A stretch of 64,000 nt of DNA from assembly GCA_028534125.1 (NCBI GenBank), contig CM052816.1, forward strand, positions 9,612,001 to 9,676,000. Direction: 5' to 3'. This stretch comes from Lama glama. Its lineage: Eukaryota. This document shows positions 1 to 64,000 of the stretch, one piece after another; the first letter of the stretch is position 1, and every line of letters begins with the position of its first letter. A program made the translations under genes and the position numbers. The notes under the pieces are model-generated. The model searched no databases. It was not told the DNA's origin and saw nothing but the letters and a program-made list of their open reading frames with translations.

Positions 1-559
1 TCCACAGCCTGCTATAATACAAGGATAATAAATAGATGGAAAATTTATAGTCCCTGCTGTCAAAGAGAACGCACACATTCTAGCAGAAATGTCAGACATA
101 CAGAGTAAGGTCAGAATATACTTATTAAGGCTAGAACAGTACAAGGGAAACGTGGACTAAAAAGCAGCAGCTAATTCTCCTGTTGGACGGGGAAGATTTC
201 ACTGAGATGAGGTGACATTTCATATTTACCAGGAAGCACATTACATTTTCCAGAAGAGTAAGCAGTACAGTGATAAAAAGAACTAGTGTTTATGTTGAGA
301 TGAGTGTATGAAAGAGAAAAGAAGCCTAAAAAGGCAGCCTGGGCCCCAGACTGTGAAAAAGTTATAAAGCCTTGCTAAAAAGCTTATAATTGCTTCTCAC
401 AGGCAGGGGTAACCACTGGAAAAGAGGTACATTCTTGTGTCTATGTAATAAGGTTTTCCAAAGCCACCAAACAACTGCTTTTTAGGTTGCCACAATAACC
501 TGTGGAAGTATTTAATGTGATACCCAAGGTTATTTTAAACTTAACTTCTTTAGTTGCAT

Positions 560-1560
560 TCATTCATTCAAATATTTATTTAGTATCTACTATAATGTGT
601 TACTGTCCCTAGGTGCTAAGAAACAGTGGTGATATTCATTCAATATCTTTATTCTCATGAGCTTACTTTCAGTTGGAGAAGGAAAAAAAATTAATAAACA
701 ATAATAAAAACATCAGACAGTAATATCTGATGTAATAAAATTAAAAGAGTGATGTATTAGAGAATGAATTGGTGGCTACTTGAGTTAAAGTGGTAAGGTA
801 GTCGAAAGGTGTAAGTTTTTGGTTGTAAAATAAACATACGTCATGGGAACGTAATGTACTGTATGGTGATGATAGTAATACTGTATTGCACATTTTAAAG
901 TTGCTAAGAGAGTAGATCTTAAAATTTCTCATCATAAGAAAAAAATTTTGTAACTATATATGGTGATGAATTACACTTATACTTACTGTGATCATTTTGC
1001 AATGTATACAAACACCATCAATTACACCTCAATTGAAAAAAGATTAAAACAGCAGGGAAAGACATCTCTAAGATTAACATTTAAGCTAAGACCTAGATAT
1101 CAAGAAGGAGCCAGCCATGCAAAGATGGAGGGAGGGACATGGAGGCAGCAGTTACTGCAACAGTTGGTGCCAGCTTATACGTCCAACCATGGGGTATGAG
1201 GTGGGGAGAACAAAATGTGAGAACAGGCCAGATCATATAGCACTTTATGGCCAAAATCAAGAAACTGCATTTTTTTTCTAAGGCAGTGGGAAGCTATTGG
1301 AAAGTTTTAAGGAAGGGAGCAACATTGCCTAGTATATTTTAATTTGAAAGCTATTAAAACATTTAGGTAAAAAAAGGTCTGGTACAAAAGTGGTACAATG
1401 GGGAGGAGAATGTAGATGGACTGGGGAGATCTTTTAGAGACAGTTAACAAGACTTGCTAAAGAACTCGATGTTGAGGAGAGCAGGCAGGTGGTGCTATAA
1501 AGAAAAGAAAGGATGTCTCAAGTGATGTCTTTCATAATTAAATTAGATGGTGGTATCTTT
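560..1560 (-). mobile_element. L2 (LINE-2) fragment, interrupted by an L1 3' end at ~800-1045
   Basis: cattcattcaaatatttatttagtatctact..gtgctaag is the reverse-complemented L2 3' end; the inserted segment aaagttgctaagagagtagatcttaaa..aattgaaaaaa resembles an old L1M 3' UTR on +; boundaries approximate. Confidence 0.6.
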
Positions 1561-3307
1561 GGACTAAGGAAAGTGCAAGTGATTCTTGGTTTTGATTTTT
1601 CTTTGTTTCAAAACAGTTTATCATTGAGCAGCACATCTTTTTCAGAACAATTTTAATTAATGAAACTATGTAAACTATCTTTCAATCAAATACCAACGTT
1701 TACTAAGTGTTCTGTTCAGCTGAAATATTATTTTGGTTGAAAAAAATCCTGTTACCAAATATAATCATAAACCTTAACAGATTTGAGCTGTTTTTACAAA
1801 TACTACGATGAAGTTCATAGGATTTGGGTAGTTCTGCATTGCAGCTGCTGTAACAGTTTCCTAAGGATAGTCTGTGTCCTCTGAAGTCCCGATCCTTATG
1901 ACAACACCCAGGGATCAAGGCAAAGAAACAATACCCGACCTTGCTCCCTCTCCTTCACTCAAGCACCTTCTGGTTCTGCACTTTTGTTTTTGTATCTGGT
2001 GGGGAGAGACTGAGCCATAAATTTGAAATGTCTAAGAATACTCATGTGGAAATTAAAAGTATGAAGTTGGATATAACTGCAATTATTTTAAAAAGCAGAA
2101 ATATCAAAGCCAAAAATAAAGGTTGAGAATTCATTAGCATATAGTTGGTACTGAAGCCTTGAGGCTGAATGAGCTCATCTAGAGAAAATGTGTAGAGAGA
2201 AAAAAGGAGATCAAGAACAAAAGTGGAAAACAGGATGTGATAAAAGCAAAGGAAACTGAGGAGGCGTGTCCAATGGGACAGGAGGAAAATGGTTTCAGAG
2301 ATGCCACGAGAAGCGAGTATCTCAGGAAGATAGAAGTGGACAACAAGCTGAGATATTAAAGAAGATGCAAGAGGAGAAATGACCACCAGCTTTTGTAAGA
2401 GAGTCACTGGTGATTTTGCCAAGAGCCAAAATGGAGAGTTCTGTAGAGAACATGTGAGGTGAGCAAGTGAAGACAATACCCACGGATGATTCTTAACTCA
2501 GGGCCTGCATCCCGGAGTGACCCTAAAGGAAATTAGGCTCTATACTGAGAATATTTTCATTATGAAAGGCGTTCACCCTAATTACTCGGCCCAGACTGGG
2601 TGAAGGAATAACAACAAAAAAAAAGTGGCTAGAAGAGATTCCTTTTCCCGTTTTTAAAGGTCAACTGGGAAATTGGAAAATTTGGTAAGGAAACAGTTTT
2701 ACTCCATTCTTACATATCAACTCAGGGGCAAATGAAGCCTAGTAACACATGGGTTGGCACAAAGTAGGTGTTCAGTCAACATCAAAGAACTGGATGCATA
2801 ATTCCGTAAGTGAAATTCCACAGGTCTTTGTTAGTTCATGTATTTAATCTTCCGGGTGGCTGTCAAGACTTAAGGATAGAAGATATGTGAAAGGTTCCCA
2901 ATACAATGTCTAGCACATGACGGTATTCATTTTTCCAGTTCTTGGAAAATGATCTCCACATTCAACTTCACTGGTCAGAGAGATATTAAAAGATGCTCCT
3001 TTACCCAAATCCTGAAAGTTAAATCTCTGTTAAGCCAGGCTTCTAAGGCTCATTGTACCCTAATTCCCACCACATCTATGAGTCCTTCCCATTCTCTAAG
3101 TACCCTTATAGATTCTACAGACAAGAGGCAACACAAAGATAGCTTTGAAATAAGCAAGCAGATAGACAAATTTCAACCACCCTCTCATCTGTCTTGTCAG
3201 TGAGGCCCCCCAATATGTAAAGTGAAAAACTGAAATGGGGAAGAAGGAAAGAGAAGAGAGTCAAAGAAATATGACCCAAAGTAAAAATCATTTCTATCTG
3301 GAGCTCA

Positions 3308-3535
<228 letters not shown>

Positions 3536-4418
3536 CTAAGGCAAAAGGAAACCACACGCTTATTAATTTGTGTTAGTATAGAACACTTTATTTTAATATT
3601 CCTTTATTTCCTCCTTACATAGAATATTTATATAGCACTTTATGAACTACTTTCACAAATATGCATAAAGGACCTCACTTAACGCTCACAACACTTCAAG
3701 CAAGAGAAAGTAGTGTTAGTCTTTATTTGCAGATGATGATGACACGCACAGTGGAAAGGGATCTGCCCAACAGTGTACGAGCAGTCAGTGGTACAGCTGG
3801 GACCGGAACACCAGCATTCTGACCTCAAATCCTGAGCTTCTACCACTAGATCGCACCGCTTCAACAGTAGGAAGTAACCATTAAGAACTGACAAGAAAGA
3901 ACACAATTAGTTGAAACATTAAGTTTTTATTATGATGAGAGTATAAAGTTTTATTTGGTAAGCAGTTTTAAAAATAACATTTTGTACAAGCGGGCAACCT
4001 CAGATTTCCCTAGATCTGCAAATGAATAGAAAAGTAGCAGCAAAGTAAAACATTTCCAAAATAAAGTCCCAATCCTTGCCTCTATTTGGGGTTTCTAATT
4101 AAGAGATTTAATCTTCCAACTAATTATTCTGAGTAGTAATTTTTGCTTTAGCTCAAATTTCCACCTTCATTCTTACCTTTAGTTTATTAAACTGACAAAG
4201 ACAGCTTTCCACTTACTCTTTCCTTTCCCTTCTCTGGAGACTGCTTAATACTCATTTACAAGAACAAGAGGCCATACATTATTATAAACTCTATGCCTTC
4301 GCTGAAGCTGGCAGTAAAAAGTCCAATTACAATACTATAAAGGCATCTAAATAGGGGGGAAAATTACTTAGGTTGTTGTTTTCTTCCTTGAGTATTAAAA
4401 TAAACAAGAACTCTCTCA

Positions 4419-4643
<225 letters not shown>

Positions 4644-6209
4644 CTATAGGTCGCAAAGATTTTCAAATCCTTTTTCTTTGAGTAAATTTTCTCTCATTTC
4701 ATGATCTCTAAAACTTGGTGACTCTAAATTACAATGCTTCCTTACCTAATGTCATTGTGAAAACTAGATGGCTTGGAAATTGTTAACCTGAAACTAAGTC
4801 AGTATTTATTTAAATGTGATCCACTGAAAAACCTACATGCTGCTAGTTAAAGAAATGTCAGCGCATTCATTTAATACAAAAGTAATGCAGCTATTAAGAA
4901 AATGAAGAACTAATATGGTTGGCAACATGAAAAGCTCTCCAAAACATCCTTAGTGCGAAACACAAGCTATAGGAAAATGTATACATAGTAAGGTCCTTTG
5001 GATACATAAATCATTAAATGCTACATGTGTACAGGCTATAATATGCACAAAATAACCTGCCCAGAAGAATACCCAAGAAACCATTGACGGTGGTTACCTT
5101 TGAGAAGAGGAGACTTTTCATTTTGTACCTTTCTGTATTGTTTGATACTGTTTACCAAGTACATGTATTACTTTTAGTTTTTAAGTGTTAACAGGAGTTC
5201 TGAGTGATGGGATTATAGGCCAGTTTTTGTTTTCTTCTTTATACTCTTCTGTATTTAAGAAAACAAACAAACCAAAAACCCAATAAATGTTATTTTTTAA
5301 AAGCGATGTACGCCTGCTACAACCTCAAGTTCGTATTTCCCAGTAACTTTTTGGTGCAGCTGGGCCGGGGTAGAACTTCCCTCTCCTGGGTGACCCTTCT
5401 AATGAGTGATCTCAGCAGAGGCCCAAGAGCCCTACGACAGGCAGGCCTGGAGACGGGCTTTGTGAGGAGCTGTGGTGTCCCTGTGCAGTGGCGCAGAGAG
5501 CTGAGGAGGCTAGTCTGCAGGTGTCAGTGAAGGGGACTGGTTTGATAAGGGGTTGTTACAATGAAAATTCTCTAGCTCTGAATTTATTTAAAGATTTGTG
5601 AATTTACGTATTTAAGAAAGGCCTTGAAAGAAACAAATAGCATTATTCTCTCAGGGAGGAAAATGTACCCCCCCCATGAGGAAAAACACAACGTGCAAAG
5701 TGCACGAAAGTCACACTTCCATACACAAGGGATTAGGTAGGGAGGGGATATCTGAAACAGTCTAGGATTTTAGGGCAACAGAAAATTTCACTACAAGTTA
5801 ATATTTAATATGTCACCTAATTAAAAGTTTTTTTTTAATACATACCACTTTGTCTGTTCTGATGATACGCCATTTGAAAGTAACACAGAGAAAACAACTA
5901 TAATATCCCAGGCAACAATTCCTAACCTTAATTTTACGTATCTGGACCAAAGAAATACATATAAAGATTAGGACAGTTAAATCTACAACCAGGACAGTAT
6001 AAATTTCTAAGCAGAGAATTTCAGGAGTTCAAAGAGGCACTGAATAAATTTCTAATTCAGTGATCAAAGGTTCCCAGAACTTGCATGAACAATCCATATA
6101 AAACATCTACCTATTACATTAGGAATGCAATTCATGCCACACTCAGAAAACAAAGATAAATATTACTCTGACATCAATAAAATATAGCTTCATTTAAGCA
6201 GACAAGTAC

Positions 6210-6380
6210 CTGAGATCCAATTGTATGGGTTATGTAGATGGGGGCAATTATAAATTGCCAGATATTTGATACAGGAAAAAACTTCATTGACTGCCTTCAT
6301 CCCTATATCAGTGATAATACCAGGATTTTCCACCACATCAGCCAAACCATACTTCACCAGATCTGCATTAGCCATTCTGC
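6210..6380 (-). CDS. FBXO38: FBXO38 exon 10 ([20 protein letters not shown]...NPYNWIS)
   Basis: Acceptor ctttccag|GC, donor TCAG|gtactt; 171 nt. Confidence 0.96.
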
Positions 6381-8389
6381 CTGGAAAGAGAAATTGATTT
6401 AAAAAAAGATTCTTAAGTGTCACGGAGTGTTGCGAATTCTTTAGCTTAACATCCAGTATGATCACTGTCTATGATCGCTGTGTCATCTGCCCATCATCAG
6501 GTTCAGGTTCGGGTACAATTTTTGGTTAGGTATTCTATATGAATGGTAGCATTTGTCTTGATAAATAAGAATTTTGTCAAGGGACAGCTAGTAGGAAAAA
6601 ATTATCTTCAACTGTTTAGAAAAGGGAAAATGTGCAAAAAGTCTTAAAGCAAAACTAAAGGATATATTGTATCAGTTCATAACATTTATGGTGAAGTTTT
6701 AGTTTTAGCTTTTAAAAAGAAAAATAAAATCTTAAAAATGTAACTCTTTCACAGTATAAGGAAAAGGGTTTTGGAGTCGGGTGTGGCCATGTGTAGAGAA
6801 GGGTAAACTTGGGAATTCAGATTCATTTTTAGAACCCAGGTATTGGTTAGTAGCTATGTACCTAACCCTAGAAATAGACTTCTAGCTCAAACACACCCCC
6901 TCTCTCTGCCCTTGGGCTTTAGTGCCTACTGTCTCGTCAGACTGCGGCGTGGCTTTAGTAAAAGAGGGTTCTCCATTCTAGATTATGCCATTGGAAATAT
7001 ACCCCTTCCCTTGCCTCATATCATTATCCCTGCCATCTGCCTGCCCTTCACTCTACAGAATGGTCCACTTAACTATGAGAAATTTGAAGGAAAAAAGGGA
7101 CTGTGTCTAGTTAGTTAAGAGTGACATTTTCAATGTCCAGCATAGTGCAGGAACCCAATAAATGTCTCTCACAGTCTTTGAAATCAACTGACACAAAGTA
7201 CAAAGAAGACACTACTGCTCTGGTGAAGCTGCCCTGCACGTTACAGGGATTTATACTTTAAGCTTGGACATATTTTCCACTCCCAATTTCACTTTCCATA
7301 TAGTTCAGCCTCTCTCCTATAGTCCCTTTCTTTTTGTATTTACTGGCATTTCTTGGAGATTTCACCTTAATCCATTCATTGTAATTTAGCTGAGCAATTT
7401 TCTTTAGACTCCCGGGAAAAACTTCTTTCTTGTCCTTTGGACTCGAAACTTGCTTTCTCCCTTATGATCAAGTGGATCTTGAACTGACTCTGGGTGTTGC
7501 TGGCATAAATGCTGCAGCCTGACATGACAGATCCATGTCTTACATCCAATCCTTTGAGATCACCATTCTGTTCCTGCTCTTAGGGTCTCCTGATTGCTAC
7601 ACTCCCTCAAAAACCTGATGGCATCACCTAGGACTCATTTTTGTTTCCTTTTTTCTTTAGCCTATAGGTCAGCTAAAAGTAAAAGCTACCATTTACTGAA
7701 TGATTTCTAAGTGTCAGAGATTGTAATAATAAAAGTCCATGTTTTCCCATTTGTTAGATGGAGACAAGACCATTTCCTACTTTTTTCTTGGGTGGTTTGA
7801 ACCCAGGAAATAACTTACCTAAGGTCCCATAATTAATAAAATTCCATCTCACTCCCTCTCTCCAAAGTCCCAGCACTAAAGACTACTCTATACAACTTGT
7901 GGTTTTCAGTGGGTGTTACAACCCTGTCACCTTCACATGAAGCTCTGAGGTCATAAATCTATGTAAATAAAGAACCCCTCTCTAAGTATTCATCCTTTGG
8001 TCACTTTTCTTATATTCCTAATACATAGCACCTACTTTCCCGCACATCCAATTCCTCAGTCTAGCATGGTCACTTTTACCATAAATGTATGGAAGACAAA
8101 GGTGATTTTCTTTTTTTTTTTTTTTTTGCCAGACTCTTTGTAACAAAAAATTGGTACAAGTTTTACCAGGAGCCACCCCAACCTCCTGGAGAGACGCTTC
8201 AAAATGTAAATTACTGAGAAGAAAGAGATAAAGTGAAAGAGGGTAAGTAGTGATCTCTCATTCCTCTCTACATAGTCTGTCAGAAGCACCGGCACCTACT
8301 CTGGTACAGAATCCTAGACTGTCTTTGGAGTAACAGAGAAGAGACATATACAGAAGAAATGAATGAGCTGCAGCAAATATGAAGAAAAG

Positions 8390-9775
8390 AATGGCTTATA
8401 AAAAGATTGAAACTAAGAGACTATTAAATAGGAAAGAGACTATGAAAACAAGTTATGTTGAAAATATAAGATAATGGAAGTCAAAAGGTAAAAGTGTTTT
8501 TCTATTGAAAATCTGTGTGGAGGGCAAAGAAAAACTATAGGGAAATAGCTGGTTATAAAGATAAGTCTCAAAGACAGTCTTTCAGTGGAACTAAATGTGG
8601 CTACCTTGAAAATGCAAAATTTGTCGAGTTTTGAGCTATTGGGAAGAACAAAAAGAAAAAGATTGTAGAAAGAACACTAATTACCAATCTAATAATTTTA
8701 AGTTACTACAAAGATACTACAGAAGGAGAGAACGTTAACAACCTCATTTAAAATCAGAAAAGCCTGAAATGAAACAAATTAATTTTATATCAAATCACTA
8801 CTCTAGTTTAGCATTTTAAAGTTACGTTGGTAAAAAGCTGATCATTTTCAAAGCTATGTAAATTAAAAATGATTGCTGTGTTAAACTGGCTAGAAGGTAA
8901 TGCTTAGATTTTTTAAAACCTTCACCTATATTAATGACAACTGCAACAAAGTAAAAACGAAACAAACTAAAAAACAAAAACAAAAAGAAAACTCAACTAT
9001 TATTGTGACATATATCAGAAATGAAAAAGGACAACCAGTCACATTATTTAACCTGCACTGTCAAAGAAGAATTAAGCCTTCTTATGTTCTTCTCCAATGC
9101 AAGTTAGAGCCAAAGGAAAAATGCCATCTCGTATGACAGTGAGAGTTTAACAAAGACTTGTTCCAAATCACATGGGTAAGAAACTAATTCTTGCAAAAAT
9201 AAAAACATGCTGATGGTGGAAATGTTTTTGCATGTCTGACTAATGTTATGCTGTAAGAAAGTTTGAATAATGAATTGACATGCATTCAAACACAAAGGAA
9301 TGAGTTCTCAATTGTAAATACATTCCAGAAAAGGCTGTCAACAAGCCTTCCAACAGCAATCATCATTAAATGAATACTGACCATTACGTGCTCACACTAT
9401 CTGGAAAATCCAGAACCCAGCGGGCTTATTAAGGAAATGAAGAGCATGGGCAGGGAATGGGACCTCATCTGAGAGGACCATCAAAAGCTTCAAGAAGTGT
9501 GGCAGATCAAATTCAACAAATGGAACCAAGGATGACATTCTGTGAAAAAAAATGAAGCAGAATGGGAAAGAAACTTGGGCAGCAAAGTGGAGACAATATC
9601 AAAAGTAGATAATGATCTTTTTGGGGGCAGACTGTTAATCACCACATTTTCTATAATATGCTAAAATCAGAGGCAATACAGGACCAAAAAAATCACTGGC
9701 ACTTCAAGTTCAAATTTTTCAAGAAATGAGAACAAGAGTTTAGGTTGTTTTGTACTCAAGAAAATAATGGCACCT
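8390..9775 (+). mobile_element. Decayed pogo/Tc2-type (Kanga/Tigger-like) DNA transposon with remnant transposase
   Basis: Colinear degenerate peptides ENIR*WKSK, SFSGTKCG, GNA*, RNEKGQPVT..IKPSYVLLQCKLEPKEK, AVNKPS, and TIKSFKKCGRSNSTNGTKDDIL* (9477-9545) resemble pogo DDE transposases; boundaries approximate. Confidence 0.6.
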
Positions 9776-9812
9776 CCCAATTCAGGTTTCAGCTTGTCAA
9801 TTAAGTTCCCTA

Positions 9813-10025
<213 letters not shown>

Positions 10026-10950
10026 TCAAAATCAAAGATTCTTCCGAATGTAAGGCTTTGAAATAAGTTTATTTTACTGAAGTGTCAAATGCAAACAATT
10101 TTTCTCCCCTCCATTAAAAAGTATCAGAGATTATTTCCTTTAAAAGAATATTATATAAAGTGTCAGTACATCTTAGGCATACAATAAAGTTACAATAAAT
10201 AACAATGAATTATACAGTAATGATTTATCCTTTAATAATAATACATCCTTTCCAGTACTTTCTTAAGCCTGATTAAGTCAAGGTGAGAATCTGCACCTGG
10301 TATTTCTTTACAACATTTTTAGGCTAACTACTAAGTCCCATTTTAACAAAGAGTATAGGTCTATAGTAGGTAACAATACCTATCTACTTAAACTTAGATA
10401 TAGTTTTGTTTTATTTATATTCTTAATGTTCTATTGATGGAAAGCAACACTTTTTAAAATAAATTTAAAAATGATTATTTAATTTAAATGTCATAAAAGT
10501 ACAAGCAGAGGTAGACATTTGATATATATAGAAAACAGGAAATGTGGCATAAAGTGATATGAAAGATAGGTTGAAAACATAAAGATGTTAAAGGTCAGGA
10601 CTCTAAAAAGCTGACTTAAAATACTGATTTCTGAATAGCAAATATTACCACCCACTAACCAAAACAATTCAAAAAATCTTTCAAAGGTTGAGACAATGGT
10701 TCCTGAGAGGACTACAGACTCAGGGCAGCAATACAGACTTCTGTTGGACTCTCAGGCACCCAGATAATTGACTGCTTTTCTCTAATGAAAACAAGCCCTT
10801 TCAGAGCTTGTTGGGTCCGGAGTGCAGCTCACCAGGTCATCAGTTATAAAGGAAGACAACCACTAAGTGAGTCTAAACAATTCCTTTGCATTTTAAATCT
10901 GAACAAGGCATGATTGAACATCATATACATGTTTCCCCCAATTTTTGTTA

Positions 10951-11184
<234 letters not shown>

Positions 11185-11234
11185 TTAGATGGTAATGCTT
11201 TGTTTAGGCATCATCATTTTAGTGCTTGTGTATC

Positions 11235-11640
11235 CCACTGTGGTTTTAATTTGCATTTCTCTACTGATTAGTGAAATCTGTCATTTTTATGTTTACTGGC
11301 CATTTAATTATCCTCTTTTGTGAAGTCTTTTCTATTCAAAATATTTTCCCACTTTTCCTATTGGGTTTTCTGACCTTTTCTTTATAATTTTAGGAGTCCT
11401 TTATGTATTCTGGATACAAGCCCTTTGTCTGATATCATATTACAAATAGCTTCTCCCATTCTATAGCCTGGCTTTTTAACTCTTAATAGTGCCTTTGATG
11501 AACACAAAAATTTTAATTTAGCACAGTTTACCAACTTTTTTCTTTGTGGTAAGTGCTTTTTGGTACACTGTTTAAGAAATCTTTGCCTATCAAAGGTCAA
11601 GAAGACATGCTAACTTTTCTTTCAAAAACTTAAACTCTTT
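11235..11640 (-). mobile_element. Old L1 ORF2 fragment
   Basis: gtggttttaatttgcatttctct..; translation ICNMISDKGLVSRIHK is typical of the L1 ORF2 C-terminal region. Confidence 0.8.
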
Positions 11641-12459
11641 GCTTTTCGCACTTCTCTCCAGGTCTTCTCTCTAATGAATGATTCCATAGTAGTCATCTTT
11701 TCCCTTCTGACTTTATCCTATTAGCTACAGCCATGGAATAAAAATAATGCTGTTGATCTTGAGGGAACTTGCACCATCCCCTTAACACAATATAATGAAC
11801 ACTTACACCAGACTTGATTAACTGACTAAATGTCTAAAAATATACTGCATAGTCATATTTTAATGTATTAATGATAATGTCCATTTGTTACCAATGGTAC
11901 TTGATGATTTTCCATTTGTATGCTGGATATCCAAAGTTATATTTTTAGTTCCCAGCTATGAATTATCTATATAGCTAAACTTGGTGTTTCTGTTGCAATG
12001 AGGAGATAACACAGAATTCTATTATATATCACTTAAAATATAATTAACAAAGCTAAAGAGTAAAATGTTTTTTTCTTTTTAAAAGCCATTATCTGATGGA
12101 TGGATCTAATATCCAACTTACAAACATGAAAACATTTTATATACTATAAAGTATTAGACAAATGGTAAATTAACATTACCAATGCCTGAATTCTTTTATA
12201 GACCTAAAGTGCCTAAGTCAAAAAACATCTCTCAGCAAAAGGCACTAGGATACCTCCGTTCACATTTCTCAGAAAGATTCCAAATACAACATGAATTATT
12301 AACTAAGTACTAATATTTAAAAAGCCAGAAAACATGCCTTATCACTCTACTATTTATTTTGAGACTGCATAACATTGCATAAAAAGGAAATGAATATTAG
12401 GCCACACTCATGGTTACGTATTCTTCATCAAGTACATCAGATAGAAAGTGCAATTACTA

Positions 12460-12750
<291 letters not shown>

Positions 12751-13900
12751 TCAAATCAGTAGCCGAAATGAATCTTATAAATTAATTCTACATCTGAAAA
12801 TGACAGCCAAGTGGTTGGCTCTCTGCAATTTATACTTCTCAAAGGAAAAGAGAAAGTGTTAGTCTATTAACCACATACTTATTCAGCATCTGTTAACCAT
12901 GTATTTATTCAGCGTAAGAATTTTTCAGTAATGTTGGAGAGATATTTAGTATTTTTGGTAGATTCCCTGAAGTCTCAATAATTTTGAGCTCAAAATAACT
13001 AAGGGGGAAAAGCCAAGCTGAAAATTTGATCTTTCACTCAAATAAATAGCTCAATGACTTAAACACCTCTCTACGTAACCAGTATTGTATTAGCTGTTAC
13101 AGAAGATCACAAAAGATAGGATCCTATACATCAAACAGCTTGCAAATGACATGAACATAAAACTAACATGAATAATTCTAAAGGGATAAAAAGGAAGAAC
13201 ATATCAAGTACAAAAATAAGATCTGATGTACTACATAAAAAAGAAAAAGGGGAAAGTAAATTGAAGAGGCAAAACTTGAAGGATGTATACAAGTAAAAAG
13301 GAGGAAGGAAGTGTCTACCTCCAGACATGGAAACAACAATAAAGAAAGACACTGAAATGAAAGCTGGTATGGTTGTTTGGGAACGCCAAGTGGGCAGGCC
13401 TGACTATGAAAGAAGGCATATCTTGAAAAGGAGCCAGAAACAATGATATCAAGAGGGGCTCTGGTCATCATGAACTCTGAAGCAGGACAGTTCTCACTTG
13501 ACACACTAGGGGAACAGAAACACTGAAGGTTTCTGAACAGGAAACTAGTATCATAAAAGCAATGTTTTATGCTTTAAAGTCGATTAGGTCAGAGAACTAT
13601 TTACATGCAGGATGATTAGGGGACCAGAGACAGAGAAAGTAAACAAAAATTTATTAAAACAATCCTATAAAAAGGTAAAAAGTTCCTATAAGGAATATAT
13701 AGGTATTGTGACACTTTACTTTTTCTGCTAAGGGTCAAACACAAATCATATATCTACTATCTTTAAAACAAAAGGTACATTTATCTTCATAAAGTAAGTT
13801 ACAAAACATAAACAGTAACAACGCAATTTCATTTACAAATGTAGCTATGGAGTTTGCTTTGGGATATATTTAGAATTCTGTATGTATAATTCCACAACTA

Positions 13901-14149
<249 letters not shown>

Positions 14150-15598
14150 TCATGGATAGCTTCGTGAGAACAAATTACCTAAGTAAAGTCTATCAAGATA
14201 ACTTATTTAAAATAGGCTTCAACAATTTAAGCAAACCATGAACAGACTACTTTGTTATTTCTTTAGAAAAGGTATATGAGAAGATAGGATTTTAAAAGTA
14301 TTTCTACATTTTATACATAAGTTTTTCTTGTAACTACAGTTTTCTAGGATACATTTTTCCCAGTAGATGTAAAAGGAAAATAGGTTACTAAAAGCAAAAT
14401 TAAGAAGATGGGGGAGGAATACACAAATCTACTATTTGACTACCAATGTCCACTGCCCCACCAGTGGGAAACTAAATTTCTCAGAACAAAGGCAGGCTAG
14501 CTGGCTTTAAATATCATGGTTTCTGGATGGTATCCAGAGACAGAGATTAAAACTGTTTCTATAAATTTCTGAGTCTTAAGAATTTGTAAATGTGTGGCAG
14601 AAGCCAGTCAGCACGAATGAGAAAGAGAAACTTGTCAGCTGTTTTAATATTTCAAATTGATAAAGGCATTTTATCCTTTTATCCTTCTGATCACTAAGTG
14701 GCTCACTACTATTAGGAATCATACCTGCAGAGGACCATGTCTGAAGAAGGGGGATACAGAGTGGGAGGAAAAGTCCCGAGATATGGAAGAAGAAAGAAGA
14801 TGGGTAACTTGAAAATTCTTACGGAAGGAAGCAGTTCAAGGAAGCTGCCCAAGAGTCTAAACATTGTAGACTAGGGAAAAGCCAAGGAAGTGACACAAGT
14901 CTCAGAGAAATCCAAGGATTCAGAGTGATGGCATTTAAAAAACAATAGTTGGCAAAACCAGTTTAATACAACTTTTAATCTTGAGTCAGCAGACCCTGCT
15001 AGCAAAAGCAACTAGAAAAAGCAAAATCAAGAGTACCTGAATGGTTGGTTCTTTAAAAGCTAAATTCTGCAGAATGCTCCTACTATGAGGATTACTGCTT
15101 AGCATAGTCCACCCAGAAAAGCATAGTTAGCTTTAGCTTTGAACTATGCATAAACACTGTATGGCAACAGATGGGAAGTAAAACTGGGGATTAGTCCAAA
15201 GGAAGAAAAGCAGAGGAAGTGAGGTACAAATTGAGACTCAAGACACAAAATTCACAAAGTTACATTTAACATCTACCATGATGGTGGTAGTTCTGATTAG
15301 GAAACCCAAGGTAGCAAGGGTGAGGCAGATCCAGACAAGACTGTTATACTCTATGTTCAATCCCCATTTTACCCCAAATCCATTCTATAAACAAATGACA
15401 CAATTACCTGTCTTCCCCAGCATGTTCATTAATTTACTATACACGTTTGTATCACCATCACAGTGTTAAACTGTTGAATTAATCAAATGAATTAATGCAT
15501 TTCAACAAAATTTACCAAGGACTTACTATATTTGCAATGAACTATGACAGGCATCATGGAAAATATAAAGATAAAAAAAACACAGTCTCTGACATCAC

Positions 15599-15638
15599 AT
15601 ATTATAAATTTTAGATATTATAAATTTTAGATATTATA
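15599..15638. repeat. Short tandem repeat, 16-bp unit atattataaattttag x2.5
   Basis: Directly visible. Confidence 0.85.
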
Positions 15639-16224
15639 GAATTCCTTTATTATCTGAAAATCCAAATTCAAACTAGATATCCAAGTCCTTAATCAGAACC
15701 ACTTCTTGATCTTGTAAATGAAGGGTTGCTAGAGAACTTTGCTCTTCTTCCATAATTGCGTACCTAAATCTTATTTAAGACCTACTTCTTATCATCCCTG
15801 TTGCTCTCCCTTCACCACCTGACCCAGTTTCAGAAATGCCCAGTTCTTTCAGGACCATCCCCAATACCTGAAATAATGCTTGGAACACAGCAGCTACTCA
15901 GTATGTATATTTTAAATAAAATGATGAAAAAATAGTAAAAGTCAGACTATAGTAAGAGGAGTATCTCCAAAGATGACAAATTAAATTTGAGAAAATATCC
16001 GTCTTTATCATTTTCTCAGGTTGAAATTATTGGGATACAATTTCAGAGGATACACTGTGACCACTGCAGATAGGGTCTTTGAAATAAGACCACTTCTTCC
16101 TCATTTCTCAGGGGAAAAAAAGAAGTGGCAGTTTTCTATCGGCTCTGGGTTGAAGAACTCAGGGGGATTTTCTGCTTGGAGAAGATACATGTGAACTAAG
16201 AGCTATCCGTGATGTTTTTATTCT

Positions 16225-16415
16225 GCGGTGTTCTACAGCTCAGCTGTATAATAAAATAGCCACTTGCTACATGTGGCTATTTGATAAATTAACATAAAAT
16301 AAAATCAAATATAAAAATTTAGTTCCTCTGTTTCACTACCCACAGTGGGTACCATATGGAATAGGTCAAATACAGGACGTTTCCATCGTCACAGAAAGTT
16401 GTAGGGAAGAACGCT
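16225..16415. mobile_element. hAT-Charlie MITE (MER3/MER33-like)
   Basis: atagccacttgctacatgtggctatt and ttccatcgtcacagaaagtt motifs. Confidence 0.6.
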
Positions 16416-16758
16416 CCTCTGGAGGGTAGGACAAGTACCAGGTGGTGGATATTGGAGAGCGAGGGCAGGATTTTGCCTCATTCAAAGAACAAAGCAAAAC
16501 AAAAAACCCAACAATTTTTAAAACAATTAAAACTGTCTTCCAAACAGAGAACATATTGGTTGTGAAATAATAATTCTCTCACCTACTGTATTCTACCTGC
16601 TGTATTCCCTCTCCCCCACCACCCAGGACTCTTTAAAGAGAAATCTGAATTTTTATACGAGTCTCACAAGCATTTCTTTTGCCACCATCAATCAGCAAAG
16701 CCATTTCTAAAATCCTCATTATCCCCTTTTGGTGAATATTCAGCTGTATGGCATTTCA

Positions 16759-16959
<201 letters not shown>

Positions 16960-17151
16960 CTACAAAATAATGCCGAAGCAATCATAAGAAAGGCTTTTAA
17001 TTTAGCATTCAAGGCTTCTATTTCTGTATCATAAGATGCTAACTATGCAATGGAATTTAAGTTTGTTGTGGATGAAATTTGCAAGTGAGTGAACATGTTC
17101 TATCATTCTTTGAATTTAGTATTTTATCAATCAGTTGATGTCAAATGTTCA

Positions 17152-17349
<198 letters not shown>

Positions 17350-20060
17350 TTAGAGCCAAGCTCATCTTTCTACTGGTCAATATTGAGCAGGCACTTATAA
17401 TTTGCATCAAAAGTTAAAAGAACAACAAAAAAAGAGATTTCCTTTTTAAATTTTCATAAGGCTAACACTACAGCTGAACAAATGGTTAAACAAAAGAATT
17501 CCTTTAGTAACAGAGGAAATGTGTCAAACTCCACTTATTCTGAATCGATACTTTACAGCTGACACTTTTAATTTATTATTCTCTTTTTTGTTGTAGCTGC
17601 TGCTTTTAAGGCACAGAAATCTTCAGCCAGGAACAATACACTTTTAACCCAGATGGCTTAGACCTACTTGACTGGTAAGTGAGGAAGTACCACTCACCTA
17701 ACCACCATCCTCCTCCCCTAAAGGTGCTCTGGTCCATAAAACCTCTAGGCTCTATACAGCACACCACTAAAAAATGAGTAAGATATGAGCCCCATCTCCA
17801 GGAAGCTCACAGCTTTAACCTAAATCCCATCTCAAACTAGATTCTCTTAGTTTATCCATTTCCCAATAATTACTCTATCTTGTATTTAACTATCACTCTC
17901 ATGACATTTTAGACAACTCATTCTCCTGAAAAAGACAGATGCAAGTTTGCTGAGAGAACTTAAGTGATCCAAAACGAGAGGATGCTGAGTGGACAGAAAA
18001 CTATCAGGGTGTCCAGTTGTGTTTCATGGTGGGAATCAACTAGATGGGAAAAGAGAGATGGGTTACTTCCACCACAGGAGCTGCCGGTGACATAAGTGAG
18101 GAGAACAGGTCTCATACAGATGATACTTTATTACCTGGGGCTTTTTTGTTTTTAATGGAGGCTGTCAGAAAGCCAACTGTCTGCTCACTAATGACAAATG
18201 AAAATATTAATTTTCCAGAATAAAATTGAAGCCCCAAATCACATACTACAGTTTTCGAAAGTTGTTCTGTTTGTACAAGGCTAGCCTAGATATGTTAACT
18301 TCAGAATCACAAAAATGAAGAGTAAGAAGGGACCTCAAAGATTACCTGGCCTAATTATAGTAACAGTTCTTACTGTTGTCTTGTACAGCAACTTTACTCA
18401 CTGAGCCATTCAGTGTGTTAACCATTTTACATGTTTTCTTATCTATTCTCACAACCCAGTGAAAAAGCTTATCACAAATGTAAAAAATGAACTTGACCTC
18501 TGTCAATGTCCATCCTCTTTTGTTGTACATTACACATTACCTCTTACCAAAGAATGCGTAATGCTCCACCTTCTTTACAAAGATGGTGTGAGAGTATGGT
18601 TCAAACATATGTAAACCATAAAGTGCTATACAAAAACCTTAGTTAGCATTACTGTGTAGAGAATCAGAGTTTAAACTCCAGAGACTAGACCAAGATGGCA
18701 TTAGCAAAGCATGGTTAGTGAGATCTTATTCTAGCCAAAGACTGTTTGCCTTGACTCTCTCACATTTGTTGCAGGGATGGGAAGCCTTGGGCTCACAGGT
18801 ATTTATCACAGTCTAAAAGAAATCAGCAATGTGTAGACAAATTCTTTTCTAATTTGATAGGGGCAGAGATTTTAATTGAGATATTGTACCACACGGGAGC
18901 TCTGCTATCTTGTCTCTTTATGTAGTGCATTAACCCCATCTCCACAATTCCTACTGGCCTAACCTCTATTAAAAGTAAATCTAATAATGAGAAATGGCAG
19001 TCATTTTCACAGTACCCTACTTTTTTTCTGTCTTGCTATAAATAATCACTCTCTGGAACATGATAAATCCTTCTCTCTTAGAATCGTTTCTTTTGAGTAT
19101 CTGAATGCAAATATGGTTCGCCTCCCACCAAGCTAAGTTCTAGCCTCAAGACTTTGCAATGGTCTTCACAAAAAGATACAGTGATAAACTCTGGTCAACA
19201 CGGTAGAACAGAACAAGACAATTATCTCCCTAGCCCTTCACTTCTATTAAGGCCCCATCCCTCCTTGGCCAGCCCCACAGCTTCATCACACTTTCATCAA
19301 CAATATTCAGGATATGAATATTGTTGATAAAAGGCAGTAAAAAACAAAAGACATTCAAAATTGCTAAACGACAGTAACTAAAGGGCACCGATTAACAAAT
19401 TGGTATTAACTGAAAAGAAGCCTGATTAGCCATTAAATATTAATGTTTCCCTTTCAAGTATGCTCTGCTTAACTAAAGTCATCAACTTTCTTTTCTGGTG
19501 GTCTTTTTAACTGAAGTCCATTTGTTGTGGTTAGACCACTAGCTCGGAGTTCTTCACCTGCAAGGCCAATGCATTATTTGAGAAATTGCCAAGACCTAGT
19601 ATAGGCCTTTTAAAAGTGCTTGAGAAATGAAAGTTCCAGAAGTACAATTTCTGTGGTCCACAACTAGAGCAGCTTTACAAAAATTAAAAAATATTTTTTT
19701 TAACCAAAAGATGCCATTAAGGGGTACAGGAAAACTATGAAAACTTGCATCGTGTTAGAAAGGGCACTTTGTCTAACATGGCAGATATATATTTAATCAA
19801 TCAAGGGTCAATAAGTAATCTCCAATCGTGTATTTGTGAAACAGACTAATGTAGTTTCTTAAGGAGTAGGAAATGAAAAGAGACCACTAAAACAGGTAAA
19901 ATGTATTTTATCAACCTAAATAATTTAGATAAAATTCAGCCTCCCTACCTACAAGATGCCTTAGACTGCCTATTCCAAGACAACAAGGAACTTTTGATTG
20001 AAACATTATTATCAGTTTCCAGTAGGGTTCCCCTGTACATTACAGGCTAAATCCACTTAC

Positions 20061-20194
20061 CACTTGGCATGTACTCCCACCACCGCCCTGCACAGAGATC
20101 CACAACCCTCACAACTCTCAGATATAGGGTTACTGCTTCCTTTAGCTTCCGGGAAAGACATTCCATACACATGATATCCTGCAGAGGGAGGTAC
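20061..20194 (-). CDS. FBXO38: FBXO38 exon 3 (F-box: [44 protein letters not shown])
   Basis: Acceptor tctcacaaag|G TAC, donor AGTG|gtaagt; 134 nt. Confidence 0.96.
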
Positions 20195-23100
20195 CTTTGT
20201 GAGAAAAAGAAACTCATATTTATCAAATGGGTAAGTACTTCCTCTCACTGACAGGTTATTTTTTTCCTTCCTCCAATCTCCCACCCCTCGAATGAAATAA
20301 GACATTAGGAATATTCACAGAGTTTTAAGACTAATATGCATATATAGCTTTTTACTTAAAAAAATGAATCAGCAAATACTCAAGCATCTAAATAAAGTAG
20401 TGAGCTTGCTCCACAAAGCAGCTAATACATCCTGCTTTTCTCCTTTTAAGTTTTGACCAACAAAGAAAATAAAAAAAAAAAATAGGAAGGAAAAAATTTC
20501 AGTATATTTCAAGGCATGATGCTAAGGAAACGTACAAAATATCAGAGAGAACTGATCAATCTGAACCTAACCAGTATTATTTCATAGCTTTTATAGAATC
20601 CATTTCCCACCATGGCTAAAGAAGAATTCCTCTGCTCCTGTTTACCACCACCCAGAAACTCTATTATTTTCTTCATCAACAAATATGTACACTAGGTTTA
20701 TATACTACACATTTTTTTCCTAGATCTTTTACCTTTTAATCACATACTCTTATTAATAAAAGTATTGCATAAGCATTAAGTGAAAACACTCATCTGATTT
20801 ACAATTTCCTCTTTTCCCACGTCCCATTATCTCTTCCTTCCTGAAACTTTTCACCTACTTTTGTTCTGTTTTCAGTAATACCAATATATATTCTGAAAGA
20901 TAGAAAATCTCATCTCTCTTTCTTAACACACCTCCAGGCATAACCTAGATTAAATTTTTTTTTTTAAAGGCAAAAGCTACACTTTCTTGACTCAGTATTG
21001 TGTCACTGTTTCCGCAATTTTGCAAGCTAAGTTGTTTTCTTGTTTGCAACACAGGCCTCCCCTAGTCCTTTTTCTTCCCTTCTCTGTTCTGCTGTGTTCT
21101 CCACCCCTCCGGCGATCAGTTGACTTTGGCCGATGGAAGGCAGGGCAAAGGCTTTCAGCTAGTCTCCTAGCTGAACTAAATTCCTGAACATCCTTTATTG
21201 GTATCCTTAACCTTAACTACACCTCTCTAAATAATCCCTTTATTAAATTATCTTTAGATTCCAGCCAAGTATAGCTTCTTTCCTGCTAGAACCCTCATTG
21301 ATATAGTGGATGCTATTATTATTTCACTTTACAAGTGGTAAAATTGGCTCAGTAAAGTTAACCAGTAAAAAGTCAACAGCTAGGTAAGAGAGGATGAGGA
21401 GGGATGTCAACAGGTGGGTCTGTCTAATTCCTAAAAATTAAGCTAATTCTAAAGGGAAGACCAAGTATGCCTGCTGAATATTTCTCTGCTCCATTCTCTT
21501 CTATTTCTGGCCCCCCTGCTTTTTCCTTTAAAACTATTTAAATAAAGAGAATAAAGTCACATCAAATTTTCTACCAAAAAAAAAGCATTACTGCTAACTT
21601 AATTTATATTTTCCATAACTTAGACATAAGTAGGATAATTTTCAGAAACTATAGGACTACACATTTTATAAACAATGAAAAGTATTGAATTTGTTTTCTA
21701 AATAGTTTTGCCATTAAAACATTGCTTACCCAAATCATTGATTTTTATCCAAAGTATCTGCCTGAGTTAATATTATACCCCCTTGAAATATAAGTATCAG
21801 TAATCTTAAGATTATTTTATATCATATTTGCCCTTAGAAAATAAAATATATTTTTACTTCAAAGATAAGGCAAATGAAATATATTTTAGAAAAGATAAGT
21901 TTAACATGGCAGGTACAGCAAAGATTAGGTTTCTTTTAAGGAAGCTGTAGTTTTTCTTGTTTCATGAAAACATGCTAAATAGTTACTACAAGACTACAAA
22001 ATGATTCCTCAAAGAAAAACTTCAGAAGCCTAAAAATAAATGTTTATTTTTAGAATAAACATCTCATACCAAATTCAAGTACCCAGCTTAGTTCACAGCT
22101 CTCCTTCTCTTCTGCCAATCTGCTGCATGTTTTTTCATTATTACCAGGGTAACAGCCTTCTACTTGACTCCACCCCTTCTATTTGAATATTCTATTTGAA
22201 CTGCAAAATCTGATCTACTCTCAATTTAAAATATCATCAAATTTGTTCAGAATATGTCCTACCATTAGTTAACAAACATCTACTCACATCCCTAGAAACA
22301 ATTTTACGTATGCTTTCTTCTAGAAGAATTTTAATAGCTTCACTGTTTAATTCACTGATAAGTTTATAATTCAGTTTTCAGATATAAGAGATAAGAACAT
22401 GCTTTTATTATTTTCTTCAAATGTTTTTAGGTTGTGAATTCATCACTGAATAATTCACTCAGTTTTTCCTCATTGATGTGACTACCAATTTTATCATGAG
22501 CTAGGTCCCCATGTATATTTGAATCTACATAAGGAGCCTACACATGTTTATGTTTTACCCAAATGTCTGGCAAGATATCTTCTTCAGTACCAAATCTTTA
22601 ATTATTGTATAATTTTAGAATATATTTGAACATCTGATAGAGTTAGATTCTTTTTCTGAAAAATTTTGGCTACAGACTTTTTTTTTGCCAGATGAACTCT
22701 GGTATCCTGTTATGTTAAAAAAAAAGTCTGTTCTTTTAATTGGGCCTTCTATTTTCAGACGGAACTGAAACAAAACTACATTGTGTTACAGAATAACAAA
22801 CTGCAGAAGATAGAGGCTAAAAATTTATACTAGAAAAGAAAAACAAAGTGCCGTGGTTCCCTAAAGTAACTCTCTGTATCTATTCTAAAACGTATTAATC
22901 TGCAGATATTCAGTAATTTTTTAAAAATGCAAAATGTTTCTAGGTACTTCATATATGGAAATATCCCCGAGGTAAATAATGTAAAACAACAGAAAATCCA
23001 GATGCTTAGAAAAGTTAATTGTATTATATAAGAGAAACAGTGGAAGCAATTCAGATCAAAGAACATAAGAAAAAAGGTGAAAAGATGATTACTATGTTAC

Positions 23101-23736
23101 AGTCAATGGAAGAGAAAGTGGTGACTAAAATGATACCTGTGAAGACTATGTAGCAATGTGAAAAAGGGCACAACACAGTCATAACCATTAACACTTACCA
23201 AGCATTTATGCCATGCAGTGTATTAAGTGCTTTAAAAGCACTGTCTCACTGAATCCTTATAATTTCATCTTTATATCTACCACTGGTCCAGTGAGTAAGA
23301 GATTCAAACTCCAGTCTCTCCCTCTAGACACAAAGTATGTTAAGATTTGTTTATTTGAGTGGATAATGAAAGAAGAGAGTAGGGGAAATTGGAATGACAG
23401 CTTTTTTGGTTGTTTTTGTTTGTTTTTTTTAATAGTAGTTGTACTACAGTTTAGATAAAAACATAATTTAAAAAGATTTTGAAAAAAGTTTATCTCAAAA
23501 CAACTTTAATATGTGCACTGCATGTAGTAATGATGGGTATGACTTCATAAAACTGGTTTTCAATTACTTACATATATGTACATACTAAGCAAAATGTGTT
23601 TCTTACTATGGACTGTAGCCAAGAAGTCTGAAACCACTGCCTTACGTTATATGCACATGCCACCGTAATAACGAAAGCCAGCAAATCTATCAGTCATTAA
23701 GAATTCCAAGAAGCCTGGAATGTTAACAGTTTAGAC

Positions 23737-23911
23737 AACGGCTGTCCAATAGAACTTTACAAAGGAAATACTCTCTGTCTTCACTGTCTGTGCCATCCTG
23801 TACAGTAGCCACTAGCCACATACAGCTAGTACAACCGAGGAACTGGACATTTTACTTAATTTAAATGTCACAGGTAGCTAGTAACTACCACGCTGGACAG
23901 CACAGCTCTAG
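23737..23911 (+). mobile_element. MER3-like hAT MITE
   Basis: gctgtccaatagaacttt...gtagccactagccacat...ctggacagcacagctctag. Confidence 0.7.
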
Positions 23912-23965
23912 GTTTGCTCCTACTTACACAGTCTAGTTGGTGAAAGTCAACCACACAAAACCTTA

Positions 23966-24148
<183 letters not shown>

Positions 24149-27100
24149 TCAAAGCACCTGAAAGCAAGCAGAGAGAGTGTAGAAAACACACCAAACCCAG
24201 ATGCAGAAATTATCCCAATAAAACCTAGGTAAAACAATGTCTGTTTTAGAATACAGACACAGAAAGGTAGTACTACGACAATGGTGCAGACTACATTCAA
24301 ATTAATAAAAATATTACACAAAAGGCACAGAACAGTTTTTTGTGAAGAGCAGTAGGGATTAAAATGTATTATTTAGAATGAGCAAAAAGCCAAGGAATGA
24401 GGAGTCTGGGATTCTCTGTACTCAGTTGCTTCCTAGCTAGTTCACTCTAGGTTTCACCAAGCATCAAATTCTTCAAATATAAGGCAAGATCATTAAACTA
24501 GCTAGACAAAATCCCTTCTAACTCCAGGAGCTTGTGATTCTAGGACTGCCCCTAACATAGCAGAAGGAAGAAGACCCTTAGATTCTAGCCATGGATCTGC
24601 CACAAACTACTACTACGAATTTAAGTCACCTTTTAAATTCTTCATTCTCCCACCTATAAAGCGAGGGGATCAGACTCCACCAGTGGGCCACATATCCTTT
24701 TATGGATCTGACAAAAACTATGGACAGCCTCCTCAAAAAACAAAAACAAAACACTCAATTTTATGTGTAACTTCAGAGGAAGAATAAAACCACTCTTCTC
24801 CCTCTCCCATAAATATTAAGGAGCAGAGGTTAATTCACTTTTGTATCAAATGCAAAACTGAATTAAGCTCTGCTCCTGCTCCTTAGAGAGGTGAGGAAGA
24901 GGGGAAGTAAGGGAAAAGGAAAGAGGAATGGAGTGGGGGAAAGAGATAAAGTCAGATGGTTTTTTTGTTTTATTTTGCTGATCAGGTTAAAAGGGAACTG
25001 TGTGAAAACAGTCTCCTTTAAATAGCATTATCAATTATCTCTGGTAAGAATTCTGGAAAATTATCTGGACTCCTACGTAGAGAACTAGAGTTCAGAGCTT
25101 AAATTTAACCATGCTACAGTAATGTACGTAATTGCTGTCCCAAATCAATCTCTAGCTTAAATAGTGTTTGCTCCTTTTTATGTACCAACTTTTTTGCTAG
25201 TTATAATCTGTACTATCAAAACTTTCTAAAGTGGACCACATGCTTCTATTTCCTTACAGTGCTGACTCAATAAAAGCATAACCTTTTCCTGATGACCTGA
25301 GGTTATCAATATGAATATACAGTATATTCTGTGATATATTCTCAGGGACTACTGAACAAAATGGAGTTCCTGGGGTTCCTCTGCTTCAGCAGTAAATGGG
25401 AACAAACTGCAAGGCCAAGGGAATTCTCATATTTCTTGTGCTTGTGTGTACTCTGGTCTCTTCCTCCTTCACTGAAAGGTTATGTGCTGTTACTTCTGGC
25501 AGGTGTCAGCATGCTTGCTTCTCCCTGCACTTCATACGTGCACACACACACACCCCCCTCTAGTTTGTTGCTTCTAATTAGTTATGGCCTGGGAAACCAA
25601 AGAAATAAGCTTTTAGAATTGTGTGTGGATTAGTATCGACAGACAACTAGTAGTATGAACCTAAGAAATTCTGTAAAGACTAGGCACATGAGCCACAGTT
25701 CAGTAAATCTGTGACATGACATCTATTTTGCCTTTTGAGAAGCTGATTTATATGTTGTCCATCACACTTTGGCTAACAGATTCTTGGAGAAGTAAAGTTT
25801 ACTCTCAGAAGTCCCCACAAAAAAAGTTGTAAATGTGCTTATCCATTTTCTGATCATCAGTGTCCACCTTTTCCTATTTACTGCTCTTCCCCCACTAAAT
25901 GAATGACTTTCCATCTTATGATTGTTCCTGAAACCACGCTAAGTTTATTTTGACCTGGTCATCAAATCCCATAGCCTCTTTTCAATGCTCCCCCATCTGA
26001 ACCTTCTGTAGGATGGGTCACTGGTAACTACATCTTCTTTGAAACCCACTCATTCTTTGGCTCCCAAAGTGATATTGTCTTGGACCTCTTCATTATTCTA
26101 TGACCACACTTCAATCTCCTTTGCCAGTTCACCCCAGAACCCTCTTCCCTCTGGGGAATTGTATCCATTCTCAAGGCTTCAGCTACTATAAATACACTTA
26201 AAAAGGTATCTACTTCTAAGTCCTGTCTCTCCTAAGCTGACCTTAATTTTATTTCCTCTGTCTATCAGAAACCTTTATCTCAATCCCTTGATCATCCTTC
26301 AAAGAAAATATTAGGTCCAAAACTCTCTTCACAACCACAAACCACCCCCTGCTCTGTCCTAAAACACACACTCACCCCTACACCTGTGCTCCCTACTGCA
26401 GTTTACCAGATTAGAAACGTTGAAATCAGCATCAATATATCATGCTCTCTCTCACTTACCAGACACCTGATGGGCTATTTTTACCAATGTTACCACAACT
26501 CTGCTCTTGCATTCATTTGCACTGGCTTTGAGACCTCTATCAACCCTCATTTGGGCTACTGCAATGGTTTCCTAAATGACGTCCACCAGTGTATCCCAAA
26601 GGCCTGGAACAAAGCCTACACAGTAGGCCCACGATAAGTAATCAGCTGAATAAATGCTTACTATACCATAATCCACACTGAAACTAGAGTTGTATTTTTA
26701 AACTACAACTGATTGCTATATTAAATGAAAAAAGCAAGATGTGGAATATGTCAAAAGTATTACCCACTTGCATAAAAGAAAAAGGATAAATATGCTTCTG
26801 TTTGCATGAGACAATTTTAGAAGGACCCACAACAAAGTATTAACAGTGGTTACCTCTGGGGAGTAAGAATAGAGGTCTTAGAAAAGTAGTAAAGAAATTT
26901 TTACTTTTCATATTCTTCTCCACTGTCTGAAAATGTTAGATTGTTTTTAAAGAAATATAATATATAGAACCAAACAGAAACCAGTTCGCCTACAAGGAAC
27001 CCCAGTTTCCAGAGGCTAAAATCTTTCCAATCTGGTCTCAAGCCACCTTTCCAATCTCATCTTTCAGTTCTTACCACTTGTTCCTCAGGACACTCACTCC

Positions 27101-27202
27101 AGCCACATCAATATCCTCAGTCTACCCGTTTCTTTAACATTCATCTTTCCATTTCTAATAAGCTACTAATTTTGGCTAGAATGTCCTTCCCTTATTACCC
27201 TC

Positions 27203-27234
<32 letters not shown>

Positions 27235-28516
27235 GGCATAGAAAGCCACTCTTCTGCCTTCAAAATCTAGTTGAAATGTTAAGTCCTCTGAAAAAAACAT
27301 CTTCTCAACTCCTCTTTTGAGCTCCCTGTGAGACTTAACATATGCTTCTCCCGCAGCAACTTGTATAGTATTTTACTGGTCATGGTTCTGCCAGGAAAAG
27401 GAAAAGAATCTCCACGTCCTGCCACTGGGTGATGACAAGTCCTTGTTCATAATAAATTGGCCAGTGTCTGATGTGTGAATATCCATCAGTCTTTCCATTA
27501 TTCCATATGGTCCCAGTAGCTTCAAGGCTGCTCAGAACCATTTCATGCTCCTAGGGGCACTCTGTTTGCCACCACAGCACTCAGTGATCTCAGCAACAAG
27601 CCTGTGACACTGGCAAAAATGCAATCACATTTTACTCCAATAAGGACATGTAACAATAGCTACCCTGAGGCATGCAGATACATTGTTGAGACTATTAACC
27701 AGTACAGATCAATCCAACCATGGATTAATTCTCCAGTTAAGATAGTTTAGCACAAGTTTCATCTTTAACAAACTCACCTTTGACAACTCTAACTGTTCAT
27801 GGATACCATGTTCTTGACTTTTAATCCTTTTATTAAAAATCTTTCTTATTCCTTCCCTTTTCTTTTTCTTGAGCAAATTCACACCGCTTAATCATCTTAT
27901 GATTAAGAAGAACCATCTTGTGATTCCACCTTTTATTGCTCTTTACTATTCTGCAATGCTGTGGTTTTGTAGGATTCAGATTTAGTAGCTCCAGCACACA
28001 ACCTACACTTGAATTTTTGAACCAGACTGAACCTTAAATATCAATGAGTTTATATAAGTTGACTTATTTAGAATTCAGAAAAAATATTTACTCACAGATA
28101 CAACGTTATATAGAGGTTAGTTTAGGTCTCCACCAAGTCCACAAAAATCTAACCTATGGTATGCATTAACACTGCCTACCAATGGGCCAAAACTGAATTG
28201 GTAGGAGTGTGACAAAAATTTAAGTGAAACTGTATACATATTTCCCATATCTCATCTAGAACTGAAGGCTTGGTCATGCAGCTACTTATTTGATGGCAGG
28301 TGTAGCAGTGACTCCCCTACTTGCCTTTGGTGGGGAAGGGACTTGTAGAGATGAACATTAAGGATAATAAGGTCACCATCTTCCATCTAGGGACTTAACA
28401 GTTCAGGACCCATAGCTGGCAGAAATCCCTCAGTCCTCCCCAGTCCAAGTAGGTGCCCCGGCAATGTTAATGATGGACTCATTTATTTTCCCTTACCACC
28501 ACTCAAACTCTGCTAA

Positions 28517-28721
28517 GCGCGCGCACGCACACACACACACAACTGTTTCAACTAAACTTGCCTTCATTGTCATTTAAGTGAAATATGTGACCAGAGTATG
28601 CTGAGAGCATTTCATTCTGGGCACTCAGTACAGAGGCCTGGTATCCCTGGTTGAGAAGAAAACACCATGAAAGACACAGAGTACCAAGTAACAATGCTAT
28701 CTCTCTTGTATGCACGCTCGG

Positions 28722-28754
<33 letters not shown>
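28517..28754. repeat. Microsatellites: (GC)n(CA)n at ~28517-28540 and (CT)n at ~28723-28754
   Basis: Directly visible. Confidence 0.9.
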
Positions 28755-28757
<3 letters not shown>

Positions 28758-31700
28758 TGCTTGTCTTTTCGTGGGATGAGGGATAAAAGCAGGTGAGAAC
28801 AGAAGACTGCCATGACTGACTAGCCTTCTATGTCTTGGTTTCTTCCTGCCCTATCTCCAAAATATCACCACGTGCCTCTTGAGAAACTCAACAAGGTAGG
28901 GAAGGTCCAAAGCAGCAGAAGGTTAAAAGGGAAAGAGGAAAGGACGGAAATTCCAGTTATCAGCAGTAGATAAAGGTATCTAACCCACTGGAGCAGGCCT
29001 AGCAAAGGAGTCAAGGAGGGCGAGAGGTGAGTACAAACATGGAGAGACTATATTTTGCAGCACTATATGTTATTTTCTAAGGTCAGCAAGTTCTAGAGGC
29101 TGGGATTCTAAATCTCAAAGAAACGTCATTCTGAATCCCAGAATGTTAACAGCTGAAGGGGCCCTCAGGGACTAATCACACAGTTCTTCATTTTTGTGGG
29201 TCACAAACCTATCTGAGACGATGAAGAAAGCTGTACATCCATCCAAGAGAAAAACAAAACACAGCCAGACTCATACACAATTTCAGGGGCTTCACAGAGA
29301 CATGGAAGCTCATTCAAACGTTCCTATCCAAGACTGGTCCCTCAATTTTCAGATGGACAAACAGGACCCGAGAGTATAAATCACTCGCTAAGGGCATATA
29401 TTAAGTGTCAGAGCTCAGGCTGGGATTTAACCTTCCCAGCCTACAATATACAACCTGTCATCAAATCGGTAGTCTGCACCTCGGCTGGCTGCCTGCATTC
29501 CGGAGCTGTGCCCCAGTGCTCTGAGCTGCGCTTCTGGATGCCCTGACAGAACGGCTGCTGACCACACCCTCCTTCATAAATTAGAGCTTATGGCCCACCT
29601 AATTTAGGCTCCCACACGGTAGCCTACAACAGCCCTGGGTCTCCTATAGTCATACTGTGACTGGCTATTTAGCAGACCTTAGCCATGGGAAGAATCGTTT
29701 TTGTCCTGGCAGCCCAAATACATTCTAAGGCATAAGCCTCAATTATTTGCGAGCATTCTTTAAACTTGAGAAACTCAACAAGGTAAGGAAGGTCCCTTAC
29801 ATAACACAATTTCTCTTAGGTGTGCTCCTCTCCTTCCAGCCTGCCAGTTCAAACCTCTTCCTATCCCAAACTGGACTACACTATCCTCTACTAATGTAAT
29901 TCACCCTGATTGCTCCTAAATTTATCTTTTAAACCTTAACCCTCAAGGCTATTTCTGGCTCTTGAAGGGGAGCTCCAACATTTTCTTGCAAAAATCAAGT
30001 TGTTTTCCTTTTAATTCTCTATTTTCATTATAGAAGTTTTAACACTTACTGTTCACAATTCTGACAATCACTGATACTGATAAAAGTCCTACATAAATCC
30101 ACTCCTTTACTCCCTAATAGTACGACTTATACCTGTTCCATCTTGTCAACATCTTCCTCCATGCTTGACTTATTCTACTAATAACTCTCTTCCACAGATC
30201 ACACCGGATTCTCCAGGGTGTTTGTCTCTTACCAACATACTTTATAGAGTATAGAGATAAACCAGCTTCTCTTGACTTCCCTTACAACTAATCATAAAAC
30301 TTAGGGACCTCTTCTTTTATAAAACTTGCACAATGCTGAATCAATTTCCCACACTGTATCTAATTAATAACAATTCTCTGGAAAAACTCCTTTTTTAAAT
30401 TGCTATTATCTATCCATTCATCCATCCAATCATTCCCTCTTTCAATTATTTATTACTGCCTACCAAGTGCTAGGGGGTGACAGTCTTTCTTCCCATGAAG
30501 CTTACAGTCTCAGAGTAGAGAGAGATTCTACCACCAGTTTCTTACAACTCAGCCACTCCAATTAGTATAACTTACTTTTATTAACCTTACCAAAAATATC
30601 TCCCATGTAAAACTTTTCAGTGTCTTCAGTCATCCTATCTGGTCAACCCTTCACGTTTCTAATACCTTTCTTTAGTTTCTACTGCCTTCAGCTTGCTCAT
30701 GTCAAAGTAATACTGCATGTCACTTAATTTGACACCATTCTGCACCATAGATCTTCTATGTCTACTACTTATCACAGCCTCTCTTTTCTAAAGAAATGCC
30801 ACACCACATCCACTGAGCCACTCAGGAAAGAAAAAAAAAAAAGAAAGAAAAGAAAACAATTATAGTGCTGAAAAAGTCGAGGAATCATCCAGTCCAACCC
30901 TTCATTTTCCAGACAAGGAAAGTGAAAATCAGAGAGGTAAACTGGCTTGACCAAAGTCACAAATCCAGCAAGTACCAGTGCTGAACAACAGATCCAGGCC
31001 TTTAACTTTAGCTCAAGTTTAATTTTATTTCACTGTCACTTTACCTTACTAAAATCTGGTTTTTCCTTTTTCTCTTATTCTATGCCTTAGTATCCTTCTT
31101 ACTAAAAATAAAGTATGTACTTCCAGGCACAGTCATTTAAACAAACACAAAAGCCTATATTCTTTACCCAAAGAGGACATAAGAATCACAGCATTGCAAA
31201 TTTTGAAGAGAGGAAAAGAAACTTAGTGGTCACTTAAACCAATAATTGTCAAAAATAAAAGCTGAAAACTAGAAGCACAGATGTTTCAATCTAGATGGCT
31301 ACATAATAACACCTTCCACACCCCACCTTTCCCCTCCTCCAGAAAAATCATGGTTTTATAGAACAATTATTTTATTCCTCAGTTGTGCTGAGAGTATGGG
31401 AAAGGGGATTAAGAACTTTTGTCCCAATCTAACACCTCTATTTACCAGATGAGAATTCTCCAGTCCAGAGAAAGCAAAGTATTTGCTCAAAGTAAACCAG
31501 CAAATGAGTAGCAGTTTTCAAACAAACAAACAAAAAAAACAAGGTGTCCTATTTTCCACATTTGTGTATTTTTACTCTGCTGGAATCGCTTTCTAAATCA
31601 AAGTCTTCAGAACAAAGCTGCTCACTGCACAGGAAACACAGGAACTTTCCTAAATACCCAGTTGCCCTTGGTCGGCTTGGTGTCTGGAAAACACAGGGAA

Positions 31701-32079
31701 GACACCTCTGATAAACCACCTCCTGGCTACGCAGGATGTAGAGAAGAGATGCTTTTCAGGTCTGTCTCTAAGGAAGGGCTCCTTGAAAGGGAGTTGAGAA
31801 TCTGATTCTAGAGCTAGGAGAGGCAATCAGAGAAATCCAACACCTTCATTTTACAGATCTGTAAACTGTGCAGCACAGAGGGTAACAGATCTGGGCAAGG
31901 TCAGAGAATGAGTCGGTGGACGAGGTAACACTAGAACTCAGGACTTCCGATCACTGGGCTGGCCGCCTCTCAAAGTTGTATTCACTGCGTCCTGCTCAGA
32001 AACATCCCCTCAGTAAACTGACCAAATGCCTTAATTCATTAGCTTAAACACTGACTTAACAGTAAAATCGTGGTATTAG

Positions 32080-32780
32080 CGACGCCCGCAGTGGGATGGG
32101 GTCCCAGAAGTTAGCCAGGCCAAAACCCCCATTTTGGTGAGGAAATCGAGACTCTGCGAGGGTTATGTGTGCTGCTGGGATCTTGGGCCAGGTTCAGAGA
32201 GGGTGGCAAACCCCACCACCAGGACCTCGAACGCCAAGAACCACAAACTCAATCCCTGCTCTTCGGAGAGCTCTAGGCCCAAAGCCGGAGACCGAGAGCC
32301 CAAGTGATCGGGGGCCCCGGAGCTCCATCCGGCCGCCTCCACCCGCAGCACGCAGTCCCGGCTCCGCAGCCAGCCGCCGGTCCCCCCGGCCCACCCGGCC
32401 GCCGCCTCACCTATGCCGGCCCTCCGTTTGTTACCGCGGTGGAGAGGGAGGGAGAAACGAGACAAACACTTCCCGCGGCCCCCACCACCCGGGCGCTTCC
32501 GCTTCCGCCAATCCTTGAGCACGTCCGGAGCGTAGGCATCCGGGGCGGGGCCAGCTCCCCGTGCCCATGTTGGGTGTGGAACGTGAGCGTCCAGGCCGGG
32601 AAGCCATGGTAAGCGTGGCATTTAGGGACGGGCTCGGGGAGCGACCTTCGTTGACGTGACAGCGTCGCGACGCCGGAAGCGTGGAGTCCGACGCCGACAA
32701 ATAGTTACTGGATTGTGTGGTTTGCTAGTCTGTGCCTTTGAATGAGCACCTGGGCGCTGCATTTGTTTGCGGAGTAGCCA
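32080..32780. promoter_or_regulatory. FBXO38: CpG-island, TATA-less promoter of FBXO38
   Basis: High GC/CpG content; tandem ETS sites GCTTCCGCTTCCG 32495-32507, CCAAT 32508-32512, GC box GGGGCGGGGC 32542-32551, CRE-like TGACGTGA 32652-32659, CCGGAAG 32673-32679. Confidence 0.9.
32411..32510 (-). other. FBXO38: FBXO38 non-coding exon 1 (TSS approximate)
   Basis: Strong donor CATAG|gtgagg at 32411/32410 inside the CpG island; no ATG in the exon. Confidence 0.8.
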
Positions 32781-33052
32781 GGTTTCAGTAGAGATTTTTC
32801 CAGAATTCCTTCGTCTGAAAAGAGAAAGTTTTTTTTGCGAGGAAGAACACGGTAGGGGGCAGTTAAAGTTGACAACGTTAAATCAGCTTTCTTTACTTTT
32901 GGCACGTTGTCTCTGTACGTATTTAACAGTATTTTGTAAGTTTTTGTAGGGTTTTTCACACCTGTGTCTCAGAAACCCTATACCACTCCGACATGTGGGC
33001 AGGAACCAGCTTTACTCCTTTTTTTCCATATAAAAATTATCTTCAGAGAGGT

Positions 33053-33501
33053 TGTTGACTGAAAAAAGACGCACAGCCGAAAAATGAGTTATGTTTTATT
33101 CGTCGGACTTACTGAAGACGTAAACCTGAGGAACAGCCTCTCAGCTCCTAGGGAGTGTTCCGAAGAGGTAAGGAATGAGCCAGGACATGTAGAAGTTTTT
33201 GCAAAAAGCAGTGATAACACATAGAAACCGCATAGTTGAATATCAAAGAATTACTGCTAATTAAAGAAAAAATTGACTTTTTAAGTTAATGAATTTACTG
33301 CTTTTATATGTATGGGAAGACGTGAGAGTCTAGGTTTATTGAAATCACTATTTTGTTGTGCACCCTGTCTCGCCAGTATGCTATTTTTCTCTATCCTGAA
33401 TCTCTCAGGGTGCAGGGTGAGGGGCACCTGCGGTGGCTGAGGGCTTGGTGGCTACACTGTCCTTTGGTTACTGAAATGGCATGCGACATTCTGTGTCCAC
33501 A
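33053..33501 (-). mobile_element. Solo ERV1-type LTR inserted in a MIR
   Basis: TG...CA termini (tgttgact...gtccaca), near-TSD gaggt/gagat, AATAAA on minus at 33095-33100; the flanks rejoin as MIR (cagagaggt|..gtcacacagctag). Confidence 0.8.
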
Positions 33502-33771
33502 GAGATAATTTCTCATTGTCACACAGCTAGATTGAAACCCAAGATTTTTACCCTCCAAATCCCGCATTCTTGCCCTTAAATACAGTTTACTCTTGAAGAC
33601 ATCTGGAGTTGGGGGTTGAAAATTCGGGTATCACTTTACAGTAGACCCTCCATGTTGTGGGCCACGTCCAAAGATTCAGTCAATCACGGGGTACTCACTC
33701 TGTGACCTTGAGACTTCAACTATAAGCCTCGGGTTTGTCAAGCAAAAGTGGACATCGTTATGGTACCTACC

Positions 33772-34229
33772 TAAGAAACCACCGCCGAATTTAGTGGTTC
33801 AACCCAATAATTTGTTCTGCTTGTGAGAGGTGACTGGGCTCACCTGGGCAGCTCTAACCTCAGGCTCAAATGGAAGTTACATTGTTGGCAGTTTAGGCTG
33901 CAAGACCTGCAGGGGCTCCGCCAGAGCTGTCCTTTAGAGTACCTAATGAGGTTTCTCCCTCTGCTTTGTTTGCCTGGGCAAAGCCCCAGGGGCTGGTAGG
34001 CAGCCCTTGGAAATAGAGCAGAAAGTGAGTTGTTCCAGGGAATACAGGAGGAAGCTCAAGGATGGGACTTCATGTGAGCCAGCCTTGGAAGTCCCAGGCA
34101 TTACTTCTGTCACACTCTGTGGGTCAGGGAAGCCACCTAGCCAGCCCAGATTCAAGGGGAGGAGGCTAAGTCGTCACCTCTTACTGGAAGGACTGGTAAA
34201 GAATGTGTGGCCATCTTTAATTTACTACA
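33772..34229. mobile_element. MLT1-type (ERVL-MaLR) LTR
   Basis: aaaccacc..aatttagtgg start; ttggaagtccca..cacactctg..ccagcccagattcaagggga..gtggccatctttaatttactaca end. Confidence 0.7.
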
Positions 34230-34361
34230 CTACCTCATTTGTTGTTTTTAATTTTTTGGATATTTATAGATTTTATTACCATAGGTATCAAAAAGGAAGG
34301 CTGGTAGCCCCACTAGTACAAACAATCTTGAGTCTGTACATGAATGATTCGTTATATGATT

Positions 34362-34950
34362 CTTTTTAATTGTGGTAAAATATTTATAACAAAATTTACC
34401 ATTTTAATCATTTTTCAGTGAACGGTGGTATTAAGTATATTTATGCTGTTGTGCAACTACACCACTATCCACCTCCAGAACTTTATCTTCCCAAATTGAA
34501 TGTACAGCCTAACCCCTGAACAACCACACACATCTCCCCCGCCTTCACCTTAGCCTCTGGTAACCACCATTCTACTTTGTCTTTCATGTAAGTAGACACA
34601 CACATTTGTCCTTTTGTGTTTGGCTTCCTTCATTTAGCATAATATCTGTAAGATTCCTCCATGTGTCAGACTTTTCTTCCTTTTTAAGTCTGAATAATAT
34701 TCCATTGTGTGTATATCATATTTCGTTCATCCATCAATGTACACCTAAATGCCTATTGTAAATAATGCTTCAGTGAACACAGGTGTGCAGCTATCTCGTC
34801 TAGATCCAGCTTTTCATACTTCTGGATATATACCCCAAAGTAGAATTGCTGGATCTTATGGTATTTCTATTTTTAGTTTTTCTATAGCAGCAGCACTATT
34901 TTACATTCTCATCAGCATTGCTCAAGGGTTCCAGTTTCTCCACAACCTTG
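34362..34950 (-). mobile_element. L1MB-like 3' end fragment
   Basis: ttttaattgtggtaaaata..aaaatttaccattttaa..tagcctctggtaaccaccattctact..agaattgctggatc. Confidence 0.8.
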
Positions 34951-37900
34951 CTCTTGTTTTTTGTTTTTTTTTTTTTTTTTGAGGTAATGTTTGTAGTCCA
35001 CTTAAAAGAGTGCCTGGCACGTAGCAAATACTCCGCAAAGGTTAGCATTTATTATTTGACTGTTCAGAGGCTTCTTTTTCTACCTTATTCTCAGCTGTAT
35101 TTAAAATTGCAAGGGCTGGATTCTTAGCGTGTGATATTTCTGCAATTTACTTTCGAGGCATCTTAAATTTCCCCAGGTTACATAAGGAAATGCTCTGAAA
35201 AGATGTCATCTGTTAAGATACAGGCACAGAGAATTGCAGTTTCAAAACCAAACACAAGGTGGTAATTAGGCAAGAAAAGAAAAAGCTTTATGGGAGACTT
35301 CTATAAACACGAGCTCTGCGTGAACATTAAGGAACAAGGCCCTTGTTTCTCATTTTTCGTTTGGACCAAACTGCTGGTTTCTGCTTAAATTTTAAACCTT
35401 AAAAAGCATACATTTGTAACTTGATAATCAGATTTCCAAGGCCCAATATGCATTGGTTGCAGGCTACTAATTTCAGTCTTAGTTTGCTTCACAAACAGCA
35501 TGTCCCAGCTGCACCTAGTACTCAGTTTTCCCTCACAGACCCTATGACTCACTTGCCCTTGGCTAAATGAGCACGTAAGTGAATCAACCTTATTCAGCTG
35601 TTACAAGGAAAGAAATGGAAGATGCTGGTGAATTGGGCCCATCTGGGCGAGCCCAGTTCTGGGATAGAAGCTGATGGTCCTTAAATTCCAAAGTAAGAGG
35701 GAGAAAGCAGTTGTAATTTTCAAAATCTGGTTGCATTCTGAGCCTGACATGGTTTATTCATTTATCCCACAAATATTTTCTGAGTGCTTGCTCTGGGGCC
35801 AGACATTGGACTAGGTGCAAGGAAATAATTGTGGTGAGAAGTGAATGAATTTCAACATTCAGTTTGGTAAAGGGAGACAATCAAATATCCAGGTGAATCA
35901 GTTTCTCAGACATCAACAGATGGGGTGATGGGCCCACAGTTTTATTGAGTGAAGGAGTTAATGAACGATTGGATAAAGATACTCAATTTTTTTAAGCACT
36001 TCAATTGTTTAGCAAAAACCTTCCCACATAAATAAGTGTTACAACTCTACCAATTAGATATAAATATCAAGTGACACCTCTTCAAATGTCAATAATATTT
36101 ACAGTCTTAATAAAATTCTTATTCTCTCAACTTAAAATCTAAGTTTAAATCAATAATTAAAAATTTCAAATTGGAATCATGAGATTCATTCTTTAATATG
36201 CTATACTTTCTTAAAATATGACAAATATTTTAAATGATGATTGTTTATGGACTATTTCTTAACCCAAATTGCAATGTAGGTGTGATTTAATTCTTATTTC
36301 TATGGTTAAATTTAATCTTGGGGGTTATAAGACAACTACTTAAAAAAATTCTATTTCCCATATCAGGGGATTGCATTTGCATATTGATGAAGGGCTGTTG
36401 TCTGAGCCCCACGATTTCCCTTCTTCCCACCCCAACCCTTTTCCTTTTGGCTCTCGAGCAAGGAGGGCGCATGGTAGCACCCATTATCTCATTATGTAGA
36501 TAGAGTCTGTATGGGAGATGATGAAACCAGCATTTAGTGAAATTCAATAGACTAGCAGATGGCAGAGGTGGACAGTAAGACTCATGGTATTGCTTAAGTC
36601 TGTGGATACTGCTGTGCTTGAATTAAGGCCCACCCTAGATCCTCCTAATGACATAAACACAATTCTTTGACCTAAGATAAGTTTCTATTGGATTTCATCA
36701 CCTTTAACCAAAATACTCCTGATGTATTTCCTGTGCTGTGTTAGCCATTAACCTCCTCTGGTATCCCAGACCTTCAGGAAACATTTGTTACTCTGAATAG
36801 CCTTGCAAATGCTTGAGGAATGAAGGAAAATGGGGAGTCTAACATGCACCAAAGTGGTGGAGAGTAAGGAATTGGTATTAAAAGGTGAAATGAGGGGCTG
36901 ATGGAGAACTCTGCAGAATTAGGGGTACAGAGCAGGAAGTAACCATGAGAACATAAATGCTGCGAGGGGTCCCCTGAAATTGGGAGGATACCAGACTGCC
37001 CATGGTTTGTGGACTAGGAAGTCAAAGCATTTTGTGTGGGTATGAAAGTGTATTTTCCAGAAGGCTTAGCTCTCTGGGATGGGCACTTCCTTGCTTTCTA
37101 CCAAGACAGCAGATTGTTTCAGCTCCTGGGAGTATCATAATTTATTATGATACAAATAGGTTAAATACTTACGTGTGGTAAAGGCAGGAAAACAGCAAGG
37201 GATTGAGCTTGGGCTGACTTGAGGACCACCTCAGATTTGGAGGAGGGAATCAGGCATCTGAGAGGGTAGTGCCAATGCATGTTTTTGTTTGCTTTCATTT
37301 CTCCTGGCAGTAGTGCTTCAGTATTCCTTTGGGAGATAATTCTTTATCCTCTTCTAGTCCATATAGTAGGGCTGGCTTACCCCTGGCTCCTGCAGTGCCT
37401 TGTAATTCAGTCCATTTCAGTAGGAGTTAAACATGCTTGTAGCCGTAAAGACTGATCCAGGAATCTTATCTCAACGAACCTAATAAGCTTCAGATCTCAT
37501 TACTAGAAATTTTAGGAAAGGAAAACTTTCTTCTATTGAAATTTTAACTTCTAGAACTGGGGGTCTACCACCGGGGTGGGGGTGGGATGGGGTGGCCAAA
37601 AGCCTGAGAATGAAGACGACATCAAGGAAAGCGTGGATAGATCCCCAAAAATGGACAGAAAAAAATTCTGGCAACATTTCTTGAGACAGGATCTAGGCAT
37701 GCCTGAAGTCAGAGATTCCTCTGGACTTCTCAGGTACAGGAGCCATGGAAATCTTCCCCGCCTCCCAACTTCCTCCTACCCCTCCTCCCTCCTCCCTCTT
37801 TTTTTTTTTTTTTTTTTAGTCAGTGAGTTGCATTTTCTTTTGGGTGTTATTCTTCCAAAGAAGTTTAATATACTATACGTGGTTTCCCCACTGGAGGGTG

Positions 37901-38052
37901 CAGCTCACTCCCTGCACCAGGAGCAAGAGTACAGAGAGGTAATGCTGGCAGGCAGGCATTTACTGTGTGAGAGACCTGTTGGGATAGGTCAGGGTCCCAG
38001 CCACAGAGCTCACATTCCCCACAGGGCCCCTGTCTCAGAAGGAGATTACTCA

Positions 38053-38437
38053 TGTTGCTGAGTCCAAGCTCGTACTGCTTGCTGAATGACCGGCCAGAAA
38101 ATCAAGAGACAAGGTGTTGGGGCATGGAGTAGCTACTTTATTTGGAAAGCCAGCAAACCAAGAAGATAGTGAACTAGTGTCCCCAAGAACCATCTTACTG
38201 GAGTTAGAATTCAGGCTTTTATGCTAAAAGGGAAGGAAGTGTGGCTGGTTGTTGCAAACTTTTTGGTGCCAGAATACTTTGTGCTTGCAGCTGTTCCTCC
38301 AACAAGACAGATGTTCTTCTCTGTTTTGTAACTTTTTATCTCTGTATGGAAAGTGTTGCACCTTTATTAAAGGTCAAGCCTGGGAGCCTTGAGAATGGGC
38401 TGTCATGTATATCTCAGGTTTTTTCTTCTTTGTTACA
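38053..38437 (-). mobile_element. Solo ERV1-type LTR
   Basis: tgttgctgagtccaagctcgtactgc...tttgttaca termini, near-TSD ctca/gtca, AATAAA on minus at 38137-38142. Confidence 0.75.
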
Positions 38438-38734
38438 GTCAGATGACCAAGGCGAGGAAGTGGAACAAGGCTCAGGTGCCAGGGGAAGACTTCATCTCAA
38501 GAAGAAAGAAGCTTCCTTAGTGTTAAAAAGAAAAAGGTAAGGGCAGGAATGACAAATAAGTTTTGTCTTCCATGCCAAATCTGACGGGCAGGGTATGCTT
38601 GGATTACTATGTTGAGAAAGCTTTTTGAAGCCAAATCCAGCTCTGTAGAGTGTACTACCATTGATCGCTGATGTCTGGTGTGGGCATGGGGAGAAGCAGG
38701 AGGACTGGGTGTGACAGTTTCCATCTGTGGGTGA

Positions 38735-38935
38735 GGTGTTTCTCGGTGGGAGTCACTGTTGGCATTTTGAGTGGGTCGGCTCTTTACTACGTGGGACTGT
38801 CCCGTGCCTTGCAGGGCTTTCCTCCACTGAATGCTGGCAGTGCCACTCCAGTCACTGACACGCAAAAGTCAAATCCCCACGTATTATAACTGCCTCATGT
38901 GAGAACAGTACTGCTCTACTTGAAAATCATTAGGT
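38735..38935. mobile_element. MER20-like hAT MITE
   Basis: gtttctc..cactgttggcatttt..tgggactgtcccgtgccttgcagg..ttgaaaatcatt. Confidence 0.55.
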
Positions 38936-39591
38936 TTGACTACGAGTGACTTGACTTGCATTTGCCTGAAGATTGAACTGGGGCTTCTTAAATTCTGTAA
39001 GACTAACAGGAAAAAAATGAGGATTTTTTCTTTTAGAACCTGAGAACAGACTTGCCACCAGTAAGGGATAGGAAGTGAGGATGAGGATGGGACTGAAGCG
39101 TCTTTAGTAAAGGGAAGAAGATGCTTATGAGAGATAGCAGGTAGGTAGAACCTGACAGCGGGTGATTAATATGTCGTCCCTGGTTGAGGAGAGGGAAGAG
39201 GGAGCCTCAGCTGTTGGGGGAGGGGTATCCCGTTAAACATCAGTGTCATTTGGGGCACCCCCATCCCATGTTAGGTTCCATGGTCTTTAGGTGTTTCCTT
39301 AGATCATAGTGTTGTCTTTTTATGACAGTTCTCAGGGAGTGCCCTCTACTCTGACTCTGTACCTCTGAATCCACTGAATAACATCAGCCACCTAAAATTA
39401 TTTTTGGAACAAGGTAGCATATGAGTTAATGAATGAATAAGTAAATGAATAGAATATTCCCTCCCTTTCATTTAAGGGTTCAAGTATCACTTATTTTCAT
39501 AGTCTTCCTACCCCTGTCAATGCCCCTACAGAGAGAAGTGAGAAAAGAGAGTTTGAACAGGCATGATGTTGCCACTTTCAAGTTTTGCATT

Positions 39592-40131
39592 TGTCAGCGA
39601 GCAGCAGGAATACTTCAGTTGAACAAGTTGGGTTTATTACTCATCACTGTGAGGGAGAACGCACATGGAAGCCATAGGGTATCTCAGTAAGAGATTATTA
39701 GGAAGGAATTATTGTAGGATTTGAGATTATTGGGTTAGTTGGGGGAAACTTTTTGGAGGACTTTGCTTTGGATTGGTTGCCCTCAGGAAGTGAGGGTAAT
39801 TCTATGATGTGGTATCTTAAGAAGTCGTCTTTAGAAGGAGGGAAGATAGGCACAGGCTAAGGCTGTAATTGGTAAGGAAGCAGCAGTCACTCGTACTAGC
39901 CTAGATGGGGGAATGTATGTTTGTGTTTTGCCTGTGTTCATCCATAATTATGGAGTAATATTGTCTTTGTCTTGATTTGTCACGGTTACAGGGCAGCTTT
40001 GTCTGCTGTTAATGTTCTGTGAAATTGTTTATGTTGACTAGAACACCAAGGCCTCGCTGTGAGTAGGAGGCCAAACTATAGCAATGCCAAAGTCAGCTCC
40101 TGGATGTCATGGGTTGTTTTTCTCTTTCTCA
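39592..40131 (-). mobile_element. Solo ERV1-type LTR with perfect 4-bp TSD
   Basis: TG..CA termini, TSD CATT at 39588-39591 and 40132-40135, AATAAA on minus at 39633-39638. Confidence 0.8.
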
Positions 40132-40355
40132 CATTTTATCATGTTTTTAATAATCATTTGTTTTCTTGCTCCCTTGCTTGACTGTAAACTGCACAAGGAC
40201 ACAGACTTATTTTCATTACCATTGAGGACCCAGAATCTAGCCAAATCTCTTAGTTTCATGAGGACTTAAAGAACATTCACTGCATAAATGAATTGTCCAA
40301 ATAACCTGTTAAACTGTGAGTTGCTCAAAGTCAAAGGTCACTTCCTATTCAGCCC

Positions 40356-40361
40356 TTTATT
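40356..40361 (-). terminator. Candidate poly(A) signal AATAAA of the SPINK-like gene
   Basis: First AATAAA on minus, ~185 nt after the stop codon. Confidence 0.55.
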
Positions 40362-40545
40362 TTTAGAAACAAACACAATTCAGGCGCATCTCATTAACTG
40401 TATCTTCAGTTAAAGAGGGGATTTCCATAGGATAAGATTTAGTGATTTTTTTAAAAATAAGGAAATATAATGAATTCATCATTTTGAAGGAAAGATGGTG
40501 CACAATTCGAATAGGTTCACTCATGACGAACGAAGGAAAATCACT

Positions 40546-40615
40546 TCATGTTTCAGGTGTTTCGGTCTTTCTGCATTTTCCACTGTGTTGAACTTCTAGA
40601 GTGAGGTTCAAAGCT
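40546..40615 (-). CDS. Kazal-type serine protease inhibitor (SPINK-like) exon 4: (I)ALNLTLEVQHSGKCRKTETPET*
   Basis: Acceptor atttcccttag|A, phase 2 matching exon 3; carries Kazal H-x-G-x-C with Cys VI 17 residues after Cys V; TGA at 40548-40546. Confidence 0.88.
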
Positions 40616-40722
40616 CTAAGGGAAATTAATACAAATATTTAGTGACCATCTGTATTAAATACAACCTTTCTTCCTCCTACTTAGTTGTACTATTACAGGA
40701 ATTTTAAGTGAATACAGTTCTT

Positions 40723-41040
40723 TTTTTTTTTACATTTTTTATTGATTCATAATCATTTTACAGTGTTGTGTCAAATTCCAGTGTTCAGCACAATTTTTCA
40801 GTCATTCATGGACATATACACACTCATTGTCACATTTTTTTTCTCTGTGATTTATCATAACATTTTGTGTATATTTCCCTGTGCTATACAGTGTAATCTT
40901 GTTTATCTATTCTACNNNNNNNNNNNNNNNNNNNNNNNNNNNNNNNNNNNNNNNNNNNNNNNNNNNNNNNNNNNNNNNNNNNNNNNNNNNNNNNNNNNNN
41001 NNNNNNNNNNNNNNNCCCCCCCCCGGTAACCACAAGTCTG
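40723..41040 (-). mobile_element. Young 5'-truncated L1 3' end with perfect TSD (contains a 100-N gap at 40916-41015)
   Basis: Poly(T) on +, L1 3' UTR sequence, TSD taagtgaatacagttctt at 40705-40722 and 41041-41058. Confidence 0.88.
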
Positions 41041-42062
41041 TAAGTGAATACAGTTCTTGATTTGTAAACTCCTGACTTACAAATATCCCATACAAAGATT
41101 TGCCTCTCTCCTCACTACTTCCTTCACTCTGGAGACCCTTCTAACCTTGTTATCATGGTGAAAAATTATTAGAGCTTTTAGCAAAGGTGTAAACTTGTAT
41201 GTTAAGAAGTGGGGGAGGGACCCTGAGGAAACCCCGGGAAAATCTTTTTACTTTTCTCCAGGATTATCTTACTTGTAAAACAACCGTAATTAATGTGTAC
41301 CTACTGAGTTCAGCTCTTTGAGAGTCACTGTAAAAGTTCTCTATGAACTTCAAACAGGAAGAATTCTTAATGTGGGGGACAAAGAGCATAATGGTCAAGA
41401 ACAGGATAAAAAGATAACTGTGGAAAACGTTAGTGAAAATACTTATCTTATTCAGCAGAAATATAATAACAGCAGCAAGCCAATTACTACATTTCATGAT
41501 AAATTATAGTCAGTGGACTTTTGCAGTTGCATTTTTCATGAAGTGGTCCATTAAAAAAAATTAACAATAGCCACATAGGAGCTACTGTGAAATAATAAAA
41601 ACATTGTTCATCTTCTGTAACTGTACTTCCTATTTGACTTGGGCAAAACAATTAACTTTGGAGTCCTTTCTTGTTATGTATAAAAAGGGAATATTCTCAT
41701 CCCTGCCTACAATTCCGTATTGGTATGGCTTTCTTAGGTGCCCTGTTTAGGAAAATACTTGCTAAAAGCTATAGCAGGCTTCTAATTATATACCTGTGTT
41801 ATCTAAAGTAATAGCCTGCGAGTAATAATATCTTATTTTTTCCCTGTTTTCCTGCACCTAGCACAGTGTTTGGAAATTACTAGGTGTTTATTAAACATTC
41901 ATGAAACAAAAGGATAAACATGAAAGATTGTTTTGAAAAATTCGAAGACTCTGGTCAAATATAAGATTCTAATCAAGATAATGCAAAATTAAGCTTGAGG
42001 GCTCTGGATGTCAGATTCCTGGACTTGTTTTTTGGTTTCTCCCCTCATAAGCCATGATATCT

Positions 42063-42064
42063 CA

Positions 42065-42142
<78 letters not shown>

Positions 42143-43663
42143 CATGTTTTTATTGACATATAGTCAGTTTACAATGTGTCAGTTTCTGATGTACAGCATA
42201 ATGCTTCAGTCATTCATGAACATACATATATTCATTTTCATATTCTTTTAAACTATAAGTTATTAAAAGAGATTGCATATAGTTCCTTGTGCTATACAGT
42301 ATACACTTGTTGTTTATCTATTTTATATATAGTACTTAGTATCTGAAAAATCTCGAACTCCCAATTTGTCCCTTTCCACCCTCTTCTCCCTTGATAACCG
42401 TAAGTTTGTTTTCTATGTCTGTGAGTCTGTTTCTGTTTTGTAAATAAATTTGCCTTTTTTTTTTTTTAAGATTCCACATACAAGTGATATCATGTTGTAT
42501 TTTTCTTTCTCTTTCTGGCTGACTTCACTTAGAATGACACTCTCCAGGTCCACCCATGTTGCTGCAAATAGCATTATTTTATTCTTCTTTATGGCTGAGT
42601 AGTATTCCATCATATAAATATACCACAACTTCTTTATCTAGCCATCTGTCAATGGACATTTAGGTTGTTTCCATGTCTTGGCTATTATAAATAGTGCTGC
42701 TGTGAACATTGGGGTGCGTGTATCTTTTTGAATTAAGGTTCCCTCTGAATATATGCCCAGGAGTAGGATTGCTGGATCATGTGGTAAGTCTATTTTCAGT
42801 CTTTTGAGGATCTCCATACTGTTTTCCATAATGGCTATACAAAACTACATTCCCACCAGCAGTGTAGGAGGATTCCCTTCTCTCCACAGCCTCTCCAGCA
42901 TTTATCCCTTGTGGACTTCTGAATGATGGCCATTCTGACTGGTGTGAGGTGATATCCCATTGTAGTTGTGATTTGCATTTCTCTGATAATTAGCGACATT
43001 GAGCATTTTTTCATGTGTCTGTCGGCCATTTGTATGTCTTCACTGGAGAATTGCTTGTTTAGGTCTTCTGCCTATTTTTGGATTGCATTGTTTGTTTTTT
43101 TGTTATTAAGTTGTATGAGGTGTTAATATATTTTGGAAATTAAGCCCTTGTCAGTCTCATCTTTTGCAAATATTTTCTCCCATTCTGTAGGTTCTCTTTT
43201 TGTTTTACTTATGGTTTCCTTTGCTTGCAAAAGCTTATAAGTTTAATTAGGTCTGATTTGTTTATTGTTGCTTTTATTTCTATTGCCTGGGTAGACTGCC
43301 CTAGGAGAACATCACTAAGATTTATGTCAGAGAATGTTTTGCCTATGTTTTCTTCTGAGATGTTTATTGTGTCTTGTCTTATATTTGAGTCTGTAAGCCA
43401 TTTTGAGTTTTTGTGTATGGTGTGAGAGAGTATTCTAACTTCACTGAGTTATATGCAGCTGTCCAGTTTTCCCAACACCATTTGCTGAAGAGACATTCTT
43501 TACTCTTTACTATACCCCACTGTATATTCTTGCCTTCTTTGTCAAAGATTAATTGACCAAATGTTTTTGAGTTTATTTCTGGGTGCTCTATTCTGTTCCA
43601 TTGATCCATATGTCTGTTTTTGTGCCAATAGCATGCTGTTTTGATTACTGTAACTCTGTAGTA
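42063..43663 (-). mobile_element. 5'-truncated L1 (ORF2 C-terminus + 3' UTR) with a microsatellite tail, inserted into a MIR
   Basis: ORF2 peptides [34 protein letters not shown] ataagccatgatatct at 42047-42062 and 43664-43679; (TG)n(TA)n at ~42065-42142. Confidence 0.92.
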
Positions 43664-44914
43664 ATAAGCCATGATATCTTGAATGAGTCCCTACATTCTC
43701 CAAACCTCAATTTCATCATCTGTAAAATGGGAGTCAGTACCAATACCTACTTAGTAGAATTGTTTTGAATATTGAATGAGAGAATTCCTAAGTAGCACCA
43801 AGCACAGTGCCTGGCATATAATAAGCATTAAATTAAAACCAGAGATTGACACATTGTAATTGACTGTACTTAAATTTAAAAAAAAACTAATAAAAATCAG
43901 GCATATTTAGAAGTTTTTACGAGTCCCACCATGTATTCTTTCTAATATTTTATATTTTGGTATATATGTAATACATACATTTTCAAAAATTAGATCATAC
44001 TGTGTACACATCGTTTTATATCCTTACATTTCCCCCCCTTTTTTAAAACTTAACACTGTGTCATGATTATTTGTAGAAAACTTAATATATAAGGTCCAGT
44101 GGGACTTTTTTTTTAATCGTGTATGATTTAAAAAGGATGAGCCTTTAAGCAAAATGTCCAGCCAGAGGTTTTTGATGTTCTCAAGCAGATAAACCTTCTG
44201 GCTGCCCCAGAATGCAGAAACAAAGTGCCAGGTAGAACCTGAACTGGGGTCTGAAGGATGCAGGGAGGCACATGTGCAATTAGTGTACAAATATAGATAT
44301 GTGCTTGGCCCTTAATCTTATCTTGTGCAAGCTCTGGCCCCACATTTACAATGTCTTGATAACCTGAAAAGAAGGCAACTGTAGGCTAAAGAAGATACAT
44401 GTGAAAGTTGGTGACTCAGCTCATTCTTAGGTATGAAATCTCTGTGAAATTGCTAGGTGTAAGAAGCAGAATGGATTTCTCAAGTGGCCTGGGACAAGAA
44501 GAAAGTTGGCAGTAGAACATAGGTGTACTAAACATCAGGGAGAGGCATGGACAAGGATGTTTAAATAGCAGTACCGCCCTGGGAAAAGGAGCAGGTTTTA
44601 TTTGAGAAAACTGTACTTCCCTTCAGTCCTGCCATTGTCTTTTGAGATGCTAAGAACTACCTGGGGATGAAAACTGGAAAATACCAAACTTTTTGCCAGT
44701 AATTTCAGAGGGCGTTGGAGCATTTATATTTGTAGCATTACCATAAACAGTGACACAACTGCTTGCCCAAACTGCTTCCCAGGAAGTATTCATTACAGAT
44801 ATTCTATAAATTATTGAAGTCATCTATTATAACACTTATTTCCTGTTGCATGTTGCTCTTAGAACTATTATGCTAAAGAGATCTATATATTATCCTTTGA
44901 TAACACCTTTAAAA

Positions 44915-46352
44915 CTTGCTGAAGGACCCAGAATAGTCCAAACAATTTGAAAAACAGCAAAGTAGAAGAATGTACCCTTCCTAATTGCAAAACTTGCTGC
45001 AAAACTACAGTAATCAAGACTGTGATACTGGCATAAGGATGGAAATATAGACTAATAACATAAAACTTAAATAAACCCTTACTTATATTTATGGTCAATT
45101 GATTTTCAACAATACAGTGGAGAACAGTTTTCAACAAATGGTGCCAAGACAACTGGATGTCCATGTACAAAAAGTGAAGTTGGACTTTTGTTGAAGTTCC
45201 CCAACCTCGTACGATATACAGAAATTAACTCAAAATGGATCAAAGACATAAGTGTAAGAGCTAAAAATTGTAAAACTCTTGGAAGAAAACTCAGGAGTAA
45301 ACCTCCACAACCCTGAGTTCATCAGTGGTTTCTTAGATATGACAACAAAAGCATAAGCAACAATAAATAAACTGGACTTCATCAAAATTAAAATCTTCTG
45401 TGCTTCATAGGACACCATTAATAAAGTGAAAAGACAGTCCCAAAAATGGGAAAAAATATGCAAATCAATAACCGATTAAATACAATAAATTGTATCCAAA
45501 ATATATAAAGAACACTATAACTGAACAATAAAAAGGTAAATAATTGATTAAAAAGTGAGCAAAGACTTTGAATAGAGATTTTTCCAAAGAAGATACACAA
45601 ATGGATAATCAGTCCATGAAAAGATATCAAACATAATTTCTCACTAGGGAAATTGAAATTATAACCATGGGATACCACCTCACACCCATTAGGATGGTTA
45701 TTATATATATATAAAAAAAGATGGACACTAACTCATTTCTGGTAAGGCTGTGGGAAAATTGGAACCCTCACATGTTGCTGATGGGATTGTAAATTGTTGC
45801 AGCTGCTTTGGAAAACAGTTTGACAATCCCTTAAAATGTTCAGACATAGAGTTACTATATGACCCAGAGATCCCACTCCTAGAAATGTATACCCAAGAGA
45901 AATGAAAAGATATGTCCACACAAAACATTGTACATGAATGTTCACAGAAATGTTATTTCTAATAGCCAAAAAGTGTAAACTACCCAATGTCTGTTAATGG
46001 ACAGATGGATTGAAAAAAGCGGTATAGCCATACAATAGAGTATTAGCCATAAAAAGGCATGAAGAACTGATACATTCTACAATATGGATGAACCTTGATA
46101 GTCTTATGATCAAGGAAAGAAGCCAGAAACAGAAAGCCACATATTGTATGATTCCATTTATATTGATTGTCTAGAAGAGACAAATCGATAAAGAGAATAT
46201 AAACTAGTGATTGCCAGGTACTGGGGGGATGGTAGAATGGATACAGGTTTATTTTTGTTGGAAATTATTCTGAAGTTAGGTAGTGGTGATGGTTTCACAA
46301 CTCTGAATGTACTAAAGACTGCTGGATTGAGTATTTTAAAAGAGTAAATTTA
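44915..46352 (+). mobile_element. Old L1 (L1MB-like) ORF2 3' part and 3' UTR
   Basis: aaggacccagaatagtccaaacaatttgaaaaa..aaaactacagtaatcaagac..aaccctcacatgttgctgatggg..ggtagtggtgatggtttcacaactctgaatgtactaaa. Confidence 0.88.
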
Positions 46353-46724
46353 ATATTTACCCTGCTTTTAAGCTAAAAGCCTAAGGATAAATTCTTAGCA
46401 CTGAGAAGTTATTTTTCATTTCCTTGAAACCTTGGGATCCTAAGAAAGTCTGAAGAAAGGATGGTAAGAGAGAGCTAGTAATAAATTTGGGAGAAGGAAT
46501 AGCAATCATCTGTACAGTTTCTCTTCCCTCTAAGGAACCTCAGTGTGTGCCATGGAATTAGGACCACCACCTGGGAGGCCTACGAGATGAGATTTTGAGA
46601 ATGTCTGGAAAATACTGTTGTACTCTTTGAGGATGACTATGGTATAGGTTATGTGGTCTGAGTGAAGGAAAGAGTTGGTAAAATATGGAAAGAGAACTAG
46701 TCGCTGGTCTGAAAGCACATTTGT

Positions 46725-46838
46725 GGTAAGGTGACCTACTATTTCAGTTTGTCTGAGACTGTCCCACCGTAGCACTCTAAGTTTCTCATCCCAAGAAAAC
46801 GCTCAGTCTCAGGCAAACCAGGTTGGTCGATCTTCTAG
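46725..46838. mobile_element. MER94-like hAT-Blackjack MITE
   Basis: taaggtgacc..gtttgtctgagactgtccc..ctcagtctcaggcaaaccaggttggtc. Confidence 0.55.
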
Positions 46839-48108
46839 TTGGAAGCAACATAACAAGGATACTGCTGGCCTGCTGTGTGACTGGCATTATGCTGGACCTC
46901 CTTTATGCATTATCTTTCTCACTTCTCACAGCCAACCTCCAGGTAATTACTGAAATTCAGTTACCTGTCCTAGCTCATATAGTCTAAATAGAAGAGCTGA
47001 AATTCCAATTCAAAGTCTATAGCATCAGTCTTCACTCCGAACCACACACTCAGTTCTGAAAGACTGAGCCAATACAACAAGTGATAAATTTTCTTTTAAA
47101 TTACCTATGAAGAAAGAGTTAAGTTTAGAAATGCTTTTTATGCCCATTACCATACCCATTCTCCCTAGAACTCACTCATACAATCATTTATTCATTTATT
47201 CAGTAAGTACTTATGGTGCTTAAGTTGGGCCAGACACTGTTAAGTGTTCGAAATAAACCGAAATCTTGCTTTCTGACTTCATGGAGCTTATGTTTAGTAA
47301 AAGGTCAAAAATAAAGACACAGAAAATAAAATATTTATGAGTTATCATAAGAATTATGAGGGAAACAGAAGCATATTAACTTGGAAAATATCAGAGGTAA
47401 ATCTAGGTAGGATAGAATGTATCTATAAAGAAGGAATATTCAGGCTGAAAACTAGACGATGAAAAAGACCCAGCCTATGAAAATCATGGGGAAAACATTC
47501 TTACAGGAGAGGACAGTTTGCCCAAAGGTTCTGAAGCAGGAAAGAGCTCTGTACATTTGAAAATACGTGGAAAGAGGAATCAGTGTGGTCAGAGCATATT
47601 TAGCAAGTGAAGCAGGAAATATAACCTCAGATTTGTAAAGGTTTGTAAAGTCTTAAGGTTTGGAGGAGTTACTAGATTTGCCAATATCACTTAACTGCAG
47701 AGACAGGACTCAACCAAAGTCTTCAGGCTGAGTGCTGTGATTTGTTGCTTTTAATTGTTGTCTTGAAAAGGATGATTTTCCGTACAGTTATGATTTTCAA
47801 ACATTTTAGGAACAAAACTTTTTTATGTAAAATCTCATGTTGAAACCTCATGTTCAGCACAGGCAAAGGGAGGCTTCTCTGCTGGAGTTGTAGGTGGGAC
47901 TCAGAATCTCAGTTGTTTAGTCCGTGTTACCCCCATACCCCTTGGGTTCAGCCAGTGGAACTGAAACCCCAATGACATTGTTTTTAGTTTAGAGAATCAC
48001 ATCTTAAGGAGTTCACACATTTCCCCAAATATGTTGGAGTGTTATCAGTCAGCTACACATTAAATTCTCAAAAGAGGGTTCTGTTTTGGTTTTGATGTTT
48101 TCACTTAC

Positions 48109-48239
48109 ATGTTAGCAAAACAGTACACGCAGAAGTTAGGATAGGTAACGTTATTAGAGGCACATAATAGGCTGACTCTTATGGAGCATACGCGTTTCCG
48201 CTGTACAGACTTCTTTTGATAATAACTGCATGAAAGTTC
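48109..48239 (-). CDS. Kazal-type serine protease inhibitor (SPINK-like) exon 3: ELSCSYYQKKSVQRKRVCSIRVSLLCASNNVTYPNFCVYCFAN
   Basis: Acceptor ttttgttttag|GAA, donor AT|gtaagt; 131 nt, phase 0 to 2; Kazal signature C-x7-C-ASNNVTYPN-x-C-x2-C. Confidence 0.93.
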
Positions 48240-49608
48240 CTAAAACAAAATTCATAGGTCAGACTCTCTTAATGGCTTCTAATATAAGTACTTGGTTGTT
48301 TTATTTTGCACAGAGATGAGATAATGATAAGTCTTTTTTTAAACTTTGAACCTGAAAATGTCTTTATCTTAAATTTAGCGGAGTCTTTGGGATTTCTTCT
48401 CTGAAAGACAGCTGAGACAATACAGCCCTGATTCTTGGCTGTGTAATGGATAGCTGTGACTTGTTAGAAGGGGAGATTATTCTGGGAAATGGGAGTCCAG
48501 GGGCCTTTGGACTCATTTTAGTTTCATCAAAACCCACCCTTTAACTCTTGTGCCTGGATAGGGTCACCCTGTGTGGTCCTGCTCTGGTGTTGGCCACAGT
48601 TCAGTCTCTTGAATATAAGGGAGCTGGAATAGTGAGGGAAGAAGCTACCAGGTTTGGATTTTACCACCATCTCTCCATTTTATTTTGATTCCTTCACTAC
48701 TACCAGAGTTGGAGAATTCTGGCTGGTCTTAGAGGAACTTGAGTGACAGAATAATTTGCAGGCAAAAAAGAGACTTGGGAAGTTCATGAAAATTGTGTAA
48801 TGAGCAGATTAGGAAAGTGCTGCCACAATTCTCCGCTTTATAGGTTGAGATCACAGTTAGCGTGTATATCCAGGTTATCAGGCCACTGCCCTGTCTACAG
48901 AACTTCAGTGGCTCCCATTACTTACAGGAATGCTCCCACACTTCAGTCACTTGGTTCATGATTCCTTCCAAAGTCATGTGTCATTTTTCTTTAAAACCAT
49001 TTTTCTTGAATTGGCTGCCTTTTAAAACTTGACTACTCACATTAGATTCATTCTAAGCATGAATATCCATGATGTCTTGAATTTGAAGTTGTAATTATAT
49101 TTTTCCTAACACACATTTTGAAAGATATAATTGTTGCAATAAAAGATATCCATGGGCATATTCACTAAAATCATCACTAATACTATTAGAAGGTATTCAA
49201 GTCACTCTTGGGAAATACTGTTTATGTCTCTTATCTCCTAAATATTTTAATGATTAAGCTCACATAGTTTGCTCAGAAGGCTTTACCAAAGAATTGATTC
49301 TTTAGTGGGTTCCTAAAGGAAGAAATGACTTCTGAAATTGGATATAAGTATGGAAAGAAGGATAGTTTAATTAGGGGGAATTCTAATACGGAAACAAACT
49401 GGACTGGCAGGGACCCCAAAATAGTTAGCTAAAACCTGAAGTAAGAGAAGGAGAGTTCTCCTTTTAGAGAGAAAGAGGCTGGGTCAAGGAGGATATGCAA
49501 AAAGTTTATCCTAAGGATACTAAAAGTCAGTGCTTTCAGAAGGGAGCCTCCTCAATCAGATTTGCATTTTAAGAAAGCCCATTCTTCTGATTATGGAGAA
49601 GATTAGCA

Positions 49609-49803
49609 CTGGGATTGACAAACTTTGCCCATTAAGAGCCAGGTAGTGAATATTTTCCTATTAAAAGCCATAGGTTCTCTGTTGCTCAGTTCTGTTACTG
49701 CAGCCTGAAAGCAGCCAGAGACGCTGTGTAAACAAATGATTGTGCCTGTGTTGCAATAAAACTCTGTTTTCAAAAACAAGTGGCCATAGTTTGCCAACCT
49801 CTG
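49609..49803 (+). mobile_element. MER58A-like hAT MITE
   Basis: gacaaactt..aagagccaggtagtgaatatttt..aaagcagccagagac..gtgcctgtgttgcaataaaact..ggccatagtttgccaacctctg. Confidence 0.75.
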
Positions 49804-50135
49804 GATTAGACTAAGTGCAAGGAGATGGCTCTTGCAATAATATGGGCAAGAATTGAGAAGGGCTTGAATGGAAACATCAGCAGTGAACTTGGAGGAAAAA
49901 GTATTAAAAAAACAAAACTTAGCTTTAGTTGCTGGTAATAGATAAGGAGGTGAAAGAGCAGTAAGAGATAGGGATGTGTCCTGGTTTTCCTCAGAACCAT
50001 ATAAACTGGCATTTCTATAGATCAAAATGGTCAAATATTAGCAGTTACATATGGTTTAATATGGGTCAACCTAAAAGAAATGCTATATGCTTACGATTGG
50101 AAAAATCATTCTTAGGCAGGAAGTAGCAGACTTAC

Positions 50136-50176
50136 CTCGTAGTCAGTGTTACCAGGATTGTTTGCAAAAAAAATAT
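50136..50176 (-). CDS. SPINK-like exon 2: (H)IFFANNPGNTDYE
   Basis: Acceptor cttttttctag|AT, donor GAG|gtaagt; 41 nt, phase 1 to 0, as expected for the short second SPINK exon. Confidence 0.82.
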
Positions 50177-51326
50177 CTAGAAAAAAGGATCCAAAAAAAT
50201 GTAGTGTTGAGACGTGAACAACTAATTCACCCATTATGTAATCCCATGTAAATTAATTACCATGAAAATCATGGAAAAACACGTGGCTCCACCCAAGCTT
50301 TATCTGGCCATGCCTGATTCCCACTGTTTACTTCTTCTCTTGCCTGAGACGCTTAATGTGCCACCTGAGAATTCAACCTTAGCCCATTCCTGCTTTAATT
50401 CTGACCTTAGGCCGGAGAGATTTAAACCCAAGTTTCATCCTCTGGGACTCAGCATATCATCCGCTACTGGGCATCTCACACATTGTGTGGACTCATTTTA
50501 GAGAAAAGTCTAGTTCTTGATAGTTGTCCTCCTAGTCACCTGCTAACAGAACTCTTAGATACCTGCCTTCATTTTTTAAAATTATTATTTCCTGTCTTGA
50601 AATACTCTTTTTCCAAAATCTCTCTGCTTCTAAGGAAGCCTCTTCCTTTGTTCGGGCCTCTGTGTCAACAGGTGCTTACCCAGACTATTAAGGATTCCTG
50701 TTACCTTCGTACCTTATACCCATTTCATAGCCTTGACTTCTTTCAGCTGCTGCAGCTGAGGCTTCTTGCCTCCCCTTCAGCCTGCACCATCCTGCCAGCA
50801 GATTCAGTTTGCCATCATGGACTCCCTTGTTGGTGGCATTTTGCTGGAGTTAGTTAGGAAGAGCTGAGCCCTCTCTTGAGCTTTGTTTTGGTAGCATCGG
50901 GTTGTCCTGTAATGGTAAGCCATGTCCAAAACTGACACTTCTTTGTGTACGAGGCATTTGTGTGCATTCACACACAAAATACAAGTGTGTGGCAATGTCT
51001 GGTGGGCAAGGACTAGGAAGAAGCAGGAGAGAGGATATTGATTATCAACTCGGAAACCAATTATTTGTCAAATGTTAGTTACACCCTTTATGGATCATCC
51101 CTTAAAATGTCTTGAGTCTAAACCTGTCTTTGGCAGAATTCTTGGGATGTTAGAAAATGAATTGAACCACTGATACTCATTTTAGTTGAGGCCTTGAATT
51201 CTTTATCTCTGAGAGAAACTTCAAAGTTTCACAAATCTCTACATCTAAAAACTAGTTACTGTCGGCTTGTTACTTCCCTTAGATTAATTGTTTACCCCGT
51301 CCTGAGATTCTTTGATAAATCCTTAC

Positions 51327-51372
51327 GTGTGAAATAGCCAAAAGCCAGGACAGCCACAAAGAAAGTTTTCAT
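51327..51372 (-). CDS. SPINK-like first coding exon, signal peptide MKTFFVAVLAFGYFT
   Basis: aagATGA start, hydrophobic stretch, donor C|gtaagg; 46 nt, phase 1 matching exon 2. Confidence 0.8.
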
Positions 51373-51676
51373 CTTTTCCCTAGGGAACAGTGTGATTTAG
51401 CCACAGGAGTTCTTTCAGTTAAAAGTTTGATAGCAACTTCTAAGGCTCAGTTCTCTTGCTCCGAGGGCTGTGGTTCCATTATGAGAACCTCAGACCCCAT
51501 TATGAAGTCACTCGGCGAACAATCTGTGACACCAAGGGTGAAGTCACCAGGTCTCTGAAGACCAAGAAGACTTCCAGGGGGAACTGTTTAATTCTTGACA
51601 GGCTATGGAGCTATGGCATGATAGCATGCCTTAACATTGTTTTGTTTGATTGTCAAATTATTATTCAGTTTCATAG

Positions 51677-51678
<2 letters not shown>

Positions 51679-51717
<39 letters not shown>
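51679..51717. repeat. (TA)n microsatellite
   Basis: Directly visible. Confidence 0.95.
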
Positions 51718-51873
51718 ACTAGCTAGAAGAAACAAATGTGAAAAAGATGAACTTAATGAGTAATTCTGGGAAACTATTTCAAAATTTACGTATCTGCCTT
51801 TAACACCTGCTCCCCTCGACCCAAAGATTCTGATTCAGTAGATACAGAGTGTGACTCAAGCCATATAACACAT

Positions 51874-52060
51874 GGGGGGAGGGAGGGTATAGCTCAGTGA
51901 AAGAGTACAGTGCTTAGCATGCACAGGGTCGTGGGTGCAATCCCCAGTACCGCCCTTAAAAATAAACAGATAAGCCTAGTTGCCTCCCCCCCTCAAAACA
52001 AAACAAAACAAAACAACCCCCCCAACCAAAAACAAATGAAAAAAACACAAGAAATAAAAG
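51874..52060 (+). mobile_element. tRNA-derived SINE of camelid Vic-1 type, apparently inside a MER5-like element
   Basis: gggagggtatagctcagtg (A box)..gcttagcatgcac..gggtgcaatccccagtac (B-box-like)..taaaaataaa..ctcccccc, then an A-rich tail. Confidence 0.8.
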
Positions 52061-52826
52061 ACCTAACACAAACACACACACTTAAGTGCATGGTGCTGTC
52101 TGATTTACCTCTTTAACTGAGAACCAATGGATTAGGAGACCACAATTTTCTACTAAAGAAAATCTGGGTCCTTTACTCCCTTACTTCTTGAAGGCAATTG
52201 TTCTATTCCGTTAGGTCAGTCTCTTTATTCTTTATTATTACCATACTCATTCCTACTTGCCTAGTCATAGCATCTACTATCTCATATTTAATATGAAACA
52301 TATTAAAGAAATAATCAGGAGGCATGCGTAGAAACTCAAGTCCATTATGTGTGATTTCTGCCATAAAACCTGGCTTGCATAACAAGGCAGGGTCCTGAAG
52401 GTCGTGAAAAATCAGTAATTCTGTACTGAAGGTTGTGCTATGACCAAGTGTAATGGGGCTTAGTTCAGATTGTTACCAAAACAAAGACATGAGAAAATCA
52501 GGCCTAACTTTTAAGGAAGGATGTCTTATTTTAAAAATACCATCAGTTCTGAGATTTTTCCCAGAACTTCTTCCTGGGAAATTTGACTCCAGAGGTCACC
52601 AACCTAACCACTCCATTATTTAGCATTTTGGCCCATCATAAAGAGCTCACTGAGGACAAGGATCATCTTACTCATCATTGCATCTTTGGCCTCTAAGAAT
52701 TGGTTAAAAGACTGTGGTATTAAAACAATTTTCTGAACACTCCAGTTGCTTAACAGTGAAACAGGCTGCTTTATGGAGGCCTGAATTCTGCATCTTCAGG
52801 GTTATCCAGGCAGGAACAAAAGTTGA

Positions 52827-53326
52827 NNNNNNNNNNNNNNNNNNNNNNNNNNNNNNNNNNNNNNNNNNNNNNNNNNNNNNNNNNNNNNNNNNNNNNNNNN
52901 NNNNNNNNNNNNNNNNNNNNNNNNNNNNNNNNNNNNNNNNNNNNNNNNNNNNNNNNNNNNNNNNNNNNNNNNNNNNNNNNNNNNNNNNNNNNNNNNNNNN
53001 NNNNNNNNNNNNNNNNNNNNNNNNNNNNNNNNNNNNNNNNNNNNNNNNNNNNNNNNNNNNNNNNNNNNNNNNNNNNNNNNNNNNNNNNNNNNNNNNNNNN
53101 NNNNNNNNNNNNNNNNNNNNNNNNNNNNNNNNNNNNNNNNNNNNNNNNNNNNNNNNNNNNNNNNNNNNNNNNNNNNNNNNNNNNNNNNNNNNNNNNNNNN
53201 NNNNNNNNNNNNNNNNNNNNNNNNNNNNNNNNNNNNNNNNNNNNNNNNNNNNNNNNNNNNNNNNNNNNNNNNNNNNNNNNNNNNNNNNNNNNNNNNNNNN
53301 NNNNNNNNNNNNNNNNNNNNNNNNNN
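52827..53326. other. Assembly gap (500 N)
   Basis: Run of N. Confidence 1.
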
Positions 53327-53455
53327 GCCTTAGTTTCTTCAGATAGTCATTTGATCATTCAGTAAATATTAATGAGCATTTACTCTTAGAGGCTATATTA
53401 CATCTTGGGTATACCATAAATAATGAAAAACTTTGCCACTGTCTTTTGTTTAGCT

Positions 53456-53906
53456 TGACAGAGATTTTCTTCTTGAACAAACTTGAGTTAGGCTCCTCTA
53501 AGTTCTCTTCTCAACTAGGCCTTGACCTTGCTCCCACCCCGCAACCCTCTCCTCCCATCTACCTCGTGTCTTTGGCCTGCCCAACCCTGTCTTAACATAG
53601 AATCCTGCTAACTCATCCCTCTGCTGTTGATATCTGAGCATCCCTGATATCTGATCAAATTCTTCATCCCCCACTTTTAGTATATAAGTCCTTGGCCTGC
53701 CTTTAGCAAGAATCATCTTTAATATCTTGCATTAGTAATTTTCCATCTGCTGACCTCCTCACCCTGCTTCTTGGTTAAAATCCCTGCTTGTTGTATTCAG
53801 AGTTGAGCCCAATCTCTCTCCCTCATTGCAATAGGGATATTCAAGATTATACCTTGAATAATGTCTTCCTTACTATTTTAACATTTCAAATAACTTTTCT
53901 TTAACA
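53456..53906 (+). mobile_element. Solo LTR, MER31-like (ERV1), perfect 4-bp TSD
   Basis: tgacagagattttcttcttgaacaaactt..aggctcctct...ctttaaca; TSD AGCT at 53452-53455 and 53907-53910. Confidence 0.82.
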
Positions 53907-53984
53907 AGCTTGCAGGGTGAAGCTAATAATGGCACCATATCACCATGAAATGAATTTATTTTAACAATTTAACCTTTCCAAGTT

Positions 53985-55756
53985 TGGCATTATTTCATTC
54001 TTTTTTTATTGCTGAGTAATTCTCCATTGTGTGTATGTCTGTATACACACACACACACACACACACCTTCTTTATGGACATTTAGGTTGCTTCCATGTCT
54101 TGACTATTGTAAACAGTTCTGCTGTGAACATTGGGGTGCACGTATCTTTTTGAATTAGAGTATTCTCCAGATATATGCCTAAGAGTGGGATTGCTGGATC
54201 ATAGGGCAATTCTATTTTTAGCTTTTTAAGGAAACCCCATATCGTTTTCCATAGTGACTATCAATTTACATTCCCACCAACAGTGTAGGAGTGTTCTCTT
54301 TTCTCCACACCTTCTCCAGCATTTGTTATTTGTAAACTTTTTATTGATGGACATTCTGATGAATGTGAGGTGGTAACTCATTAGAGTTTAGATTAGTGTT
54401 CTTCTGATAATTAGTGATATTGAACATCTTTTCAAGTGCCTCTTGGCCATCTGTGTGTCGTCTTTGGATAAATGTCTGTTTAGGTCTTCTGCCCACTCTT
54501 TTTATTGGGTTGTTTGTGTTTTTGTTATTGAGTTGTATGAGCTGTTTATATATTCTGGAAATTAAGCCCTTGTCAGTTGCAATGTTTGCACATATTTTCT
54601 CCCATTCCATAGACTGTCTTTTTATTTTGTTTATACTTTCTTTCACTGTGCAAAAGCTTGTAAGTTTAATTAGGTCCCATTTGTTTATTTTTGCTTTTGT
54701 TTCTGTTGCCTTGGTAGGCTGGATTAGAGAACATTGCTATGATTTATATCAGAGAATGTTTTGCCTATGTTCTCTTCTAGGAGTTTTATGGTGTCACATA
54801 TTATATTTAGGTGTTTAAACCATTTTGAGTTTATTTTTGTATATGGTGTGGTGGAATGTTCTAATTTTACTGATTTACGTGTGGCTGTCCTGCTATCCCA
54901 ACACCACTTGCCAAAAAGACTATCTTTTCTCCATTGTATATTCTTGTCTCCTTCGTCATAGATTAATTGACCATACGGGTATGGATTTATTTCTGGGCTC
55001 CCTATTCTGTTCCATTGAACTATTTCTGTTTTTGTGCCACTACCATGCTGTTTTGATTACTGTAGCTTTGTAGTATTGTCTGAAGTCTGAGTGGGTTATT
55101 CCTCCAGCTTTGTTCTTTTTCTTCGGTATTGCTTTGCCAATTCTGGGTCTTTTGTGATTTCGTATAAATTTTAGAATTGTTTGTTCTATTTCTGTGAAAA
55201 ATGTTCTGGGTAATTTGATAGGGATTGCATTAAATGTGTAGATTGCTTTGGATAGTATGGCCGTGTTAACAATATTAATTCTTCCAATTCAAGAGCATGG
55301 GATATCTTTCCATTTCTTTAAATCATCTTTAATTTCTTTAATCAGTGTTCTATAGTTATCTACCTGTAAGTCTTTCGCCTCCTTGGTCAGGTTTATTTCT
55401 AAGTGTTTTTTTTATATGTGATTTTAAAAGGGATTGCTTTTTTACTTTCCCTTTCTATTTTATCATTTGTGTAAAAAAATGCAGCAGATTTCTGTATGTT
55501 GATATTGTATCCTGCTACCTTGCTGAATTTGTTTACCAGCTCTAGTAGTTTTCGTCTGGAGTCTTGAGGGTTTTCTTTATATAGTATCATGTCATCTGCA
55601 GATAATGACAGTTTTACCTCTTCTCTTCCAATTTGGATCCCTTTAATTTCTTTTTCTTTTCTGACTGCTGTGGCTAGAACTTCCAGTATTATGTTCAATA
55701 GAAATGGTGAGACTGGGCATCCTTGTTTTATTCCAGATTTTAGCAGGAAGGCTTTC
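53985..55756 (-). mobile_element. L1 ORF2 fragment (RT to C-terminus), lacking the 3' terminus
   Basis: Peptides [50 protein letters not shown]. Confidence 0.92.
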
Positions 55757-56549
55757 CTGAAGATCAGGAATTTAGACATAAGGTCAGAGGAGTACTGATA
55801 TAAACGTGCTTCTCTGAGGATTGGGCTGAATGGGGCTATAGTTGGTTAAACTTCTGCTTCTGATGAAAATGGGCCCCAGAGTTTGGAGCCTATTAATGTT
55901 CACACATGGGTTACCTGTTTACTTCTTGAAAGGGAAATATTGCAGCATGTGGGAACCAGGAAATCCTTGATACAAAGTCATTTGAACTCCTCAAAAATGT
56001 CTTTCAATAGCACGGCAGTTCTTTATTCCAATGTAAACAAGACCTTTCAGGCAACCCCGGGTTAATACTGAAAAAAAAAAATTTTTTTTTAAATACCACT
56101 ATGAAATAGAGGTTTCTTTTCCTAAGGAATTCTGAAATATTTTCTTTGTCTATTGGTTGGGGGGAGGTAGAGAGAGTCTTAAGGTTTGTTTGAGAATTTA
56201 CTTAAAAACTCAGCCTGTGTAGCATATCCTTTCCATATTCTCGTGTTATTTTACATTCTGAAATCACTGCTGTCCTTTGACCTTGCTTTCTTGGAAGAAC
56301 AGTTTTATCAGGTTACTGTACCTGTTTTGCAAGCAATTAGGAAGAACACATTTAAAATTTTTAATTTTTATTTTTAAATAATTTTTGCAAGAATAGAACA
56401 AATAGCTTATTATGTACTCTTCAAGACTCCATTCAAATTTTGTTGTCTGTGCCAATAATGCCTTTATAACAAAATGACCCCATCCAACAGGATTTAATAT
56501 TATTAGGATTGCAGTACTCCCTATCAAAGTCTTTTCCTGCCCTTTTTGG

Positions 56550-58018
56550 AAAATGAATAAGCTGATCCTAAAATTCTTATGGAGATACAAGGTACCCAGA
56601 ATAGCCAAAACAGTCTTGAAAAAGAAGAAAAGTTGGAGGGCTCACACTTCCCAATTTAAAAAGTTACTACAATGTTATGATAATCAAGAAAGTGTATAAT
56701 AGAACTAAGAATCCAAAAATAAATTCTTCTATTTATCGTCAGTTGACTTTGGACATGAATGACAAAACAATTCACTGAAGAAAGAATAGCCTTTTCAGAA
56801 ATTGGTATTGGGACAACTGGATGTCCACAGATAAAAACAATTAGATTGGACACCCCCTCTTCATTTTGTGTAAAAAATCATAATAGAAATTAACTCAAAA
56901 TTGATCAGAGACTTAAATTAATACCTAATTGTAGAATTCTTAGAAGAAAACATAAGTGTAAATCTTTGTGACCTTTGAATAGGCATTGGTTTCTTAGATA
57001 TGATGCTAAGACTTCAAGAAACAGAAAATAGATAAATTGGACATCATCAAAATTAAAGACTTTTACACTTAAAACAAGTGAATGGGAGAAAATATTTGCA
57101 AATCATATCTCTGATAAGGGACTAGTGTTTAGAATATATAAAAAACATTTACAGTTCAACAATAATCAGACAAATAATTTAGTTTAAAACCAAACGAAGG
57201 ACTTCAATAGGCATTTTTCCAAAAAAAATATAGAAATGGCCAATAAGCACATGAAAATATGTGTATCATCATTAGTTACTAGGGAAATGCAAATGAAAAC
57301 CAACATGAGATACCATTTCACATCCATTAAGATGGCCAAAATGAAAATTTTTTTTTAATAGACAAGGTATTGGCAAGGATGTGGAGAAATTGGAACCCTC
57401 ATTCACTGCTGATAGGAATATAAAATGGTGCGTCTGCTTTGGAAAATAATTTGGTAGTTCCTGGAAAAGTTAAATGTTGAGTTACCATATGACTCAGCAA
57501 TTTCATTTCTATGTATTTTCCCAAGAGGATTGAAAACATATATCCACACAAACACTTGTGTATGGATGTTCATAGCCCCTTTATTCATAGTAGCCCCAAA
57601 CTGGAAACAATCCACCTATTCATCAGTTGATGAATGATTGAATGTAGTGCAGCCATAGAATGGAATATTACTCAATAAAAGGAAGTGAAGTATTGACACA
57701 TGTTACAGTACGGATTAACCTTTAAAATCTTATGCTCAGTGAAAAAAGCAAGACACAAAAGACCACATAATGGATGATTCTATTTACATATAGTGTCAAG
57801 AGTAGAAAATCCATAGGCAAGAATTAGACTCGAGATTGCCAGGGGCTAGAAGAATAGGGAAATGGGAGTGACTGCTAATGGGTATGGAGTTTCTTTTAGG
57901 GGTGATGAAATGTGCTGGAATTAGATAGTGGTGAGAGTTGTGCAATTTTGTAAGTAGACTAGAAACCACTGAATTATATACTTTAAAAGCAAGAATTTTA
58001 TGATATGTAAACTATTTC

Positions 58019-58020
<2 letters not shown>
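56550..58020 (+). mobile_element. Old L1 (L1MB-like) 3' portion ending in an (AAT)n tail at 58021-58066
   Basis: aagctgatcctaaaattc..cccagaatagccaaaacagtcttgaaaaag..tgactgctaatgggtatggagtttcttttaggggtgatgaaa. Confidence 0.88.
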
Positions 58021-58067
<47 letters not shown>

Positions 58068-58196
58068 CATTCAGGATCTTTCACTGTCATGTCCTCCAGT
58101 ATCTTTCAATGCAGAACCCCTTCCTTGGGCTTTAAGAATTACAGACCACTAATTTTTGTAAAATGTTTCTGAATTTGAGTTTGTCTGATATTTCTT

Positions 58197-58443
58197 TTTT
58201 TTTTTTAATTGAAGTGTAGTCAGTTACAATGTGTCAATCTCTGGTGTGCAGCACAATGTCCCAGTCATGCATATACATACATATATTCCTTTTCCTTTTC
58301 TTTTTCTTTAAGGGTTATTACAAGATACTGAATATCGTTCCCTGTGCTATACAGAAGAAATTTTCAAATCTATTTTTATATACGGTGGCTAACATTTGCA
58401 TATCTCAAACTCCCAAATTTATCCCTTCTCACCCCTTTTCCCC
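58197..58443 (-). mobile_element. Short L1 3'-end insertion with 15-bp TSD, nested in an older L1MC-like fragment (~58070-58710)
   Basis: Poly(T)+aattgaagtgtagtcagttacaatgtgtc..; TSD tgtctgatatttctt 58182-58196 / tgtctgatgtttctt 58444-58458. Confidence 0.8.
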
Positions 58444-61400
58444 TGTCTGATGTTTCTTAATGATTATATTCAGGCTGTGCATTTTTGGCAGGGAAATCCC
58501 GAAGTTACACTATGTTCTTTGCATTGCATCCTTTCAGATAGTGTACATGATGCTGATTTGCCCCATCACTAATGATGCTAACTTTAATCACTTAAGTTAG
58601 TGTCTGCCAGGTTTTCCACTATGAAGTTACCTTTTCCTTTTAAAATTAATAAATATTTTGTAATAATATTTCTTGAAATGATGTAAATATTTAATTTTTA
58701 TTGCAGTTTTATTCATTCTATTGAGTTAAGTGAGGCCATGTTTAAATGGGGCAAACTATGTAAGTAAATGTGTATATTCTTACATGTTTAAACTACGCAT
58801 TCCACTTTTCACTTTGTAGTATCAATTTCTAATCAACATAAACATTCCCATTTCTCAAACCAAGAAAAAGTACCTGAGAACTTACTGGCCAAGCATATTG
58901 CAGAGAATGTGGTATAGGTGTTGAAGACTGGGCATACAGACCATAATCATCCCTTTCGTTTCTATAGGACTGCATAGTTCGCAAATCACGTTCACATGCG
59001 TATCTTACCTGACTCTCACAAAATACAATTTCAGTTAGGGATTATTATTCTCTTTATTAGCAGTAGGGGAAGAGACATTGCACACATAAAGTGGCCTACC
59101 CACAGCTACATCCCTGGTAAATGTTCAGGTTGTGGTAAGCACAACACAAGTCTTCTATTTCAAGATTTGTTGCATTTTCCTGAGTTGCTTGGTGGAGTTT
59201 TATAATGAAGACGATGATGAGGATGATAAAGACCTCAGTGATGCAAATGTTGATGAATACACAGAGGAGCAAATAAAATTAAAGTCATTTCTTCTCCAAG
59301 GCCTAAACTTGGAAAGGTTAAATTTTTAAAATAAATTCACTTCATATTTACATTTATAGTTGGATGTCTGGCTTTCTAAATCCAGGCTTATAATGCAGAG
59401 CACCAAGTATGGGGGCAAGACTGATCCCTTCTTCTCCAAAGCTCCCAAAGGGCACAGAGGTCCCAGGTCATTGTTTTGAGGAAGCCACAAGTGCATCATT
59501 ATCTTCACTGGTGCAGGCAGAATGATTGTGGAATGTGAGGAACCTGTTTGCTTGTTCCAGCTCTCAGGCAACTCTGAGATTGCTTACAGACACAGTGGGA
59601 AACAAAGGAGATTATTAGAATTAAACACTTCCTGTTAGCTTTATAACCACAAACTGATAACCAAAAGGAGACCCATACTGAGAGATACATGCAGTGAGTT
59701 AGGCAGACTCGATCAGGTCTCAGTAAAAGCAACTTATCACAGAGGCACAGAATTGACTGAGATCATTTTAACTTAAAGCGGCTGGGGTCGAAACATCAGT
59801 TCAAGTTGAAAAATGATTTTGTCAGGAATGAATATTCCTTAGCCATTTTTTATTTTTTATGTTATTTTGTGTTTGCTCTTTTTATTTTAATTCAGTTTCA
59901 GCCTTTCATTACTCTGGGAAACCAACAGGGACTTACTTGTACCAGTGTAAATATTGAATAAGATATTAAATGGAACAGTCTACATGTTCATTAACTGAAA
60001 ATTAATAACTCATTATATTCTCATGTATATAATGGCTAGCTTTCCAACACAGTTCTTATGGCCAGGTCACTGGGACCACTAGCCCTGATCAGGTCAGCTA
60101 TAAAGAGAGTCATATGTGAAGATGCACCTATGTATTTATTAACAAACAAAGTGAGATTGTAGCATCCAGTGACACAATGACACACAAACAGAACACAATA
60201 TTTATATAAATACAGGCACTTTAACTAACTCAATGAGTAGAACGAAGACCTAGAGACAATGAAAAATTAGGTTGGCTCTTAAAAGTTCAGTACTAGGTTC
60301 AATGTTGGTTCTCAGATTCGGCTGCATGAGATGAACTGTATGCAAGTAAGTGTTAAAGATTTTTATTTTGAGCTTTGAATTAAAAGAGAATTTAGAGTTA
60401 GCTTTTAAGGGGGAAGGTTAAGCATTAGGCTTTTGAAGGAGCTGTGAGAGGTAGCAGTTGAGATTTAGATGTAAGGTAAACATTGTTTGGGTTTATGTGA
60501 AATTAGAATTTATTCTACATGTTGAGATAGAAGCTGTAAATTGGGCTTCAAGCCTAGGTAAGGATTTGGCTGTAAAGTAATATATGTGGTAAAAATTTTG
60601 GATGATTTCTCCAACACTCTTCATTGTGAGACAAATGTCTAATAATATAAAGTTTTTACAGGGGTGTATATGGGCCTTTATACGCACTTGACCATCACTG
60701 CAAAGGGATTTATGGTCAGACCTTGGGGTATGGAGGCTGGAAGACTTTATATATATAAAAGATATCTAGGGAGCTAGAGAAAATGAGAAAAAGCTAATGA
60801 ATTTAAGGAAAAGGTAGGAAAAGTTTGAAGAGCAATAAAAAGTTATGAAAGGAATATGTAGGGAGAGGAAAAGTAGGATAAAGAGAAGGAAAACTATTTG
60901 AGCTAGGGGGAAAAGGAAATGAAAAGAAAGGAGAAAAGTGAGCTTTTGTTTCTTCAACTACTCAGCATCGCTGGACCAGTATTTCTTCTCTTTTGTGAAT
61001 TTATGCACTGGTTCTTCGAATCTATGATTGGGTTGAGGAGGTGTGTCTGAAAGATCAAAGACTGAGAAACGCTAGATTACTAGGTGTCTTACTGTGATGA
61101 ACACATTGGAGTGAAAGATTGTGAGCTTACTGTTAAGCATAGATTTGAGTTAAATACTATGAGCTGGTTAGGTTTGGATATATTGTGCATTTAACATTAG
61201 GATTAGGGGGTTGGTAGTCTAATATCATGGCTCAGTAGTTATTAGCATGGAATAGCTGATTCTGTGGCACATTGAGAATCAGAATTAAAATAATCAAGAT
61301 GGTTTAGAACTGAATTAAAATTTATCTTTTTCTGTGTCTGGAAGGTTTTAGTTTTTTAAAAGAAGTCTAAAGTAAATATGGAAACTGTTCAGATTGGAAT

Positions 61401-61468
61401 CAGCAGGGTGTGGGCTATATTATTCTTTCTGTCTTTTCCATGTGTTTAAAATATTTTGGCTTTAAAAA

Positions 61469-64000
61469 TTTTTTTTAATTGAAATATAGTCAGTTTGAAA
61501 TGTATTAATTTCTGGTGTACAGCATAATGTTTCAGTCATGCATGCAAATATTCATTCATATTCTTTTACATTGTAGATTACTATAACATATTGAATATAG
61601 TTCCCTGTGCTATACAGTATAAGCTTGTTGTTTATCTATTTTATATATAGTAGTTACTGTATGCAAATCTCAAAATCCTGATTTATTCCTTCTCACCTGC
61701 TTTATTCCCTGGTAACCATAAGTTTGCTTTCTATGTCTGTGTGTCTGTTTCTGGTTTGTAAATAAGTTTGTGTCCTTTTTTAAAATTCCACATATAGGTG
61801 ATAACATATGGTATATGTTTTTCTCTTTCTGGCTTACATCACTTAGAATGACAATCTAAGGGTCCATCTGTGTTGTTACCAATGACATTAGTTCATTTCT
61901 TTTTTAATGGCTGAGTAGTATTCCACTGTATAAATATACCACAACTTCTTTATCCAGTCATTTGCCAGTGGACATCTAGGTTGCTTCTACATCTTGGCTA
62001 TTGTAAATAGTGCTATTATGAACATTATGGTGTAGTTATGTTTTCAAATTAGAGCTTTCTCCAGATATATACTCAGGAGTGGGATTGCTGGATCATATGG
62101 TAAGTCTATTTTTAGTTGTTTAAGGAACGTCCATACTCATTTCCATAGTAGCTGCACCAAATTACATCCCCACCAACAGTGTAGGAGGGTTCCCTTTTCT
62201 CCATACCCTCTCCAGCATTTATCCCTTGTGGACTTTTGAATGATGGCTATTCTCACTGGTATGAAGTGATACCTCATTGTAGTTTTGATTTGTATTTCTC
62301 TGATAATTAGCAATATTGAGCATTTTTTAATGTTCCTATTGGCCATTTATATGTCTTCATTGGAGAATTGCTTGTTTAGGTCTTCTGCCTATTTTTGGAT
62401 TGGGTTGTTTGGTTTGTTGTTGTTGTTTTTATTGTTGCTGTTATTAAGTTCTGTGAGCTATTTATATTCTTTGGAAATGAAGCCCTTATCAGATGCATCA
62501 TTTGCAAATATTTTCTCCCATTCCGTAGGTTGTCTTTTTGTTTTGCATTTAGTTAACTTTGCTGTATGAAAGCTTATAAGTTAATTAGATCCAGTTTTTA
62601 AACTTTTGCTTTTGTTTCTATTGCCTAGGTAGACTGCCCTAGGAGAATATTGCTAATATTTATGTCAGAGAATGTTTTGCCTATGTTTTCTTCTGGAAGG
62701 TTTATTGTGTCTTGTCTTATGTTTAAGTCTTTAAACCATTTTGCATTTATTTTTCTGTATGGTGTGAGGGAGTGTTCTAACTTCATTGATTTACATACAG
62801 CTGTCCAGCTTTCCCAACAGCACTTGGTGAAGAAACTATCTTTTCTCCATTGTATATTCTTGCTTCCTTTTTTTTTGTTTTTTTGTTTGTTTGTTTTTGT
62901 AGATTGCTTGATCGTAAGTGTGTGGGTTTATTTCTAGGCTCTCTGTTGTGTTCCATTGATCCACATGTCTGTTTTTATGCCAATACCATGCTGTTTTGAT
63001 TACTGTAGCTCTGTAGTATCGTCCAAAGTCTGGGGAGGGTTATTCCTCCAGCTTCGTTCTTCTTCAGTATTGCTTTGGCAGTTCTGGTCTTTTGTGATGC
63101 CTTATAAATTTTAGGATTATTTGTTCTAGTTCTGTGAAAAAATGTCCTGAGTAATTTGATAGGGATCACATTAAATGTGTAGATTGCTTTGGGTAGTATG
63201 GCCATTTTAACAATATTCTTCCAATTCAAGAGCATGAGGTATCTTTCCATTTCTTAAAATCATCTTTAGTTCCCTTAATCAGTGTTTTGTAATTTTTCAT
63301 GCGTCTTTCACCTCCTTGGTCAGGTTTATTCCTAAGTTTTTTTTTTTTTCTGTTGTTACTGTAAAAGGAATTTTTTTTTTTACTCTCCTTTTCTGAGTTT
63401 TCATTATTAGTGTAAAGAAATGCAGCTGATTTCTTTATGTTAATCTTGTACCCTGCTACCTTCCCAAATTCTTTTATCAGCTCTAGTAGTTTTTGTGTGG
63501 AGCCTTTAGGGTTTTCTATATATAGTATCATGTCATCCAAATGTAGTGATAATTTTACCTCTTCTCTTCCAATTTGGATCCCCTTTATTTCTTTTTCTTG
63601 TCTGATTGCTATGGCTAGGACTTCCAATACTATGTTAAAAAGAAGTCATAAGAGTGGGCATCCTTGTCTTGTTCTAGATTTTAGTGGAAAGGCTTTCAAC
63701 TTTTCACCATTGAGTATTATGTTGGCTGTAGGTTTGTCATAAATAGCTTTTATTATGTTGAGATATGTTCCCTCTATACCCATTTTGCTAAGAGTTCTCC
63801 TGTTGATGTGGTGTATCATATTGATTAGCATATGTTGAACCATCCTTGTGTCCCTGGCATGAATCAAACTTTATCATAGTGCACAATGTTTTTTGTGTGT
63901 TATTGGAGTCTGTCTGCTAAAATTCTGTTGAGGATTTTTGCATCTATGTTTATCAACAATATTGGTCTGTACTTTCCTTTTTTGGTAGTGTCTTTGTCTG
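61469..64000 (-). mobile_element. L1 (3' UTR + ORF2 including RT), frameshifted; continues past window end
   Basis: Peptides [73 protein letters not shown]. Confidence 0.94.

Follow-up and report, generated by a model that had tools for sequence, protein, structure and literature searches.

What is the small reading frame at the edge of the llama SPINK cluster, next to FBXO38-like exons: a chance pattern, a known SPINK gene, or a family member in its own right? The preliminary description of the 64,000-nt stretch analysed here (the window, 9612001-9676000 of contig CM052816.1) proposed a hidden Kazal gene of four exons, 288 nt, 95 aa and six cysteines, and recomputation from the sequence confirmed each of these structural points. 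Four minus-strand exons with unchanged coordinates (Table 1), with GT/AG at all borders and in phases 1/0/2, which are the SPINK norm, join to a coding sequence of 288 nt for 95 aa and a stop. The donors are GTAAGG, GTAAGT and GTAAGT, and each of the three acceptors has a pyrimidine-rich tract before its AG. The start ATG is preceded by an A at -3 and, nine codons upstream, by a TAA in frame. The cysteines of the product, at residues 33, 47, 55, 66, 69 and 87, are spaced C-x13-C-x7-C-x10-C-x2-C-x17-C, and its N-terminus runs from Met-Lys into a hydrophobic stretch, with a mean Kyte-Doolittle hydropathy of 1.81 over residues 3-20 against -0.52 for the rest. The gene is single-copy in its own genome, and a loose scan for the C2-to-C5 motif in six frames of the window returned exon 3 and one spurious match (55417-55482).

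Table 1. The Kazal gene of the window and its surroundings, in window positions
Feature	Position	Strand	Description	Basis
Exon 1, coding part	51327..51372	-	46 nt; start ATG; codes for residues 1-15 and the first base of the next codon; bulk of the hydrophobic N-terminus; donor GTAAGG	tblastn of the alpaca protein; own-genome match
Exon 2	50136..50176	-	41 nt; codes for residues 16-29; last part of the signal-like stretch; holds the 5-residue camelid insert	
Exon 3	48109..48239	-	131 nt; residues 30-72 plus two bases; Kazal Cys1 to Cys5	Kazal_1, 23.2 bits
Exon 4, coding part	40546..40615	-	70 nt including the TGA stop; residues 73-95, Cys6	
Codons of Ser48-Ile49-Arg50	48177..48185	-	putative reactive-site P2-P1-P1'	profile alignment to ovomucoid third domain and Ile18 variant; invariance
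AATAAA polyadenylation signal	40356..40361	-	185 nt past the stop; implied 3' UTR about 200 nt, with a predicted cleavage site	
F-box gene, first coding exons	20050..24148	-	same strand, downstream, about 16 kb from the 3' end of the Kazal gene	ORFs; F-box features 0.91
Assembly gap, 500 N	52827..53326	.	only gap between the Kazal gene and SPINK7; candidate home for the SPINK9-like contigs	

An alpaca RefSeq protein of the same length, named 'ovomucoid-like', is identical to the window product in 94 of its 95 residues, the sole difference being Phe65 in the window and Tyr65 in alpaca, and fits a gene model of the same four exons. The 43 aa of exon 3 alone score 23.2 bits with Pfam Kazal_1 (cut-off 21, E 6.8e-5), which bears out the proposed Kazal membership; with Kazal_2 they score 18.0 bits, under the cut-off of 22.8, and both PF00050 and PF07648 appear in the precomputed Pfam annotation of the full-length alpaca protein. 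Because exon 3 passes the Kazal_1 cut-off and the alpaca match is nearly complete, the structure is not a chance pattern. What the window holds is a genuine gene, intact over its four exons, for a small Kazal-type inhibitor that is predicted to be secreted.

The domain itself is of a classical kind. Across 38 sequences, distant Kazal proteins included, C33, C47, C55, C66 and C69 never vary, and C87 is conserved to at least 90%. A profile of the family gave E values of 2.7e-9 to 1e-7 with ovomucoid third domains, 1.4e-5 with SPINK7 and 9.9e-5 with SPINK6. A first structure model, built from a shallow alignment of orthologues only, was poor (pLDDT 47.8). The AlphaFold2 model of the alpaca protein, a proxy that differs by one residue, reaches a pLDDT of at least 90 over residues 50-90 and has the strand-strand-helix-strand order of the Kazal fold (E54-56, E61-62, H65-74, E81-84); the best 28 PDB matches of this model in Foldseek were all ovomucoid third domains, with TM scores by target of 0.73-0.87. 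Of the solved structures, the closest with a single domain, by sequence (E 2.7e-9) as well as by fold (TM by target 0.85, 37-38% identity), was turkey ovomucoid third domain (OMTKY3), notably its Ile18 P1 variant (PDB 1cso), which shares the disulfide pattern and, by alignment, the Ile at P1. Since OMTKY3 comes from an avian egg-white protein with three such domains, whereas the window product is single-domain and encoded in the SPINK cluster, 'ovomucoid-like' is a label of similarity, not of orthology. Tyr62 and Asn64, which all 22 family sequences share, align with Tyr31 and Asn33 of ovomucoid, which are loop-supporting residues.

If the protein works as its relatives do, the hydrophobic N-terminus would be cleaved as a signal peptide, and the Kazal domain would then inhibit in the standard (Laskowski) way, with the loop Cys47-Ser-Ile-Arg-Val-Ser-Leu-Leu-Cys55 as its contact with the target protease. 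The P1 residue would be Ile49 by alignment, as it falls on residue 18, which the entry titles of the matched ovomucoid structures give as P1. In P1 variants of ovomucoid, beta-branched aliphatic residues are poor for trypsin- and chymotrypsin-like enzymes and well tolerated by neutrophil-elastase-like ones; given this behaviour and the Ile at P1, the target would be expected to be elastase-like, or else some other protease whose S1 site takes Ile. Contact residues of Kazal domains are usually hypervariable. In the family, the C2-to-C5 core and the Ser-Ile-Arg loop are nearly invariant: S48, I49, S52, N59 and T61 are identical in all 22 sequences, R50 is identical in 21 of them, and the mean column entropy is 0.25 bits from C2 to C5 against 1.6-2.0 in the flanks. 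Considering that the contact loop varies so little, the alignment suggests one conserved target protease across placentals. The term 'divergent', applied to this gene before, is misleading, as its core is among the most conserved that we met in the analysis.

How widely is the gene found? We found 36 cluster representatives of the family, among them platypus, echidna, dunnart, koala and many placentals, and their clusters also contain cattle, goat, sheep, deer, cats, mustelids and rat. Its rodents include rat, Peromyscus, Arvicanthis, Cricetulus, Nannospalax, Jaculus, squirrels, guinea pig, chinchilla and mole-rat, and further records include rat XP_006254888.1 ('ovomucoid') and cattle XP_024851022.1. 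When the platypus protein was searched against the genome of the window, its best match was exon 3 (E 3.9e-9), with the next at 1.8e-3. The orthologue group is predicted by pipelines across many mammals, under the names ovomucoid-like, SPINK9 or SPINK9-like, and, in UniProt, 'Predicted gene 36368', and has no settled name, assigned human counterpart or published study. In the parts of the literature available, Gm36368 is mentioned in a table of differentially expressed genes and no study of the gene was found, and 'ovomucoid-like' led, judged by title and abstract, to no work on this family. Because RefSeq already contains this four-exon product for alpaca, and dozens of mammals have predicted orthologues, 'hidden' overstated the case. 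The suggestions that the gene may be poorly annotated here and lost in human fared better. Alpaca is the sole camelid with a protein of the family on record, and the gene is therefore probably unannotated in its own genome; no anthropoid primate or mouse protein occurs among the 36 representatives.

The proposed position holds as well. The gene is the cluster member nearest the FBXO38-like exons in the scaffold; the F-box gene, whose exons gave no Pfam match, is presumably FBXO38. The next Kazal exon upstream, at 9681410, is that of the SPINK7 orthologue (90 bits, E 3.2e-25 to SPINK7/ECRG2, PDB 2leo), and further Kazal exons follow at 9694039, 9709008, 9745721 and 9764340, and then an array from 9806094 to 9875350 taken to be SPINK5. 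Between SPINK7 and the F-box exons there is no other Kazal remnant; the interval contains the 500-N gap, which a walk across it left unclosed, and the scaffold lacks other cluster genes. SPINK7 itself is similar in being on the same strand and in its exon layout, including the same exon 3/4 split in the camelid gene, and in a C-S-x-Y motif at C1. It is nonetheless a different gene, as had been proposed: over 44 residues, exon 3 of the window gene shares just 32% identity with its SPINK7 counterpart in the camelid (E 0.03), and the profile of the window-gene family scores 28.6 bits on 2leo against the 90 bits of the true SPINK7 exon.

The relation to SPINK9 is less simple. On unplaced contigs of the same genome there is a separate Kazal exon, which we take to be SPINK9-like; its C1 part lies in one frame and its C2-to-C5 part in the next, a frame shift that is the same in 6 of 6 contigs. 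Over the 16 positions before C2 of the LEKTI-2 N-terminus, of which 25 residues are printed in PMC2631147, this exon agrees by eye at 9 and the window gene at 5, in line with the view that the latter is not SPINK9-like in sequence. SPINK9/LEKTI-2, a KLK5-specific skin inhibitor in human, resembles the window gene in having four exons, about 90 aa with a signal peptide (putative in the window product) and one Kazal domain, but its reactive loop is entirely different. Because a separate, frame-shifted SPINK9-like exon exists in the same genome, the window gene is probably a distinct paralogue of SPINK9 and not its orthologue. On this reading camelids have retained the gene beside a broken SPINK9-like exon, and anthropoid primates have retained SPINK9, with no member of the family annotated in them. 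Taken as a whole, the reading of an intact, single-copy gene for a secreted classical Kazal inhibitor, which belongs to a mammal-wide orthologue group, would act by the standard mechanism and is probably a paralogue of SPINK9, is one in which we have considerable confidence.

Could the window gene instead correspond to SPINK9 by true, positional orthology, with non-primates keeping the conserved, ancestral form while anthropoid SPINK9 (LEKTI-2) diverged rapidly? Gene lists give the order SPINK7, SPINK9, FBXO38, HTR4 in human and SPINK13, SPINK7, SPINK9, FBXO38, HTR4 in cattle, and the SPINK7-to-F-box slot of the window gene is exactly that of SPINK9 in both. Moreover, both genes have four exons and a C1-C2 spacing of 13 residues, family entries from hyena, pangolin, a Peromyscus isoform, meerkat and rat carry SPINK9 or SPINK9-like names, and the search for family members brought up none from anthropoids. 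We nevertheless consider such orthology unlikely, since the separate exon is far closer to the printed LEKTI-2 N-terminus, and since the conserved form is present in lemur and tree shrew, so that anthropoids would need to have replaced an almost invariant core. The names also speak against it, as mouse Gm36368, and not SPINK9, gives four rodent entries derived from Ensembl their name, and the squirrel and guinea-pig entries have no projected name. An Ensembl-derived cattle protein is absent from the family although the cattle lists include SPINK9, which is an argument from absence.

The camelid proteins differ from the other orthologues in ways that bear on whether the gene still works. Both camelid sequences (2 of 22) have a 5-residue insert (alignment columns 19-23) at the expected signal-cleavage site, with Phe at -3, and both depart at two nearly invariant sites, with Leu53 where 19 of 22 sequences have Pro, and with Ser65 replaced by Phe in the window and by Tyr in alpaca. 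The changes at P53 and S65 could reflect relaxed constraint. Together with the insert, with an Ile at P1, which is an unusual choice for an inhibitor, and with the single camelid protein on record, they would fit a gene that is silent or decaying in camelids, or a Kazal module that does not inhibit. We find this improbable, as nothing disrupts the frame, the six cysteines, the splice sites or the poly(A) signal and alpaca differs at one residue of 95, and as Tyr62 and Asn64, the counterparts of the loop-supporting residues, are kept. Seven runs recorded as RNA, from two studies, contain a fraction of 0.36 of the 22 sampled words of the last exon, a weak lead on expression that would also count against silence.

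The preliminary description had raised mouse Spink10, which lies near Fbxo38 in mouse, as a possible positional orthologue. Spink10 is without a known human orthologue according to PMC10291479, which fits a gene missing in human, but we give this identity very little credence, as the name occurs in 0 of 36 family representatives even though rodents are well represented and four Ensembl-derived rodent entries take their name from Gm36368, and as a curated mouse Spink10 with the family core would share many 5-residue words with the query and hence be found.

Preferring the paralogue reading, we can tentatively sketch a history, to which we would give somewhat less than an even chance: the window gene may be an overlooked SPINK member beside FBXO38, at least as old as the therian ancestor, with its Ser-Ile-Arg loop fixed across placentals, and with a reciprocal loss in which camelids kept this gene and a frame-shifted SPINK9 while anthropoids kept SPINK9 only. 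Such a reciprocal loss, if true, would account for the lack of both a human-based name and a literature.

In kind, the window gene encodes an ordinary Kazal inhibitor; what sets it apart is that it belongs to an unnamed and unstudied group with a near-invariant core and reactive loop. The labels 'SPINK9' and 'ovomucoid-like' on records of this family are unreliable. If the group is truly absent from anthropoids and distinct from SPINK9, then a nomenclature centred on human has missed a SPINK of mouse, rat and livestock, which would bear on the transfer of SPINK/kallikrein biology between species and on cattle selection and GWAS signals at the SPINK-FBXO38 locus.

The window gene lies on the minus strand, and joining its intervals by coordinates on that strand reproduced exactly the four-exon structure proposed in the preliminary description. 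Its three donors read GTAAGG, GTAAGT and GTAAGT, each acceptor has a pyrimidine-rich tract before the final AG, and the phases are 1/0/2, giving a coding sequence of 288 nt and a product of 95 residues with cysteines at 33, 47, 55, 66, 69 and 87. An A occupies position -3 of the start codon, an in-frame TAA is located nine codons upstream, and the N-terminus of the product is hydrophobic (mean Kyte-Doolittle 1.81 over residues 3-20, versus -0.52 for the remainder). The gene is present as a single copy in its own genome. A (TA)n microsatellite sits roughly 310-350 nt 5' of the start codon. At the exon 3 donor an in-frame TAA arises one codon into the intron, and retention of intron 3 would yield a product stopping past Cys5, without Cys6; annotated isoforms in other species (family proteins P0002, P0004, P0005, P0048 and P0052) part ways exactly at the end of exon 3.

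Coordinates of the window gene and of surrounding and related features (C1, scaffold holding the window, which spans C1:9612001-9676000; L numbers, other contigs of the same genome)
Feature	Location	Strand	Remark
Window gene, exon 1	window 51372-51327	minus	46 nt
Window gene, exon 2	window 50176-50136	minus	41 nt
Window gene, exon 3	window 48239-48109	minus	131 nt
Window gene, exon 4	window 40615-40546	minus	70 nt
Exon 3 donor	window 48103-48108	minus	
AATAAA	window 40361-40356	minus	
Assembly gap, 100 N	window 40916-41015		in intron 3, roughly 300 nt away from exon 4
(TA)n microsatellite	window 51680-51725		
Assembly gap, 500 N	window 52827-53326		only gap separating window gene from SPINK7
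LINE fragment	window 55402-55845	minus	Pfam RVT_1, E 8e-12; between window gene and SPINK7
LINE fragment	window 63229-63645	minus	Pfam RVT_1, E 6e-8; between window gene and SPINK7
Chance Cys-spacing match	window 55417-55482	plus	within LINE-rich stretch
SPINK7 orthologue	C1:9681410-9681577		next Kazal exon upstream; 90 bits to PDB 2leo
Single Kazal exon	C1:9694039-9694143	minus	past SPINK7
Single Kazal exon	C1:9709008-9709139	plus	past SPINK7
Single Kazal exon	C1:9745721-9745846	minus	past SPINK7
Single Kazal exon	C1:9764340-9764435	plus	past SPINK7
Kazal-exon array	C1:9806094-9875350		taken as SPINK5
SPINK6 orthologue exon	L028 (C266937) 2231-2344	minus	80 bits, 35/37 identical to PDB 2n52
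Second SPINK7/9-type exon 3	L024 (C700778) 1-133; L025 (C15527) 463-633		also on L023, L026, L042, L043
Further Kazal exon	L027 (C27327); C28116		Kazal_1, 42.9 bits

The Kazal domain claimed for the product was confirmed, exon 3 by itself scoring 23.2 bits on Pfam Kazal_1 (cut-off 21), and a loose scan of the entire window for the cysteine motif returned this exon and one spurious match, a chance spacing in a LINE-rich stretch. A profile of 23 members of the family (the mammalian orthologue group of the window gene), searched against PDB sequences, matched ovomucoid third domains with E values of 2.7e-9 to 1e-7, SPINK7 with 1.4e-5, SPINK1 with about 2e-5 and SPINK6 with 9.9e-5. The 23-orthologue alignment gave an unusable structure model (pLDDT 47.8), which was replaced by a model of the alpaca proxy, P0001, built from a more diverse alignment. 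In this model the Kazal core has a pLDDT of at least 90 over residues 50-90 and shows the expected order of hairpin, helix and C-terminal strand; Foldseek placed none but ovomucoid third domains at the top of its PDB matches, with a TM by target reaching 0.87, and Atlas returned nothing beyond generic Kazal clusters for the same protein.

P0001, the 'ovomucoid-like' protein of alpaca in RefSeq (95 aa), was retrieved with translated exon 3 as query; residue 65, which is F in the joined product of the window gene and Y in P0001, is the sole difference between the two. The cluster of P0001 has one member, and the collection holds no further camelid protein of the window gene; because the alpaca protein is the only camelid one there, the genome to which the window belongs probably has no annotation of this gene. 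The poor annotation suspected in the preliminary description thus probably applies to this genome. The gene is not 'hidden' as had been claimed, since predictions of it by annotation pipelines already exist for dozens of mammals. The family comprises 36 cluster representatives (P0001-P0029, P0048, P0049 and P0052, together with platypus, echidna, dunnart and koala). Placental representatives include carnivores, bats, many rodents, tree shrew, mouse lemur, armadillo, pangolin, pigs, ruminants and alpaca, and the clusters further hold cattle, goat, sheep, deer, cats, mustelids and rat. Their commonest name is 'ovomucoid(-like)'; entries from hyena, pangolin, meerkat and rat and one Peromyscus isoform are labelled 'SPINK9' or 'SPINK9-like', and four Ensembl-derived rodent entries are called 'Predicted gene, 36368', after mouse Gm36368. 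Among the 36 representatives none comes from Mus musculus or from an anthropoid primate, so that the window gene has no anthropoid counterpart on record there, and none is named Spink10, which leaves the proposed link to that gene unsupported. The protein homology searches retrieved this family alone, with SPINK9, Spink10 and Spink12 absent from the matches, and a search at the level of representatives returned mainly multi-domain Kazal proteins, its single-domain matches being confined to the family and to related monotreme and marsupial proteins. In the openly readable literature, covering Gm36368, Spink10, ovomucoid-like and SPINK9, we found no study of the window gene: Gm36368 appears in a single paper, as a row of an expression table, and, as judged from titles and abstracts, none of the four papers that mention 'ovomucoid-like' concerns the window gene. 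The gene belongs to a well-known kind and is itself uncharacterised; its prediction is already public.

A lead on expression, as distinct from evidence of splicing, comes from the last exon, of whose 22 sampled words a share of 0.36, by word match only, was found in each of seven RNA runs from two studies, one of them labelled as a reproductive-system sample. By our own estimate this uniform share would fit a sister species about 3% diverged; six runs under another organism label contained 0.95 of the last-exon words.

Downstream of the window gene, on the same strand, lie open reading frames that we read as exons of an F-box gene, with Atlas F-box features (0.91) as a lead only; none of 10 candidate exons gave an F-box match in Pfam, and PDB searches returned no relevant match. 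We take this gene to be FBXO38. Between its exons and SPINK7 the scaffold holds no Kazal remnant other than the window gene. The window gene is thus closest to the FBXO38-like exons among the SPINK genes of the scaffold, in agreement with its description as cluster-terminal, and it is not SPINK7, in line with the stated lack of resemblance, the SPINK7 orthologue being a separate adjacent exon; the earlier interpretation is partly right in that, the Spink10 link apart, the gene is a genuine SPINK-cluster member. The four single Kazal exons located past SPINK7 and before the SPINK5-like array include two on the opposite strand, and the search reported stop codons within three of these matches. 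The exon at C1:9709008 was considered as SPINK6 and rejected, reaching only 38 bits, with the real SPINK6 exon on an unplaced contig of 11.5 kb; because of that location, scaffold C1 lacks at least one gene of the cluster. The assembly (2.35 Gb) is in 1,072,352 contigs, and a further Kazal exon, of a different SPINK paralogue, was seen on small unplaced contigs.

Excerpts of gene lists name SPINK7, SPINK9, FBXO38 and HTR4 for human and SPINK13, SPINK7, SPINK9, FBXO38 and HTR4 for cattle; given these lists and its position between SPINK7 and the F-box exons, the window gene occupies, in the scaffold, the slot expected of SPINK9. A second SPINK7/9-type Kazal exon 3 on unplaced contigs, which form two haplotype variants with 199-base overlaps, argues instead for two genes. 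It has an AG acceptor, with the Cys1 segment in one frame and the Cys2-to-Cys5 segment in the next, owing to a one-base frame shift within a T-run that is the same in all six contigs examined. Compared by eye with the N-terminal sequence of LEKTI-2 (human SPINK9) as printed in PMC2631147, its Cys1 segment agrees at 9/16 positions and that of the window gene at 5/16. Its Cys2-to-Cys5 segment agrees with platypus at 15/28 positions, with camelid SPINK7 at 12/25 and with the window gene, which it resembles least, at 7/17. This exon is probably a broken SPINK9 counterpart, an identity that rests partly on what we take to be the full human sequence, and because we read it so, the window gene is probably a separate paralogue, distinct from SPINK9. 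Its contigs are unplaced, and the scaffold is demonstrably short of cluster genes. Walking about 6 kb one way and a few hundred bases the other way from the SPINK9-like contigs found no link to the scaffold, an inward walk from both edges of the 500-N gap found no link to these contigs, and exon 4 of the SPINK9-like gene was not found in the downstream 5.2-kb contig. Both edges of that gap are extended by small contigs with 199-base overlaps.

The family loop C-S-I-R-V-S-P-L-C aligns over C-T-L-E-Y-R-P-L-C of ovomucoid and over the Ile18 variant in entry 1cso, residue 18 being P1 according to the titles of ovomucoid PDB entries, which would make Ile49 the P1, Ser48 the P2 and Arg50 the P1' residue of the window gene product. 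The P1-P1' pair is Leu-Lys in dunnart and Ile-Lys in platypus. S48, I49, S52, N59, T61, Y62 and N64 are identical in 22/22 family sequences and R50 in 21/22, and mean column entropy over these 22 sequences is 0.25 bits for Cys2 to Cys5, versus 1.6-2.0 for the pre-Cys1 segment and the tail. The product has two N-x-T sequons, N59 (invariant) and N76, as potential glycosylation sites. Unusual camelid features in the 22-sequence alignment are a five-residue insert at positions 19-23, Leu53 (Pro in 19/22) and F/Y65 (Ser in 18/22). Contact residues of Kazal inhibitors are usually hypervariable, and a beta-branched P1 favours elastase-like over chymotrypsin-like or trypsin-like enzymes. The window gene is of modest interest, being ordinary in kind and uncharacterised; its product probably acts as a standard-mechanism inhibitor and, because of that usual hypervariability and that P1 preference, would have a single conserved target, probably elastase-like.
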